A stretch of DNA of 63,246 nt, the filler included. It is 4 parts of 4 records of this genome, joined end to end, with 100 filler letters (N's around TTAATTAATTAA, not from the genome) between each part and the next. Parts side by side here need not be neighbours in the genome. Positions count along the whole stretch, not along the records: positions 44,361 to 58,001 come from DRR723986_1302; 3 more parts are not named here. One strand, given 5' to 3'. This document shows positions 1 to 63,246 of this stretch, piece after piece; position 1 is the stretch's first letter, and each line of letters opens with the position of its first letter. The notes below the pieces were generated by a model. The model did no database searches and was not told the origin of the DNA. It saw only the letters and a program-made list of their open reading frames with translations. The position numbers and the translations under genes are program-made.

Positions 1-239
1 TCCATCCGTTCATCCGGATGCTTAATTATTCTAGCTAGTCGCACTGGGTCAAGGCAAAAACAGTATCTGGGGCCTCTCGAAGTGGCTTCTTTCCCAATAA
101 ACGGCCGGCTGGACCTAGTTAGCCTGCGAACCACGGCACAGACAGGACCATTTCGCTAAGACATCGTGGGGCCGAATTGGCGCAAGACGCCTGAATGCTG
201 GCAGAGGAACGAGCCGTCAAAGCAACCTGGAGAGTCGCG

Positions 240-299
240 CACTTAGCCAGGAGAGTTGTTCACTCAGCCAGGAGAGTTGTTCATGTAACCAGGCGAAAC
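240..299. repeat. Short tandem repeat, ~21-bp unit (CACTyAGCCAGGAGAGTTGTT x2 plus a degenerate third copy)
   Basis: 240-260 and 261-281 differ at one base; followed by CATGTAACCAGGCGAAAC. Confidence 0.75.
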
Positions 300-319
300 C
301 CCGAAGCTAGAACGACCGT

Positions 320-1849
320 TTAATCAGTCGTCGCCGACTCCAATCGCTTGTCCCAGAATTCTCGGGCGGCCTGCAGGTAGGGTTGTGCGAGCGATTCTGT
401 GCGTCCACCCTTTTTGGCAATTGCCTCTCCTGCTTGCTCGAGCCAAGTGGAGAAATGGTTGACGGCCTTGCGACTGATCCGCGGCTGCCCGTCGGCTTCG
501 AAGTAGAAGGGTGCTGTCGAAGCTATCTTGTAGTAGTCGGCATTGCTCGTGATCACGCGAACGACCAGCCAACCACTTTCCGAAATAGTAAGGTTCGGTA
601 TGCGACCGCCGCGGCGAGCGTGCTCGTCCAAGCGAGCTTGATAGAGAGTGCTGCCATTGAAAACAACGTCCAGATAATCCACTTTCTCAGATACCGTCAA
701 CTTCGCCGAAACATCCAATTCAATCGGAGCGTCGCTATTGAAGGGGAAAACGGTCCCTGGAAGTTGACCATTCACTGCAACTCGCAGAAGTGGGCCACTG
801 GTAATGAACGCACTGCCGCTCCGAAGTGAATCCCACCATTGCCGTGTTACCTGCTCTGTGTCTCCCGGATAGGCGACATGGGCATACACCCGATTTCCAC
901 CTAGCCAGTTGCTGCTATTGCCGAACCCACTTCCGGCTGACGGTGGAATCCGAAACCCTGCCTCAAGGACTTGCCAGTAAAGGTACTCGGTCAGCTTTCC
1001 TGGTCCGAGCGCGCCGCGAAAACGCCCAGGTTCAGGGTCGTAAAAAGGGCGAAACTTTCCTTTTCCAAACGAAGTGTCCTCTGCGACCTGATCCGAAAGC
1101 ACTTGAATTGAATCCACTCGCCCGGACGCAAGCCAGATAGGCACGTCGCGAGCCCACAGTCGACGTATCTCGGCGTGTATCGGCAGCGAATTCTCTGCTT
1201 CATTGGTGGTTGCCGCAGGTGGCTCGCCGCGCGCCGCCTTAGCCATCACCAACAACCTGGAACTAGGAAGCTCTCGCGGAACTTCCGCCGGCGGTTGCCA
1301 GCGATGCAGAACTAGCCCACTACCAGATCGATCGTCTACGTAAGCGTAGTCCTCTGCCCAACGCCCATCACGGTAGGTTGCATCAGGGTTGTTGCCAATT
1401 CCGCAAGACATGTGCAATCCATCGGCAACGAGCCAGGGTGCAAACTGTGCGGCCGACTTGCGCACGAATAGATCGCCACCATACCATCCCTCATCGACAA
1501 GATTAGCATGGCGCGGCAATGCGACGACGTCCAACGCCGACGAATTCTTATCCAGAGTAAATCCCCCTCGGCCCTTCGAATACTCGGGCCCGCGAACCAC
1601 CGTAAAGCGGAATTCTCCGGGACGCCCTGAGTAGACAATTGCATCTTGCAGCAGATTCCAGCCGTCTAGGTACCGCCGCCCCCGAGCCTTGACTGGTATT
1701 CCCCGAGCGTTGCGAACTTGGATTCTGGCCGCCAGCGGTTCCCCTGTCTTTTCGTCGCTGACTTCGATTTCCACCTTGCCAGCCTGTCCACGACCGACTG
1801 ACGCGGTCCCAATCACAACCAGAATGGCAAACCAGTAATTGAGTTTCAT
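320..1849 (-). CDS. Secreted CehA/McbA-family (PHP-like) metallohydrolase-domain protein
   Basis: 509 aa; N-terminal signal peptide; 'RGPEY', 'GWYGGDL', 'GFRIPPSAGS', 'FITSGPLL' segments resemble this family. Confidence 0.6.
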   Translation of the reverse strand: MKLNYWFAILVVIGTASVGRGQAGKVEIEVSDEKTGEPLAARIQVRNARGIPVKARGRRYLDGWNLLQDAIVYSGRPGEFRFTVVRGPEYSKGRGGFTLDKNSSALDVVALPRHANLVDEGWYGGDLFVRKSAAQFAPWLVADGLHMSCGIGNNPDATYRDGRWAEDYAYVDDRSGSGLVLHRWQPPAEVPRELPSSRLLVMAKAARGEPPAATTNEAENSLPIHAEIRRLWARDVPIWLASGRVDSIQVLSDQVAEDTSFGKGKFRPFYDPEPGRFRGALGPGKLTEYLYWQVLEAGFRIPPSAGSGFGNSSNWLGGNRVYAHVAYPGDTEQVTRQWWDSLRSGSAFITSGPLLRVAVNGQLPGTVFPFNSDAPIELDVSAKLTVSEKVDYLDVVFNGSTLYQARLDEHARRGGRIPNLTISESGWLVVRVITSNADYYKIASTAPFYFEADGQPRISRKAVNHFSTWLEQAGEAIAKKGGRTESLAQPYLQAAREFWDKRLESATTD

Positions 1850-2206
1850 CGCAGACTACATCCGTCCAGAAATATCCGCCCAGAAATAACGACGACACGA
1901 ATCGCCACCAAGGAAATCAAGCGGCAGCGCGTACGAGCCAGCCTGCCGTTTTGAACCGCAGAGGCCTTTGCAAAACACCTCTAACGCGTCTTTAGTATCT
2001 TAGTGCAGGCTACTTGGTCCCGAAGACAGCACATGGCCTTGGCGTTATACTCCCCGCTGCCTCTGATGATTTGTGCCGAATGCCCGGGTTCTGACACGCG
2101 ATCGACTAGGCTTCCCAACCCCTCGGGGCCATCCCCCAAATTTAAGCAACTGTCCGGAATGACGGCTCTTGGGCTCGTTTTCTGGGCGATTTGACGGCAA
2201 GCGTAA

Positions 2207-3115
2207 ATGGCAGACTGGAAGACGCTTTACCCATTTCAATCGCGGTACCTGGAGATCCCAAAATCTGAGACCTCCACGGATGTCGTCCGGATGCACTATG
2301 TCTCAAGTGGTGGCTCAGACACGGCCGCGCCCGAGCACACTGTGTTGTGCGTCCATGGCAATCCTACATGGTCGTTTACCTATCGCGAAATCCTGAAACA
2401 AGTCAGTGACCAGGCTCGAGTGATTGCCGTTGATCACATTGGATGCGGCCTCAGTGATAAACCGCAGCAATATGATTACTGCCTCGAACGCCACATCGGC
2501 AACCTGGCACGCCTGATTGAGAAGCTCGACCTGCAGAACGTGACGCTAGTGGTTCATGACTGGGGCGGCGCGATCGGTTTTGGCGCGGCGCTTCGACACC
2601 CAACACGCATCAAGCGCTTCTGCGTTCTCAACACGGCAGCCTTCCCGCCACCGTACGTTCCATGGCGCATCTCCGCTTGCCGGATTCCCTGGCTTGGCAA
2701 TTTCGCCATGCGTGGTTTGAATCTTTTCGCAAAGAGCGCTCTGACGATGACGCTGAACCGGCTGCCGAAGCTGGAACCAACCGTTGCATCAGGGCTAATC
2801 GCTCCCTACGGCAATTGGCGAGATCGCATTGGCGTCGCCCGTTTCGTGCAAGACATCCCAACGCGCCGACGCCAAGCCACGTGGCAAGACCTGGCGCGAA
2901 TTGAGCAGAACATGGGACTGTTTTCTGAACACCCTACCGAGATCGTTTGGGGCGAACAAGACTGGTGTTTCCGTATGGAGTGCCTTGAGCGATTCAAGAA
3001 ACTGCTGCCGCACGCCATAGTCAATCAACTTGACGACGTCGGGCACTATGTCATGGAAGAGGCCTCGGACGAAGTCATCGCTGCCGTTCGCAGACTGCTT
3101 GACACGCCTGCGTAG
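2207..3115 (+). CDS. Alpha/beta hydrolase, haloalkane dehalogenase/OleB-like
   Basis: HGNPTW, DHIGCGLSDKP, nucleophile HDWGG, WGEQDWCF, catalytic GHYVME. Confidence 0.85.
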   Translation: MADWKTLYPFQSRYLEIPKSETSTDVVRMHYVSSGGSDTAAPEHTVLCVHGNPTWSFTYREILKQVSDQARVIAVDHIGCGLSDKPQQYDYCLERHIGNLARLIEKLDLQNVTLVVHDWGGAIGFGAALRHPTRIKRFCVLNTAAFPPPYVPWRISACRIPWLGNFAMRGLNLFAKSALTMTLNRLPKLEPTVASGLIAPYGNWRDRIGVARFVQDIPTRRRQATWQDLARIEQNMGLFSEHPTEIVWGEQDWCFRMECLERFKKLLPHAIVNQLDDVGHYVMEEASDEVIAAVRRLLDTPA

Positions 3116-3142
3116 TTTTACGATCGCGTCTCTCGATTCATC

Positions 3143-4111
3143 ATGACAATCCCGCTGGACCGAATCCTCAGCCTCAACAGCGACCAACTCCGCCAAGTAG
3201 TCTGGTCGCTGCAAGACACAGTTGCGCTCGCGTGCATCTTAGAAGCCGCGAGTCCAAAGCTGGGCAATGTCCATCCTGACGCCTGCTTCGATGACATGAC
3301 CTTTGACACCTTCGTCACTAGTGCAAACGTAATCGCTGCCACTCTTACGCTGCCAATGGAACCGCTTGGCGCTCGTTGCTTAAGCTCAGCCAAAGCAATG
3401 CGAGCTACCACAAACACCAACCCTCACCTGGGAACCCTTCTGCTTCTTGCGCCTTTGGTCATGGCGGCTGAAAATCTCACCGCACAGGATCAACGAAACG
3501 CAAAGGAACTTCAGCCAAGCTGCGATGCCGTACAGATTCCCGCGAGGTGTATTGACACGGTCAATCTCCAGCAAGAAACCAACACAGTTTTGAAATCGCT
3601 GACGGCTCAAGACGCCCAAGACGTCTACTCAGCGATCCGTGCCGCAAAACCAGGTGGACTAGGACAAAGCGATGAACACGACGTCAACTCCAGTCCGCCT
3701 GCGAGCCTACTGGAAGCCATGTCCTTGGCGTCAGATCGAGACCTCGTCGCTCGTCAGTACACAAGCGGGTTTGAGGACATTTTCCAGTCGCTGGTTCCCA
3801 TGTTGCATGGAGAACTTGCCGATAACACTCCACTGGACGCAATCTCGCGATTCCAAATTCACGCTCTCGCGTGGCAGCCCGATAGCTTAATTGCTCGTAA
3901 GTGCGGTCTGGATACAGCCATCGAGATCCAAAACGCAGCCACCAAGCTGGCTGCCCAAATCTCAGTGGATTCCTCGATCCAGCCAAGCAACCTGCCTGAG
4001 TGGCAAAGACTTGACCAAGAGATGCGGCGTGAAGGCAACCGTCTCAACCCTGGAACCATTGCCGATCTGATTGCCGCCAGTCTCTTCGTTTCACTGGTGA
4101 CAACCAAGTGA
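3143..4111 (+). CDS. citG: Triphosphoribosyl-dephospho-CoA synthase (CitG) family protein
   Basis: LEAASPKLGNVH, NTNPHLGTLLL, DSLIARKCG and NPGTIADL motifs. Confidence 0.8.
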   Translation: MTIPLDRILSLNSDQLRQVVWSLQDTVALACILEAASPKLGNVHPDACFDDMTFDTFVTSANVIAATLTLPMEPLGARCLSSAKAMRATTNTNPHLGTLLLLAPLVMAAENLTAQDQRNAKELQPSCDAVQIPARCIDTVNLQQETNTVLKSLTAQDAQDVYSAIRAAKPGGLGQSDEHDVNSSPPASLLEAMSLASDRDLVARQYTSGFEDIFQSLVPMLHGELADNTPLDAISRFQIHALAWQPDSLIARKCGLDTAIEIQNAATKLAAQISVDSSIQPSNLPEWQRLDQEMRREGNRLNPGTIADLIAASLFVSLVTTK

Positions 4112-4199
4112 TGGCTTCAGCCGAGATCGAACGCACTTCGAAGACGACACCGCGAAGGACGACCACAGGGTGCAAACGTGCGTTTTAAGCGTCTTCGTT

Positions 4200-7100
4200 T
4201 TATTTTGCTGGTGGACTTGCCTCGCGAATTTCAGCACCGAGATTCTCATCAAGGACCAGGATTGCGAAACGCTCAACCGAGTCCAAATCGTTGGTGCTGA
4301 GAGTCACATAGTCGAAGTATCCACGCAAATCAGTATAGCCATCTTTGTAAAACCGAGTCGTTCCGTTGCGGAGCTTTGCGTAGACCTTGACGTAAGCCGC
4401 CTCAACAGGAGCGCTGGTGGCGGACGCGCGAACACGCACCTGACCAAAACTCTCTGCCACTTCACAGCCCAGTCCGCTCGGCGTCATCAAAGCCGTCTGC
4501 GACAGCCCACCACCAGTAGCCTCCACAATCAGGTTCTTATTGGCAAGCTGTTTCGGCGGAGCGAGTCGTTGCGGACCATCCACTGACGTATCGATGGTAA
4601 CTGAAGCATTGGGGGCAATTGCAGGAAGCTGTTGCCCTTTCAGCCCGACGAACGGCCGACGACTGAACAGTAGTTCAACATCCATTACGTAGAAATTGAC
4701 TTTCAACGAATCCAGATTGCTGTATTGCAACTCGACATTCTGCGAATCTACGTTCAACGCCAAAGTACCCGCACGCTCCGCGCCGCTCTCATTGGTGGCA
4801 TCTCGCCGCATGATTGCATCATCCGCTTCACTTGCACCCTGGGCAGACTTGGCACCAGCGATCAGTGCGTCGCGTGTGGCAAGCTGCGACAGCACAGCTT
4901 GAAAACTGCTTTGCCATCGGTCGACGGGATATTCTTCATACTTGGCTGCGACCTCTTTCGCTTGCTCATAATCGCCTGTCGAAAATGCCAGATACGCTGT
5001 TAAATAGTCAAACTGCATCTGGGCTGTAACATCCTCACGTTTGACCGCTGCAAACATCTCAACTGCTTCTGCGATGCGATTCTGAAGCAACAGATAGTAA
5101 ACGACTTGTAAGCGATCACTTGGACTTGGCCCGGGTTGGTACGCAATTAAATGGAGCAGTTGGGAATACTGAGCGGCCAGATCTGAGTTGAGAATGACCC
5201 GTTTCGGCCCGAGCATGTGAATCCTGGCGAGAACCAATGGCCGGAATTCGACGTGCTCAAACTCCTTCCGTTCAACTTGACTGGTAACCAGCACAGGGGA
5301 ATCGATTGCAGGTCCAACTCGTGAGTGAAGCGCCGGCGCCATTCGCAACAGTTGCCGCATCCGTGCTTGATCCAAGTGCTTAACTGCATATGCCCACAAC
5401 ACAGGCTCGTAGTGACCACGCTCAGCCAACACGGTTGTAATCGCCGCGAACGCATCTTTATCGGACATGCGGAACGCCAGACGTTCGAGGTTGAGCTGGT
5501 CAACGTTGGCAGTCGCCAAGTAATCGACGACTTCCTTAGTGGTAGCCCAATCAGCAATGTACTCCCACGACTTAGCATTCGCCTGCATCCGTTTCTCATG
5601 AACGACGATATTTTGCGTCGGTGCGGCTGCCAAGGCTACTCCATCGGCTGAGACTTGAGCACCGAAGTGCTGGAACTCGCCCGGAGCAGGAAAATAGAAT
5701 TCATACTGAGTTTGATAGGTGCTGAAGGCCGCGATCTCATTCGACACACTCTGCGTGCTTCGTCCGCCAGACAGTGGAATGGAACCAGCCGGGCACTGAT
5801 AAAGCAGATCAAACGTCCGCTTCTCATTGGTTGGGTTCGACACAACGATCTTGGCAGTATAAGGTCGGCCGATAACACACTGGGCTACATCAACCGGTTT
5901 GTCATTGCCGTCACTAGCAAAGATCTCCTGGCCGATGAACAACTGAATCGCTTTGCTCTCGTCAGCCGATTCTGTTTCACGGATTGCCTCCAGCATGACA
6001 ACCGCTGGAGCCTTCGCAGTCAGTGAAATCCCATCATCTGTGGAGGTGAATTCAACGGGCTGTGACTCCTCTGGCAAGTCCGCCAGGGCGAGCGCCAGCA
6101 ACGCTTCCGAGAGCTTTCGGACCGGTAGTTCAACATTGGTCGGCAGCAACGGCTTGCCACCAGAGTCTAGAGCCTCTTTCCAGAATGCCGACGCGCCAAT
6201 GAAATCCGAATCTTGCTCGGCGATTCTGGTCCGGAAATAATTTGATTCGACCCAACGCCGTGTAGTCGCTAACGATTGGAACAGCTTGGGACTCGATTTT
6301 CGGGAAAGTCGTTCGACTCCGAAGAACTGATCTTCCGCACTTGCTCGGCTCATCGTCCGGCGTCCGCGCCCTCCAAAACCGCCGCCACCACGCCCCGGTG
6401 CAGGCGCCTCCGGCACAGCGAAATTCAAATCGCTGCTCTCCGTTTCGTCGAGATCAGCGAACACTCCGTCTGACAAAGCCACTTGCTCAAGAGCCGTCCC
6501 CATCAACCCCGCATCAAAGTACATCCGCCGCAGTCGCAGATCAGTAGGAAGCGCTTCGACCTGCCGCTCCATCAAATCCTCTATCATCCGTTTGCGGTCT
6601 GGCATCCGGCTTGCCAAGAGCACCAACTCCGCAGCGTTCAATTCACGGAGGCGCGGCAGCTCAAGATACGGACTGAGATCCATTTCCAGTAGAAAATGAT
6701 CAACAAACTGTTTGCTCATTTTTTGCTGGACAAACGGTCGCACAACCTCTTCAAAGAACGCTGTATCCTTGAAATAGATAAACACGTTCAGCTCATGGCA
6801 TGCATGTTTGCTGTAGAGCACCAGTTTTTCATCGGGTGGCAGTTTGTTCCAGCGGGTGACAAAACGCAACTTCTCCCAGTTGGGATCTTTCAAAATTGAA
6901 CCGTAGAACTGGAACAGTCCGTTCAACGTAGTGTACGTTTGCAGCCGTGGCGACGCAGAACGGTCAAAACGCAGGCTTTCACCTGGAGCGAGTATCTGCA
7001 CCTCGCGAACCTGCAACAGAGTCTTTGCCGAGTCAAGGCCCTGAGCAAGTCTCATGTCACGAGTCTCGATTTCCGCCAGCGGCAAAGTCACTTCAGCAGA

Positions 7101-10100
7101 GTCTGTTCCAGCCGGATCAACGACATGCACCTCAACAAAGCTACATCCCTCTAGCGCTTCAGCGTTTACGCTCACTTTGCCTTCAACAACCGGCAGATTC
7201 AGCAGCGCTGCTGCGGGCGATGCAAGGAATTCAAAACTGTTTGAGACGCTACTCCTGCGCGACTCAGGCTCAGCCTCCGCGGCGAGAGGCTGTGCTGCAG
7301 ACATTGGTCTGTCTGATTGTTCAGCCAGTTTGTCACCAGCCCTCGCGTCCAAACGACTGTTCTCACTGGTGGCAATATCCCAAGGATGAATCAGCAGCGA
7401 GGGGCTGGGGAGCATATTGCCTGGAAAACGCTCCTGCCCCCGACGTTTTAGAATGTAATCGTATTCTTCGTCCAATTTCAATGAGTTCAGGAACTGGCTG
7501 CGTGGCGCTGGGAAGTTGAGCGAATATGGACTCCGTATCGGCCACTTAGGCCCGGTGCCATTTTCAGTGGGGCGAAACGGCGACGCTACGATGTGAACCC
7601 GTGTTCCGGGACCAGCGTTAGCAATATCAACTTGTATACCGCCAGCCTGCGTTTCTACATTTTTGATTGTGGGTTGCTCGAGGCGCTCGATCTCGACGAT
7701 TCGCTCTCTGTGAGTGACAAAGTCACCATTGCCCACCGCTGCATCGCCCATAGATTTGACGACACCAATACGCATTGTGCGATTCGTATAGTGATTCTGG
7801 TAGAGATAGTTGCCAGGCTCTAGCGATTGGCACTCGATTGCACCTCCTTCGACACTCAGCTTTTCACTAAGGTCGTCAGTTGGTTTCTGTTTACCGACGA
7901 CACGCCAAAGCGACAGCATCCCTGAATCAACACCGGTCAGGTCCGAAGCCTTGCCAATCGTAAACGCTTCGCCTGCTGGCACGTTCAAGTAACGCGGCCC
8001 ACTTCGGTTCGGCCGATCAACAACAATGACCTGCTCTGGAATCTTGTCAGCGGAAATACGGACTTCTCGAATTCCCTCCAAGCGTCCCAGCTTGATTTGC
8101 CCGGCTACATTGGTCGCCATGTCAATCGTGACAGGTCGTTTGACGAATTGTGAGTAGAGTGAAATTGACAGCCGCCGTGCTGGCAGCGGCTCTCCATTTC
8201 TGCCTCGCAGTTGTAGCTGGTACTCTCCGTCGAGCTCGGTGACGTACACTGCCCCAACCCAATTGGTTTTGAGCAACCCGTTGCACTCTAGAGAATGAGA
8301 CGCCTCGACAGTCTGATACTCACCATCAGAAACTCGCTTGACGCGACCAGACAATTTCAGAGTCACATTGGCAAGACGCATTGGCACGCTGAAGGAATGC
8401 TCAAGGTCGATCGCATCGGACAAGGCCAGGTCCGTCACAGTTTTTGTTGAAGTCGTGCCGTCCAGGTCTGTTGCAAAAATCTCGAGCTTCGCGTCTTCTA
8501 GCAGCTCAAGGCTAACGGCCCGATCGCCAACACTGAGCCGTGCAGCGAGGAGTGCCGTCGCTACGTTTCCACCAACAAGACTCTGAAGGTTGAGCAAAAA
8601 ACTAGCAGCAAGGGAATATCGTTCGGCTTCATGAAGCATCGTCTGCCGAGCCGCAAACTCGCCGTCGATCAACAACAACTCGCGAGTCACCGGCCTGTTG
8701 GCAAACGGCAACAAAATGTCACCATCAGCATCGGCTGTGTACGTCGTACCTTGAAGCTCAACCTCGGCGTCCCGCAAAATACTCCCGTCATCATCGCGGA
8801 CCTGGACGATTTGGCCTGCGTCGCTAATTCGATAAGTTGCGATCAAGCGGCCCTTTTGAATCACAGCTCTCGATCGAGTGCCTGCACCGAGAAGATCGAC
8901 CACCCACGCACCGCGTCCAGTTAATTGTGGAAGCGCAATTTCTTCCACGTGCCGTCGCTCGGCTGCATACTCATACTCAAGCTGCTGTTCGATGGCTGGA
9001 ATCATTCCGTCCAGGTCGATATCCGTGCTCAACCGTTTAGAGCTTCGACGGTAGAAATTCTTCAAGCTCAACTCGTAGACACGAACCGTCAACTCAGGAA
9101 CATTCTTCAGCTCCACCTTGAGCTTGACTGCATCATCGACCGCGTACAGAGCGTCGTTGTTCGGTGCAAAACGCAGTTCAACGCGTGACTTGATTTCCTG
9201 CTGCTCACGCGGCGACAGCTTTGCAAACCAGATGGAAGCATCGCCTACTCCAGCCAGGATTTTTGTTTCTGCAAACAGACGATCAAGATATCCACGGTCG
9301 ATCCAAGGCGCAAAACCGCCAACATCATCAGCATTTTCAAGGAAGTGCATCAGATGACGCCTCACCAACTCGGTGTCGTCGCCAAGAGGTGCAAGCGGAA
9401 CAGAGCCATTGATTGAATAATTGAAATCCGCCAGATTCCTGCTTCTACCTCGCTGTTTGATGTAGTAGGCAGCCGATCTTGGAATTGCCAAATACGTTTC
9501 AAAGAGCTCGCGATCGTAGTGTCCTTCGGAGATATTCAACTTGAGGAGGTTTCCAAGAATGAGAGCCCGCAAGCTGATTTGCGACTCAGGCAGCGACCGC
9601 GTTGTCGCCTCGGCTCGCACCAAGTAGCTACGAAGCACGGCTGGGTCGGACAGATCGCCATCACTCGGCAACTGACGCGCCAGGTATTCTTCAACAAATC
9701 TCGACTGCTCCCACACGGCAGGCATTCTTGCTGCGAGCCTGTCCAATTGCTCGATGGTTAATAGTCCATGTACTCTCGCCCAGCCAAAGCCCTTTGTGTC
9801 GCGCGTCGCAAGCTCTTGTGCGATTAGATCAACAACGCCGTTGAGGTCGCTTCGAGTCAGTTGACCGACCAGAGCGCGGATCTGCTCGGGCGTAAGCTTA
9901 GCATCCAAGACCTGCCAAAGGCCCCACTGGGTTAACGACTGCAATCCGCGGTCTTGACTGATCGCATCACGAATCAGTTTCTTCGAGTTGATTTTCTCGG
10001 CCGGCAAAACTGACGGGTATTCGGCAGTTACGTCCTGGCTGGGTGGCTGGTGATTGAGTCGCAGCCCAAGCTCGCGACGGACACTCTCTGCAGCCACTTC

Positions 10101-10427
10101 TGGAGCGGCACCATAGTTTAGGAGCGACTGCCGAAGGCGCATCGACTTCAGGCGTGAGCTTCTCGGAAACGCGCCCTGCCACTTCTGCAGCACCGCCTCC
10201 GACTCTGCAAGTTGCTGTTCGTTCTGGTGGTGCAAACAACTGTAGAAAAAGAAATCATCAGTCCCTGGTATCAGCTCAGAGATCGCTTCGCGGCGGTCTT
10301 CCGCGAGGGCAAAGTCTTCAACGAATCCAATTTCGGTTTGGGCTTCCAAGCGGCTGACTCCAATCGCTACGAAACACAGGATAATAATGAAAATGCGTCT
10401 ATCTTGTCGCATTTCGAAGCTCTCCAA
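4200..10427 (-). CDS. Very large secreted hypothetical protein with alpha-2-macroglobulin-like modules
   Basis: Uninterrupted 2075-aa ORF; signal-peptide-like N-terminus; two similar beta-rich modules; C-terminal YVKVY...FYKDGYTDLRG motif. Confidence 0.75.
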   Translation of the reverse strand: MESFEMRQDRRIFIIILCFVAIGVSRLEAQTEIGFVEDFALAEDRREAISELIPGTDDFFFYSCLHHQNEQQLAESEAVLQKWQGAFPRSSRLKSMRLRQSLLNYGAAPEVAAESVRRELGLRLNHQPPSQDVTAEYPSVLPAEKINSKKLIRDAISQDRGLQSLTQWGLWQVLDAKLTPEQIRALVGQLTRSDLNGVVDLIAQELATRDTKGFGWARVHGLLTIEQLDRLAARMPAVWEQSRFVEEYLARQLPSDGDLSDPAVLRSYLVRAEATTRSLPESQISLRALILGNLLKLNISEGHYDRELFETYLAIPRSAAYYIKQRGRSRNLADFNYSINGSVPLAPLGDDTELVRRHLMHFLENADDVGGFAPWIDRGYLDRLFAETKILAGVGDASIWFAKLSPREQQEIKSRVELRFAPNNDALYAVDDAVKLKVELKNVPELTVRVYELSLKNFYRRSSKRLSTDIDLDGMIPAIEQQLEYEYAAERRHVEEIALPQLTGRGAWVVDLLGAGTRSRAVIQKGRLIATYRISDAGQIVQVRDDDGSILRDAEVELQGTTYTADADGDILLPFANRPVTRELLLIDGEFAARQTMLHEAERYSLAASFLLNLQSLVGGNVATALLAARLSVGDRAVSLELLEDAKLEIFATDLDGTTSTKTVTDLALSDAIDLEHSFSVPMRLANVTLKLSGRVKRVSDGEYQTVEASHSLECNGLLKTNWVGAVYVTELDGEYQLQLRGRNGEPLPARRLSISLYSQFVKRPVTIDMATNVAGQIKLGRLEGIREVRISADKIPEQVIVVDRPNRSGPRYLNVPAGEAFTIGKASDLTGVDSGMLSLWRVVGKQKPTDDLSEKLSVEGGAIECQSLEPGNYLYQNHYTNRTMRIGVVKSMGDAAVGNGDFVTHRERIVEIERLEQPTIKNVETQAGGIQVDIANAGPGTRVHIVASPFRPTENGTGPKWPIRSPYSLNFPAPRSQFLNSLKLDEEYDYILKRRGQERFPGNMLPSPSLLIHPWDIATSENSRLDARAGDKLAEQSDRPMSAAQPLAAEAEPESRRSSVSNSFEFLASPAAALLNLPVVEGKVSVNAEALEGCSFVEVHVVDPAGTDSAEVTLPLAEIETRDMRLAQGLDSAKTLLQVREVQILAPGESLRFDRSASPRLQTYTTLNGLFQFYGSILKDPNWEKLRFVTRWNKLPPDEKLVLYSKHACHELNVFIYFKDTAFFEEVVRPFVQQKMSKQFVDHFLLEMDLSPYLELPRLRELNAAELVLLASRMPDRKRMIEDLMERQVEALPTDLRLRRMYFDAGLMGTALEQVALSDGVFADLDETESSDLNFAVPEAPAPGRGGGGFGGRGRRTMSRASAEDQFFGVERLSRKSSPKLFQSLATTRRWVESNYFRTRIAEQDSDFIGASAFWKEALDSGGKPLLPTNVELPVRKLSEALLALALADLPEESQPVEFTSTDDGISLTAKAPAVVMLEAIRETESADESKAIQLFIGQEIFASDGNDKPVDVAQCVIGRPYTAKIVVSNPTNEKRTFDLLYQCPAGSIPLSGGRSTQSVSNEIAAFSTYQTQYEFYFPAPGEFQHFGAQVSADGVALAAAPTQNIVVHEKRMQANAKSWEYIADWATTKEVVDYLATANVDQLNLERLAFRMSDKDAFAAITTVLAERGHYEPVLWAYAVKHLDQARMRQLLRMAPALHSRVGPAIDSPVLVTSQVERKEFEHVEFRPLVLARIHMLGPKRVILNSDLAAQYSQLLHLIAYQPGPSPSDRLQVVYYLLLQNRIAEAVEMFAAVKREDVTAQMQFDYLTAYLAFSTGDYEQAKEVAAKYEEYPVDRWQSSFQAVLSQLATRDALIAGAKSAQGASEADDAIMRRDATNESGAERAGTLALNVDSQNVELQYSNLDSLKVNFYVMDVELLFSRRPFVGLKGQQLPAIAPNASVTIDTSVDGPQRLAPPKQLANKNLIVEATGGGLSQTALMTPSGLGCEVAESFGQVRVRASATSAPVEAAYVKVYAKLRNGTTRFYKDGYTDLRGYFDYVTLSTNDLDSVERFAILVLDENLGAEIREASPPAK

Positions 10428-10593
10428 GAAAGGTCTCTAAAGCCCAATCGGGCTCAGGCTGCAGCCAAACAGCCATACAGCTTGATGCTAGTCGCCAGAG
10501 TGGTGGTTTGCGCCGTACCAATGACCAACAGATAGCACAGACGCTTGTCAGAACACGCTAGTTCCAAATGTTCTGGAAATCCGGCCCAAAGCA

Positions 10594-10614
10594 GTAGGCA
10601 CGCTCCGCCGTGCC
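10594..10614 (+). repeat. GTAG-type REP-like palindrome
   Basis: GTA-GGCACG-ctccgc-CGTGCC, intergenic. Confidence 0.5.
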
Positions 10615-10728
10615 GTTCCTAAATCACGGTGGGGACCACCGCGTTACATACTCTGCGACTAGAAATACGATTTCGCACCCTACGTTCTTCCTGCCACCTC
10701 AACCACAACACCGGGGGGCGCGCAACCC

Positions 10729-10751
10729 GTAGTGCAGGCAGCTTGCCTGCA
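10729..10751 (+). repeat. GTAG-type REP-like palindrome
   Basis: GTAG-TGCAGGCA-gct-TGCCTGCA (perfect 8-bp stem), intergenic. Confidence 0.55.
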
Positions 10752-10896
10752 ATCCACGGTCTCGCTGTAGAACTGCAGTTTTCCATCAGCCCTCGCGAAG
10801 AACCGATCGCTGCATCCATCCGCCTGTCGAAAAACCTTCCGTTGCCTGCTTGATATCTTTGCAGTAACAACAGCCATCCCACACGCCGGACCCGAC

Positions 10897-11706
10897 CTAG
10901 CCCTTCAGGAGTGACAGTACCTGGTCGTGCACAAGCCCGTTGCTGCCAACGCCATTGCCTTCGAAAACACTCGGCTTGCCGCCCCAGCAAGTAAATTTCC
11001 CGCCCGCTTCCTCGACAACCGGCTGAACCGCCGCTAGATCCCAGGGATTCGCAATCGGGTCAACCATTACTTCGGCTCGTCCGGTGGCTACCAACAAGTA
11101 TCCATAGCCATCGCCCCATGATCGGGTGATGAAGGCTTCGCGTTCGACGTTTTGGTACCCCTGCCCTGCTCCATGCTTTGCGAACGAATCAACTTGCGAA
11201 ACAACGAATAGACCGCGCTCAAGCGGCTTGGATGAGACACGCGTCTGCGCAAACCCTGCTCCGGAGGAATGCCAACACGCTTTACCAACCGCTGCACAAA
11301 CCATCTCCTTCAGGCCTGGAATATAGATCACCCCCGCGACGCACTTGCCTTCGGTAACGACTCCAACCAATGTCGAATACAGCGGAACACCGGAGATGAA
11401 GCTCTTTGTGCCATCAATCGGATCGACTATCCATTGATACTCCGTCGAACCACCCTGCTCACCGAACTCTTCACCCAAGATGGCGTCGTCTGGATACAGT
11501 GTCGCGAGCTCTGCCCGGATCTTCTGCTCAGCATTCTTGTCTGCCACTGTCACCGGAGAATTGTCTCCCTTGATCTCAACCTCAGTTGTATTCTTTTGAA
11601 AATACTCCAGTGTCGAGTCGCCGGCCAACACGGCCAACTTCAAAGCCGCAGCCATTCTCCCGCCGTGCTCATCGCGGACTTCGGATGGAATCGTTTCAAA
11701 ATCCAT
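10897..11706 (-). CDS. hisN: Histidinol-phosphatase, inositol monophosphatase family
   Basis: K-x-D-N-SPVTVAD, GEEFG, WIVDPIDGTKSF, WGDGYGY and WDLAA motifs. Confidence 0.8.
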   Translation of the reverse strand: MDFETIPSEVRDEHGGRMAAALKLAVLAGDSTLEYFQKNTTEVEIKGDNSPVTVADKNAEQKIRAELATLYPDDAILGEEFGEQGGSTEYQWIVDPIDGTKSFISGVPLYSTLVGVVTEGKCVAGVIYIPGLKEMVCAAVGKACWHSSGAGFAQTRVSSKPLERGLFVVSQVDSFAKHGAGQGYQNVEREAFITRSWGDGYGYLLVATGRAEVMVDPIANPWDLAAVQPVVEEAGGKFTCWGGKPSVFEGNGVGSNGLVHDQVLSLLKG

Positions 11707-11841
11707 TGTGTACTCCAGGTATATTTTCCGTGGGCTTACTGCAAGCGCCGGTTCAAGATGAAAACTGCATCGGATGGTGCCGCGTCCGCTCGAAAAGGGA
11801 CGGGCTGCGATCGGAAGGAAATCTACTCCGAACGTGCCAGC

Positions 11842-14475
11842 CTACGGTGATAGGATGTAGTCACCATCACCTAGAAAGCTGCCATCAACGTGGGCTCCAA
11901 CCATACTGTAGCCTTGCTCAAGCACATAGTACCGCCAGCCCAATTCCGGAGAATCAGCATTGACCATGTAGAAGCTCTGATCGCCGGGATAAAGGCACAA
12001 TCGCTTACCATCTTGCGAGCGTTCGACAGTTCGCAGCTTGATACCAAATTGAGTCTGTAGGGACTCTCGTTCTGATTCAGCCGAAACGCTAACTTGCCGT
12101 CCGAGCCAGCCCTGCCAAGCGACCGGGCCAAAACCTTCGAGTTTCCATACTTGGCTGTCGTCAACTTCGACCGCCTTCCACGTGCCGACATCCAAGAGCT
12201 GGAAGGGCCGAGTGAAGACACAACGAATCCTCGATGAATCGTCACTGAACTGATAGCGCCGATCGGCTGCGATATTTCCGTTATCGTCGTCGATACGATG
12301 CAGTAGGCTGCCGTCGGCGAGGCTCCAAATCAACGTGTACTGCGTACCATATTGTGCAATCACCATCGAACTGTCAGGGCTAATCAAGACGTCAGGCATG
12401 AGGCGGCGAGTTCTGTGTGTGATCTCAATTCGCGGATCCCCCTTGGTCTCATCTTGAAGAACATGCTCAAGCTGTCCTGTCGCCACGTTGACGACCTGCA
12501 GAATCCGTGATCGCCCGTTCACCACAACCTTGGATCCGTCGGGCGTGAAAGTGACCGCAGGCACACCGTACTGTCGCTCTATTCCAAACGGCATTCCCAA
12601 ACGCCACGTAACACCCTCCTTTGCCCGATTCCACAGGTGCAATTCATAGCCTCGACCAGTTTGAGCCGCTCGGACAAGCAGAGCCAGCCTGCTTGAATCG
12701 CTCGACCAAGCCATCGCCTCTGGTGCAACCGCCTGGTATGACTTGCCGAGCCACGGAAGCGACTTGCCAGTGAGTAAATCCCAAGCCTGGAAAGTGCGTG
12801 GACCGTGAATGGAAAGTGCCAGCACTCCATCCGGACTGACCAGTGACTGCCCACGTTCAAGCTTCATGCGCTCGGCTTCCTGCCCATCACTTTGCAGTTG
12901 GCCCGTTCGTGCATCCCAAATCTTCACCTGCGTATTCTTCCCGGCACTGTAAACGAATCGCCCGTTCGGCGAGAACCGAACACGCCGCACTTGATCATCA
13001 TTCGGCGGCGTTGCTCCGGAGTAGCGTCGCTCCGGAAAGAGTCGAAATCGCCGCTTAACTTCCCTCAAATCCCAAACGACATATCCCCCGCGAAACTGAG
13101 TGATTGCCTGTTCCATTTTGTCATCAAACACCAGCCGACTTGGGTTTACGCCTGGGCTCGCAATCTCGCTAAGCACAGTTGCGTCGTTGGCATCCAACAG
13201 CAGACCAACGTGACTTGGCGACCGACCAGAACTAGCAACAGTCCCGTGCACCAAGACGCGGTCACCGGTGGGCGACAGTTCTGTGCGTGAGAGAGTCACT
13301 TCCGGCCGATTGGCACCAAACTTTTGCCTGCTACCACCACGACGAAGTAGATACGGCCCGACAAGCAGCTCGTCGCCACTGCGACTTGCCATAGCAACTG
13401 ATCGCATCGAATCCCCCGAACCTGACTCATTCGGCACCTGGCTACCGAATTCGGCTGGCGAAATCAAGGAAACGGTCTTCGCTTGCAAGTCGTAGCGAGA
13501 GACAGCCCGTTCGCCACGAGCGTCAAGGACCTTGCTGCCCTTGTGAAATTCAAGTTCTCGGACGGGCTCAGGCGATTCGAATTCATCGATCAACTCACCA
13601 CCGGGCAAGCTGTACAGCCTAACTTTCTGCTGACCGATCCCCAGGGCACAAATCGACCCGTCCTCGCTCCAGGCAGGAGAATCTCCATCGAGCCAGCAAT
13701 GCCCCTTGAGACGCAACTCTCCAGACTGGCAGTCGAAAACGCTCACGTCGATCGTCGAATCCCCCGTGTCGGGCCAGTGGCGGACAACTACCCAACGCCC
13801 ACAGGGACTGAGCTGTACCGAATCCCAGTAATCAACCGCGACTTGACCAATGTCAGCTCCCCCTGCGCCGGTCGGCTCAACCGCTTGCACCAGAAACCTG
13901 CGATTCGATACGGATACGGCAATCGGCCCGAATTCTTGATGAAAGCCAACAGCGACGAAGTAAGCGTTTGCGGGGGCTTGCGCGGTCGCCCCTTCGACAA
14001 CCGACGCACCATTTATCGCAAAGCATTGCACCGACTGGCCATCGGACACGACATATCGGTCACGCTCTGCACTGGCTGCATGAAAGACCCGGCCAGGCTG
14101 CTCAGAGTCGCTGCGCTGGCTAACGCCCTCAAACAGTTTTCCGGAAGCTGTGCTGTAGAGCCGCCCAGCAACCAACACGGCCCGATCGCCTTGCATAAAG
14201 ATGGGCGGTGAGCCAGCCACCGTAGGGAACCGCGCGATGCACCTACCATCCACAGCGTTCCAAAGGATAGACTGCGGTCCAGCGGGATCGTTGACCGCAG
14301 TCGTAATCAGAAACCGGTCGTCGTCAGAGAACAACCCGTCGCTAACCTGAGAAGCATGCCCGAGCTGTACCGCCAAAGTCGCGGCGGAGTTGCCGCGCTG
14401 CACGGCCTGCTGCCACAAGAGCAAGCCAGCAAAGAGAACAACGAACAGCGTCGCAACGGAAAGTCTTGCATACAT
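11842..14475 (-). CDS. Membrane-anchored/secreted WD40-repeat beta-propeller protein
   Basis: N-terminal hydrophobic helix; repeated FSPNG/FTPDG/SPDS...(W)D units. Confidence 0.75.
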   Translation of the reverse strand: MYARLSVATLFVVLFAGLLLWQQAVQRGNSAATLAVQLGHASQVSDGLFSDDDRFLITTAVNDPAGPQSILWNAVDGRCIARFPTVAGSPPIFMQGDRAVLVAGRLYSTASGKLFEGVSQRSDSEQPGRVFHAASAERDRYVVSDGQSVQCFAINGASVVEGATAQAPANAYFVAVGFHQEFGPIAVSVSNRRFLVQAVEPTGAGGADIGQVAVDYWDSVQLSPCGRWVVVRHWPDTGDSTIDVSVFDCQSGELRLKGHCWLDGDSPAWSEDGSICALGIGQQKVRLYSLPGGELIDEFESPEPVRELEFHKGSKVLDARGERAVSRYDLQAKTVSLISPAEFGSQVPNESGSGDSMRSVAMASRSGDELLVGPYLLRRGGSRQKFGANRPEVTLSRTELSPTGDRVLVHGTVASSGRSPSHVGLLLDANDATVLSEIASPGVNPSRLVFDDKMEQAITQFRGGYVVWDLREVKRRFRLFPERRYSGATPPNDDQVRRVRFSPNGRFVYSAGKNTQVKIWDARTGQLQSDGQEAERMKLERGQSLVSPDGVLALSIHGPRTFQAWDLLTGKSLPWLGKSYQAVAPEAMAWSSDSSRLALLVRAAQTGRGYELHLWNRAKEGVTWRLGMPFGIERQYGVPAVTFTPDGSKVVVNGRSRILQVVNVATGQLEHVLQDETKGDPRIEITHRTRRLMPDVLISPDSSMVIAQYGTQYTLIWSLADGSLLHRIDDDNGNIAADRRYQFSDDSSRIRCVFTRPFQLLDVGTWKAVEVDDSQVWKLEGFGPVAWQGWLGRQVSVSAESERESLQTQFGIKLRTVERSQDGKRLCLYPGDQSFYMVNADSPELGWRYYVLEQGYSMVGAHVDGSFLGDGDYILSP

Positions 14476-14485
14476 GCGTACGCTC

Positions 14486-16153
14486 CTAGCGTTGGCGCCC
14501 TTCTCCAGCGGCGTAACGTTTCATTTGCTGAGCCGCCGACTCACTGTCAATGTCCACATCAGTATTGGTTGCCCATGCTATTCCTCGCATCAACAACGCG
14601 CAGAACGCTGGCTGCTCAAACTCAGCTTCGTGCCCCAACGATGTGTAGAAGGACCGACCGCCGTCTTGACGCACAAACGTCCAGGCTAGCGGATGCGGCG
14701 ATTCGTCCGGAACCACGCCTTCCATCAAAGCGATGGCGCCCGGAGCGAGCGGTACATTGCGGTAAAGCGAGCCTCCAGGTTCGATTCCCCCCAGATCGGT
14801 GGCATCAATTGCCGCCAAATCGGGCTCGAGCACCGTGAGCTTCGTCTTGAGCGAATTCCCGAAGTGCCCATCGTAGGCGCCGCCCCAAACTTCACGATCG
14901 AATTCCGGCCAAACAGCGTGCCCCGCAGGAGGATCCTCTTTCCGCAATGCGAATGCGTGGCTAGCCGTGCGGATGCCGATGACAGGCTTTCCAGCCGCAA
15001 CAAACGCTTGAATGAGCCCAAGGTCCTCCGCCGGCAAAGCCCTTCTCCGGACACTGATCAAGACTGCGTCTGCTCGCTTGATCGCATCGACGTTTACGAT
15101 CTGATTGCGTTCCTGCCGGCTGCCAAACGCGTACTCAACGCGATAGTGTTGCCCGAGATGTTCGCGGGCAAATTGCGGCAGTGTAATCTCAGTCTTGTAC
15201 TCGTCTTCGGCGATGATCATCAACAACGTCTTGCGAGCGTCACCGCGAAAACGATGCGGCGAACCGCCGAGAATCTGATCGCTTGAAACCGTAGGACAGA
15301 CGAAACGCTCGACGTGTGAGACGATCAAATCCGTCCCTGTAAAGTGACTCACATAGGGCCACTGCTTCGGATCATACATTGTATCGGTCAGGTCTCGTAC
15401 CAAGACTACATTCTTGCCCGCCTGCGCGAGGCGCCGCAGTCCGAAGGGCCGTCCAAGCACACACATGTTGGTATGTACGCCCAGAAGCATCACGTTATCT
15501 ATCCCCTTCGCCTGCAGCAAACTCCAAATGAGAGCCCCGTCGTCACAGATGTAATCCTTTGTGCCGTCGATGTGGATCGCCTTGGTTTGACGGGTCCATG
15601 GCTTCCCCGGATCCAGCCCGGCTGACTGGAGCACCGCCTCCCACATCGCGTGATCTGCAGGGGCGTCATCTTCGCCACCGGCGGATTGGTCGAGCGGATA
15701 CTCGGCCGCTTCCTCAGTGGGTATTTGGTCGCACCAAGAACCGATGTCCGCAGGTAAGTCCTTGGCAAGCTTGACGTCGAGGGCTCTCTTCCTCGCTGCG
15801 TGCTCACTATAAAAATCCATACAGCCGCTTGGAGCATGGACGATTGTCGCTCCGCGATCTCGCAATATACTCGCAAGCTCATCGATCCGAGGTGCAATCT
15901 CCGCAGCTCGACGAACCGCGCTGACGCAGTGATGGGAGTCCCACATATCGCAGACGATCACGGCAGTTCGCTTGGGATCCCAGGACTCATCTTTTTGATG
16001 CACATGGTAGTTCTGGGAATTGTCAGCAACCTTGACTTGCGTTTGCAGGACCAGTTGAAGGTGGTCGTCAGCTACAGCGCTCGCACAGCACGAAGTAAGA
16101 ACGACTAGAGCTAGAGCATGTTGGACGAAACGACGACAGACTGAAACAAGCAT
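14486..16153 (-). CDS. Secreted isochorismatase-family cysteine hydrolase fused to ThuA-like domain
   Basis: Signal peptide; IVCDMWD...GVHTNMCV (Asp/Cys of triad); C-terminal GIRTASHAF and GRSFYTSLGH ThuA motifs. Confidence 0.8.
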   Translation of the reverse strand: MLVSVCRRFVQHALALVVLTSCCASAVADDHLQLVLQTQVKVADNSQNYHVHQKDESWDPKRTAVIVCDMWDSHHCVSAVRRAAEIAPRIDELASILRDRGATIVHAPSGCMDFYSEHAARKRALDVKLAKDLPADIGSWCDQIPTEEAAEYPLDQSAGGEDDAPADHAMWEAVLQSAGLDPGKPWTRQTKAIHIDGTKDYICDDGALIWSLLQAKGIDNVMLLGVHTNMCVLGRPFGLRRLAQAGKNVVLVRDLTDTMYDPKQWPYVSHFTGTDLIVSHVERFVCPTVSSDQILGGSPHRFRGDARKTLLMIIAEDEYKTEITLPQFAREHLGQHYRVEYAFGSRQERNQIVNVDAIKRADAVLISVRRRALPAEDLGLIQAFVAAGKPVIGIRTASHAFALRKEDPPAGHAVWPEFDREVWGGAYDGHFGNSLKTKLTVLEPDLAAIDATDLGGIEPGGSLYRNVPLAPGAIALMEGVVPDESPHPLAWTFVRQDGGRSFYTSLGHEAEFEQPAFCALLMRGIAWATNTDVDIDSESAAQQMKRYAAGEGRQR

Positions 16154-16354
16154 GGTATTTGGATCACGACTAGGCAGGTAACGAGACGCTCAAGTGCGCT
16201 GGAGAGCTCCTGCAGATGGTATGCTGCGGCACTGCTCTAGCAGAATGAACTACGACGCCCGATTGTAGCATGACCAGGACTTGCATTGCGGAGCGAGACG
16301 CTGGCTTCGACCGAGGCAAACCGCTTTAATGGGCGAGCAACGGGCAGTGCGAAT

Positions 16355-17023
16355 CTAGTCCTCGCCAACGTCGCGCTGAAGCCTCCGCAGTTCATCGCGG
16401 GTATTGAAACTCACTGCTTGTGGTTGGTCGCTCGCGAACAAAACAGAAACGGGCCGAGTTCTACCAGGTTCGTCGCTGCATACTGTTTTATTACTGCGCA
16501 GTATATCCAGGAACTTGCACAACCCTAGCTCTCCGGATGCAATGGAGTCATTGAGAGGCTTGAGGCATCGAGTGTGGTACAGCCCCGGTAGCGGCTGCAG
16601 TCGATCATCTGCATCGCCAAAGATAGAGGCAAATGCGGTCGCAGCAGTTGCTTCGGAGAGCAATGAAAACCAGGCCGGTCGCCACACGAATTGATCTCCA
16701 GGGACGAGCAGAAACCAACCTTCGCCGCGTACTTCTTTTCGATTCGCGGCTGCAGCATGAAGCCCAGCGATTGGGCCCTTGCCGACCGCGTCTGTGACGA
16801 CCGGAACTGAAACCTGATCGCCCACCTCTGCCGACTTTACCACGATGCTGGTGGCGAAACCTTCACCGGCGAGAAAGTCCAAGATGCGATCAAGCTGGCG
16901 GCGGCCGTCGATTCGGTGCTGCAACTTGTTGGATCCAAATCGTCGGCTCTCACCGCCGGCCAGCACGTAAGCAGGGCAGTCAACGATTTGCAGTTTCCGA
17001 GTTGAAGATTCGCGGTCCGCCAT
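16355..17023 (-). CDS. mobA: Molybdenum cofactor guanylyltransferase
   Basis: VLAGGESRRFGSNK, GPIAG, QPLPGLY, FNT motifs. Confidence 0.8.
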   Translation of the reverse strand: MADRESSTRKLQIVDCPAYVLAGGESRRFGSNKLQHRIDGRRQLDRILDFLAGEGFATSIVVKSAEVGDQVSVPVVTDAVGKGPIAGLHAAAANRKEVRGEGWFLLVPGDQFVWRPAWFSLLSEATAATAFASIFGDADDRLQPLPGLYHTRCLKPLNDSIASGELGLCKFLDILRSNKTVCSDEPGRTRPVSVLFASDQPQAVSFNTRDELRRLQRDVGED

Positions 17024-17026
17024 GCG

Positions 17027-17440
17027 TCAACTCGACACTTGGCCGTCTGATGGAGTCAGCAAACCTGACAGGGCAACCATGATCCAAGCAAGGATGAAAC
17101 AACCACCTCCAGCGGGAACGATCGCCCAATGCCCCATAACGCCTGCCAGGACCATGCTATAAAGTCCGCCACAGAACAGAGCTAGGCCTGCAAGAAAGAA
17201 AACGACGGCCACACTAATAAGTTTCGACCGCGGTGCGCTGTAACCAATTGCCAACAAAGCAAGAGCGTGAATCATATGATAACGCACCGCGATGTCGCAT
17301 TGCCGGATTCGATTGGCAACTTCAGACGCATCTAATCCCTGCTCCACAAGTGACTTTTCTAATCCATGCGCGCCGTAGGCCCCGAGCACTACGCCTAGGG
17401 CACCAACGACTCCTGCAACCAAAACGACGAACCTGTGCAT
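17027..17440 (-). CDS. DUF423 (YgdD/TMEM256-like) membrane protein
   Basis: GAYGAHGL, AVRYHMIHALALL, LFCGGLY, PAGG; start set at ATG 17440 (GTG 17449 also possible). Confidence 0.85.
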   Translation of the reverse strand: MHRFVVLVAGVVGALGVVLGAYGAHGLEKSLVEQGLDASEVANRIRQCDIAVRYHMIHALALLAIGYSAPRSKLISVAVVFFLAGLALFCGGLYSMVLAGVMGHWAIVPAGGGCFILAWIMVALSGLLTPSDGQVSS

Positions 17441-17494
17441 GAAGCTCACTTCTAATGCGTGAATAACAAGGAATTAAATTGTTAGGCAAAATAG

Positions 17495-19012
17495 CTATAG
17501 CGCGTAGATCGGCTCCAGCTTTCCACGAAGGTAGCTAACAAGTGCATCGGCGGAGCATTTCTGCCCCGTAGCGAGCTCGACCACCTCCGCACTCGTCTTC
17601 GCACCGCCCAGCTTATGCACGTTCTGTTGCATCCAAGTTAGCAGTGGTTCGAATTCGCCGCGGCGTATCAAGGCTTCAACCCCGCCCAAATCGGCGTCGG
17701 CCGACTGCATCAACTGGGCCGCGTACAGGTTGCCGAGCGCGTAGGTTGGGAAATAGCCAACCAGCCCAGCACTCCAGTGAACATCTTGCAGGATACCATC
17801 AGCAGCGCTGGGAGCTTGAACGCCCAAGTACTCTTGGTACCTGTCGTCCCAAGCCTGCGGCGCGTCCGCGACGGCCAGCTCGCCAGAGAGCAACTCTTGC
17901 TCAAGTTCGAAGCGAATCAGAATGTGCAGGTTGTACGTTACCTCGTCGGCTTCAACGCGGATCAACGAAGGCTCAACTAGGTTCGCATCACGATAGATCT
18001 GCTCTGCAGAAAGCCCGTCCCATGCACCGCCAGCCAAGGATGCTACTTCGGGTGCGGCCCAATCCCAGAACGGCCGACTGCGCCCAACAAAATTCTCCCA
18101 CAGTCGAGATTGTGATTCATGGAGCCCCAGTCCAGCAGCCTGCCCTGGCGGCAGTCCAAACCACTCTTTTGGCAAGCCCTGTTCGTAGGTGCCATGGCCC
18201 GCTTCGTGTAACGATCCAAACAAACCGCTCGCGGTAAACTTGTGATCGTAGCGAGTCAAGATTCGGCAATCATCGGGACCAAGCGTTGTGCAGAACGGAT
18301 GACTGGTTTCGTCCAGTCGCCCACGCGTGAAACTGAATCCGATCTTTTCGCAAACCCAATGACTAATCTCGCGTTGCCGATCTATTTCCACAGGCCGCCG
18401 GAACGCTTCCCCCGTTGGCCCGTTCTTGCTACCGGCGATCTGTTTGACGAGAGCAACTAGTTTCACGCGCAGATCCGCAAAGGCTACGGTCAAATCGGCG
18501 CTCTTCGCCCCATCTTCATACTCGTCCAGCAGTACGTCGTAGAGGCTGCTAGGGGAATCGTCAGTGGCGAGAATTGAGGCTTCCTCTCGGCGAAGCCGGA
18601 AGACCTCCTCCATAACGGGCTCAAACAATGACCAGTTGTCTTCACGCCGCGCTCGGTCCCAAGCTTGCTGTCCGAGCACAGTTGCCTTGGAGATTGCCTG
18701 CACTAGCTCAAGTGGCAGTTGAGTTTGCCGGCGCAACTTCTTGAGAAGCTTCGCCACACAAGCAGCCACAGTTGCATCGGCTCGGGCGTATTCGCTGTCG
18801 GAAGCGGCGTGAAGCGCGTCGCTATACGCGGTGTCGGTGTTGCGGGCGTGTATCATTCCCGCAAGCAGCGTAATCTGCTCCGCTCGATAACCACCGGCCT
18901 CGGCTGGCAGTCCGGTTCGTTCGTCCCACTGCAGAAGCGCGGAAGTTGCCTCAAGGAGTGCCGTTTCGCGACAATGCTTCTTGACTAGTTCGAACGCGGA
19001 TTCGCCGCCCAT
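17495..19012 (-). CDS. Carboxypeptidase M32 (Taq-like)
   Basis: HPF, HEAGH, HESQ, IRVEADEVTYNLH, QDVHW and GYFPTY motifs. Confidence 0.95.
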   Translation of the reverse strand: MGGESAFELVKKHCRETALLEATSALLQWDERTGLPAEAGGYRAEQITLLAGMIHARNTDTAYSDALHAASDSEYARADATVAACVAKLLKKLRRQTQLPLELVQAISKATVLGQQAWDRARREDNWSLFEPVMEEVFRLRREEASILATDDSPSSLYDVLLDEYEDGAKSADLTVAFADLRVKLVALVKQIAGSKNGPTGEAFRRPVEIDRQREISHWVCEKIGFSFTRGRLDETSHPFCTTLGPDDCRILTRYDHKFTASGLFGSLHEAGHGTYEQGLPKEWFGLPPGQAAGLGLHESQSRLWENFVGRSRPFWDWAAPEVASLAGGAWDGLSAEQIYRDANLVEPSLIRVEADEVTYNLHILIRFELEQELLSGELAVADAPQAWDDRYQEYLGVQAPSAADGILQDVHWSAGLVGYFPTYALGNLYAAQLMQSADADLGGVEALIRRGEFEPLLTWMQQNVHKLGGAKTSAEVVELATGQKCSADALVSYLRGKLEPIYAL

Positions 19013-19179
19013 TCATTCACCCTTCCGTTGGCGTTATTGCTGTTGAGGCAGCTTGTCATGAAGTTGATTCAAGAGCCAACAAAGCTCAAGAACCAACATG
19101 TTGGGCCGTCGCCGCCCTGCCTTGCGATTACAGACACGAGGCGACGGCGAGGACGGATACAAAACGATGCAACTAGAAC

Positions 19180-20538
19180 CTAAGCGTATTCGCGATCGGT
19201 GATGATCCCTGGCATTGGAATTGAGTACTTACCGTCGGGGCCTGGCATCAGTGGCGAATCACTTTCGGCAGTCAACAATTCCGTGTTCGGCGAAAACTCA
19301 TGTTCAACATCCATGAAGTCTTCGAGCGTGATGAGCTGCCCGGTGTGCGCTGCCATTCGGCCCATGCTGGTTACGGCACTGGCCATGACGCCACGCTCAA
19401 CTTCGTTGTACGGCTTGTTGGTCTTGATCGCATCGATCAAGTTGTTCCACTCAAGTTGGTACGGGTTCTTTTCTTTGGGGCCGTACTGCCAAGCGATTTC
19501 CTTCTTGGTGTATTTCTGGTTTTCGTAAATCTTGCAACGAGCTGGCGAGTGGGCATTGGCGGAGATGGTCGCTGCACCCTTGGTTCCGTGGGCGTAGCTT
19601 GCAAACTCGCGGTGGCAATTGGGTTGAGTTCGACCATCCAAAAGCAACTTGGCACCGTCGGCGAACGTGTATTCAACGCTGTAGTTGTCGAAGTTCTGAT
19701 CGACCTTATCACCACGATAGTGGCGACCGCCAGAGCCCTTGGCTTCCACTGGCCAGGCGTCTTTCATCCAACAGCATTCGTCGATGTTGTGAATCAAGAA
19801 ATCGCTGTAAGCACCGCCGCTGAGCCAGAGGAAACCGTGGAAGTTGGCGATCTGATACATCAGGTCGTTCATCTTACCTGGATTCGGGGCTACGCTGGCC
19901 GATCCAGTGGGACCAGCCATTCGGTAGGCTCGCAACATGAAAATGTCGCCAATCTCACCATCTTGAATGCGGTCGAACAGCTCATGCCGCGCTTCACAGT
20001 GCCGGCACATTAGGCCAACGCCAACCTTGATGCCTTTCGCATCCGCGTCTTTGGCAAGCGCCAACATCCTTTTGCTAGTCGGTGCATCTGCGGTGACGGG
20101 TTTTTCCATGAACACGTTCAACCCACGCTCGATGGCGTACTTGAACATGACCTCTCGGAATGCGAGCGGTGTGGTCAAGATGACGATGTCACCAGGATTG
20201 AGAAAATCCATAGCCTTCTTATAACCGTCGAAGCCCAAGAACCGCCGCTCTTCGGGCACATCAACTTGCTCTGGAAACTTCGACGAAATATTGTTGTAGC
20301 TCGAATCCAGCTTTGACTTGAAGACGTCGACCATAGCAACCAGCTTGGTTCCGCCGTCGGGAACACTTAGGGCGTTGCTAGCTGCGCCCGTTCCACGTCC
20401 ACCTGCCCCGATGAGGGCTACTTGAATCTCTTCTTTGCCCGCCGCATGAGCGCCTCGGACGGTGCTGATCAAAGTTGAAGCGGCGGCAAGCGAACCGGCC
20501 GTCTTTACGAAACCTCGACGAGAGCTATTGTCGTTCAT
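19180..20538 (-). CDS. Tat-exported Gfo/Idh/MocA family oxidoreductase
   Basis: Start reset to MNDNSSRRGFVK (twin-arginine); IGAGGRG Rossmann motif, MEKP, IHNID. Confidence 0.9.
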   Translation of the reverse strand: MNDNSSRRGFVKTAGSLAAASTLISTVRGAHAAGKEEIQVALIGAGGRGTGAASNALSVPDGGTKLVAMVDVFKSKLDSSYNNISSKFPEQVDVPEERRFLGFDGYKKAMDFLNPGDIVILTTPLAFREVMFKYAIERGLNVFMEKPVTADAPTSKRMLALAKDADAKGIKVGVGLMCRHCEARHELFDRIQDGEIGDIFMLRAYRMAGPTGSASVAPNPGKMNDLMYQIANFHGFLWLSGGAYSDFLIHNIDECCWMKDAWPVEAKGSGGRHYRGDKVDQNFDNYSVEYTFADGAKLLLDGRTQPNCHREFASYAHGTKGAATISANAHSPARCKIYENQKYTKKEIAWQYGPKEKNPYQLEWNNLIDAIKTNKPYNEVERGVMASAVTSMGRMAAHTGQLITLEDFMDVEHEFSPNTELLTAESDSPLMPGPDGKYSIPMPGIITDREYA

Positions 20539-20621
20539 GGTAGTTGTTTCCGTCTTATCGAATAATGAGTCGAACAAGTAAATGAATCGCGAACTGTCCA
20601 CCAAAGGGGCCTTCGCGCGCT

Positions 20622-21692
20622 TTAAGTATTGATATTGGCCTTTGCTCCAACGCGTTCTTTCTGAATTGGGAGTGACTTTTCCCACTTCTCAGCCTTCTCC
20701 TTGGCCGACGGCTCTACTAGCGGTCGGACAACTCGGAACCCGACGTGCAAAGCGTCTGTATGATACCAAATGCTCTTCGGCACCTGAGGGTCCTGCTTCT
20801 TCCAGTCTTCGTTGGAGGCCTCGCGAGCTGCACTTCGGCAGTCTTCAGGAAATTGATCCCATGCACCACCACGGACGACTCGAGGGTATAACTCCGTCGG
20901 AACCACCAGTGGATCCTTTGTCGCGTCGATCCCTTCGTAGCCAGCTTCATCGTATTGGTCGAGCACCCACTCGGCTACGTTGCCGTGCATGTCGTGCAGG
21001 CCCCATGCGTTTGGCTCTTTCTTGCCAACCTTTTCATAGCCTTCATCGGTGTTGTCGAAGGTCCAAGCGTAGTCCTCGAGCTCATCGATGTCATCACCGA
21101 AGGAGTAAGCGGTTGTGCTGCCAGCACGGCAGGCATACTCCCACTCCGCTTCCGTAGGCAACCTGTAGTAGCGACCTGTCTTGGCGCTTAGCCATTTGCA
21201 AAACGTGCGAGCTGCATGTTGCGTCATGCAGATAGCCGGATACCCCTTGGTGCCCATGCCGAAGGACATGTCGGTGTAAGGCTTTGTGGGCTGACTGATC
21301 TGGAATTTGTCGGCAAACGGGTCTCTGGGTGAAGGCGGCAGAGAGAGCACCTCGCGGCGAAAGAGGTCTAGATCCGACGCCCATACGTCGTAGACATCCC
21401 AAGTGATTTCCGTCTTGGCCATCCAGAACGCGGAGACCTCGACCTCACGTTGCGGTCCTTCGTCATCCTCACGGTCCTCCTCATCTACCGGGGAACCCAT
21501 CAAGAACTTGCCGCTGGGAATCGGCAGCATCTCAAACTTTACACCGGCCTGCTCCACCAGCTCCTTGTAAGGCTTCATTTCGGCTTCCGAAGATGCCTCC
21601 GAATCCTTAACTTCCAGCACCGGTGGCTCATCGGCACGAGCCAACACCGGCAAGAGCAACGTTACCAACAACGACCTTCGGAAAGCGTGCAT
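20622..21692 (-). CDS. Secreted FGE-sulfatase (SUMF1/EgtB/PvdO) domain protein
   Basis: FLMGS, RLPTEAEWEYACRAG, PNAWGLHDMHGNVAEW, RGGAW, GFRVV. Confidence 0.9.
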   Translation of the reverse strand: MHAFRRSLLVTLLLPVLARADEPPVLEVKDSEASSEAEMKPYKELVEQAGVKFEMLPIPSGKFLMGSPVDEEDREDDEGPQREVEVSAFWMAKTEITWDVYDVWASDLDLFRREVLSLPPSPRDPFADKFQISQPTKPYTDMSFGMGTKGYPAICMTQHAARTFCKWLSAKTGRYYRLPTEAEWEYACRAGSTTAYSFGDDIDELEDYAWTFDNTDEGYEKVGKKEPNAWGLHDMHGNVAEWVLDQYDEAGYEGIDATKDPLVVPTELYPRVVRGGAWDQFPEDCRSAAREASNEDWKKQDPQVPKSIWYHTDALHVGFRVVRPLVEPSAKEKAEKWEKSLPIQKERVGAKANINT

Positions 21693-21892
21693 TATTTAAT
21701 CTCTGAACAAATTGATGGTATCTTCAGTAGCAGGCATACTGCAGAGTGTCGATTCTGCATGGGTGTTGCCCCCTGCCCGCTGACGCGCGGCCCAGACTTG
21801 TGGTCCCGACTCATCGCCCTGACTGACGCCCGTGCTGATCTCACTCCGCAAGAGGCACATTGCATTGCCTTCACCGGCGCGCGGCCGAATGA

Positions 21893-23161
21893 TTGTTGAT
21901 GACTCCGCAGGCTGATGCAGCATATGTATCTGCTTCTCAAGCTCAGGACAAAGGCTCTGCATTGTACACCAAACGATCGTTGAACCTCAGAATCGCTCTT
22001 CCGAGCTGGCAGCTTTGGAAAAGCAATTGGCGAGCTGGAAGCCTAACGCGCACCAACCGACCGCTTTTGCTTGTCTGCATGATCGTGATGTTAACTGCGA
22101 CCTGCGAAACCAACTGCCATGCGCAGCCGAGCGATAAAACGCAGGAAATGGACTCAAGTTCCGACGTCACCGCTGAACCAACGAACGCGCATCCCAAGTC
22201 GCAAGTTAGCGGATTTCAGTACCAGTTTCCCGCGATGGGAACGCTCGTATCAATCATCTGTTACTGCGAAGGCGAGGATACGGCGACCGCCGCGTTTAAG
22301 GCCGCGGAGAAACGGGTGCTCGCAATCCAAGGGATCTTGAGCGATTACATTTCCGACAGCGAAACTCGGCAGCTTACCAACAAGGCGGCTGGGCAGTTCA
22401 CATCCGTTTCACCGACGCTGGGCCGCGCGCTTGAACAGTCGGACCGTTGGTATCGCTTCAGCGATGGTAGCTTTGACGCCAGCCTTGGCCACCTAACTTA
22501 TCTGTGGCGGCAACACCGCCGGAAAATAAAGAGTGGTCGAGAAGCTTCGCCGCCTTCGGCTGATCAGATCAATGAGGCTCTTTCTAAAGGCGGTTGGCAG
22601 CACGTTACCTTGCGAAAGGGCCACAAACATGACACTTCTGTAAGATTCGGCCTGGACGAACTGCGCCTCGACTTCGGCGGCATCGGGAAAGGCATTGCTG
22701 TCGATGCAGCCTTCGACGAAATGACGGCAATGAAATGTCCGGTTTGCTTGGTGAATATGAGCGGGAACATTCGCGTGGGGCCGGCACCGCCGAATCGAGA
22801 CGGTTGGAGGATTGAAGTAGCCCCGGCCGAGAAAGATGGGCAGCCGCTGCGCAGGATCACTGTAACCGAAGTCGCGATGGCCACTTCCGGCGATCTATGG
22901 CAGTTTTCGGTGATTGATGGAATTCGCCGAAGCCACATCCTCAACCCGAAGACGGGCCTTGGAATCCCGGGCCCAGCTTCCGCCACTGTCCTTGCGACCA
23001 CCGCAACGGATGCGGATGCGGCCGCAACGGTCGCAGTGATTCAACCAGCCCAATGGATTGACTCGCACCTCGAAAAGCTGCCCCTGCGAGGCATTTTGAA
23101 AGCCCAAAGAGAGCCAGACGGCCAACTCAAGGTCCACACCTGGGGGGAAATGGAACCGTGA
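21893..23161 (+). CDS. apbE: FAD:protein FMN transferase (true start probably downstream of 21893)
   Basis: AMGT, DFGGIGKG, ATSGD, SHILNPKTG, ADAAAT motifs. Confidence 0.88.
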   Translation: MLMTPQADAAYVSASQAQDKGSALYTKRSLNLRIALPSWQLWKSNWRAGSLTRTNRPLLLVCMIVMLTATCETNCHAQPSDKTQEMDSSSDVTAEPTNAHPKSQVSGFQYQFPAMGTLVSIICYCEGEDTATAAFKAAEKRVLAIQGILSDYISDSETRQLTNKAAGQFTSVSPTLGRALEQSDRWYRFSDGSFDASLGHLTYLWRQHRRKIKSGREASPPSADQINEALSKGGWQHVTLRKGHKHDTSVRFGLDELRLDFGGIGKGIAVDAAFDEMTAMKCPVCLVNMSGNIRVGPAPPNRDGWRIEVAPAEKDGQPLRRITVTEVAMATSGDLWQFSVIDGIRRSHILNPKTGLGIPGPASATVLATTATDADAAATVAVIQPAQWIDSHLEKLPLRGILKAQREPDGQLKVHTWGEMEP

Positions 23162-23207
23162 AAAGGTGGCGGTCCTGAGGCTAGTGCGAGTCGCACGGAC
23201 GTATAGC

Positions 23208-23307
23208 NNNNNNNNNNNNNNNNNNNNNNNNNNNNNNNNNNNNNNNNNNNNTTAATTAATTAANNNNNNNNNNNNNNNNNNNNNNNNNNNNNNNNNNNNN
23301 NNNNNNN
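23208..23307. other. Artificial contig linker
   Basis: N-run flanking TTAATTAATTAA (stops in all six frames), 100 nt. Confidence 0.98.
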
Positions 23308-23328
23308 CGGCTCGGAGAGCCGTGCTAC
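23308..23328 (-). repeat. GTAG-type REP-like palindrome cut by the contig end
   Basis: Minus strand GTAG-CA-CGGCTC-tcc-GAGCCG running into the linker. Confidence 0.6.
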
Positions 23329-24570
23329 TTTATGAAAACCGAAACTGTGGTTTGCCCCGCAATTTGCGAAGGCTCTCGGCATCGAAACCAAACATTGTCA
23401 CCAACACCAGTAGTCGAACACCCCGGTCGAGTCTGGAAGCTGGGTCGAACATTCGGGCCGTCCTGACTCCCAAACGGAAGGCTGTCGCGGAGGTGTCCGT
23501 CCCAGTACGCTGGTTGGTCGCGCTACGAACGGCAGGATGGATCACCAGGATTTTGTTGAACGAAAGGGCACCCCCTAGATCCATCCACGTCCACGTCGAC
23601 GGCACAGCCAAGAGGTGAAGGTGACCAAGCAACGGCCTCGCAGACGCAGTACGCCAGAGCGTCTTTGGCCAGTGGTGAACGCAAGTCGCCTGTACCGGCA
23701 CACGGTGATGTGTAAACACTGCACAATAGGACCAGAACCTAAGTATTGTGCGTGCAGTGGAATCGCAGTTCACTATCACTTGAGTTCGTTGTCAGTTTTG
23801 GCGAACGTTAGTGTTCGTGCAAGCAAGGCAGCGACGACTCACGTCAGATGTGCAGATGCACGCGTGTGTTCGTGGAGCGTTGAGGTGTGCGAGATGCCCC
23901 CTGGGGCGTTCGTCCGTAATGGGGCTGGCAGTACCTTTGGCAGATAGCCGGTGCGAGCCGATCGTGCCTAAGTAGCTTCTTAGCAAGGTCGCGTACAGTG
24001 AGAACCAAAGCACCGCGCGACTCCCCCAGACGCTGGGGCCGCTTCTGGTCCGATCGTTCCTGTCAGGGGCGGACGAGCCGGACCAATAGTGCATTGTTCC
24101 TAAGGGCTTTACCTCTGTTGGCAGACCATCTTCGCAAACTGCTGGGCTGTCTCACAAGACGCAGGGGCGCAGTGGTCTGGAGAATTGAGGGCGGGAGTCC
24201 TCCGCGAACTCAGAGTCTCCGGCGTTAGGGACTTTTAAGGGGCTTCAATGCAAGTTAACGGTCTCGCTGGTATGGCGGTTTCCGGCAAGCATTTGCTCCG
24301 TCCTGACTCAACGCAATGCGTATTCCGATGGGCATTGCGATGGCGATATATTGGACGCGACTGGCGTTGGCTGCACGACGGAATCGCCGGCGACCAGTGT
24401 TACAATACACTCCTGGGAGAGGGTAGAGCCTGTAGGCGAAGGTATCAGTATCACAACCAATCTTACCGCTCAACCGTCAGTATTCTCATAGCACTTTGTT
24501 TCGGCAGACAGCGATCGTCGGTAGCGTTGTCAATTGCCACGAGAAGAAATAACAAGAAGATAGCCTTTAA

Positions 24571-25074
24571 TCAGCGCTCTCCCAGACGCCCTCGTCGTTT
24601 TCGCTTCGGGCGATCCCATTGAATAGGCAGCTCAAGCAGAGTCTGAATATGCGCGTTGGTAGCTGGGTTGAATGTTGCAATCTCTGTTAAGTGTTGCGGT
24701 CCTGGTTGAGATTCGATGCAATCGTGAATTATAAATGCGTCGACAGTTCCTGGCCAAAGGCATAGGCAAGGGGCAGAACTCCAGAACAAACCATGTCGTG
24801 AGAATGTCAACCAATGAACAAAAACACGTGCTGCAAACTGCCAGTCGAGTTCGGCTTCAACGATCCGATCAATGGCCAGCAGCACTGGACGAAAGTGCAA
24901 GCGTTCTTCGTGCGGCGGATAATCGTAGGAGTCGAAGTAGTCCGCGAGTCTTGATACTTCGGTGCGGGCTTCAACCCACGATTGGCGAAATCGTGCCTGT
25001 GGTTGCGGCGAACTTCCAGATTCAACCAAAATCATACCTTCAGTATTCGTTGGTGATCGAGGCTGCTGCATCAT
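24571..25074 (-). CDS. Hypothetical protein
   Basis: 167-aa ORF, co-directional, starting ~28 nt after the upstream gene's stop; no recognised motif. Confidence 0.45.
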   Translation of the reverse strand: MMQQPRSPTNTEGMILVESGSSPQPQARFRQSWVEARTEVSRLADYFDSYDYPPHEERLHFRPVLLAIDRIVEAELDWQFAARVFVHWLTFSRHGLFWSSAPCLCLWPGTVDAFIIHDCIESQPGPQHLTEIATFNPATNAHIQTLLELPIQWDRPKRKRRGRLGER

Positions 25075-25101
25075 CTACAGAACGCAGCTCCTGCAGGCAG
25101 G

Positions 25102-25857
25102 TTAAGAGCCATTTGCGTCGCGATGCTGAAACAAATGTAATGCGATGTCCAGCCAGACCTTGCCGACGACGACGATGACGAGCAAGAGAAGTGGTGATCC
25201 GAGCGACATGATCAAAAATGCGCCGAAGATGATGGCGACATGCAAGACAATGATTCGTCCATATGGCTGGAACATAAGTGATATGGCGCTATACTCGCGG
25301 TATTCGCGTTTGCCAATGTAGTTGGATACAAACGAGATTCCATGGCTTACCACCACGCCCAAGAGGGCGACCATGAACCATGGCTGACGGAGCATCTCTG
25401 CTAACGGTGCAAAAGGCACGAATCCAGCCTCCATTCCGCGATCGGCTAGGAGCGTCACAACGAAAACCCCATGCACAAAGCAGAACATGCCGTAGTGCAC
25501 GCTGAAGAACGGTACCACGAATAGCTTCGTTGCGTGATTGGCAACTTGAGGCCCAGCGTCTTGACCTTTATTCTCCGCGTCGGGAGTTTCCCCCTGTGCG
25601 ACAATCATTTTCATTACGTTGAAGATGCCAATGATGACATTCTCTAGCCAGTAGATGTAGACAACGTCAAATACACGCCACCCAAAGACGAGTACTCCGA
25701 CCAACGGCAGTACTCCGGCGCATATCAATGCAATAACACTGAGTCTGGAAGTGGCAAAAGTTGGGTCCTTCCAAAACAAAAGCTTGCTACGAAGTTCTAA
25801 CTGCTGCTGTCGTTTCGCGGTATTCACTGCTGGAAACCACCCGCTGATTCGAAACAA
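25102..25857 (-). CDS. DUF6498-like integral membrane protein
   Basis: YWLENVIIG, PFFxxHYGMFCFVHG, PYGRIIVLH; multiple TM helices. Confidence 0.75.
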   Translation of the reverse strand: MFRISGWFPAVNTAKRQQQLELRSKLLFWKDPTFATSRLSVIALICAGVLPLVGVLVFGWRVFDVVYIYWLENVIIGIFNVMKMIVAQGETPDAENKGQDAGPQVANHATKLFVVPFFSVHYGMFCFVHGVFVVTLLADRGMEAGFVPFAPLAEMLRQPWFMVALLGVVVSHGISFVSNYIGKREYREYSAISLMFQPYGRIIVLHVAIIFGAFLIMSLGSPLLLLVIVVVGKVWLDIALHLFQHRDANGS

Positions 25858-26669
25858 CGGAAGGCTTGCCGCGTTCCTGCAACATCATGCACTCGGAGAA
25901 CATGCACCCCTTTCAACGCAAGGGCAAAACTGACGCCCAGCGTACCGTAATCTCGCGGCAGTGACTTGTCTCCCAGTAGCTTAGCAATAAAGCCCTTGCG
26001 GGAGTGGCCGACCAGAATCACGCGGCCAGTACTCACAAATTTCTCCGCCTGAGCGAGTAGCTCAAGGTTGTGTTCGTGGGTTTTTCCGAAACCAATTCCC
26101 GGGTCCAGGCAAATTCGATCCGCGTCGACTCCGCCAGCACGGAGTGCTTCATCCCGCTCGAGGATGTAGCTTTTGATCTCATCGACGACATCGGTGTAAG
26201 TCGGATTGTCCTGCATGGTTTGCGGCGTTCCCTGCATATGCATCGCGCAGACGCCTGCGCCGGTTTGAGCAGCGACGCCAAGCATTTCGGGATCGGATTC
26301 AAGGCCGGTCACATCGTTGATAATCTCAGCCCCAAGCTCAACTGCTGCCGCGGCAACTTTTGATTTTGATGTGTCGATTGAGATCGGGATCTCAAGACGC
26401 TGCTGAAGTGCTTGAAGCACAGGTGCGATTCGTCCAAGCTCTTCGTCAACTGCCACTTTGTCGGAGTAGGGCCGAGTGCTTTCGCCACCGATGTCGATGA
26501 TATCCGCGCCAGCGTCCTCCATCCTCAAAGCCTGCTCAACGGCGTCGGAGGGGGAGTAGAATTTTCCGCCATCGGAGAAGCTATCGGGCGTGACATTCAC
26601 GATTCCCATTAGCAACGGAGCAGTCCCAAGTTCCAATTTGCGAGTTCGCAAATTCCAATGGGTCGGCAT
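25824..26669 (-). CDS. folP: Dihydropteroate synthase
   Basis: MGIVNVTPDSFSDGG, DIGGESTRP, DPGIGFGK, SRK, RVHDV. Confidence 0.97.
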   Translation of the reverse strand: MPTHWNLRTRKLELGTAPLLMGIVNVTPDSFSDGGKFYSPSDAVEQALRMEDAGADIIDIGGESTRPYSDKVAVDEELGRIAPVLQALQQRLEIPISIDTSKSKVAAAAVELGAEIINDVTGLESDPEMLGVAAQTGAGVCAMHMQGTPQTMQDNPTYTDVVDEIKSYILERDEALRAGGVDADRICLDPGIGFGKTHEHNLELLAQAEKFVSTGRVILVGHSRKGFIAKLLGDKSLPRDYGTLGVSFALALKGVHVLRVHDVAGTRQAFRCFESAGGFQQ

Positions 26670-26731
26670 GCTGAAGATCCTCGCGATACGGCGAATTGGA
26701 AACCTTGGCGGACGAACCGAAGCAACAAGGG

Positions 26732-27688
26732 CTAGTCGAGAGGGAAGACAGTTGTGGTTGGGGGCGAGACAAAGTTGGTATCCGCAATGAACAGTGCTCC
26801 AGCGTTGGGCGCATCGCCCCGTCGCTCACTTGGCATGTGCTCTACTGCCGTCGTGACAATCAACTTGATGCTACCATCGACAGGGATCAGCAGCGGGCAT
26901 GTGTTCTGCGGGCTACCGGGCGTTTCCCAAATGTGTTCGAGACTACCGTCCAGCATACTGTACTGTCGCGTTTGGCCGACTGGTGCGGCTTCTGGATTGT
27001 AGAAGCTGATGATCATGCTTTGCTCGTCGGGCGAAAGCACCATGCCGTCGGGAACGCCGACTGCGTCTGCTAGATCAACGATCGTCTCAACCTCGTCGAT
27101 TGTGCCCGCTGTTACATCCAGCTTGTAACGGACAACTTTCTTCGTTGGAGAATCAATGTCGATCAGGTAAAGTCCACCGTTGGCGGCACTGACCACGTCC
27201 TTGCCATTGCTGCAGACTTGACCACCGCTAAGCTTGTGAAGTTTGCCATCTTCTCGGCGATATAAATACAGTCCGGCCTTGGGCGTTGCAAACTCCAAGT
27301 CCTTGGTGCCGAACACAACGCTACTACCGAAGACCGTTCCATCGTTAATGATTGTCCCGTTAACGTCCGAATCGACACCGTCTGCCAACACTTCCCAAGA
27401 TGCATCGGAGGTGTTGAACAGTCCTAGCTCGCGTTCGCAGCCGACGACAAAGACGCCTGGTCGATTGGTAGGTTTTGCGAAACCCGGCCTACCGGGCAGG
27501 GAGTAGTTCGCATTTTTCTGTGCGGCGAGGTCGAACAGATTTAGCGATCCGTGGGTTGCATCGGCGCCATGCTGGATTGCGACCCAAGAGAATTTACCAT
27601 CGCCGAGATCGGTCGGGCCTTCCGGCAGGAATCTCAGTTCTTCGTTGTCGGGCAGAAACAAAACTTCGGCGGTAGTAGTCTCAGCCAT
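26732..27688 (-). CDS. SMP-30/gluconolactonase/LRE family protein
   Basis: PEGP, INDG, CSNG, PDGM metal-ligand motifs. Confidence 0.85.
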   Translation of the reverse strand: MAETTTAEVLFLPDNEELRFLPEGPTDLGDGKFSWVAIQHGADATHGSLNLFDLAAQKNANYSLPGRPGFAKPTNRPGVFVVGCERELGLFNTSDASWEVLADGVDSDVNGTIINDGTVFGSSVVFGTKDLEFATPKAGLYLYRREDGKLHKLSGGQVCSNGKDVVSAANGGLYLIDIDSPTKKVVRYKLDVTAGTIDEVETIVDLADAVGVPDGMVLSPDEQSMIISFYNPEAAPVGQTRQYSMLDGSLEHIWETPGSPQNTCPLLIPVDGSIKLIVTTAVEHMPSERRGDAPNAGALFIADTNFVSPPTTTVFPLD

Positions 27689-27827
27689 TGATCTCAGTTC
27701 TAGTGGGTTCGAGGGCTTGCAATCTTGAGTTGGGGGAAGTCGATCGAGCCCAAACGGTCAATGAGCTCGAAGAACTCGCCGCCCCAGTGTTCGACGAGCA
27801 AAACTATTCGCAACCTGGGCCTTTGGA

Positions 27828-30800
27828 TTAGTTCTCTTTGTCAGCGTTGTCGTCGGGCGTGCTGGACGCTTCAGAGTCCGCCGAGGCCGGTTCATTCTTG
27901 GCAGTTTCTGCGGCCGGCGGCGGTGTCTGCTGCTCGCTAGGCTGCGATTCCACTTCAGTTGTCGGAGTGGATTCGGCCTCAGGGCTTGGAGCAGGAGTCT
28001 CTTTGTTCGCTTCGTCACCAACTACCTTCGTTTCGCTCTTCGCTGCCTTTGTTTCAGGCTCATCGGTTCGTTTGGCGTCGTAGAACTGCAGCAAGTCGGA
28101 GAATGATCGCAGTGGCTCGGCTCCTTCCTTCATCGCGGATGAAATTGGATCGACCGGCTTCTTACTCTTCACGATAACAGGTTTAGATGGCCTGTTGTCA
28201 CGTGATCGATTGCCGCCGCGATTGTCCCTGCCGCGGCCAGGACCTCTTTGTCCACCACCACGCTGTCCACCGCCTCTTTGGCCGTCACGATTTCCGCCAC
28301 GTTGACCACCATCTCGTTGGCCGGATCCACGCTGTCCACCAGGCCCGCCCCGAGAGTCTCCACCGCGGGATTCTCCGCCACGTCCTCGCTGTCCAGCTCC
28401 GTCTCGCTGCCCACCTCGACTGCCACGGCCGTCACCACGCCCGCGATGGCCATCTCGCCCATCTGAAGCAGAGCGTTGACTGTCACGCTGCTGGGGTGAT
28501 AGAGCGGTCAGGGCGACGCGTCCCTTCTTTTCATCGACGTTGACCACCCAAGTCATGATGAGGTCACCAACTTGGACGAATTCATGAGGGTCGTCGACAA
28601 ATCGATCCGAAAGCCTGCTTATGTGAATCAGTCCGCTACACTCGGGGCCAAGTTCCACGAAGATTCCGAAATCGGCTACCCCGACAACAACCGCCCAGAT
28701 GCAAGTACCAGGCTTCAGGTTCTCCAGAGTCGGCATCTCGGTCCGCAATGGAACCGGTGCACCGCGGAGCCTAGTGTCAGCAAAGGGTTCGTTCAGGGCG
28801 TACGCGATGCTCTTTAGCTTTTCACGCCCGACTTGCCATCCGCGTGCCAGTTTTTCGACGTCAATCGGCAACGGCTTGGCCTTTGCCGCTTCGACGTCTT
28901 CGGGATACTCCGGTGCTGGACTGGAGGCCTCCGAGGTGGCTTGCTTGTCTTCCGCTTGTGCCGCATCAGCCGGTGCAGCCTCTTCGGAGCTACTGTCGCC
29001 AGTACCCTCGGAAACTGCTTCCTCAGGCGCTTCGGGCTCAGTCTCAGTTGGTGTGTCCGACGCGGCCTCGCCAGTGGACTCGTTGTTCGTATCGCTTGAC
29101 GTTGGTTCTTCGCTGGTTGCTTCTGTTGACTCGCTCACCTCACTGGAGGCAGTTGCGTCTTCTGCTGGCGATGGTGAAGCTTCAGCGCTTGCTGCTTGAT
29201 CATCGCTACAATCGGCAACTTCAACAGTAGTGCTTTCGGTTGTCTCAGTTGCGGTGCTGTCCTCGGTGCTGCCGTCTGACGACGCCTCGGTGGTCGATTG
29301 AGCTTCCTCGATTACAAAATCGCTGTTCGTCTCGGAGACATCCATCGGGTCGGGTTTCGTCCAGCCTTCCGGTGCAGCAGGCGGAGATTCCAGCTCGGTA
29401 TTGTCTACTAATCGCTGGGCCAGTCGATAGTCGTCTGGGTGGATACCGGTTGCATCGAAGGTTTGCTCACTTCCGAAGACGCGTAGCAAGCCAATTGCCT
29501 GACGCGATTGAGTCTCGGTCCAGCCGTCGACTGCCTCTAGAAGTTGTGCTCGGCTTTCGATGTTTCCCTGGGCCGCAAGTGTCGCGATCTGTTGAGCCTG
29601 CTCGTCGGTCACGCCCGGCACGCACAACAACTGAGCCACACTCGCGCTGTGAACGTCGACTCCGCGAGACGCGACACAATCTGCAATTGTCTCACGAACC
29701 AGCTTCTTAAGTGGTTCTTGAGGAAGTTCACGCTGATAACTGCCCAGACGGATGCGATTGATACCGACCTTCAAGTACTGCGTCAGTGGATCTTGTAGGC
29801 TCCTAGCTACCCAAATTGCAGCTCGATCGCGTCGATTGAACGCAGACAGTTCACGCAATGCGATGCGTCCCGCTGCATAAGCGTCCGCGCCGCTGCGGTC
29901 GGCCATTGTCCAGCGGAGGCCAGAACTCGCCGACTGCTTCATCAATTCTCGCATGGTGTGGACGAGAAAGCGTCGCGCCGGCCCATTTGTGAGAGCCAGC
30001 AGAGTAACTTTGTACTTGTGGGCTAGTTCGCCCAGTCGCATAACGTTCTGTTCGACCATCGTGGCCAATGCCGAACATTGTATTTCGTCGCAGGCGAGGA
30101 CGTTGCCGGCTTGGTCGACAATTGCAACTGCAGAAACCTTTGGTCCAACAGAATCGACAACCATGATGCGGTGACCGCGAACGGGCCGTTGCATCAGGGT
30201 TCGTCGGAGGCCCTCGGCGGCAGTGGTGAGTAGCTGCTCTGATGCAAGCTCTTCCAATTCAGCGACGGCGTCCGATTCAAGCTTGCCTCGTAGTCCTGCG
30301 TCGAAAGCGGCTTCTGCAGCGGCCGAGAACCATTTCGCCAGTGGGTGGTCACGTCTTACAAAACGGTCACGCGACAAGGGAATCAAACTCTTCTTGTCGT
30401 AGTCCAGATGGGTTTCGACAATCTGGCTTCGGCGCCCTCGGCCAAGCATTAGCTGCTGGTAGGATGTCAGCTTGCCCAGCGGCTTCTTGAGATTCTTCAT
30501 CGGCGTCAGCATCGCAACCAACCAACGGCGACGACGCTGGCGAGGAGTCAACTTTGCCGCAGATTTAGCCTTCGCGGACTCAGCGGCAGCCGCCTTTGCT
30601 TTCTTCTTTGATTTCTTGCTGTCACCGAAACGCTTCGAGAGAATGGCATCGGCGTCTTCAGTTGTCTCGCCGTCGCTACCGCTCTTTTCGCCTGTGTCGG
30701 CTGAGGCTTGCTCTGCGTCGGCCGCTACTGCAGCCTCTTCTCCTGGGCCTTCGGCGGCACTGGCTGATTCCGTTGGTGCAGCAGGCTGTTCTGTAGTCGA

Positions 30801-31712
30801 GCTTTCGGCTTGAGTTGCAGGCTGTTCTGCATCAGCGTCGTCGGGTTGCGCAGCTTGAGCTTCACCAGATTCGTTCGAAGAGTCAGCACTTTGAACTGCT
30901 TCGGAAGTGGTCTCACCGCTAGCGTCTGTTGACTCGTTCGCCGCTGTCTCGGTGCTAGGCGATTGAGCGCTTGTATCGTCGACTTCGGCAGTTGAATCGG
31001 AGGCCGCTTCGGCAGGTGCCTTCTGGCCTGCGTCTGCTGGAGTGGCCGCCGCTTCATCGGTGGAAGGGGCCGCTGTGCCGGCAGCAGAATCGGTGCTGGC
31101 GGTAGGCGGCTCTGGTGTGTCACTGGTCGGCTGCGGGCAAAGCTCAACGCTAACCTTGGCCTTCTTCTGAATCGACTCACGCAGCTTTCGAGCCAAATCG
31201 GTATCACCGGCCAGCAAACTGCCAATCAGACGCCGAGTTTGCTCGAGCGCCTCGGGAGCGGCCTCTTTAGATATGCCAAGCTTCTCGGCAGCGTACTGTT
31301 CGACGTCTTCTACTAGTCCCTCGGCCGCAATTAATTGCTCAAGCAAGCTGCTCGCCTGCTCGTTGCCCTCGCCCGACAACCCCAGCGATCGACGAGCCCG
31401 GAAGGCACGCAATGCGACTTCGATATCTAACTCGGTCTTGCTAGCCGCAACTGCCGCCTCAGCCTCTTCGTCGAGCACGGCGTCTTTAGGCAATTGGCTC
31501 GTCAGCCGAACTCGAGCGGTCGCTAGACGTTGCTGGCGATCGATCTCCAGCTTCAGGGCCCACAATTCAGCTCGGGAGAGGTTTCCAGATTCGTCAGCAC
31601 GGTACTGCGCGATGAAAGCTGGCTGATAGCCCTGTTCAAGTAGTCCAGCCGCAATGCGGAGGTTTTCAACTGAACGATGCAATTGATGGGCGATACCGGT
31701 GAGATCCGTCAT
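27828..31712 (-). CDS. Tex-like RNA-binding protein (Tex N, YqgF-like, HhH, S1) with long low-complexity inserts
   Basis: PAFIAQYR, ARSLQDPL, GSYQ, GVDV, FDATGIHPDDY, S1 domain FGIFVELG..SGLIHISRL; start reset to MTDLTG. Confidence 0.85.
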   Translation of the reverse strand: MTDLTGIAHQLHRSVENLRIAAGLLEQGYQPAFIAQYRADESGNLSRAELWALKLEIDRQQRLATARVRLTSQLPKDAVLDEEAEAAVAASKTELDIEVALRAFRARRSLGLSGEGNEQASSLLEQLIAAEGLVEDVEQYAAEKLGISKEAAPEALEQTRRLIGSLLAGDTDLARKLRESIQKKAKVSVELCPQPTSDTPEPPTASTDSAAGTAAPSTDEAAATPADAGQKAPAEAASDSTAEVDDTSAQSPSTETAANESTDASGETTSEAVQSADSSNESGEAQAAQPDDADAEQPATQAESSTTEQPAAPTESASAAEGPGEEAAVAADAEQASADTGEKSGSDGETTEDADAILSKRFGDSKKSKKKAKAAAAESAKAKSAAKLTPRQRRRRWLVAMLTPMKNLKKPLGKLTSYQQLMLGRGRRSQIVETHLDYDKKSLIPLSRDRFVRRDHPLAKWFSAAAEAAFDAGLRGKLESDAVAELEELASEQLLTTAAEGLRRTLMQRPVRGHRIMVVDSVGPKVSAVAIVDQAGNVLACDEIQCSALATMVEQNVMRLGELAHKYKVTLLALTNGPARRFLVHTMRELMKQSASSGLRWTMADRSGADAYAAGRIALRELSAFNRRDRAAIWVARSLQDPLTQYLKVGINRIRLGSYQRELPQEPLKKLVRETIADCVASRGVDVHSASVAQLLCVPGVTDEQAQQIATLAAQGNIESRAQLLEAVDGWTETQSRQAIGLLRVFGSEQTFDATGIHPDDYRLAQRLVDNTELESPPAAPEGWTKPDPMDVSETNSDFVIEEAQSTTEASSDGSTEDSTATETTESTTVEVADCSDDQAASAEASPSPAEDATASSEVSESTEATSEEPTSSDTNNESTGEAASDTPTETEPEAPEEAVSEGTGDSSSEEAAPADAAQAEDKQATSEASSPAPEYPEDVEAAKAKPLPIDVEKLARGWQVGREKLKSIAYALNEPFADTRLRGAPVPLRTEMPTLENLKPGTCIWAVVVGVADFGIFVELGPECSGLIHISRLSDRFVDDPHEFVQVGDLIMTWVVNVDEKKGRVALTALSPQQRDSQRSASDGRDGHRGRGDGRGSRGGQRDGAGQRGRGGESRGGDSRGGPGGQRGSGQRDGGQRGGNRDGQRGGGQRGGGQRGPGRGRDNRGGNRSRDNRPSKPVIVKSKKPVDPISSAMKEGAEPLRSFSDLLQFYDAKRTDEPETKAAKSETKVVGDEANKETPAPSPEAESTPTTEVESQPSEQQTPPPAAETAKNEPASADSEASSTPDDNADKEN

Positions 31713-32021
31713 GGTTGACACTTGTTTCGGCGGGGCAGGGCGACAAAATATCCATCGCACGGCCCACATTTTGTGGACAATAGGGTGCACGAGCCCGCTT
31801 CAAACGCAGACAAGACTCGTAAATGCACTACTGAGAGCGGGTAAACTACCCAAACTAACGCAACTTGTGCATCATTCTGGGCTATTCACCTAGCGTCGCG
31901 CGAATCTAAGCAAGCATTCTAAGGTTGTCAAGCGCACGAAGGACTTCCGGCAGGTCATGCGTGGGTGTCAGTCTGTGAGTTTTGGCTGAAATTGAGCTGG
32001 TCGCCGGCGGCTGACAGAACA

Positions 32022-32113
32022 GTAGGGTGGCGCAGCCCACCGAATCTCCCTGGTGGGGTTCCCCCACCCTACGAGAAGTGCAGGAGGGGAACTCCGGCTA
32101 AAAGCGGTACTAC
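32022..32113. repeat. Inverted pair of GTAG REP-like palindromes (REPIN-like) plus a third degenerate copy
   Basis: + GTAG-GGTGG-cgcagc-CCACC (32022-32041); - GTAG-GGTGGGG-gaa-CCCCACC (32052-32072); - GTAGTACCGCTTTTAGCCGG (32094-32113). Confidence 0.6.
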
Positions 32114-32162
32114 GAACGACGAGCGAGCCAGAACCTGTGCCGCGCTCCGTGGTCTTCCGAAA

Positions 32163-35100
32163 TCAGTAATCGAACTCTGAAAGTGCCACATCGATGAGCT
32201 CAATCCGCTCTCGTTCGTCGTCCTCAAGCTCGTTGCCAATCCAGGGGCCAGCAATGTAACGCACCGCTGCCTGCTCACCCTCGCCATCTGCGTTCAACAA
32301 GTTAATCACCTGAAGGGCATCGCTGGGCGTTACGAATTTATCTTCGTTCACATCCAAGTACCGATCGGTTGCCATCGTTAACTCGGGAAGCAACCGAGCG
32401 CCGACACCGTTCAGATCGTTGATAATGATAAGTGCGTCGAGTGGAGTGATGAATCCATCGTCATTGACATCGAAGCGTTCAGGCTTGTTGGTCCAAGAAT
32501 AGTTGTCATCGTTCAGGATCGTTAGGTCGAGCGTTCCAGCTTGATACCTATCCTCTCCCGCGTTTAGCCGGATGCTCACGTCATCGTTGACGGCAAAATT
32601 GTCGACAATCTCCACCTTGAACATCACTTCCATCGCACCGGTTGGGATGGAAACCGATTCAGGCAACACGATCGCATCATCGTTGTTGGCTGCCAGGTCG
32701 ACGACTAACTCCTCGGAGACATCCGTGTTGCTGCGTCGAAGCGTTACGTCGACAGAACCAACCGATTCATCGACAGTGTCATTCTCGATCATCAGTGAGA
32801 GTTGCTCGTGATCAACGACGTCAATCTGGGCGGTGGCGGAAACGAAGCCTGCGGCCGACACGTCAAAAGTGACCGTCTGTGTCCCGTCGAGCAGATCGTC
32901 GTCCACGGCTCCAATAGTAAACTCAACCGATCGCTACCCACCCGGAATGGTAACGGTCTGTACCGAGGTTGCTTCGCCCCGGTCGTTGATCAAGATGTCT
33001 ACGTCAACCGGTGAGTCGACATCGGTGCTCTCGATGCGTACTGTTGCAGTGGTCGCCCCGCCGAATTCCGAGATTTCAGATTCAAGTATCTCGATCGTGA
33101 GTTGTTCATGGTCTATGACGCGAACACTTGTGGTCGCCCCAACCATCCCACTGGCTGTTGCGGAGATTAAATACTCTTTCGTGCCGTCAAGCAACGCGTT
33201 GTCTACGGGTTCAACGGAAAACTCAACCTGCGTTTCACCAGCGGCAAACTGAACCGTGTCCGGAAACCGCAGACGGGAATCTTGCCCGGCGAGATCTACG
33301 GTCATCGCCGCTGTGTGCCCCGCCGGACGAGTCAAGGTCGCGGTGATCGCTGTCCCATTCTCGACCATACTATCTTGGCTGGTGGTGATCTCCAAGACTT
33401 CGTAATCCAAGACCGTCAGCTCAGTCTGCACGGATTCATAGTGCTCAGCACTTGCCGTAATGGTTACTGCCTGTGGTCCATCGAACGCGTCATCGTCTTT
33501 GCCCTGAACAACAAAGCTCGCCTGATACTCGTCTCCCTCGATCAATACCGAATCCGGCAACGTCACCTCAGAATCGTCACTCGCTGCGAGGTTAACGATG
33601 AGGTCGCCAGTCGAACCTGCTGGGCGGGAAATGGTCAGCGTTGTCTGGCCGTCAAACTCGCTAATCTCTGAGTGAGAACTCTCGAGGCTCAATACTTCAC
33701 GGTCGGTAATGGTCAGCTCCGATTCAGCCGTAAGATAATCCGGGTGAGAGGCAGAAATGACGATTTCTATATCACCGTCTAGGGTAGCATTGTCGATCGC
33801 CACCACATTGAAACTTACAGTGGACGCGCCTGCGCGAAATTCAACTTGGTCCGGAATCTGGACACGTCCGCTTACCGATGTAGAAATGTTCACGGTCAAG
33901 GGTCGATTGACGTCAAAGTTGTGGCGGCGAAGGGTGACTGTCGCCTGTCCACCTTCTTCAGAGATAGTGTCCGAACTGATTGTTGAACTCAGTCGCTCTT
34001 CATCCAGCACTTCCAGCTCAATTGCGCCAGCTTCGTAACCAACGGCCAGTGCCGTGACCGTCACGCTCTGCGCCCCATCATGGAAGGACTCATCAACCGC
34101 AGTGGCATTGAAAACAGTGGACTGAAGCTGGCCATCTGGAATCGTGATCGTAGCTGGAACACGCAGCTCACCCGTGTCGTTGCTTCGCAATCGCACGGTT
34201 AAGTCACCGTCGGAATCAGCCCGGCGAACCGTCATCTCAATGCTGCCGCCGTTCTCTGACATCGCAGTCTTATCGACCGTGAATTCGAGCACTTCGTGGT
34301 CAAGGATCAGCAGCGGTGTCGTGACGGGCCAATAGTCTGAGGCATCGGCGGTAATTTGAATGGTTCGTGTGCCGTCAAGCAATCCGTTGTCTATTGCTGA
34401 GATCACAAACGGTTCTGAAAGCAGAGCCCCGTCCGCGATTGATACTGAGTCTGGAAGGTCGACCTGACCGCTCACATCCGCCTGCAAAAAGACGTCAACA
34501 GGACCGCGTGGCTGAGACCTGCCGACGCGTGCGGTCGCCGTTCCATCTCGCTCATTGATCTGCGATCTGTCCAGGACAAGCGTTAGTTGCTGAGCGTCAA
34601 TGACACTCACTGAATCGGTTACAAACAAGTAGCCGTCGGCACGCGCCGTGATGCTAACCGTCTGTGTGCCGTCCCCGACGCCATCGTCAACGGCCGAGAT
34701 GTCGAAGGTGGATGAAGTTAGCTGGCCGTCCCGAATCACGACAGTTTGCGGCGCTGTTGCCTCGGTTTCGTCACTACTCTCCAGTCGAACGATCAGTTCG
34801 CCTCGAGAATCAGTTCGCGTAATTGTTGCCTCCGAAACACCACCGTCCTCATTAAGTTCGCTTTCGACGATATCGAACTGCAACTGTTCATGATCGGTAA
34901 TGTTGACCTCTGTCTCGTCACCAATCGTTCCGGCTGCATCAGCACGGATGAGGGCAGTCGTGGTGCCGTCGAGGAGGTTGTTATCAATGCCAGCCACAGC
35001 AAAACTCGCAGTGCGTGCACCATCTGCGAAAGTGACCGCTGAAGGAATGCTCAACCGATCTGGCGAGTTCGTGAAGAGGTCTACTATTAGGGAGCCGTTG

Positions 35101-38100
35101 CTGAAAGGGCGGACGATCGTCACCGTTGCCGTGCCGTCTCTCTCGGAAATTGATGAACGATTGATACTTGCCCGAAGCTCTTCGTGATCTAGCAGCGTAA
35201 TTCCAAGGCTGCCAGCATCGAACTCGTTCGCAGATGCACTTAGTTGCACTTGTACATCACCGTCAAGTGTGCTGTTGTCGATCGCGCGGACTGTAAAAGT
35301 AGCGCTGGTGGCACCGGCCGGGAAGGTTACTGAGGCGGGAAAGGTGATGCGACCAGATGGCTCGGCGGACAAGCTCACCGTAAGTGGCTGGTCGTAACCA
35401 CGTGGTGTCGTTCGATACAAGGTGACTTCTGCGGTGCCACCTTTTTCGCTGATCTCAAGTGGGCTGCCGGTCAGCGTCAGGGCACTTGCGCTGACGGTGA
35501 AGGTCGCGACATAGTCACCGCCGGGAATGCCATCGCCAGACGGAGAGACATTCCACTGTTGGTGGTTGGTGTTTCCAGCAATATGATTGGACAGATACTC
35601 GCCATCAAGCAGTTGTCCAGCCGTACTGGTGATGCCGCCCGCATCACCGTTCAGATCAATGCGATAATAGCCTGACGGCATCGGACCATCTAGCTCCCAC
35701 GTAGCAACACGGCGCACCGGATCCCAGGCAATCACTCCGTCGGCGTCCGGTAAGACAGCGTCATCTGCGTCGAAGAAGCTTGCATTGGTGGAGTGCAGTA
35801 CCTGAAAGTTCGCTGCAGTGAGCGTAGATGCGTCGATGCCACCGCTGAAACTAACTTCCAGCTTATTGCTCGGCGAACCATCGTCTACCGTGCCGGGCGT
35901 TATGCTCATTCCAACCACAGACGGTCCATGCCCATAACCGGAAACTTGCCCCGAGACTCCTGGTGTTATCCACTCCAGCAGCATTTGATTGCCGCCATTG
36001 CCCTCTTCGTACTGTACGCGGATTTGATACCTTCCGGCAGAAAGGGGCTCGGTCACTGCACCAGCTTCAACGGCGTGACCCGTTCCCCATCCGTTGTCGG
36101 CAAACTCCGCCGAACCAACACCACCAAACGTGCCATCCCCGTTGACGTCTATCCAGAGCCTGCTCCCGTCATCGCTTCGCGTTTGGAGTCGTGTGCCGTC
36201 TACTGGAATCGTGATCCATCCATCCCATTGCGCTGAAAAGTTATCCCAGTTGGCATCTGTGCCACCTGTCACGCCAACGTCAGCGCGGTTGCCGAAGGAG
36301 TTGCTATCGAAGTCGACTGTGTAATCAACTCGTGTTCCAGAGATAGTCTGACTGGCCCGCCAATCATCGTGCATCGCGTAGGTCCGAAGGCTCTGATTGA
36401 CGTAACTGCCTGTTAGGCCGGTCAGCGTACCATCGGCATCGCGACTAAGGGCCGCTTGGGGGACTGAAACGCCAATCGTAATCTCTTCAGCCAGGGACAC
36501 ATCGTTCCCAGCCGCATCACGCAGCGAGCCTTCGATTCGGTAAAAGTCTGGATCGGGAATGCCGCGTGTGTAGAGGTCAAGTCGCCGCGATCTGAAGTGT
36601 GTGATTTTGTTGAATACAACGTCAAGCGGCGCTAGACTGTCGTCAGAAGTGCCAAACTGCCCATCCGATCCGGCTCCGCGGAGGCTCAACTGGCGGTTGA
36701 ATAGCGCCTCGATGGAAAGCTGATCATCAAACCAGAGAGTGAACTGGCCACGCTGATACGGATCGCGATCGTAGACCACACTGTTTACCGATGCTGCCGT
36801 TGTGTCAGTGCTGGTGACGCTGAACGACGCAGTGAAGTCGCCGCTAGGAGTTCCATCGCCTGATACTTCCGGGAATGAGAAAGTCGTCGACTCGCCATCA
36901 ATTGGATTCCCTCGCAGATCGGTGAGCCCATTTGCACCGATGAGTGTGACCGAATAATCGTCGATCTGAAGCGGTGAATCAGCGGTCCAGGTGACGGATG
37001 AATCGAGAGGATTGACTAAGGCCGATCCGGAGACGACTCCGGAACTCGCGCCGGTCACAACAATGGCACCTGCCGTGAGTGAATCAGGGTGAATCAAATC
37101 GTCGAAGAAGAACGTGATTTGCTCGGTACTCTCCACTTGATCGCCGCCGTCTGGGTACATGGCCAAGATGCGAGGACCGGATTGATCCTCGGCGGCAGCA
37201 GGTGTTACTTTGAGGCGATAATCTCCAACACTACTGCGTTTACCGGATACCTCAACGATGTACTCGCCTGCGCTGTCGGCAGTAAACAACAGGTAGGGGT
37301 CGACTGAGTCCAAGCCACTATCTAGATCCAAAGCCGCCGCGCTCTCGGTGACGACCGTGCCGTCCGACAACAGCACTCGCAAGTGCGCATCGAGCGGATA
37401 CTGGAACTCGGCGGAATCGATATCGATTGAGAACACTTCCCCCGCGGCTGCTTCGAAGCGGTAGTTGTCGACATCGTCAGGAGCAGTGATTTCGCCGAAG
37501 ATCGTGACGCTATTGTTTCGCGCATCGTCGGCTTCTGACAGATAGAGGTTGAAGTGGTCGCTGAAGTACGACGCGATTACCAGATCTTGGTGCCCATCGG
37601 AGTTGAAGTCCGCAGTTGCTCCGGTGGATTCTGAGCTACCGCCAACAAAGGAAACGGGGCGAGTGAATTCCCCTTGGCCGTTGCCCAGGAGCGCCATGAA
37701 GTGAGTGGAGAAGCCGCCGACGAGCAGGTCGTGGATTCCATCACGATTCACATCGCCAACGCTAATCGTTTCTCCTTCATGATGTCCTGCAACGCTGCTT
37801 GAAAAAGTAACGCCCGCTGAACTTCCAAAGTACAGACTGACATCCTGTCCGATCCGATTCACCGTAGCGATGTCATCGAAGCCGTCGCCATTGAAATCTC
37901 CGCTAGTGATCCCCTTTGGATCTTCCGACGTAGGCAGAGAGACACTCGTTTCGAAAGTGCCGTTTCCGCGGCCGATTAGCACACTGACCGTATCGTCGTC
38001 GAAATTCGCAGTTGCCAGATCGAGGATATTATCACCGTTGAAGTCGCCGACAGTAATCGAATAAGGATTCTGCCCGACTTTGAAAGTACTTGCGGCGCCG

Positions 38101-40343
38101 AAGGTCCCATTGCCGTTTCCAAGCAGCACACTCACCTCGTCAGGCCAATGCGTGACGGCGAAATCAAGGTTGCCGTCGGAGTCGAAGTCGGCAACTGCAA
38201 CTGACCGCGCACCTCGCGGTAAATTTGCGTACGATGGCGGCCCCAGATTACCAGCAGCATTACTCAACAGGATTGAAGCACGGTTCTGTGAGTTGCTGAC
38301 ATGCACCACATCATCCCGCCCATCTTCATTGAAGTCGCCGACCGCAACGGGCTCTGTCCACCAACCGATCTGATCGACGTTCTGTGTTGCCGCGGGTGTG
38401 AAGCCGCCGCTTCCGTCACCGATAAACGTTTGCAGTTGATTTGCACCGGAGGCGGCAATGAGAACGTCGGCATCACCGTCTCCATCGAAGTCGCCAGTTC
38501 GAAGCAGATTTGGATCGCTTGGGGTGGACACGTCGTCGCGGCGCGTAAGATCTGCCGTCATCTCGAAGAAGTTTGAACGCAAGTCCTGAGGGTCGGTCAA
38601 GTCGTTCGGCTCAAGTTCCGGTACCTGTGCACCGGCTTCGGTCGACCAGTCCAGGTAATTCCTTGTGTTCATCCGCGAAGTGCCTGGCCGCCGCGAGTCG
38701 GTGCCGCGAAACGCGAAACCTTCCCCAACTGGCAACAACTCGTCCGTTCCGACATAACTCATGAATGCGTTTGCCAATCGAGCGTGGGGCAGCCCCGCCG
38801 AGTGACCAAATTCGTGATTCAGAGTATTTATCGATCCGTACGAGAGCGAATTCCAAGACGTCTGTGTGGCGCTCGTTACGGCACGGCCGCTGGTGGACCG
38901 TTGCCCACGGCTACCTCCGCCCCATCCACCTGCACCGATGTCGCCGAAGTCTCCGTATCCCTGCGTGACAATTTCGTCATTGTCATCTGGCAACTGAGTC
39001 GTTGATTCAACACCAAAAGGTCGATACTTGGCATCGAACATCCCGACAACAAAAGGAATTGCTTCTGGCACGGCGAACGAGTTTACCCAGTTGAAATTCT
39101 GGTGGCTCGGCATCTGCTGGTTGAAGTCAATGAAGTGCCTCGGTACATCGCGTTGACTTGCGAACCAGGTATCTTCGTCGACTCGTAGGCCGTAGCTGCC
39201 TAGCCCAGCGGGACTGGTGGCGGCAACAGCAACATAGTACGTTCCGAGGCGTCCCGCATCGACATTCTCTTGGTCCAGTCGCCCGGTGGTTGAATAAGCC
39301 AAGAACTGACCATGCTGATTGAACAAGGTCATCACTCGATTCTGTTCCGAGAGCTCGTCGCCGCCATTTGGGGAAAGATTGAAATCATGGATAGCAAAAT
39401 CGTCGACTTCGATCTTGAAGACGTCAACGTCGTCCATGGACGAAAGCATGCCAACCGCGAAACTACGATCGCGGACAAAGTCCCAATTTGCCGCACCAGC
39501 GAAACCATCGGTTACAGAATTGTTCAGAACAGCAGATGCATACGTATTGAAAACCCCGACGTACTCAGATGCAGTCCCTAGTGTGTTGTTCAACACTTCC
39601 AAGAAATACGTTCCCGCGGCGTCAACGACGTGTGAGAGCCCTAGCCCTTCTAAACTGTTCGAGATCACTGTTCCGGCATCGGTCAACAACCGAGCGCCTG
39701 GACTGGAGTTAGCTAATCCAGCAAAGTCAACCGAAACGCCATCACCGGCTTCAAGGTCAAAAGTAAAGATGTCGACGTCCGCCGCCGCCAAGACTCCACG
39801 AAAGGTCGCGCCACTGGCAAGATCGTTTGCCTGCGCTGGGGTACCATTCGGCTCCTGCTCGCCCGTTCCCGAAAACGCTCGAACACGCGTCTGCATCGCA
39901 TAGGATTCAGTGAACGTTCCATAGGCGTTGCTGGAGTCAAGCCGAATGAAGTAGTCGCCAGGCTCTTGCGCCGTGAACTCCACGTCACGCCCATCTTCGC
40001 TTACGGCCAGCAGGTTGCCTGCGTCATCAAAGATCTCAATCGGAGGCGGCAGTGTCGGTGAAAAGAGGGCATCGTTGATATTGTCAGGATCGATTGAGAA
40101 CCGATCTCCCTGATCAAGGTTCACTCGAAAGAAGTCTACGTCTTGCGTCTGAAGCACTCGGCCTTCAATGACCTGGTTGTCTGGCAGGAAGGTCGCTTGA
40201 GCGGGAGTGTCATTGGGCTCAATCTCGACCGTCAATAGTCGGCGATCTTCCAAAGCCTCGATACGAAGGCAATGCTCTCTAAGCGAGTTGCGAAGTTGGC
40301 GGCGCGTCCAAAAATGTCCGCGATTCGTGCGGTGGTTCTTCAT
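32163..40343 (-). CDS. Giant planctomycete surface protein (PPC, metzincin, FG-GAP, Ig-like, PA14, Calx-beta-like repeats, dockerin-like C-terminus) interrupted by one in-frame TAG at 32934-32936
   Basis: LRIEALEDRRLL planctomycete N-terminal motif; EPND PPC motifs; HEFGHSAGLPH + AFMSY Met-turn; GDFNGDG repeats; SDDGSRLWID PA14; DN/DD-x-LDG repeats; DVNDDGFITPLDAL dockerin-like pair in the downstream in-frame ORF. Confidence 0.85.
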
Positions 40344-40604
40344 CGTTGATCAACGTCCCTGTTAGAGACGATAAACGGGCGTGTATCGGTTCTATAGAGT
40401 GCTGTGAGATGACGCATAACACTTAAGCGCCAGCACACGCAGAAGTATCGTAAACCATCCCCCCCGACGTTGCACGCCACATTAACGCAAGCCTAGCTAC
40501 CGAACGCCAATACCATCAACGGCACTCCCCAAAATAGGTAGTCACAACCGCCAGCAAATCCGCACCTTCTCGGTTGCTCTTCTATCGATTCCGTCGCCGA
40601 GCAA

Positions 40605-42719
40605 TCACCTCTGTACATTGAGTCGTTCGTCGCTGGCGCCCCAGATTTCAACCAAGAGCTTCTCCATATTTGGATCATGACGTTTGAGTTGTTCGCGGTT
40701 AAACGGGTAGAAATCATTCGTCCCAAAGAAGGCTTCGGACGACTCCGCGAAGTACTCCATCGGGTTGTTCAGCGCGTAGGCGCGAACGGTCTTACCGTCA
40801 CTGCGTAACACAGACTCGTAGAGACCACGCTCCTCTGCATTGCGAAACGCGTCTCGGATCTTCTGATTGTCGTACCCAAACACTTGGTCGTGGTACGCAT
40901 GCGCTAGCTCATGTAGCACCATTACAGGCATTCGCTTGATGTCGCGTTCAAAGCTGCGTGTGTTAGTGAACTCGACACATCGGTGCATCTGCAGCGGCCG
41001 CCCATTCTGCTTCAGCCAGTGCTTGCCTGGATGATACTCACCGGTGGGCCTAGCACCGACGTACGGCGGTGAGAGCCAGATGGGAACGTCGATGAGTCGC
41101 TCGAGTGCTTGGGGGGGGAGTACTCTCCGCACGATCCGCAGTTGATCGGCAAGCAACTCAAGAGCCTTCGTTGTCTCCTGAAGTTCGTCGCTGAACAACC
41201 GGTCGCTAATCCGTACGGGCCATCTTTCGATGACTTGCGTCGAATAGCCCTCAACTCTGAATTGGGGATCATCGCGTTTGATAAGCTCGGCAGTTAGCTT
41301 TGCTCGCAACTTCTGAAGCGTTTCCTCGTACTCCGGTTTGCCGGCAACGTTTGTTAGCTGTTCAGGATCGTTGGTAAGATCAAATAGCTCCTGTTTCGGT
41401 GGCTGGTCGAACGCGAGCTTGGCAAATCGCGATGATTCTGGCTCATCGCGATGGAGACGCAAGAACTGTTTGGTTGGCGACGGATCGATGTTGAATGAGA
41501 AAGCTCCACGGACCGTCGGCCAAGGCTGGACTGCGAAGTCAAATTCAGGATTCTTTCCCTCAACTTCTCCTGTTGGCCAGTTCTTCGGATCGAAATTGTG
41601 CACATACAGGAATTCATTTGTACGAAGTGCACGTGACGGGTAGGGGTAGACGTGCTGCTCCATTCCAGTAACCACAAAAGTTCGCTCTGGTTCCACTCGC
41701 TCGCTTTGGTCTGATGTAAGGATTGGCAGTAGGCTACGACCAGTCATCTGCTTTGGAATCTCAAGGCCTGCCGCTTCCAAGAAAGTCGGCGCAAGATCAC
41801 ACAGGTTCACGAAGTCACTGACGGTTCGACCGCCCTGAACGTTGGCACCCCAGCGAATCGCCAGCGGAACGCGCGTGCCCTGGTCATATAGAGTCGCTTT
41901 GCACCTTGGAAACGGCATTCCATTGTCACCGCTCACGACGACGATGGAATCCTCAAGCTCGCCCAGCCTTTCTAGCCTCTCTAGGACTTCTCCTACTTCA
42001 CGATCGAACCGCTGCACCTCCCAAAGATAATCAGCGACATCACCGCGAGTCGTTTCGTTGTCAGGAAGGCAGGCGGGCACCTTTACGTCCGACAAACGAA
42101 TTCCGCTCTTGGCTCCGACTCCAAGTTCATATGGCCGATGTGGATCCTGTCCTCCATGCCAATAGCAGAAGGGTTTGCCGGAGTTCCGGTTCTCTAAGAA
42201 GTGGTCAAAGGACTTGTAACGCGTTCCGAATGAGTCGCGGTTGCGAAAGGCGTGCTTGCTCGGCCAAACGCCTTTACCGTATCGTCCAACGTGATATCCA
42301 GCCGTCTGAAGCAACTCGCTGTAAACTGGATACTCTTCGCGCAATGATCCGCCGAGGCTATCGCCTTCCCTCAGTCGCCAATGATCTTGTCCGGTCAGAA
42401 TGCTAAGGCGACTTGGAGTGCAGGACGGCGTCGAGACAAAAGCGTTGGGGAAAAGACCCCCTTCCCGGGCTACTCGGTCAAAGTTTGGTGTTTGCACAAC
42501 GGGATCACCAAGAACTCCAGCGTGAGGCCACGACCAGTCGTCTGCCATCAAGACAACTATATTGGGACTGTTCGTTGTTGACGCCTCTCCCTTCGTTGCC
42601 TGCGATTGGACCTCAACCGTCTCACCAGCCCGCAGAAACGTAGGCACGACCGACGCAGTCGACAATATGAACAGAGTCAGTAAGGCCGCAATCGATCGTT
42701 CTAGCGTTCGATACATCAT
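40605..42719 (-). CDS. Secreted Cys-type sulfatase fused to a C-terminal HExxH zinc metallopeptidase-like domain
   Basis: PNIVVLMADD, SCTPSRLSILTG, GDNG, ELFDLTNDPEQ; then HELAHAYH...NPMEYFAESSEAFF. Confidence 0.88.
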   Translation of the reverse strand: MMYRTLERSIAALLTLFILSTASVVPTFLRAGETVEVQSQATKGEASTTNSPNIVVLMADDWSWPHAGVLGDPVVQTPNFDRVAREGGLFPNAFVSTPSCTPSRLSILTGQDHWRLREGDSLGGSLREEYPVYSELLQTAGYHVGRYGKGVWPSKHAFRNRDSFGTRYKSFDHFLENRNSGKPFCYWHGGQDPHRPYELGVGAKSGIRLSDVKVPACLPDNETTRGDVADYLWEVQRFDREVGEVLERLERLGELEDSIVVVSGDNGMPFPRCKATLYDQGTRVPLAIRWGANVQGGRTVSDFVNLCDLAPTFLEAAGLEIPKQMTGRSLLPILTSDQSERVEPERTFVVTGMEQHVYPYPSRALRTNEFLYVHNFDPKNWPTGEVEGKNPEFDFAVQPWPTVRGAFSFNIDPSPTKQFLRLHRDEPESSRFAKLAFDQPPKQELFDLTNDPEQLTNVAGKPEYEETLQKLRAKLTAELIKRDDPQFRVEGYSTQVIERWPVRISDRLFSDELQETTKALELLADQLRIVRRVLPPQALERLIDVPIWLSPPYVGARPTGEYHPGKHWLKQNGRPLQMHRCVEFTNTRSFERDIKRMPVMVLHELAHAYHDQVFGYDNQKIRDAFRNAEERGLYESVLRSDGKTVRAYALNNPMEYFAESSEAFFGTNDFYPFNREQLKRHDPNMEKLLVEIWGASDERLNVQR

Positions 42720-42991
42720 CGTTTTAGGGTACTTCAGCAGGGCAGTCGATCAAGCAACAGCACCGCGAGCTCTACAGCTTCGTCGGTCTGTCAGGGCGGG
42801 ATTCGGGGGAACTCTGACGTCCAGAATACCGCATCAGCCGACCGTTGAAGGCAGGCGACGGTCACACACAGCCAATAATTCCGAACCGCTGCCGAGATGG
42901 TTGCTTTTGCAGCGGATTGCACCAGCAGTACGGCCGTCGTTGCCCCATCAATTCGCATCGACAACTGCGGCTGCTCGATCAGCGAGAGATT

Positions 42992-43267
42992 TCAGGAGAG
43001 TTTTGATCCGATAAATGCCCCGATGAACGTGGCAACTAAGACGGACAAGACAAGCTGAAATCCCAGCACTATCGCCTCATCTGTATCGGGTATGCCGAGG
43101 CCCTCGACCAGGAAGCACGCCACAACCACACATAACAAGATTGGAATCACGAAGCTTACTCCACCGCAGCCCAACACCCCGCGGGAGTATTGCCGTCCCC
43201 CCGTATCGGGACACTCAGCTTGAGCTTCGCTCAACTCTTCGACGCTCACCTCTATTTCCGGTCTCAC
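42992..43267 (-). CDS. Small hypothetical membrane protein (two TM helices)
   Basis: 91 aa with two hydrophobic stretches; starts 5 nt after an attC-like core. Confidence 0.4.
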   Translation of the reverse strand: MRPEIEVSVEELSEAQAECPDTGGRQYSRGVLGCGGVSFVIPILLCVVVACFLVEGLGIPDTDEAIVLGFQLVLSVLVATFIGAFIGSKLS

Positions 43268-43272
43268 ATTCA

Positions 43273-43363
43273 GCAGAACGCCCGTTTACAGCGGGGCAGC
43301 GTGGCAGATTTTGATGTAAATCCAATTGGGATCGGAATCGGCGTGTGCAACGCAGTGTTCAAC
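43273..43363 (-). mobile_element. attC-like recombination site (degenerate)
   Basis: Minus strand: GTTGAAC-actgc-GTTGCAC...GCTGTAAAC-gggc-GTTCTGC, beginning 3 nt after the upstream stop codon. Confidence 0.5.
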
Positions 43364-43366
43364 CAA

Positions 43367-43966
43367 TCAGTACGATTGTACCTTGGTGGCGTGAGAACCA
43401 CAGTGTGTGCAAACGAAAACATAGATCATCGCACAGTCCCAGTAGGCAAAGTCGTTCGGAAATGAAGTATCCAATTGCGCGTAGAATGTCATGTTGAATC
43501 CACAACACTTCGGAGTATCTTCAGATTGAATCCAGTCAGGTGTTCCCCCAATCTTAAACTTGGGATAGTTGCCTTCTTCAGTAGCACCGGTGTGAGTCGA
43601 GCGCGGAAGACCGTCCACAGAGAGTGTGTGCTCATCCAAGGTAGGTCCTGGTTCGGCATCTGCGCCGAGCCATTTGCCTAATGCAGACGCCGCTACGTTC
43701 CAGGCCACCTTATCTTCGAACGAGGAGTCAGGAAAGACTACCGTGATATCCCGCTGGTTGGTGTCGGCTTCGTGTTGAGATTGACCAGAGTTCTGCGATT
43801 GCCGTAGTCGTCTCATCTCGCCAACCCCGGGCAACGAAACTCCTCGATGCATATTTTCGCTAAGCACGTTTCCGAGTGCCTTGAGCACACCCGATACGTC
43901 TTCGGGCTTCAGACGGGTTTGCTCGGCAATGAGTGCTACCAGTTCTTCTTTGTCAATTGGTTTCAT
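43367..43966 (-). CDS. HU/IHF-like N-terminal domain fused to DUF1963/YwqG-like C-terminal domain
   Basis: KEELVALIAEQTRLKPEDV...VSLPGVG resembles the HU body; KIGGTPDWIQ...C..MTFYAQLD...WDCAMIYVFVCTHC...VQSY resembles YwqG/PDCD2_C. Confidence 0.65.
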   Translation of the reverse strand: MKPIDKEELVALIAEQTRLKPEDVSGVLKALGNVLSENMHRGVSLPGVGEMRRLRQSQNSGQSQHEADTNQRDITVVFPDSSFEDKVAWNVAASALGKWLGADAEPGPTLDEHTLSVDGLPRSTHTGATEEGNYPKFKIGGTPDWIQSEDTPKCCGFNMTFYAQLDTSFPNDFAYWDCAMIYVFVCTHCGSHATKVQSY

Positions 43967-43975
43967 AGTGTTTGT

Positions 43976-44108
43976 GTTGAACGAAGCGGTGTTGCGCGAC
44001 GGTTTGCGCTAGTGGTCAAACGAGAATATAGACGTTACCACATCAAGCTTTTCGAAACCAACCAGCATTTCGCGAAACCATTTGAATCCAGCCGTTTCAC
44101 CGTTAGTC
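43976..44108 (-). mobile_element. Second attC-like imperfect hairpin
   Basis: Minus strand GACTAAC-GGTG...GGTTTCGCG...CGCAAACC...CACC-gcttc-GTTCAAC. Confidence 0.35.
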
Positions 44109-44260
44109 GCCCGCCATCGTGCGCTTTTCCGCTGTCGGTCAGCAAACCTGAGTAAGCTACATCTGTACTGTCAGACCATTGGGCAAAAGGAAATCCAAGC
44201 GCACAATTTGTGAATAAGTGTGAAGCCAGAACATGCCAGAGATCTCAACCAGATCCTCTA

Positions 44261-44360
44261 NNNNNNNNNNNNNNNNNNNNNNNNNNNNNNNNNNNNNNNN
44301 NNNNTTAATTAATTAANNNNNNNNNNNNNNNNNNNNNNNNNNNNNNNNNNNNNNNNNNNN
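44261..44360. other. Artificial contig linker
   Basis: N-run/TTAATTAATTAA/N-run. Confidence 0.98.
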
Positions 44361-45269
44361 GTTGCCGGTCTGGGTATTGATCACGTCGCCATGGTTGGCG
44401 CCCTCGCTCATCAGCACCGGGTAGTGGTTGTAATACAACCCGGACGGGCCGTTCTGTCCGCTGACTTTACCGGCCAGGCTGATGCTGTTGGAGCAGGAAT
44501 CAATACCGCTGGCACTGGTTGCTCCGCAGGCTGAATGGGTGGGAACAACGCCATCGTCGGTGCCATCAATAAAGGGTTTGGTGATACCTCCGTAGGATGA
44601 GCCACCGCCAACGAACCGCAGGCGCGGAATGCTGTTGGGGCTGACGGCCAGGTTGCGGGCAACGTTGGTCTGCAAGTCGTTGACCACACCCAGATTATCC
44701 GGCTCCGGGTCAATGCCGGTAAAGGCTTTGACCGCCTGTTTCACCGGCCAGTTGTACCAGCTGTCGTTGTAGGCAATGCTCACGGCCAGGTCGGCCAGTT
44801 CCGTGCCACCACCGGCACCGGCCATGTCCAGTACTGCCAGGATTTTCAGCGGTTGCAGGCCTTCCGATTGCAGCCAGCGCGCCTGGTTTTCCAGCAGATG
44901 GCGGGTTACCAGATCGCCGGTGGAGTGGGTAACAACAACGCAGTAGTCATTACACAGCCCTTGCTGACTGATCTGCCGCAGTTGCTGAAAAGCCTGCTGG
45001 GCGATCTGGCCTTCTACCCGGCCATTGCTGGCCCAGTCGATACGGGCTTCGGCCCGGTTCAGCCAGTATTCCCGCCAGTTATCTTCGCCGGCCTGCTGGA
45101 CTTCCTGGAAGTTGGCCGGTGGGTTGGACAGATCATCCATCATGAAGCCGTGAACCAGAATCACATTGTGGCCGGCCAACTGCGCACTTGCGCCAGTGGC
45201 AAACAGGCCGCCAGCCAGCGCTGTCGCGAGGGCGGTTTTCGTCAGGCATCCTCTTCTTTTCATTGTCAT
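44361..45269 (-). CDS. Secreted lipase-like alpha/beta hydrolase (3' truncated by contig end)
   Basis: Signal peptide; VILVHGF oxyanion motif, THSTG nucleophile elbow, DGVVP, NHG. Confidence 0.8.
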
Positions 45270-45309
45270 TGGTTGCTCCGTTTCTTTCCGATTTATTGTT
45301 GTGGTGTTA

Positions 45310-46374
45310 TCAGAACTTGTCCGCCAGCTGCCGTAGCAGGGCAGCCCGTTGTTCTGATTCGGGATTCATCGCCGGCTGGTTTTGGAGGCCGTCCAGATCC
45401 GGCGGTGAAAATTCATAGCCTTCCTCGGGACCGAAGGCGTAGTCGGTGCGGTCGCCCGGGGCGGCGGGTAACCGGCGTATCTGCAAATGCCTAAGTTGCA
45501 GGGTGCCCTGAATGTCGCGATTGGCTAACACGCTGCCATGGGCTTTCAGGCGAATGACGGCCGAGCTGCTGCCCAGAGACGTTTCCTGTTGCAATTGGGC
45601 CAGCGGGGTTTCGCCGCTGTAGAGCTGTGCAGAGAGGGCGTAATAGCCAGACTGTTCCGGGTCGAAGCGCACAGGGATGACCAGGTCGTTCCCAGACACA
45701 TAGGCGGTTTCCAGACCCTCGAAGCTGCCCAGGTCGGGTTCGATGGTCAGTGAAGACACATGTCGAACGGGCTTGCCGTCTACCCGGGCCTCCACAATCA
45801 ACCGGTACTCGCCGGGGGGATGATCGGAACTGACGGTGCCCTGGTAATAACCGGGGTCTGCATTCTCCAGCTCGGCAGAGGCTACCCGGCCCCGCTCTCC
45901 GGCCGTCTCCAGGGTGGCGGACAGAGACTGGCCGAACACCTGACGACCATTCAGTGACGCTACCACCAGAATCGGCTCACCCTGGCTGAAGCGGAATTTG
46001 TCCAGCGTCACCACAAAGCGGCCATCACCTTCGAGCGGGAGCACGACCGGGTGGTAGCGGTTGCCTTGGTAAGCCTCTGCCTGAGCTTTGGTCAGCGGCA
46101 CCGAATAATCCGGGTACCGAATGGTCTGTTGGTATTCATCTGCAACACTTGCCAGCATGAAGCCCAGCGCATTTTCAGAGGGTGGCTCGGGAACAGGCCC
46201 GGCAGGTGTGGCCGGAGCTACGGTATCCTGGTTAGAAACCATTTGGGGCGCGGAAGAGTTGGTGTCTTGCAGCAGGCCCCGGAAGCTGCCCTCGTTCTCG
46301 GCAGAGAGCAGCCACACGGTGCCGGCCACACCGGCGGTGATGGCCAGGGTTAGGCTTAATGCCCGGTACGGCAT
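45310..46374 (-). CDS. N-terminally anchored periplasmic hypothetical protein with Ig-like beta domains
   Basis: 354 aa; N-terminal TM helix, Pro-rich linker, beta-rich body; directly upstream of the hydrolase. Confidence 0.75.
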   Translation of the reverse strand: MPYRALSLTLAITAGVAGTVWLLSAENEGSFRGLLQDTNSSAPQMVSNQDTVAPATPAGPVPEPPSENALGFMLASVADEYQQTIRYPDYSVPLTKAQAEAYQGNRYHPVVLPLEGDGRFVVTLDKFRFSQGEPILVVASLNGRQVFGQSLSATLETAGERGRVASAELENADPGYYQGTVSSDHPPGEYRLIVEARVDGKPVRHVSSLTIEPDLGSFEGLETAYVSGNDLVIPVRFDPEQSGYYALSAQLYSGETPLAQLQQETSLGSSSAVIRLKAHGSVLANRDIQGTLQLRHLQIRRLPAAPGDRTDYAFGPEEGYEFSPPDLDGLQNQPAMNPESEQRAALLRQLADKF

Positions 46375-46503
46375 TGTCAGACCCCGTTATTGTTGTTGAT
46401 GGTTGGGTTAACTTTTAACCATAGGGTCGGATTGTCCTAAACGGCAAAAATTTAGGCCGGAATTGCGGAGGTTTTGTGTCGTTTTGAGAGGCGGTTCTCA
46501 AAG

Positions 46504-47106
46504 TCAGAACCAGCCACTGTCTTTGATGGCCTCAAAGCCGAAGCGCAGCCGCACTTCGTCTCCCACCAGCCCGTTTTCCAGGCCGTAGGTCATGCCCCAA
46601 TCGCTGCGGTTGATGACAGCCTCCGCGCTTATGCCCAGGGTGTAGTCTTCATGGCCGATGGGATACTCCGCGGCCTTGTTCAGGGTGACATTCACATCGA
46701 CCGGTCGGGTCTGCCCCAGCAAGGTCAGGTCGCCGGTCACTACGCCAGTATTGTCACCGGTTTTTTCAAAGTCACTCACCACAAAGGTAATCTCCGGGTA
46801 TTTGCTGGCGTCCAGAAAATCGGGCTTGCGGAGGTGGTCGTCCCGTTTATCGTGGTTGGTAAAGACACTGCTGGCTTTGAAAACCAGCTTCCCGGAATTC
46901 AGTTCTCCGGTTTCTTCATTGTATTCAAACTGGCCTTCAATATCCCGGAACATGCCCATCACCGGGGCATAACCGATATGCATGATTTCGAAGCTCATGG
47001 AAAAGTGCTCTTCGTCCACTTCGAACTTAGCCGGCTCTGCAGACACACTGGTAGCGGTGGCCAGCAGGATTGAGGTTGTCAGAGCTTCAGGAAATGACAG
47101 TTTCAT
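46504..47106 (-). CDS. YceI family periplasmic protein
   Basis: Signal peptide; H..F...H.G, RDDHLRKPDFL, YPEITF, GDLTLLGQT, INRSDWGM. Confidence 0.92.
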   Translation of the reverse strand: MKLSFPEALTTSILLATATSVSAEPAKFEVDEEHFSMSFEIMHIGYAPVMGMFRDIEGQFEYNEETGELNSGKLVFKASSVFTNHDKRDDHLRKPDFLDASKYPEITFVVSDFEKTGDNTGVVTGDLTLLGQTRPVDVNVTLNKAAEYPIGHEDYTLGISAEAVINRSDWGMTYGLENGLVGDEVRLRFGFEAIKDSGWF

Positions 47107-47842
47107 GATTTTGTCTCCTTTGGTAGAGCCAGCGCACGTCCAGATAAAAGGACCAGGCAAGCAACGCCAGAGCGAGCCCGAGCGTCAGGCTGGCGAACAA
47201 TGCAGGGGTAATGGGCACAACGGCGACCATCAGTGTGACCACCTGCCAGACACAGATGGTCTTCCGTCGGAAGCTGTCTGGCAGCGGGTTATTCAGCCAG
47301 GGCAGCGGCCAACTGGCCAATACGAACAGATAGCGCATCAGGCCCAGGGCAATGACCCAGCTACCGGCTTTCTCCAGAGCCAGTGTGGCAACGCACAGCC
47401 CGAGGATAAAGAGCGCGTCCAGCTCCATATCGAAACGGGCACCGAAGGCGCTATGGCTTCCTGTTGCCCGGGCGATTTTGCCGTCGACACCGTCCAGCAA
47501 CAGGGCGATCAGGCTGATAACCGCATAACTCCAGAGCGCGGCTGAGGTTGCTGAAGACGAGTGGTCACCGAGGAACGGAGCCCAGCCAACCAGTGCCAGC
47601 ACCAGAACCGAGCGCAGCAGCGTGGCGCGGTTGGCCCAGCCGAAGTCGGCCCTCCGCCGCCAGTGCCGGAGGATAAGGGCACTTTGCCCGAGATAGAATG
47701 CAAAGGTGATTAACCAGAAGCCGGTTGGCAGATCAAAGGCTTTGTCCAGAAAAAACGAAACGCCAGCCAGGCCCAGCATTCCCAGGATCAGATCACTGAT
47801 GGGGCTGAAACTTCCTTTCATTGAGGTGCTGGTGGAATCCAT
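47087..47842 (-). CDS. CDP-alcohol phosphatidyltransferase family protein
   Basis: ANRATLLR and DGVDGKIAR...GARFDMELD signature. Confidence 0.92.
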   Translation of the reverse strand: MDSTSTSMKGSFSPISDLILGMLGLAGVSFFLDKAFDLPTGFWLITFAFYLGQSALILRHWRRRADFGWANRATLLRSVLVLALVGWAPFLGDHSSSATSAALWSYAVISLIALLLDGVDGKIARATGSHSAFGARFDMELDALFILGLCVATLALEKAGSWVIALGLMRYLFVLASWPLPWLNNPLPDSFRRKTICVWQVVTLMVAVVPITPALFASLTLGLALALLAWSFYLDVRWLYQRRQNHETVIS

Positions 47843-47953
47843 ACGCCATTGCGTCCGTATAGCCTGTGAGTGGCGTTAGCAAGCTCCCATTCTATGACTA
47901 TAGTTTGGAGAGACTGCTTTTGCGTACGCGACCATTCATCAAATGGACTATTC

Positions 47954-48934
47954 ATGGACGTTGAGAACAACACTGCCTTTTGGATTACCGGGTATCAGGA
48001 GGCCAGGTTAGGGCCAGTGCCCGAGCCGACATTTCCCGCTTCTGAAACACCGTATGTGATCGTTCGTTCCCGCTATTCCGGCATCAGCCGGGGGACGGAA
48101 TCCCTCGTCTACAACAACCAGGTTCCTGAAAACGAATACCAGAGAATGCGGGCACCGTTTCAGGAAGGCGAATTTCCGTTTCCGGTGAAATACGGCTATG
48201 CCAGTGTAGGAGAGGTTGTGGACGGGCCGGAAGCCCTGCTGGGGCAGAACGTATTCTGCCTCTATCCTCACCAGCAGCGATACGCGGTGCCCGCATCCGC
48301 GGTTCTGCCTTTGCCAGCCAAGGTTCCAGCCGAGCGAGCAGTGCTGGCGGCCAACATGGAGACCGCCGTTAATGGAGTCTGGGATGGGCAGCCTGCGGTT
48401 GGTGACCGGGTCGCGGTGATTGGTCTTGGCGTGGTGGGCTTGTTGGTGGCCTGGCTGGTCAATCGCATTCCCGGCGTGGAACTGATTGCGGTTGATACCA
48501 ATGAAGGGCGAAGATCGGTGGCTCAAGCCCTTGGCGTACGGTTCACTACCGAGCCGGACATCCAGAACTGTGACCTGGTATTTCATGCTTCCGGGCACCC
48601 CTCGGGGTTGGCCAAAGCCTTGTCGCTGGCGGGGCCGGATGCCCGGGTGGTTGAATTGAGCTGGTATGGCGACACGCCTGTTTCCGTGCCGCTGGGCCAC
48701 GCGTTTCACCCGAACCGGCTGACTCTGAAATCAAGCCAGGTGGGCCAGCTATCGCCGGAGCGCAGACCGCGCTGGCACCATCGCCGACGCCTGGAACTGG
48801 CGCTTTCCCTGCTGTCAGAGCCGGTTCTGGATGCGCTGATCAGTGGAGAGTCGAGCTTTGACCAGCTTCCGAAAGTCGCCAGAGATATCCTGATGCCGGG
48901 CGCCGATGCGCTTTGCCACCGAATCGTTTACTAA
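47954..48934 (+). CDS. Zinc-binding alcohol dehydrogenase-like (MDR) protein
   Basis: SGISRGTE, YGYASVG, ANMETAVN, GLGVVG; start reset to MDVENN. Confidence 0.88.
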   Translation: MDVENNTAFWITGYQEARLGPVPEPTFPASETPYVIVRSRYSGISRGTESLVYNNQVPENEYQRMRAPFQEGEFPFPVKYGYASVGEVVDGPEALLGQNVFCLYPHQQRYAVPASAVLPLPAKVPAERAVLAANMETAVNGVWDGQPAVGDRVAVIGLGVVGLLVAWLVNRIPGVELIAVDTNEGRRSVAQALGVRFTTEPDIQNCDLVFHASGHPSGLAKALSLAGPDARVVELSWYGDTPVSVPLGHAFHPNRLTLKSSQVGQLSPERRPRWHHRRRLELALSLLSEPVLDALISGESSFDQLPKVARDILMPGADALCHRIVY

Positions 48935-48947
48935 CCAGGGAGAGACT

Positions 48948-49346
48948 ATGTTCAGCCTGACCGTTCGTGATCACATGATGATCGCCCACAGCTTTAACGG
49001 TGAGATTTTCGGGCCTGCCCAGGGCGTTCACGGGGCAACCTATGTGGTGGATGTTACTTTCGAGCGCCACGTACTCGACAACAACGACCTGATTGTCGAC
49101 ATCGGGCAGGCTTCGGCGTTGCTCAAGGACGTGTTGTCGGAATTCAACATGAAGAACCTGGATGATATTCCCCAGTTTGCGGGACGAAACACCACCACAG
49201 AGTTCATGACCAAGGTTGTGTTCGACCGCATGGCAGCGGCCATTCACGCCGGGCGTCTGGGTGACGACGGTAAAGGCGTGGTCAGCTTGAAAGTGACCCT
49301 CAGCGAGTCGCACATCGCGTGGGCCAGCTACCATGCCGGCATCTGA
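48948..49346 (+). CDS. 6-pyruvoyl-tetrahydropterin synthase/QueD-like protein (Cys-less FGPAQxxHG type)
   Basis: IAHSF..EIFGPAQGVHGAT, NLDD, NTTTE, ESHIAWASY; purine-rich RBS before ATG 48948. Confidence 0.9.
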   Translation: MFSLTVRDHMMIAHSFNGEIFGPAQGVHGATYVVDVTFERHVLDNNDLIVDIGQASALLKDVLSEFNMKNLDDIPQFAGRNTTTEFMTKVVFDRMAAAIHAGRLGDDGKGVVSLKVTLSESHIAWASYHAGI

Positions 49347-51252
49347 ACTCTGGTTCGTGGTGCCGGGAGACCCCGGCCAGAACACCGGCGGTTACCGTTA
49401 TGTTCGGCGCCTGGTCGAGGCGTTGGTCAAGGCGGGCATTTCGGTAAAGCTGGCCGGGCTGGAGGGAGCGTTTCCCAAACCGGATGACTTTGCCCGGCAG
49501 TCGCTGGATCGGTTCCTTGCGGGCTTGCCGGACGGAACCCGGGTCGTGCTGGATGGACTGGCGATGAGCGGCCTGCCTGAGGTTTTACAGCGGCACCAGA
49601 GCCGGTTGAACCTGATGGCGCTGGTACATCACCCGCTGGCGGATGAGAACGGCCTGAGTGAGCAGGAGCAGGCCTGGTTCAAGCATTCGGAAACGACGGC
49701 ATTGGCCTGTGTCGGCGCCGTTTTTACCACCAGTCATTACACGGCGGAACGGCTGCAGGCATTCGGAGTGACGCCGGCGCGGGTGACCACTGCCTTGCCC
49801 GCTGTCGACGATGCTTTTTTTCAGCAGTCGCCCCGGATTGGCCGGCGTGATGCCACCAGGGCGATTCACCTGTTGTGTGTCGGTCATCTGTCTCCACGAA
49901 AAGCGCAGCATCAGTTGATTCAGGCGCTTGCTCAACTCACACATCTGGACTGGCGCTTGAGGCTGGTTGGCAGTGCCGGGCGAGCCACGGATTATGCCTC
50001 GGGGGTTCGTGCCCTGGTCCGTGAATCCGAGCTGGAAAGCCGCGTTGAGTTTGCTGGCGAGTTGGGAGAAGCAGATGTGCTGAAGGCTTATCAGCAAGCC
50101 GATCTGTTTGTGTTTCCCTCGCTTTACGAGGGCTATGGCATGGTCATCGATGAGGCCCTCGGAGCCGGTCTGCCGGTGTTGAGTTCCGACGGTGGCGCGC
50201 TGGCTTTGACTGGCGCCAAACCAGGGGTTGAGTTGTATGAAGCGGGCAATGTAGCGGCTCTGGCCACCAGATTGACCCGGCTGATTGCGGAACCGGATGC
50301 CGTTGAAGCACTGGTCGCCGGCGTCATGCAGGCCCGGTGCGAGATCCGTCGCTGGTCTGAAACCGCGCAAGATTTCATTGCCGGGCTGGAAAAGGGCAGG
50401 CCGCGTAATCCGGTTCAATTTGCCGCGGATTGGCTGGAAGCAAGGGAGCCCGCCGATCACCAGGCCCGTGATGATGGGCTGACGGCCCGACTCGCCGAAT
50501 GGCTTACCAAACGATATGACTGTCGGGCGTCGGGTAGTAAACCGGGGGCGCCCCTTCACCTTGTGGATCTCGGTACCGGTCGGGGCTCCAATCCCGTCTA
50601 CCTTAGCCCGAAACTACCGGTACCCCAGCGTTGGACGCTGGTTGAGCCGGACCAAGCTTTGGCCGGGATCGCCCTTCAGCGGGTTGAAAAGCTGGATGCA
50701 CCGGCTGTGCTGGAAACAATGGTCTTGACGAAAGATAACCTCAGTACGGCGTTGCCCGCAGACGCCGACCTGGTGACGTCTTCGGCCTTGGTCGACCTGG
50801 TTTCCGAACCCTGGTTGAGCGCCTTGTCTGCAGCGGTGGCCAAACGTCAGGCGGCATTGTTGGTCGTCATCACTTACAGCGGCTATTTTACTCTGGAACC
50901 TGCTCATCCCTTCGATGACACACTGCGCGCTCTGGTCAATGCCCATCAACATCGGGAGAAGGGCAGTGGCGCTGCGCTCGGCCCGGACGCCACGGCCTGT
51001 TTGAGCCGTCTGATGTCTAACAAGGGCTATCACATCCAAACGGCAGATAGTCCCTGGGTATTGACGGGTGAGCAGGCCAGCCTCGCCGCAATGTTGCTTG
51101 AGGGCTGGGCGGAGGCTGCCACAGAACAGCAGCCGGAACAGGCGAACGATATCCAATTCTGGCTCGAAACCCGTCGGCAACAGCTGGATACCGGCGCCCT
51201 CGCCATTACCGTGAGCCATACGGATCTGCTGGCATGGCCGAAGCAGGTCTGA
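49333..51252 (+). CDS. Glycosyltransferase family 4 fused to class I SAM-dependent methyltransferase
   Basis: TGGYRY, VHHPLADE, PSLYEGYGMVIDEA; then DWLEAREPAD, DLGTGRGSN, SALVDL. Confidence 0.88.
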   Translation: MPASELWFVVPGDPGQNTGGYRYVRRLVEALVKAGISVKLAGLEGAFPKPDDFARQSLDRFLAGLPDGTRVVLDGLAMSGLPEVLQRHQSRLNLMALVHHPLADENGLSEQEQAWFKHSETTALACVGAVFTTSHYTAERLQAFGVTPARVTTALPAVDDAFFQQSPRIGRRDATRAIHLLCVGHLSPRKAQHQLIQALAQLTHLDWRLRLVGSAGRATDYASGVRALVRESELESRVEFAGELGEADVLKAYQQADLFVFPSLYEGYGMVIDEALGAGLPVLSSDGGALALTGAKPGVELYEAGNVAALATRLTRLIAEPDAVEALVAGVMQARCEIRRWSETAQDFIAGLEKGRPRNPVQFAADWLEAREPADHQARDDGLTARLAEWLTKRYDCRASGSKPGAPLHLVDLGTGRGSNPVYLSPKLPVPQRWTLVEPDQALAGIALQRVEKLDAPAVLETMVLTKDNLSTALPADADLVTSSALVDLVSEPWLSALSAAVAKRQAALLVVITYSGYFTLEPAHPFDDTLRALVNAHQHREKGSGAALGPDATACLSRLMSNKGYHIQTADSPWVLTGEQASLAAMLLEGWAEAATEQQPEQANDIQFWLETRRQQLDTGALAITVSHTDLLAWPKQV

Positions 51253-52205
51253 ACCCGGAGAGGCCGGTCCCCGGCTTTGGGCGAGGGGTGTTTCGCTGGT
51301 GCGTCACCTTGCTGCTCCTGGGGATTGTTTTTGTTTTCGTCGACATCGATAGGCTAGCCCAGAGGCTGACGATGGTTCCGCCAACGATCGTCCTTGCGGT
51401 ATTGGTGGTCTCGCTGATTCAGATCGCACTGTCGGCCTGGCGCTGGCGGTATACCGCGAACCGGCTCGGTGTAGTCATGGGCTTTGGCTTTGCCTTTCGG
51501 GAGTATTACCTGGCCGGGTTTCTGAATCAGGTGCTTCCCGGGGGCGTGATGGGGGACGTAAATCGAGCCTGGCGCCACAGCCGTTCGGCGAAGCGTTTGC
51601 AGCAACTGGCGATTGTCCATGCGGTTGTGCTGGAGCGCCTGTCAGGCCAGTTGGTGCTGGTACCGGTTGTACTGATTGCGGTGTCCGGGCTTTGGTGGAC
51701 CGGGCAGTTAAATAGCCAGTTCGGTGACGCAGGCGTATCCCTGAACCTGGGCTATTGGCTGATTCTGCCCGCGTTGGCCGTGCTCGGGGTTTTGCTGGTC
51801 TCTATGACGGGGTTCGGGGCCGGGTTCAGGCGTTATGTCCGACGATTAAGCGGGGATGTGCGTCGGGCTTTTCTGGGTTGGCGGAATGCCCTGGTGCAGG
51901 TTGGTACCTCGGTTCTGGTTTTCCTGACCTATATGGCGGTGTTCATGTTGATGGCCACTGGCATGGGCTTGTTTGTCGACGGCACACCCTGGCTGTTGGT
52001 CGTGGCCCTGTGCCCGCTACTGTTATTGGCCATGGTGGTCCCGTTAACGGTGTCTGGTTGGGGCGTCAGAGAGGGCGTAGCGGCTATTCTGTGGCCATTG
52101 GTGGGGCTGCCGGCAGAGCAGGGCGTGGCGCTGAGTGTTGGCTATGGTGCGGCGGTGTTTCTGGTGAGTCTGCCGGGTGCCCTGGCGCTGCTGTTCCGCC
52201 GGTAA
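51234..52205 (+). CDS. Lysylphosphatidylglycerol synthase TM-domain (flippase-like) protein
   Basis: AWRW, FLNQVLPGGVMGDVNR, LERLSG, PLTVSGWGVREG. Confidence 0.88.
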   Translation: MAEAGLNPERPVPGFGRGVFRWCVTLLLLGIVFVFVDIDRLAQRLTMVPPTIVLAVLVVSLIQIALSAWRWRYTANRLGVVMGFGFAFREYYLAGFLNQVLPGGVMGDVNRAWRHSRSAKRLQQLAIVHAVVLERLSGQLVLVPVVLIAVSGLWWTGQLNSQFGDAGVSLNLGYWLILPALAVLGVLLVSMTGFGAGFRRYVRRLSGDVRRAFLGWRNALVQVGTSVLVFLTYMAVFMLMATGMGLFVDGTPWLLVVALCPLLLLAMVVPLTVSGWGVREGVAAILWPLVGLPAEQGVALSVGYGAAVFLVSLPGALALLFRR

Positions 52206-53072
52206 TCAGGGTTTGGCGGTGTCGAACGCCAGATCAAAAAGCATATCGCTGCCAAGATTCACCAACTGGGCTTTGGGGCGAAGCGCCTCATCCAGTTGGT
52301 CAATCTCCGGCAGGGAGAACGCTGGCCGGCCGCTGCCAATGATCATGGGGGCAACCATCACATGTAAGCGGTCCAGTAATCCCGCCTTCAGGAAAGACGA
52401 GACGGTAACGCCTCCGCCCTCGATAAAAATCTTGCGAAGTCCAAAATCCTGTAACACCTGCAGGATACGTTCGGGAGAAGCAGGGGTTTCGTTTTCTGCG
52501 GAGCCCAGGCAAGGCACTGTTGTAACCCCGGTCGGATCCAGCGTTTTCGGGCCTGGCTGATAATCGCCGGCAATCATGTGCAGGGTAGGCGCATCGCCGT
52601 CGGTGAACAGGTGGTGGCTGGCAGGCACCCGCTGCCGGCGGTCGATCACGACGCGCACCGGGTTGCGGCCAGAGGTTCGGCGCACGGTCAGGCGCGGATT
52701 GTCGGTGCTGGCCGTTCCGGCACCGACCACCACAGCGTCACACAGGGCGCGGATTCGGTGCAGGTGGGTGATGCCGTCGTCACCGTTGATAAACCGGGAG
52801 CAGCCGGTGACCGTGGCGATCCGTCCATCCAGGCTTTGGCCAAGCTGGCCGATCACCCGGCTGTTGGTGCTCACCGGCTGACAGAGAGGCAGGAACAACG
52901 ACAACAGGTTTCTTGCCTGTTCGGTTGCCGGCTGAATGAGTTCCCAGCTTTTGCCGTTGATCTTCACCGCGGGTTGGTCAGAACCGGGCACGGGCAGGGT
53001 GATATTGCTCCGGTTGATCGCGCTGAGTACCAGATCCCAAGCGTTATCGGTGTCCAGTGCGTCATTTGCCAT
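52206..53072 (-). CDS. RibD C-terminal reductase-domain protein (no deaminase domain)
   Basis: QSLDGRIAT, HRIRALCDAVVVGAGT, DNPRLTVR, IEGGG, APMIIGSG. Confidence 0.9.
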   Translation of the reverse strand: MANDALDTDNAWDLVLSAINRSNITLPVPGSDQPAVKINGKSWELIQPATEQARNLLSLFLPLCQPVSTNSRVIGQLGQSLDGRIATVTGCSRFINGDDGITHLHRIRALCDAVVVGAGTASTDNPRLTVRRTSGRNPVRVVIDRRQRVPASHHLFTDGDAPTLHMIAGDYQPGPKTLDPTGVTTVPCLGSAENETPASPERILQVLQDFGLRKIFIEGGGVTVSSFLKAGLLDRLHVMVAPMIIGSGRPAFSLPEIDQLDEALRPKAQLVNLGSDMLFDLAFDTAKP

Positions 53073-53190
53073 GTGGTACCTGCTCGTTCGTTGTTCGTTT
53101 CAGTATAGGCAGATTGTGTCCAAAGCTATATGTACGATACATTTCCGGTTTGATTCACTTTTTCGACCAACTTTTCAGGGGCACGGAGCC

Positions 53191-53607
53191 ATGCGGTACC
53201 TGCAATCTTTTAACCGTCGTCTGCGTCGTATTCGGGAGCAGGGCCAGTTGTCCCTGGGGGATGTGGCCGAAATGTGTGGCGTGGACGAGGCCCGTGTCCG
53301 CAGCTGGGAGGCGACGGACGCACGCCAGAGAGGGTACCCCGGGGTTAGTGAATTGCTGGATTTTTGCCTGAAAACCGAAACACCGCTGGAACGTCTGTTG
53401 GATATGGACGATGACGGTGAAGATGGGCAACTGGAACTGCCAGGGCTGGCGTTCAGCAACAGTGATGATCTGTCAGTGGCGCTGAAAGAGCTTGAGCAGG
53501 AGATCAATCGAATCCAGCTCAGTGATGACGAAACCGAGCTGTTGCGCCGGTTCCGCAAGGCAAGTGCAGATAACCGGCGCATGGTGTTGCAGCTATTGGG
53601 GCGCTAA
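53191..53607 (+). CDS. XRE-family HTH transcriptional regulator
   Basis: RLRRIRE..LSLGDVAEMCGV....VRSWE; RBS GGAG before ATG 53191. Confidence 0.8.
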   Translation: MRYLQSFNRRLRRIREQGQLSLGDVAEMCGVDEARVRSWEATDARQRGYPGVSELLDFCLKTETPLERLLDMDDDGEDGQLELPGLAFSNSDDLSVALKELEQEINRIQLSDDETELLRRFRKASADNRRMVLQLLGR

Positions 53608-53623
53608 AGGGCCCGGGTCGCCT

Positions 53624-54460
53624 CTATTTTCCCTTCTTGTAGATATTCTCGTACACGAAGTTGGTGGCCTCCACGAAACCGTCGATGCTGCCGCAGTCAA
53701 AACGCTGACCTTTAAACTGGTAGGCCAGCACGCAACCATTCTTCGCCTGCTCCAGCAGGGCATCGGTAATCTGAACCTCACCATTCTTACCCGGCGGCGT
53801 ACGCTCGATAATGTCGAAAATGTCCGGGGTCAGGATGTAGCGGCCGATAATCGCCAGGTTGCTGGGCGCGTCTTCCGGTGCTGGTTTCTCCACCATGTCG
53901 GTAATACGGTAAAGGCCATCCTTCATGGATTCACCCGCAATCACACCGTACTTGTGGGTTTCGTCTTCCGGTACTTCTTCGATGGCCACAATGGAGCAGC
54001 GGAACTGGTTATACAGTTTGACCATCTGGGTCAGAACGCCGTCACCATCTTCCGGGCCCACGCAGAAATCATCCGCCAGCACAACGGCGAACGGGTTGTC
54101 GCCCACCAGGTTGCGGCCAGTCAGGATGGCGTGGCCCAGTCCCTTCATTTCATTCTGACGGGTGAACGCAAAAGAGTTGTTGTTGATCAGATCCCGGATA
54201 GAGGTAAGCAGGCCTTCCTTGCCGGTACCGGCAATCTGGTGCTCAAGCTCGTAACTGATATCAAAATGATCTTCGATGGCGCGTTTGCCGCGGCCGGTGA
54301 CAAAGCCGAATTCATGAATGCCGGCATCTGCGGCTTCCTCCACCCCGTACTGCACCAGTGGCTTGTTAACGATCGGCAGAATTTCCTTGGGCATGGCCTT
54401 GGTGGCCGGAAGGAAACGGGTGCCGTATCCGGCAACTGGGAAGAGGCACTTTTTGATCAT
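53624..54460 (-). CDS. galU: UTP--glucose-1-phosphate uridylyltransferase
   Basis: PVAGYGTRFLPATKAMPKE, GLGHA, VEKP, GEVQITDA. Confidence 0.97.
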   Translation of the reverse strand: MIKKCLFPVAGYGTRFLPATKAMPKEILPIVNKPLVQYGVEEAADAGIHEFGFVTGRGKRAIEDHFDISYELEHQIAGTGKEGLLTSIRDLINNNSFAFTRQNEMKGLGHAILTGRNLVGDNPFAVVLADDFCVGPEDGDGVLTQMVKLYNQFRCSIVAIEEVPEDETHKYGVIAGESMKDGLYRITDMVEKPAPEDAPSNLAIIGRYILTPDIFDIIERTPPGKNGEVQITDALLEQAKNGCVLAYQFKGQRFDCGSIDGFVEATNFVYENIYKKGK

Positions 54461-54779
54461 GATTGTTCGTCCTTAATCAGGTGGTTTACCGCTTTGTTTA
54501 CCCACAAAGCGTGCCAAGTGTAACCAAGTTGTATGCTGAGTTGGAGGGTTTCATTTCCGAGTGTTGATTTCTGGTAATTCTGTCGACTGGTTCCGATCTG
54601 TCCGGGGTGACTGAAATGCCTAGAAAATTGTTTCAGTCCCGCTTTTAACTACATGATTTTACGTAACATTAAAATTGTAAATTTATGATGATAATGGTGG
54701 CCTGAGAGCGGCCTATCTTTTAAAGTTGCACCGAATTAATGGGTTTACATGAAATGGACATTGCTTCGGGTTTTCCAGA

Positions 54780-55985
54780 GTGCCGCCATTGATCTTCAAA
54801 CTGCCTGTTCGTCACTTCTCATTGTCGGCACTGTTTCTGTGCGCGACGGCGAGCTTGTGTCTGCCAGCCTATGGTTCAGAGGAAGCGCTTGATGGTGCTA
54901 CCTCGGAAACCAGCCGGCAGGCGTTGCTTCCCGAGAACAGTCTGAAGCTGACCCGCGAACACTGGCTGCGCTCCAAGATGAAGTTTTCCGGGCGTACCAA
55001 CCGGGACACGGATCATCGAGATGGGGCGCTGAACGTGGGCCTGAATGGTCTTTTCTGGGCGAATCATCGTGCCGGCGTGCGCTACAGTGACGCCAAGACC
55101 TATCGGGTGGGCAATGAGCGCCGAGTACTCGGCTTCAGTTATGGCCTTCCGGTAGGGCGTAACCATCTGGATATTGAACTCCGGAATACCGCTTATGAAG
55201 AGGTGTCCAGGGCAGACGGTTCCCGTTTTCAGAAAGAAGGACGCACCCGGGATCTGACTATCACCGGCAGGCGGGCCCTGTTCTCTACGTTCGGCTACCA
55301 GTTCCTCGGCCGCGCCGGATACTCTTCCGTAAACCAGTACTGGACCCGAAGAACGGATGAAGTGCATCGATCCAGTTACCAGTTATCGACTGTGGGGTTT
55401 GAGGCTAACGGACATCACAATCTGTACGGTGGTTTTGACCTGAGCAGCGGACTGCGGGCGGTCACGGGTATTGAGGCCGAGATAGAGCGTGCAACCGATT
55501 CGGAACAGGGGCGGCGTGAAGAGCAGTTTGGGCGCATGGTTCTCAGTGCATCGCTTGACCGAGAGTTGCTGGCCTGGCACTGGGGGCTGGACGGGGAATA
55601 CCAGTTGGCGTCTGCCGATATTCCGGGTTCTCAGCACCTGAGGGTTGCCGGGTCAGGGCTGGTGGCGGGTTTCAATGGCCAGTCACTTAGCGTAGCCGAA
55701 GGTGGGTGGCTGCGCCTGGGTAGCCGTAGCCCGGAATTCGACGTTCCGTTCTTTCCCCGGTTTTCGTCGAGTGTTTCTCTTTCTGTCCTGCGCGGCTGGA
55801 TTCCTGATGAATCATTCCAGCAGCATCAGGCAGGACATGTGACGTCGGGAGAGGTCTCATGGGGGCTATCTGCGCGGCAGTTCAGCGCCGATGTCAGCCT
55901 GGGGCGGGTGCTGAACACAACCACAGATGCCATAGCCGTACCTGATCAACCGGATGTCCGCTTTACCATGAGCTTGCAGATCTGA
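54780..55985 (+). CDS. ShlB/FhaC/HecB-like outer-membrane beta-barrel protein
   Basis: Signal peptide; SGRTNRD (cf. GxxxTG), alternating beta-strands, GEYQLA, VAGF (cf. VRGY/F), C-terminal strand. Confidence 0.65.
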   Translation: MPPLIFKLPVRHFSLSALFLCATASLCLPAYGSEEALDGATSETSRQALLPENSLKLTREHWLRSKMKFSGRTNRDTDHRDGALNVGLNGLFWANHRAGVRYSDAKTYRVGNERRVLGFSYGLPVGRNHLDIELRNTAYEEVSRADGSRFQKEGRTRDLTITGRRALFSTFGYQFLGRAGYSSVNQYWTRRTDEVHRSSYQLSTVGFEANGHHNLYGGFDLSSGLRAVTGIEAEIERATDSEQGRREEQFGRMVLSASLDRELLAWHWGLDGEYQLASADIPGSQHLRVAGSGLVAGFNGQSLSVAEGGWLRLGSRSPEFDVPFFPRFSSSVSLSVLRGWIPDESFQQHQAGHVTSGEVSWGLSARQFSADVSLGRVLNTTTDAIAVPDQPDVRFTMSLQI

Positions 55986-56105
55986 AGCAACTCTGCCTCA
56001 CGTCGTTTCATTTGATTTCGATTCGCTTACGAACTTGTCACTTGTAGCAGCCCACGGGCGCGGTGCTACATTGAATGGACAAACCGTGAACCGAGGAAGG
56101 AAACG

Positions 56106-57644
56106 ATGCACGCAGGGAAAGTAGGTCTGGTGGTTCTGGGATTGTTCTTGTTTGCTCCCCTTTATGCCCAGGCGTTCCAGTTTCAGGATGTTGTGGAAAA
56201 AGCGAAATCGAAGGCGAGTGCGGCGTACGAGCCGGTCCCTGGAATTCCCGACTTCATGGCAGGCCTGAGCTACGACGAATACCAGTCTATCCGCTTTGAT
56301 CCTTCAAAAAGCCTCTGGCGAGAAGGGGATTCCCGTTTCCAGGTAATGCTCATTCCCGCTGGTAAATTTTACACCCGTCCAGTAAGCATCCACGTAGTGG
56401 ACAGCGAGGGCGTCCATCCACTGTCGTTCGATAAGAGTCTGTTCAATGTCGACGACGAGGCGCTCAGAAAACGGGTGCCGGCCGATCTAGGCTATGCCGG
56501 ACTCAAGTTGACGTTCCCTTTTGATGGTCCCGACGTAGCCAATCAGTTCCTGGTGTTCGCGGGCGCAAGCTATTTCCGCGGCGTCAGTAAGGAAACCTCT
56601 TTCGGGCTATCTGCGCGGGGTATCGCTGTAGACACGGGTTTGCCGACCGGTGAGGAGTTTCCTGATTTCACGGAGTTCTGGTTGGAGCGCCCCGCTCCCG
56701 ACAGCGACCATGTTCGTGTCTACGCATTGTTGGATGGTCCAAGCCTGACCGGGGCCTATGAGTTCACGGTATACCCCGGGGAGCAGACCCGGGTAGATGT
56801 GAAAGCCCGCCTGTTTATGCGGGAAGACATCGAGTTGCTGGGGCTCGCTCCACTCACTTCGATGTTCTATTACGGGGAACATACTCCCAGGCCGCTTGGT
56901 GAGTGGCGCCCCCAGGTCCACGATTCGGATGGATTATTAATCCATGATGATGCGACCGGCGAGTGGCTATGGCGCCCGCTGATGAACCCGGATCGACTTG
57001 CCGCAAGTTTCCACAGTGTCCGTCGTGTCGGCGGCTTTGGTCTGATTCAGCGTGATCGGGAGTTTCGTCACTACGAAGATCTGGAAGCCCGCTATGAGCG
57101 CAGGCCCAGTGCCTGGGTGAGCGCCGAGGGGGACTGGGGGAAAGGAAATGTGGTTCTGGTGGAGATACCTACGGACGACGAAACCAATGACAACATTGTT
57201 GCGTTCTGGAGTCCGGGAGGTGAGGTGTCCGCAGGCACGTCACGGGATCTGAACTACTCGATTCAGTTCGGCGGTCCCGGGGTGGCGCCACATCCCGGCG
57301 GCAAGGTGGTAAACACCTTCGTCGGCTCAGGGGATCGCATAGGCGGCGGTGACCAGGCCGGTGCCTATCGGATCCTTGTGGATTTTGCCGGCGGTCCCTT
57401 GTCGGAGCTCAACGCGGAGTCTCCCGTAGTCAGCAAAGTGACCGGGGGCGAGGGTGTTGAGGTGCTTGAACACTTTGTGGAGTGGGTAGCGCCAGAGAAT
57501 CATTGGCGATTGTCGATCCTGGCCAAGCCCGCGCCGGATCAGATACTTCAGCTGCGGGGTTTTCTGATGGTGGATGATGAGGTCGCCACGGAGACGTGGA
57601 GCTATTCCTTACCGCCCGGGACAGGCCTGCGGGCAGAACCCTGA
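56106..57644 (+). CDS. opgG: Periplasmic glucan biosynthesis protein G
   Basis: GASYFR, GLSARGIA, EEFPDF, APLTSMF, RPQVHDSDGL, DETNDNIVAFW, ETWSY. Confidence 0.95.
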   Translation: MHAGKVGLVVLGLFLFAPLYAQAFQFQDVVEKAKSKASAAYEPVPGIPDFMAGLSYDEYQSIRFDPSKSLWREGDSRFQVMLIPAGKFYTRPVSIHVVDSEGVHPLSFDKSLFNVDDEALRKRVPADLGYAGLKLTFPFDGPDVANQFLVFAGASYFRGVSKETSFGLSARGIAVDTGLPTGEEFPDFTEFWLERPAPDSDHVRVYALLDGPSLTGAYEFTVYPGEQTRVDVKARLFMREDIELLGLAPLTSMFYYGEHTPRPLGEWRPQVHDSDGLLIHDDATGEWLWRPLMNPDRLAASFHSVRRVGGFGLIQRDREFRHYEDLEARYERRPSAWVSAEGDWGKGNVVLVEIPTDDETNDNIVAFWSPGGEVSAGTSRDLNYSIQFGGPGVAPHPGGKVVNTFVGSGDRIGGGDQAGAYRILVDFAGGPLSELNAESPVVSKVTGGEGVEVLEHFVEWVAPENHWRLSILAKPAPDQILQLRGFLMVDDEVATETWSYSLPPGTGLRAEP

Positions 57645-57658
57645 TCCTGGAGGATCGT

Positions 57659-57916
57659 ATGGACGCGCAAACCTCTTACCAGTTGCTGGGAAAGCTGTTG
57701 GTGTACCTTGAATTGAGTGGCGCCAGTAACGACCGTAAAACGTTCAATGGCGCGCTGGCCTTGCTCGCGGACGGCGTCGCCGGAAACGAACACAGCGTTC
57801 GGTTTGAGGACCTTTTGGCCCGCATTCCTGACTACTTCGAGTTGGGTGAGCCAAGTATTCCGCCGGTAGCTCCGCCGATTCGCCGCAGCAGTATCGGGTA
57901 TTTCACCGATGACTGA
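57659..57916 (+). CDS. Small protein resembling the N-terminal cytoplasmic region of long-form OpgH
   Basis: GGAGG RBS; lies between opgG and opgH; ends PPVAPPIRRSSIGY. Confidence 0.65.
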   Translation: MDAQTSYQLLGKLLVYLELSGASNDRKTFNGALALLADGVAGNEHSVRFEDLLARIPDYFELGEPSIPPVAPPIRRSSIGYFTDD

Positions 57917-58001
57917 GTCAGCGACTGCGTCCCGCTCCTGGCACCTGCAGGCGACGATCCGACGCCTGGTGCTGACTGCGTTTGTGGCGGGACAGACGGG
58001 G
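57909..58001 (+). CDS. opgH: Glucans biosynthesis glucosyltransferase H, N-terminal fragment (truncated by contig end)
   Basis: My translation MTESATASRSWHLQATIRRLVLTAFVAGQTG matches the W..A..RR..L....QT start of OpgH TM1; follows opgG. Confidence 0.7.
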
Positions 58002-58101
58002 NNNNNNNNNNNNNNNNNNNNNNNNNNNNNNNNNNNNNNNNNNNNTTAATTAATTAANNNNNNNNNNNNNNNNNNNNNNNNNNNNNNNNNNNNNNNNNNN
58101 N
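58002..58101. other. Artificial contig linker
   Basis: N-run/TTAATTAATTAA/N-run. Confidence 0.98.
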
Positions 58102-59262
58102 CGGCAGGAAGCGGTCGGTGATGTAGCGGTGCGAGAGCGTGGCCGCTGACACCAGCGCGGCGTCGGCGATGCGGACCCCGTGGTGGAGTTCGTATTTCTC
58201 TTTGATACCGCGCAGAATCGAAATGGTGTCTTCGACCGTGGGTTCGGTGACCAGCACAGGTTGGAACCGACGGGCCAGAGCCGCGTCTTTTTCCACGTAT
58301 TTGCGATATTCGTCCAGCGTGGTCGCGCCGATACAGTGCAGTTCGCCGCGAGCAAGCGCTGGCTTGATCAGGTTGGCCGCATCCATCGCGCCGTCGGATT
58401 TCCCAGCGCCCACAAGGGTGTGCATCTCGTCGATGAACAGGATGATTTCGCCTGCAGCCTCGGTCACTTCGGTCAGGACGGCCTTGAGCCGTTCTTCGAA
58501 TTCGCCACGGTATTTGGCACCGGCGATCAACGCGCCCATGTCCAGCGACAGCAATTTCTTGTCGCGCAGCGATTCAGGCACATCGCCGTTGACGATGCGC
58601 AGGGCCATGCCCTCGGCAATTGCGGTTTTACCAACGCCGGGTTCCCCGATCAGGACCGGGTTGTTCTTGGTCCGACGGCTGAGCACCTGCATCGAGCGGC
58701 GGATTTCTTCGTCACGGCCAATGATCGGGTCAATTTTACCTTCGGCGGCGGCCTCGGTCAGGTCGCGGGCGTATTTCTTGAGGGCGTCATAGCCATCCTC
58801 GGCGCTTGCCGTATCAGCGGTGCGGCCTTTGCGGATGTCGTTGATCGCCTCGTTCAGCTTTTGCGCGCTGACGCCACCAGCATCCAAGGCGTCTTTGGCT
58901 TTGGATTTCACCATGCACAGGGCCATCAGGACGCGTTCGACGGGCACAAAGCTGTCGCCCGCTTTTTCAGCGAGTTTCTCGGCCTCGGTCAGAACCTTGG
59001 CGGTTTGGGTGTCGAGATAGACCTGCCCGGCGTCGCCGCTGACTTTGGACTGTTTGGACAGGGCTGTTTCTAACGCGTCGGTGACACGCTGAGGGACCCC
59101 ACCGGCGCGGGTAATCAGGTTGCTGGCCAGCCCCTGATCGTCGTCCATCAGAGCCTTGAGAATATGTTCTGGGGTCAGTCGCTGGTGTTCTTCGCGCAGG
59201 GCTATGGTTTGCGCGGCCTGCACGAAACCACGTGCACGTTCAGTGAACTTGTTCAAGTCCAT
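58102..59262 (-). CDS. clpB: ATP-dependent chaperone ClpB (3' truncated)
   Basis: Clp N domain; [43 protein letters not shown]. Confidence 0.95.
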
Positions 59263-59340
59263 AAGTCTCTCCTTTTTATAAGCGCCCAGAGTATGTTAGC
59301 GCCTGCTTGGCAGCACGCCTTGGGTTGGGCCTCGGGTGTA

Positions 59341-59368
59341 ATTTGGGGATTTTTGCGAAACCTTCAAG
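59341..59368 (-). promoter_or_regulatory. RpoH (sigma32)-type heat-shock promoter of clpB
   Basis: Minus strand CTTGAA-N14-CCCCAAAT, ~80 nt upstream of the clpB ATG. Confidence 0.7.
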
Positions 59369-59505
59369 GGCTGGGTACAGGTTTCGTCAAAGTTACATTC
59401 AATCTTTAATATTCTTACTTTCTTTCGCCTCAATTCGGTAAACAATTGCCCAACTTTGGTAATAATTTCGGTGTCTACTGATCCAAACACTCAAAGGAGG
59501 CGGGC

Positions 59506-59784
59506 ATGTTAATTACCGACATCGAAATCACTCAGTACTCTTATTGCCAAAGTTCAGCGCGTCACTCTGCCAATGTCTGCATGACGTTGAAGAATCAGGT
59601 GGTCACGCTGTTTTGTCAGCTTAGGCTTTCGGACCAGGAAAGTTCCGGCGAAAAAGCGCGGGCGTTCATTTCGGATGCCATGCGCCAGATGCGGCGGATG
59701 CCCGAATATCGGTCCGGTAAAGCCACGCTGAATCTGGCGGATAACCTGCGTCTGCTTGGCGATCCAATGCCGCTGCACGCGTAA
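59506..59784 (+). CDS. Small hypothetical protein
   Basis: AAGGAGG RBS; 92 aa; C-terminal DAMRQMRRMPEYR segment. Confidence 0.75.
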   Translation: MLITDIEITQYSYCQSSARHSANVCMTLKNQVVTLFCQLRLSDQESSGEKARAFISDAMRQMRRMPEYRSGKATLNLADNLRLLGDPMPLHA

Positions 59785-59847
59785 GGCTTGCGTCACAGAC
59801 CAGAGACACATAGAGAGGCGCGACCCCACAAAACAAGAGGCCGCGCC

Positions 59848-60594
59848 ATGTCTGACGTCCAAACGACCGCCCCAACTTTGTCTGATGATCGCCTGATTGT
59901 GGCGCTTGATGTGCCCAACGCTGTTCAGGGCCTGGCCTTGGCTGAAAAGCTGGGCGATGCGGTTTCGTTTTACAAAATCGGCTTGGGCATGTTGACTGGC
60001 GGTGGGCTGGCGCTGGCCAATGAGCTGAAGCAAGAGTTCGGCAAGCGCATTTTTCTGGATATGAAGCTGTTCGACATCGGCAACACCGTGGAAAACGCGG
60101 TGCGCGGGTTGGCGCAGTTTGATCTGGATTTCCTGACCGTACATGGCGACCCGCATGTTGTGCGCGCCGCCAAAGAGGGCGCATCGGGTAAAGATTTGCA
60201 AATTCTGGCGGTCACCATCCTGACCTCGTTGGATCGTCAGGATTTGGATGCGGGGTTGATCAAGCCCGGTGATATTCAGGATCTGGTTCTGGAACGCGCC
60301 GCAAATGCGTTCGAGGCAGGGGCCGATGGCATTATTGCATCGCCACAAGAGGCGGCGTTGATCCGTGCCCTGCCCCAATCTGAGGGTCGTTTGATTGTCA
60401 CCCCCGGTGTGCGCCCGGCCGGAGCCGATCTGGGCGATCAGAAACGGGTCGCCACACCGGCGCAGGCAATTGCGGATGGGGTGGATCACATCGTTGTCGG
60501 TCGTCCGGTGTATCACGCCGAAGATCCCAAAGCGGCGGCTTTGGCGATTTTGGACGAGATGCGCAGCCCGCAGGCGCAACGCCCAAATGCCTAA
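59848..60594 (+). CDS. pyrF: Orotidine-5'-phosphate decarboxylase
   Basis: IVALD, DMKLFDIGNTV, VTILTS, TPGVRP, DQKR, VVGRP; start reset to MSDVQT. Confidence 0.96.
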   Translation: MSDVQTTAPTLSDDRLIVALDVPNAVQGLALAEKLGDAVSFYKIGLGMLTGGGLALANELKQEFGKRIFLDMKLFDIGNTVENAVRGLAQFDLDFLTVHGDPHVVRAAKEGASGKDLQILAVTILTSLDRQDLDAGLIKPGDIQDLVLERAANAFEAGADGIIASPQEAALIRALPQSEGRLIVTPGVRPAGADLGDQKRVATPAQAIADGVDHIVVGRPVYHAEDPKAAALAILDEMRSPQAQRPNA

Positions 60595-60661
60595 AGCTGA
60601 CGCACCAAAAGCCGGTCTAAGTCGCTGTGCCCCTAAAAGCACATTTTGGACTAGAATTTGT

Positions 60662-60788
60662 ACGTACACAAATCAACGCTAGGAGAATTGCCTGTTTGGG
60701 GGGAGTCTTAAACTGAGACACTCCCCAGCGAACCATTTCTTCCTGTGGTTCGTTACCTCCCCCCGCCCAATAAGCGGGGGGTTTTTCT
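60662..60788 (+). ncRNA. Candidate small RNA with three stem-loops
   Basis: TAGAAT -10-like box at 60652-60657; hairpins at ~60697-60727, 60728-60753 and a terminator; no ORF of substance. Confidence 0.5.
60759..60788 (+). terminator. Rho-independent terminator
   Basis: CCCCCCGC-ccaataa-GCGGGGGG-TTTTTCT. Confidence 0.85.
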
Positions 60789-60935
60789 GGGAGAGACAGG
60801 TCTTTTTTCCGCGCTTCATAACCCCATATCTGCGTCTGAACACGGCAGCGGCTTGGGCTTTTGCTTGACCAACGAACGCGCTAAAATCCCCGAACCCTGC
60901 TTTGGCCCCTGCACAGCAAACGAGGAATTCACTGC

Positions 60936-62189
60936 ATGTCTGGCTTGTGTCGCGACTGTCTTGCGCAGATTTCCACGGACTCGCGGTGCCCGCAGTGTGG
61001 CAGCCCGCGTGTGACCACGCACCCAGAGCTGTTTGATCTGACGATTGCACATATGGACTGCGATGCGTTTTATGCCTCGGTCGAGAAACGGGACAATCCA
61101 GAGTTGGCGGCCAAGCCGGTAATTATCGGTGGTGGTCGGCGTGGAGTGGTATCGACCGCCTGTTATGTCGCGCGCATCCGGGGGGTGCGATCCGCAATGC
61201 CGATGTTTCAGGCGTTAAAACTGTGCCCTGATGGGGTGGTCATCAAGCCGCGCATGTCGGCCTATGTTGAGGCCAGCCGCGCCATTCGTGAGATGATGGA
61301 TGAGCTGACGCCAGTGATTGAACCGCTGTCGCTGGACGAGGCGTTTCTGGATCTCAGCGGCACGGAACGTTTGCACGGCGCGCCGCCGGCGGTGATGTTG
61401 GCGCGGCTGGTCAAGCGGATGAAGGATGAGTTGGGGCTGACCGGGTCCATCGGGTTAAGTCACAACAAGTTTTTGGCCAAGGTTGCCTCGGATCTGGATA
61501 AGCCGCGCGGGTATTCGGTGATTGGCAAGGCCGAGACAGATGATTTTCTGCGCAACAAACCGGTGCGGCTGATCTGGGGCATTGGTCCGGCGGCGCAGGT
61601 GTCGTTGGAAAACGCGGGCATTCGGACGTTTTCGGATCTGCTGCGGTGGGAGCAAGAGGCGCTAACGGCGCGGTTCGGGTCGATGGGGTATCGGTTGTGG
61701 CATCTGGCGCGGGGGCAGGACAAACGCCGGGTGTCGGCGCATGAGCCGGTCAAATCGATCTCGAAAGAGACCACGTTTTTCGAAGACACATGGAACACCG
61801 AAATCCTGGATGGGCATCTGTGGCGGCTTGCGGTGCAGGTTGCGGATCGGGCCAAGGCAAAACAGATGGCCGGGCGCGTGGTCACGTTGAAGTTAAAGCG
61901 CGCCAATCATTCGAGCCTGTCGCGCAGGCTGTCGCTGCGGGATGCGACGCAATTGGCGGACACCATATACCGCACAGCGCGTGGGTTGTTTGATCAGGTC
62001 GGGAATGAGGGGCCGTATCGGTTGATTGGCTGCGGGATCTCGGATCTGTGCCCGGAAACAGAGGCCGACAAATCCGGCGATCTGCTGGACCCCGGCGCAA
62101 CAAAACGATCCGAGGCAGAACGCGCCACAGATGACATCCGCCGCCGCTTTGGATCAGATGCGATTGTTAAGGGGCGGTCCTTGCGGTGA
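60936..62189 (+). CDS. dinB: DNA polymerase IV (alphaproteobacterial type, N-terminal Zn ribbon)
   Basis: CRDC..CPQC; HMDCDAFYASVE, YVAR, SAMP, SLDEAF, NKFLAKVASDLDKP. Confidence 0.95.
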   Translation: MSGLCRDCLAQISTDSRCPQCGSPRVTTHPELFDLTIAHMDCDAFYASVEKRDNPELAAKPVIIGGGRRGVVSTACYVARIRGVRSAMPMFQALKLCPDGVVIKPRMSAYVEASRAIREMMDELTPVIEPLSLDEAFLDLSGTERLHGAPPAVMLARLVKRMKDELGLTGSIGLSHNKFLAKVASDLDKPRGYSVIGKAETDDFLRNKPVRLIWGIGPAAQVSLENAGIRTFSDLLRWEQEALTARFGSMGYRLWHLARGQDKRRVSAHEPVKSISKETTFFEDTWNTEILDGHLWRLAVQVADRAKAKQMAGRVVTLKLKRANHSSLSRRLSLRDATQLADTIYRTARGLFDQVGNEGPYRLIGCGISDLCPETEADKSGDLLDPGATKRSEAERATDDIRRRFGSDAIVKGRSLR

Positions 62190-62200
62190 TTATTCGGTGA

Positions 62201-63061
62201 TCATTCGGCGGCGAGCGGTTGCTTTTGCTTGCCGATATCAGTCAGCTTCGCCACCACCTGCCGCATCTGGCCGCGGAACTGATCAAAGCCCGCGTTTGGG
62301 CGGACCAAATGTTCGTCCATATAGAGAGAGCGGTCGATTTCGACCTGAATGGCGTGCTGCCCGCGCGAGGGACGCCCGTAGGTTTGTGTGACATAGGCCC
62401 CGGCAAAGGGTGTGTTGCGCACCACATCAAAACCCGCGCTGACAAAGGCGGATTCGACATGATCCATGATGTCGCCGTGGGCTGCGGCCCCGAACCGATC
62501 CCCCAGCACGATATGAGGCCGTCGCCCCGAAGATTTCGCCACCCCATCCAGCGCCTCGCGCGGCATAGAATGGCAATCGATCAGCACGGTTTGGCCAAAC
62601 ATCTTGCGCGACTCATCCAGCACCCCCTGAAGACGCGCATGATAGGGCCGCCAGAACGAGCTGATCCGCCGCATCGCCTCGCTGTGGGGGAGCTTGCCGC
62701 GGTAAATAGAGCGCCCATTGGCAACAACGCGGGGAATCACACCCAGCCCCGAGGCCACGCGCGGGTTCTGACGGGACCGGCTGACGCCTTCGATCAGGGC
62801 GGGATCCAGTTCTTCGGGGCTGCGGTTGAGATCCAGATAGGCGCGCGGCGCTGTGGCGGTCAAAAAGGGCGCGCCAAAGGCCTGCGCCGAATCAAATAAG
62901 TGATCCACAAAGGCGTCCTCGGAGGATCGAATCGTGACATCATCCAGAATCGAGGCGTTTTTGAAACTGTCGAAATACGACCGCCCACTGTGCGGAGAGG
63001 CGAAAACCACGCAAGATGTGCGTTTTTCGGGCTCAAACAGGCGATAGGCGGCGTGTGACAT
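62201..63061 (-). CDS. N-formylglutamate amidohydrolase
   Basis: SPHSG, RAYLDLNR, PYH, DCHSMP, LGDR, NTPFAG, HAIQVEIDR. Confidence 0.92.
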   Translation of the reverse strand: MSHAAYRLFEPEKRTSCVVFASPHSGRSYFDSFKNASILDDVTIRSSEDAFVDHLFDSAQAFGAPFLTATAPRAYLDLNRSPEELDPALIEGVSRSRQNPRVASGLGVIPRVVANGRSIYRGKLPHSEAMRRISSFWRPYHARLQGVLDESRKMFGQTVLIDCHSMPREALDGVAKSSGRRPHIVLGDRFGAAAHGDIMDHVESAFVSAGFDVVRNTPFAGAYVTQTYGRPSRGQHAIQVEIDRSLYMDEHLVRPNAGFDQFRGQMRQVVAKLTDIGKQKQPLAAE

Positions 63062-63115
63062 GGGTGCTCCTTACAAAGAAAAGCATAGCGCGGAAAATAG
63101 TTGGTTCAAAAGCCC

Positions 63116-63144
63116 TTGATAGTGCTGACGACTCCTTTTATAGA
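63116..63144 (+). promoter_or_regulatory. Sigma70-type promoter for the tRNA
   Basis: TTGATA-N17-TATAGA followed by GC-rich discriminator CCCCGC. Confidence 0.6.
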
Positions 63145-63210
63145 CCCCGCTACCGGCGCAGTTCTCTGCGTCCTAGTTTCTTCTAGGACAACGATTGCAA
63201 AGGTATTCAT

Positions 63211-63246
63211 GGGCGCTTAGCTCAGCGGTAGAGCACTTCGTTGACA
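63211..63246 (+). tRNA. tRNA-Val(GAC), 5' half (truncated by window end)
   Basis: GGGCGCT-TA-GCTC-AGCGGTA-GAGC-A-CTTCG-TT-GAC-A: acceptor strand, D-arm, anticodon GAC at 63243-63245. Confidence 0.9.

Follow-up and report, generated by a model that had tools for sequence, protein, structure and literature searches.

The locus at positions 46504–53072 of the window, the whole 63,246-nucleotide stretch of DNA that was analysed (filler included), is the Marinobacter version of a widespread, uncharacterised PTPS-IV (SCO6650-type) pathway. From sequence comparisons, we give a probability of roughly 0.55 to the reading that this pathway makes a GTP-derived, glycosylated and methylated head group of an envelope lipid, or a donor that decorates another envelope component. 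What is new here is that OpgH alternates with a CDP-transferase–YceI pair beside the PTPS-IV core.

On the plus strand, a dehydrogenase of the MDR superfamily, resembling polyol dehydrogenases or BchC (47954–48934; ADH_zinc_N, 28.2 bits, below the cut-off of 31.8) is followed by PTPS-IV, an SCO6650-like T-fold protein (48948–49346; Pfam PTPS, 79.7 bits). The next ORF (49333–51252) is a fusion of a retaining-type GT4 glycosyltransferase domain (49333–50400; Glycos_transf_1, 88 bits) and a class I SAM-dependent methyltransferase domain (50401–51252; alignment, AF2 and Foldseek), the two being fused in Marinobacter. An LPG_synthase_TM membrane protein (51234–52205; MprF-flippase-like, UPF0104; Pfam PF03706, 125 bits) completes the series. 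The PTPS and GT4 frames overlap by 14 nt, and those of the fusion and the LPG_synthase_TM protein by 19 nt. On the minus strand, a RibD_C-only pyrimidine reductase lacking a deaminase domain (52206–53072; Pfam PF01872, 130 bits) is convergent, its end at 52206 abutting the LPG_synthase_TM end at 52205. Across an intergenic region at 47843–47953 lies a divergent minus-strand unit, consisting of an integral-membrane CDP-alcohol phosphotransferase (CDP-OH_P_transf, hereafter CDP-transferase; 47087–47842; Pfam PF01066, 53.9 bits, cut-off 22) and a YceI-like periplasmic lipid-binding protein (46504–47106; Pfam PF04264, 141 bits). The two genes overlap by 20 nt with the probable YceI start at ATG 47106, ahead of a signal-peptide-like N-terminus, and by 74 nt with the longest YceI ORF, which reaches 47160. 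ORFs and Pfam assignments thus agree with the sequence-only reading, which had described a packed, overlapping dehydrogenase–PTPS-like–GT4/methyltransferase–LPG-synthase-TM operon, a divergent CDP-alcohol phosphotransferase overlapping yceI, and a convergent reductase-only RibD abutting the operon end.

The longest ORFs of MDR and PTPS-IV begin at 47870 and 48906, with ATG 47954 a possible start for MDR. For PTPS-IV, ATG 48948 is most likely the start, giving 132 aa, because public annotations of the protein, under generic names, have this length and because a 1-nt insertion after 48934 is present in RNA-library contigs of three runs (X2, X4 and X10). The contigs of these runs diverge from the window at many further positions. 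RNA-library contigs cover the cluster genes, one of them carrying MDR, PTPS and most of the GT4–methyltransferase gene; their support is weak, since contigs cannot prove transcription. The divergent intergenic region holds one sigma-70-like site (47876–47904, plus strand), the number of such sites being not above chance, and breaks at 47874–47886 in RNA-library contigs from three studies are a weak hint. GCH II and creatininase, noted earlier as absent from the contig, gave no tblastn match (E ≤ 1e-3) in the 63-kb window, nor did OpgH. The opgH gene itself is cut off in the window after ~36 codons.

The PTPS-like protein contains EIFGPAQGVHGATY and not a single cysteine. Its best match in the PDB is 3d7j (SCO6650), at an E value of 3.2e-48 over residues 9–144, with the next PTPS match at 0.0065. 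In the alignment, HGA replaces HGH, Asn-Met replaces an Asp-His pair, and the Glu of TTE is retained. We take the missing Cys, Asp-His pair and one zinc His to be those of active PTPS/QueD, and the TTE Glu to anchor the pterin ring; PTPS-IV may be a binding protein or scaffold. We know of no published function for the subfamily. FGPAQ is given as the PTPS-IV signature in the literature, and the gene neighbourhood published there includes PF00925 and PF01872 (PMC5445326). On sequence criteria the window protein is a member of this published subfamily: direct reading, the 3d7j match and the signature all agree with the earlier claim of an SCO6650-like, cysteine-free protein that is unlikely to be QueD. 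A canonical QueD/PTPS assignment was rejected (no Cys, HGA, and 42.6 bits with the NCBIfam QueD model against a cut-off of 89). One reference M. nauticus genome holds a second COG0720 paralogue with both Cys and HGH, and PTPS-IV is therefore not needed as QueD.

We compared 80 related loci (Marinobacter, Kushneria, Larsenimonas, Salinisphaera and Chromohalobacter), a phylum sample of 20 loci from 401 Pseudomonadota genomes, and a class sample of 37 new loci. Because six core genes recur in unchanged order and orientation in 73 of the 80 related loci, at protein identities down to 36–50%, the arrangement is not due to chance; contig ends truncate six of the remaining seven. MDR, PTPS-IV and GT4 are present in 20/20 phylum-sample loci, with MDR always adjoining PTPS-IV, while the cluster-type methyltransferase is found in 18, RibD_C in 16 and GCH II in eight; MDR was detected in 34/37 class-sample loci. 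The constant core in the wider samples is MDR, PTPS-IV, GT4 and methyltransferase, with RibD_C usual and GCH II frequent. The proposed check on cluster conservation thus finds the genes co-conserved as a unit, and the earlier statement that the subgroup often clusters with GCH II and creatininase is matched in Chromohalobacter and Salinisphaera, where both adjoin RibD_C. In M. daepoensis, a genome-wide search with the window protein did not find the MDR partner; the PTPS-IV gene is intact. The family to which the window cluster belongs is large (678 clusters at 50% identity, E ≤ 1e-10), had been recognised before and is uncharacterised. The idea of an uncharacterised system therefore holds for the family, but the system is not peculiar to this genome.

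Among the soluble enzymes, MDR is matched weakly by the NCBIfam BchC and threonine dehydrogenase models, and its best PDB matches are RspB, idonate 5-dehydrogenase and galactitol-1-P 5-dehydrogenase (E values of 2e-6 to 3e-4); read directly, the positions that we take to be the usual catalytic-zinc ligands are replaced. The nearest solved relatives of RibD_C are the 2,5-diamino-6-ribosylamino-4(3H)-pyrimidinone 5'-phosphate reductases 6p8c (E 2e-28) and 2azn (E 3e-27), with bacterial RibD trailing (E 4e-18). It thus appears closest to reductases acting on the undeaminated diamino substrate, and has an extra N-terminal stretch of ~70 aa with no family assigned. Among solved structures, the GT4 domain comes nearest to sucrose-phosphate synthase Tll1590, MshA and PimB', so that by similarity its closest relatives are PimB' and enzymes that glycosylate phosphates of sugars or polyols. 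Pfam left the C-terminal half of this protein unassigned. That half has a VDLGxGxGSN motif and invariant residues (alignment A2) and an AF2 pLDDT of 94.9, and the named proteins among the Foldseek PDB matches listed are SAM methyltransferases; by predicted fold, it is a class I SAM methyltransferase. Stand-alone methyltransferase orthologues match Methyltransf_25, and GT4 is a stand-alone gene (349–363 aa) in Chromohalobacter, Kushneria and Salinisphaera. The fusion here of domains that are separate genes elsewhere ties the two steps together.

The supply of precursor was considered in one reference M. nauticus strain. Creatininase is absent from its whole genome, and its only GCH II-type proteins are the housekeeping RibA and a RibBA-like protein in which the conserved Cys residues are missing from the GCH II half; the gene for the latter lies at a separate locus, between ORFs that have the sizes of rib-operon genes. 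The suggested search for ribA paralogues therefore recovered the RibBA-like protein besides RibA, but no additional GCH II. With neither a creatininase nor an extra GCH II, housekeeping RibA must supply the precursor, and in Marinobacter the case for a GTP origin of the product is indirect. SCO6655 presumably works through a formyl intermediate with creatininase as deformylase; this logic is not supported in gammaproteobacterial clusters, because the cluster-linked GCH II there retains the Tyr of ordinary RibA.

The chemical steps of the following route are all read from domain families. Housekeeping RibA would convert GTP to 2,5-diamino-6-ribosylamino-pyrimidinone 5'-phosphate, which the RibD_C-only reductase would reduce to the ribityl form. 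MDR, as a polyol-dehydrogenase-like enzyme, and PTPS-IV, as a zinc-less T-fold protein whose retained Glu would anchor the 2-amino-4-oxopyrimidine ring, would turn this into a core of the pterin or pyrimidine type, for instance by oxidising the 2'-OH and then closing the ring to give a pterin resembling dihydroneopterin phosphate. Glycosylation by the GT4 domain and methylation by the SAM methyltransferase fused to it would follow. In Marinobacter, the divergent CDP-transferase could couple the resulting alcohol to a phospholipid, with CDP-diacylglycerol as the simplest source, the MprF-like LPG_synthase_TM protein would move the lipid to the outer leaflet, and periplasmic YceI may bind or carry it.

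The CDP-transferase, read directly, has an intact DGxxDGxxAR-x8-G-x3-D-x3-D motif, which we take to be the catalytic one. NCBIfam models for PgsA, PIP synthase, AIP synthase and PssA match it weakly (≤27.7 bits, cut-offs 107–580), as do CPT1 and PssA in the PDB. It is divergent to MDR in 79/80 related loci, with YceI directly downstream in 67 of the 80 and in seven loci of the class sample. In the wider samples it is less frequent (8/20 phylum, 12/37 class), as is LPG_synthase_TM (8/20 and 1/37), which accompanies all eight CDP-transferase-bearing loci of the phylum sample and only one of the 12 in the class sample. As judged from gene content, the lipid-type genes form an accessory module; since not every cluster has it, the product cannot generally end up attached to a lipid. 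Of the earlier proposal of a GTP-derived lipid, PTPS-IV identity and gene co-conservation have held up, while the lipid part could apply only to a subset of loci.

What varies is the membrane partner: either the CDP-transferase, often with YceI, or a divergent OpgH, the periplasmic-glucan synthase. In eight of the 12 phylum-sample loci lacking the CDP-transferase, the gene divergent to MDR is OpgH by tblastn, and all seven of these that were scored exceed the NCBIfam cut-offs of the MdoH models NF003958 and NF003962. In 11/20 phylum and 11/37 class loci, OpgH is found no more than 10 kb from the core; in eight and nine of these, respectively, it is directly divergent. One partner or the other is found within 10 kb in 16/20 and 23/37 loci, mostly divergent beside MDR; neither was detected in 4/20 and 14/37.

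This alternation suggests that the product might instead sit on or prime osmoregulated periplasmic glucans (OPG), a possibility we regard as real but doubtful. The soluble core would in many genomes pass its glycoside straight to OpgH, and in the Marinobacter type a phosphatidyl-X would be made, flipped and used as head-group donor, much as E. coli OPG receive phosphoglycerol from phosphatidylglycerol and phosphoethanolamine from phosphatidylethanolamine. Beyond the divergent OpgH genes, OpgH lies ~1 kb past the creatininase gene at one locus (L121), at least 31 Marinobacter loci are ordered cluster, HTH, GalU, ShlB-like, OpgG, OpgH, and the distance from PTPS-IV to OpgH is 8.6 kb in the reference M. 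nauticus. OPG substituents are described as phospholipid-derived in E. coli (PMC3818809), and OPG as made by a stand-alone OpgH in Caulobacter (PMC11389396). However, direct adjacency may be limited to one class, so that few independent events may be counted, and in Kushneria, Chromohalobacter, Salinisphaera and one further genome (G083) OpgH lies on a different contig or at a distance of >100 kb. No paper among those listed by a literature search names both 6-pyruvoyl and an OPG term, and the truncated opgH of the window also weighs against this reading.

It is unlikely that the core makes a soluble pterin glycoside, comparable to the cyanobacterial biopterin and cyanopterin glycosides and serving as cofactor, pigment or UV-related metabolite, with the membrane genes as exporters or unrelated. 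Known pterin glycosides fit tailoring by a GT4 and a methyltransferase, the T-fold protein keeps its pterin-anchoring Glu, and loci with neither membrane partner, two of which (L122 and L123) have an EamA transporter instead, would be explained. Yet in Marinobacter and Halomonadaceae the CDP-transferase and LPG_synthase_TM are conserved as strictly as the soluble genes (73/80 complete), the LPG_synthase_TM frame overlaps that of the GT4–methyltransferase, an enzyme whose phosphotransferase motif is intact is no transporter, and the solved relatives of GT4 (E ≤ 0.001) include no pteridine glycosyltransferase.

Service to a known cofactor pathway is very improbable. A 2016 review, citing unpublished work, gave PTPS-IV a role in the F420 pathway, and RibD_C and GCH II belong to families of the riboflavin pathway; against this, CofH was above cut-off in 0/5 cluster-bearing genomes tested, M. 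nauticus among them, and the RibBA-like locus with its rib-operon-sized neighbours is separate from the cluster. We also know of no place for a GT4, a methyltransferase, a CDP-alcohol transferase or a flippase-like protein in riboflavin or F420 synthesis. That the genes are only neighbours is just as hard to credit: RibD_C is on the opposite strand, CDP-transferase and YceI form their own transcription unit and M. daepoensis keeps PTPS-IV alone, but the order is retained at low identity, the core is present in every phylum-sample locus, and reading frames overlap or are fused.

Several known systems resemble parts of the cluster. With canonical PTPS/QueD, the window protein shares the T-fold family PF01242 and the TTE Glu, and differs in the lost Cys, HGH and Asp-His pair. 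With SCO6650 and other PTPS-IV loci it shares the FGPAQ signature, the absence of Cys and the adjacent RibD_C, with GCH II and creatininase adjacent in relatives; in contrast, Marinobacter has no dedicated GCH II or creatininase (reference genome-wide), has fused GT4 and methyltransferase, and has added LPG_synthase_TM and YceI. The archaeal/fungal riboflavin branch (GCH II/III, then the MJ0671/Rib7 reductase) likewise uses a stand-alone RibD_C, closest to that of the window through 6p8c and 2azn. The window enzyme, however, scores 114.8 bits against the archaeal reductase model cut-off of 186, carries the N-terminal extra of ~70 residues, and sits in a glycosyl/methyl/phospholipid gene set and not in a rib operon. 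Creatininase-family formamidases, ArfB and BrbF, are reported to act in that branch (PMC9478397). The CDP-transferase has the catalytic motif and membrane topology class of PgsA, PIP synthase and archaetidylinositol-phosphate synthase but falls far below every model cut-off, and LPG_synthase_TM is, by its Pfam description, the flippase domain of MprF, present here without the lysyl-transferase domain. Compared with OPG substitution, in which OpgB and OpgE use head groups from membrane phospholipids, the Marinobacter cluster lacks an OpgB/OpgE-type transferase, and the link is one of gene position alone; still, many genomes show linkage of opgH with the PTPS-IV core, and the E. coli logic would be followed if a phospholipid were made, flipped and used as donor.

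Open reading frames and Pfam searches place seven genes between positions 46504 and 53072 of the window. On the minus strand lie a gene for a YceI-family protein (46504–47106), whose start was taken as the ATG before a signal-peptide-like N-terminus, and one for a CDP-alcohol phosphotransferase (47087–47842), whose stop overlaps the yceI gene. Divergent from this pair, a plus-strand operon encodes, in order, a dehydrogenase of the MDR type (from 47870 or 47954 to 48934), a member of the PTPS family (from 48906 or 48948 to 49346), a protein of 639 aa whose N-terminal part is a GT4 domain (49333–51252) and an LPG_synthase_TM protein (51234–52205). A 288-aa RibD_C-only protein (52206–53072, minus strand) is convergent with the operon and abuts it without a gap. 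The sequence-only reading had the gene list and arrangement right in every item. In NCBIfam model scoring, none of the seven proteins reached a curated cut-off, and a promoter and terminator scan of the locus stayed at chance level. RNA-library contigs from four runs, which cannot prove transcription, strand or level, cover 27–30 of 30 bins of the interval, uncovered bins carrying no meaning. In three RNA studies contigs break at 47874–47886, inside the divergent intergenic region, and a single contig covers 47880–50854, a weak hint of two divergent transcription units.

M. nauticus DSM 50418 (genome G001, locus L001) served as a stand-in reference, being 99% identical to the window over 44361–58001 and different outside it; its copy of the PTPS-like protein is 100% identical. 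Conservation of the cluster, which the sequence-only reading had proposed to examine, was assessed by tblastn of the window proteins against the best 80 of 155 confirmed related loci. The genes for CDP-transferase, MDR, PTPS, GT4-methyltransferase, LPG_TM and RibD_C are arranged identically, in both order and orientation, in 73 of these 80; the 73 belong to Marinobacter, Kushneria, Larsenimonas, Salinisphaera and Chromohalobacter, with identities down to 36–50%. Six of the seven exceptions are loci cut by contig ends. The seventh, in M. daepoensis (L030:9578–9976), is a lone PTPS-IV gene, intact at 132 aa, with an EamA transporter on one side and HTH/GalU on the other; with the window MDR protein as query no match was found in that genome. 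Either this gene was left behind when the rest of the cluster was deleted, or it points to a role of its own. In 67 of the best 80 loci YceI is found no more than 300 nt from the CDP-transferase; it is absent from 10, in Kushneria, Larsenimonas, Chromohalobacter and Salinisphaera aquimarina.

The PTPS-like protein reads EIFGPAQGVHGATY; it contains FGPAQGVHG and not a single cysteine. FGPAQ is described as the typical signature of the PTPS-IV subfamily, and PF00925 (GCH II) and PF01872 (RibD_C) as occurring in its neighbourhood, in PMC5445326. In a phmmer search of the PDB, the best match was 3D7J, 'uncharacterized protein SCO6650' (E 3.2e-48), with ordinary PTPS and QueD structures ranking behind it at E 0.0065 or worse. 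Alignment to the PDB entries shows that the TTE glutamate, which anchors the pterin ring, is kept, while HGH becomes HGA and the Asp-His pair becomes Asn-Met. Canonical QueD/PTPS-I, -II and -III proteins carry CxxxHGH, CxxxxxHGH or ExxHGH motifs (PMC5041015). An assignment to these canonical families was rejected, given the lack of cysteine, HGA in place of HGH, and a QueD model score of 42.6 bits, where the cut-off lies at 89.25. Judged by FGPAQ and its closeness to SCO6650, the protein belongs to PTPS-IV, and the earlier view that it is unlikely to be QueD holds on the signature, the absence of cysteine and the sub-threshold QueD score alike. The names in public records, '6-pyruvoyl tetrahydropterin synthase family protein' or '6-carboxytetrahydropterin synthase', are generic or wrong. 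The reference M. nauticus also encodes a second COG0720 paralogue of 293 aa with a Cys-x4-HGH motif, so PTPS-IV is not its sole QueD candidate. Translation probably starts at ATG 48948, giving 132 aa, the length annotated in public records, since a 1-nt insertion after 48934 in the RNA-library contigs of three runs is incompatible with an upstream start.

Long PTPS-IV homologues revealed no informative fusion partner; what they carry is either further PTPS domains in tandem or sequence without a family. Four database proteins (P0001, 488 aa; P0004, 855 aa; P0021, 824 aa; P0010, 375 aa) have two to four tandem PTPS-IV domains per chain, and two of them carry ~400 extra residues that Pfam does not recognise. 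In locus L129 a 402-aa open frame looked like an MDR-PTPS fusion but was discarded as not real, its two HSPs lying in different frames.

The MDR protein matches only ADH_zinc_N (28.2 bits, below the Pfam cut-off of 31.8) and has a GxGxxG motif; its usual Cys/His/Glu zinc-ligand positions, read by eye, are Ser/Tyr/Ala, and its closest solved relatives, all weak PDB matches, are polyol and polyol-phosphate dehydrogenases. The GT4 domain scores 88 bits against Glycos_transf_1 and 87.6 bits against Glyco_trans_1_4 (Pfam cut-offs 26.4 and 27) and reaches none of the NCBIfam equivalog cut-offs; its closest solved relatives are sucrose-phosphate synthase, MshA and PimB'. For the last 283 residues of this protein there is no Pfam match. 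A glycine-rich VDLGxGxGSN motif is kept in 22 orthologous domains (alignment A2), the AlphaFold model has a pLDDT of 94.9, and the Foldseek PDB matches listed are, where named, class I SAM methyltransferases (E down to 3.5e-11, TM 0.4–0.6). The domain is therefore predicted to be a class I SAM-dependent methyltransferase, motif, predicted fold and structural matches agreeing with the 'GT4/methyltransferase' label of the sequence-only reading.

The RibD_C protein matches PF01872 (130.5 bits) as its sole Pfam family, the deaminase domain being absent. Its closest solved relatives, 6p8c (E 2.3e-28) and 2azn (E 3.3e-27), are enzymes that reduce the GCH II product in its undeaminated form, with bacterial RibD further away (4e-18). 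Against the archaeal equivalog model it scores 114.8 bits, below the cut-off of 186.45, and orthology to ArfC/Rib7 is thus unsupported. CDP-alcohol phosphotransferases share the motif D-x2-DG-x2-AR-x8-G-x3-D-x3-D. The window protein (PF01066, 53.9 bits against a Pfam cut-off of 22) reads DGVDGKIARATGSHSAFGARFDMELD, and by direct reading the catalytic motif is intact. It matches PgsA, PIP synthase, PssA and CPT1 weakly, and identity with PgsA, PIP synthase or PssA was rejected on NCBIfam scores (pgsA best, 27.7 against 109.1 bits; the others at most 25.5 against cut-offs of 107–580). The LPG_synthase_TM/UPF0104 match (125.4 against 33.4 bits, Pfam) spans residues 26–315 of 323 and places the protein in the MprF flippase domain family; flippase activity is predicted from this membership.

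The window has no GCH II match, and RibD_C adjoins the PTPS-IV operon. In Chromohalobacter moromii (L078) and S. aquimarina (L076), where GT4 and methyltransferase are separate genes, the cluster goes on past RibD_C with a 377–383-aa protein bearing a C-terminal GCH II domain and then a creatininase-family protein. The genomes of reference M. nauticus and Kushneria avicenniae gave no creatininase-family match. PF00925 has just two matches in reference M. nauticus, a stand-alone RibA (L081:1408–2094) and a RibBA-like protein (L087:1486–2613) whose GCH II half is without the conserved RibA cysteines (alignment A1); the stand-alone RibA is probably the only active GCH II of the species. A search for extra ribA paralogs, suggested by the sequence-only reading, thus gave no extra dedicated GCH II in the reference genome. 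With no dedicated early genes in that genome, the precursor of the Marinobacter pathway must come from housekeeping RibA, and the solved relatives of RibD_C, MDR and GT4 point the same way.

The GCH II proteins linked to the cluster at L078:14350–15501, L076:14333–15466, L120:14114–15202 and L121:13968–15062 begin with a ~165-aa domain that Pfam does not assign. This domain shows a weak alignment to the RibB half of RibBA, lacks the acidic motif, and looks like a degenerate DHBP-synthase-like domain. The Tyr to Met change of SCO6655-type GCH II was looked for and rejected: cluster-linked GCH II proteins from four gammaproteobacterial loci keep the RibA tyrosine (NKLRAY), which leaves the role of creatininase without explanation in these genomes.

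The PTPS-IV/SCO6650 family is very common: clustering at 50% identity (E≤1e-10) divides it into 678 groups, and ~5–10% of sampled Pseudomonadota genomes have a homologue. Two draws were compared. Among 401 evenly drawn genomes of the phylum, 22 had a PTPS-IV homologue (E≤1e-15), and the 20 kb around 20 of them were compared. MDR, PTPS-IV and GT4 are present in all 20 loci and a cluster-type methyltransferase in 18, the other two having a different class I methyltransferase nearby; RibD_C occurs in 16, extended GCH II in eight and creatininase in three. CDP-transferase and LPG_TM are found together in eight loci and are both missing from the other 12. By tblastn, the gene divergent to MDR is the glucan synthase gene opgH (mdoH) in eight of these 12, and all seven divergent OpgH proteins scored exceed the NCBIfam NF003958 and NF003962 cut-offs. 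The second draw was made within the class to which one OpgH-type genome belongs; it was positive in 41 of 401 and added 37 new loci. OpgH lies inside 11 of the 37 and is directly divergent in nine. Twelve loci have a CDP-transferase, which in seven is followed immediately downstream by a co-oriented YceI gene, and one has LPG_TM; OpgH and CDP-transferase never share a locus among these 37. Direct OpgH adjacency may represent few independent events within one class. The sampled loci thus share a constant soluble core of MDR, PTPS-IV, GT4 and methyltransferase, usually with RibD_C, and the variable part is an envelope membrane enzyme. Among loci with neither CDP-transferase nor OpgH, one (L119:7086–9014) encodes a protein of 642 aa that weakly matches the Sulfatase family, the LtaS/OpgB/EptA class of phospho-head-group transferases, together with an MFS transporter; in two others (L122 and L123) the core is flanked by EamA transporters and by a methyltransferase of a second type.

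The order cluster, HTH, GalU, ShlB-like, OpgG, OpgH is found in at least 31 Marinobacter loci, and in reference M. nauticus OpgH lies 8.6 kb from PTPS-IV. In the window a small XRE-like HTH gene (52936–53607) is divergent to RibD_C, and galU (53624–54460), above its NCBIfam cut-off, follows the cluster; for both genes this synteny is confined to Marinobacter. GalU supplies UDP-glucose, a likely donor for OpgH and GT4 alike. Collinearity with the reference (99% from 44361) ends at 58001, ~36 codons into the gene that in the reference comes after opgG, namely opgH (window 57894–58060), and a search for an OpgH homologue anywhere in the window gave none. The next 5.2 kb (58002–63246) is absent from the reference genome, its best match being 74% identity to a ClpB paralogue, and starts with an N-terminal ClpB-like fragment (58054–59262, minus strand) and includes DNA polymerase IV (60936–62189). 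The break could be due to insertion of an island into opgH, to a rearrangement or to an assembly join. On the left, collinearity starts at 44361, and the DNA leftwards, including an HU-HIG-like gene (43367–43966), has no match to the reference locus.

From the observed gene content, co-conservation, family assignments and absence of dedicated early genes we infer a single pathway in which a core derived from GTP is tailored and sent to the envelope, in Marinobacter via a lipid, a general scheme to which we give a probability of roughly 0.55. RibA would form a diaminopyrimidine, which RibD_C would reduce to its ribityl form, and MDR and PTPS-IV would remodel the ribityl-diaminopyrimidine; a chemically economical option would be oxidation of the 2'-hydroxyl, after which the 5-amino group could close a dihydroneopterin-phosphate-like ring. 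GT4 would add a sugar, the methyltransferase would methylate, the CDP-alcohol transferase would couple the tailored compound to a phospholipid, LPG_TM would flip the lipid and periplasmic YceI would handle it. Any single chemical step of this scheme is tentative, and clearly less probable than the scheme as a whole.

The best surviving alternative is that the product is directed to osmoregulated periplasmic glucans (OPG), which we regard as possible at rather long odds. The divergent OpgH genes and the Marinobacter gene order are consistent with it. Stated more broadly, and with as little confidence, the PTPS-IV pathway might make a GTP-derived, glycosylated and methylated group bound for periplasmic glucan or envelope by two designs, with the glycoside passing directly to OpgH or, in Marinobacter, travelling via a dedicated phospholipid. 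In the latter design the CDP-alcohol transferase would mount the group on a phospholipid, the MprF-like protein would flip it and YceI would handle it, the product being a membrane lipid or an OPG head-group donor. The other readings are less likely than the general scheme and the OPG-directed variant. A purely soluble pterin glycoside is doubtful, CDP-transferase and LPG_TM being conserved in the Marinobacter/Halomonadaceae group as strictly as the soluble genes. A role in riboflavin or F420 is very improbable: an F420 role is claimed for PTPS-IV in a 2016 review that cites unpublished work, and it was rejected here with CofH (TIGR03551) above cut-off in none of five cluster-bearing genomes, the M. 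nauticus reference included. That these genes are mere neighbours is equally improbable with the six-gene order recurring across five genera.

The reading with two designs would, if true, define a new class of envelope substituent and give a function to a protein family structurally known, yet unexplained, since PDB 3D7J. The alternation of partners, CDP-alcohol transferase with YceI or OpgH, narrows the search to envelope and periplasm and, if it holds, ties nucleotide-derived ring chemistry to envelope and osmoregulated-glucan biology. M. nauticus is genetically tractable, and as a culturable species with a compact six-gene version drawing on housekeeping RibA it is convenient for identifying the compound. 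In the literature we found no paper naming a product or phenotype of the PTPS-IV cluster, no match for SCO6650, for PTPS with CDP-alcohol phosphatidyltransferase and glycosyltransferase, or for creatininase with GCH II and glycosyltransferase, and, among the papers listed, none joining 6-pyruvoyl proteins with OPG. Both the PTPS-IV family and the link of its genes to GCH II and RibD_C are already in print (PMC5445326); new here are the finding that Marinobacter (reference M. nauticus) lacks dedicated early genes genome-wide, the GT4-methyltransferase fusion, a CDP-transferase-YceI pair recurring in two separate samples, and counts for the OpgH alternative.
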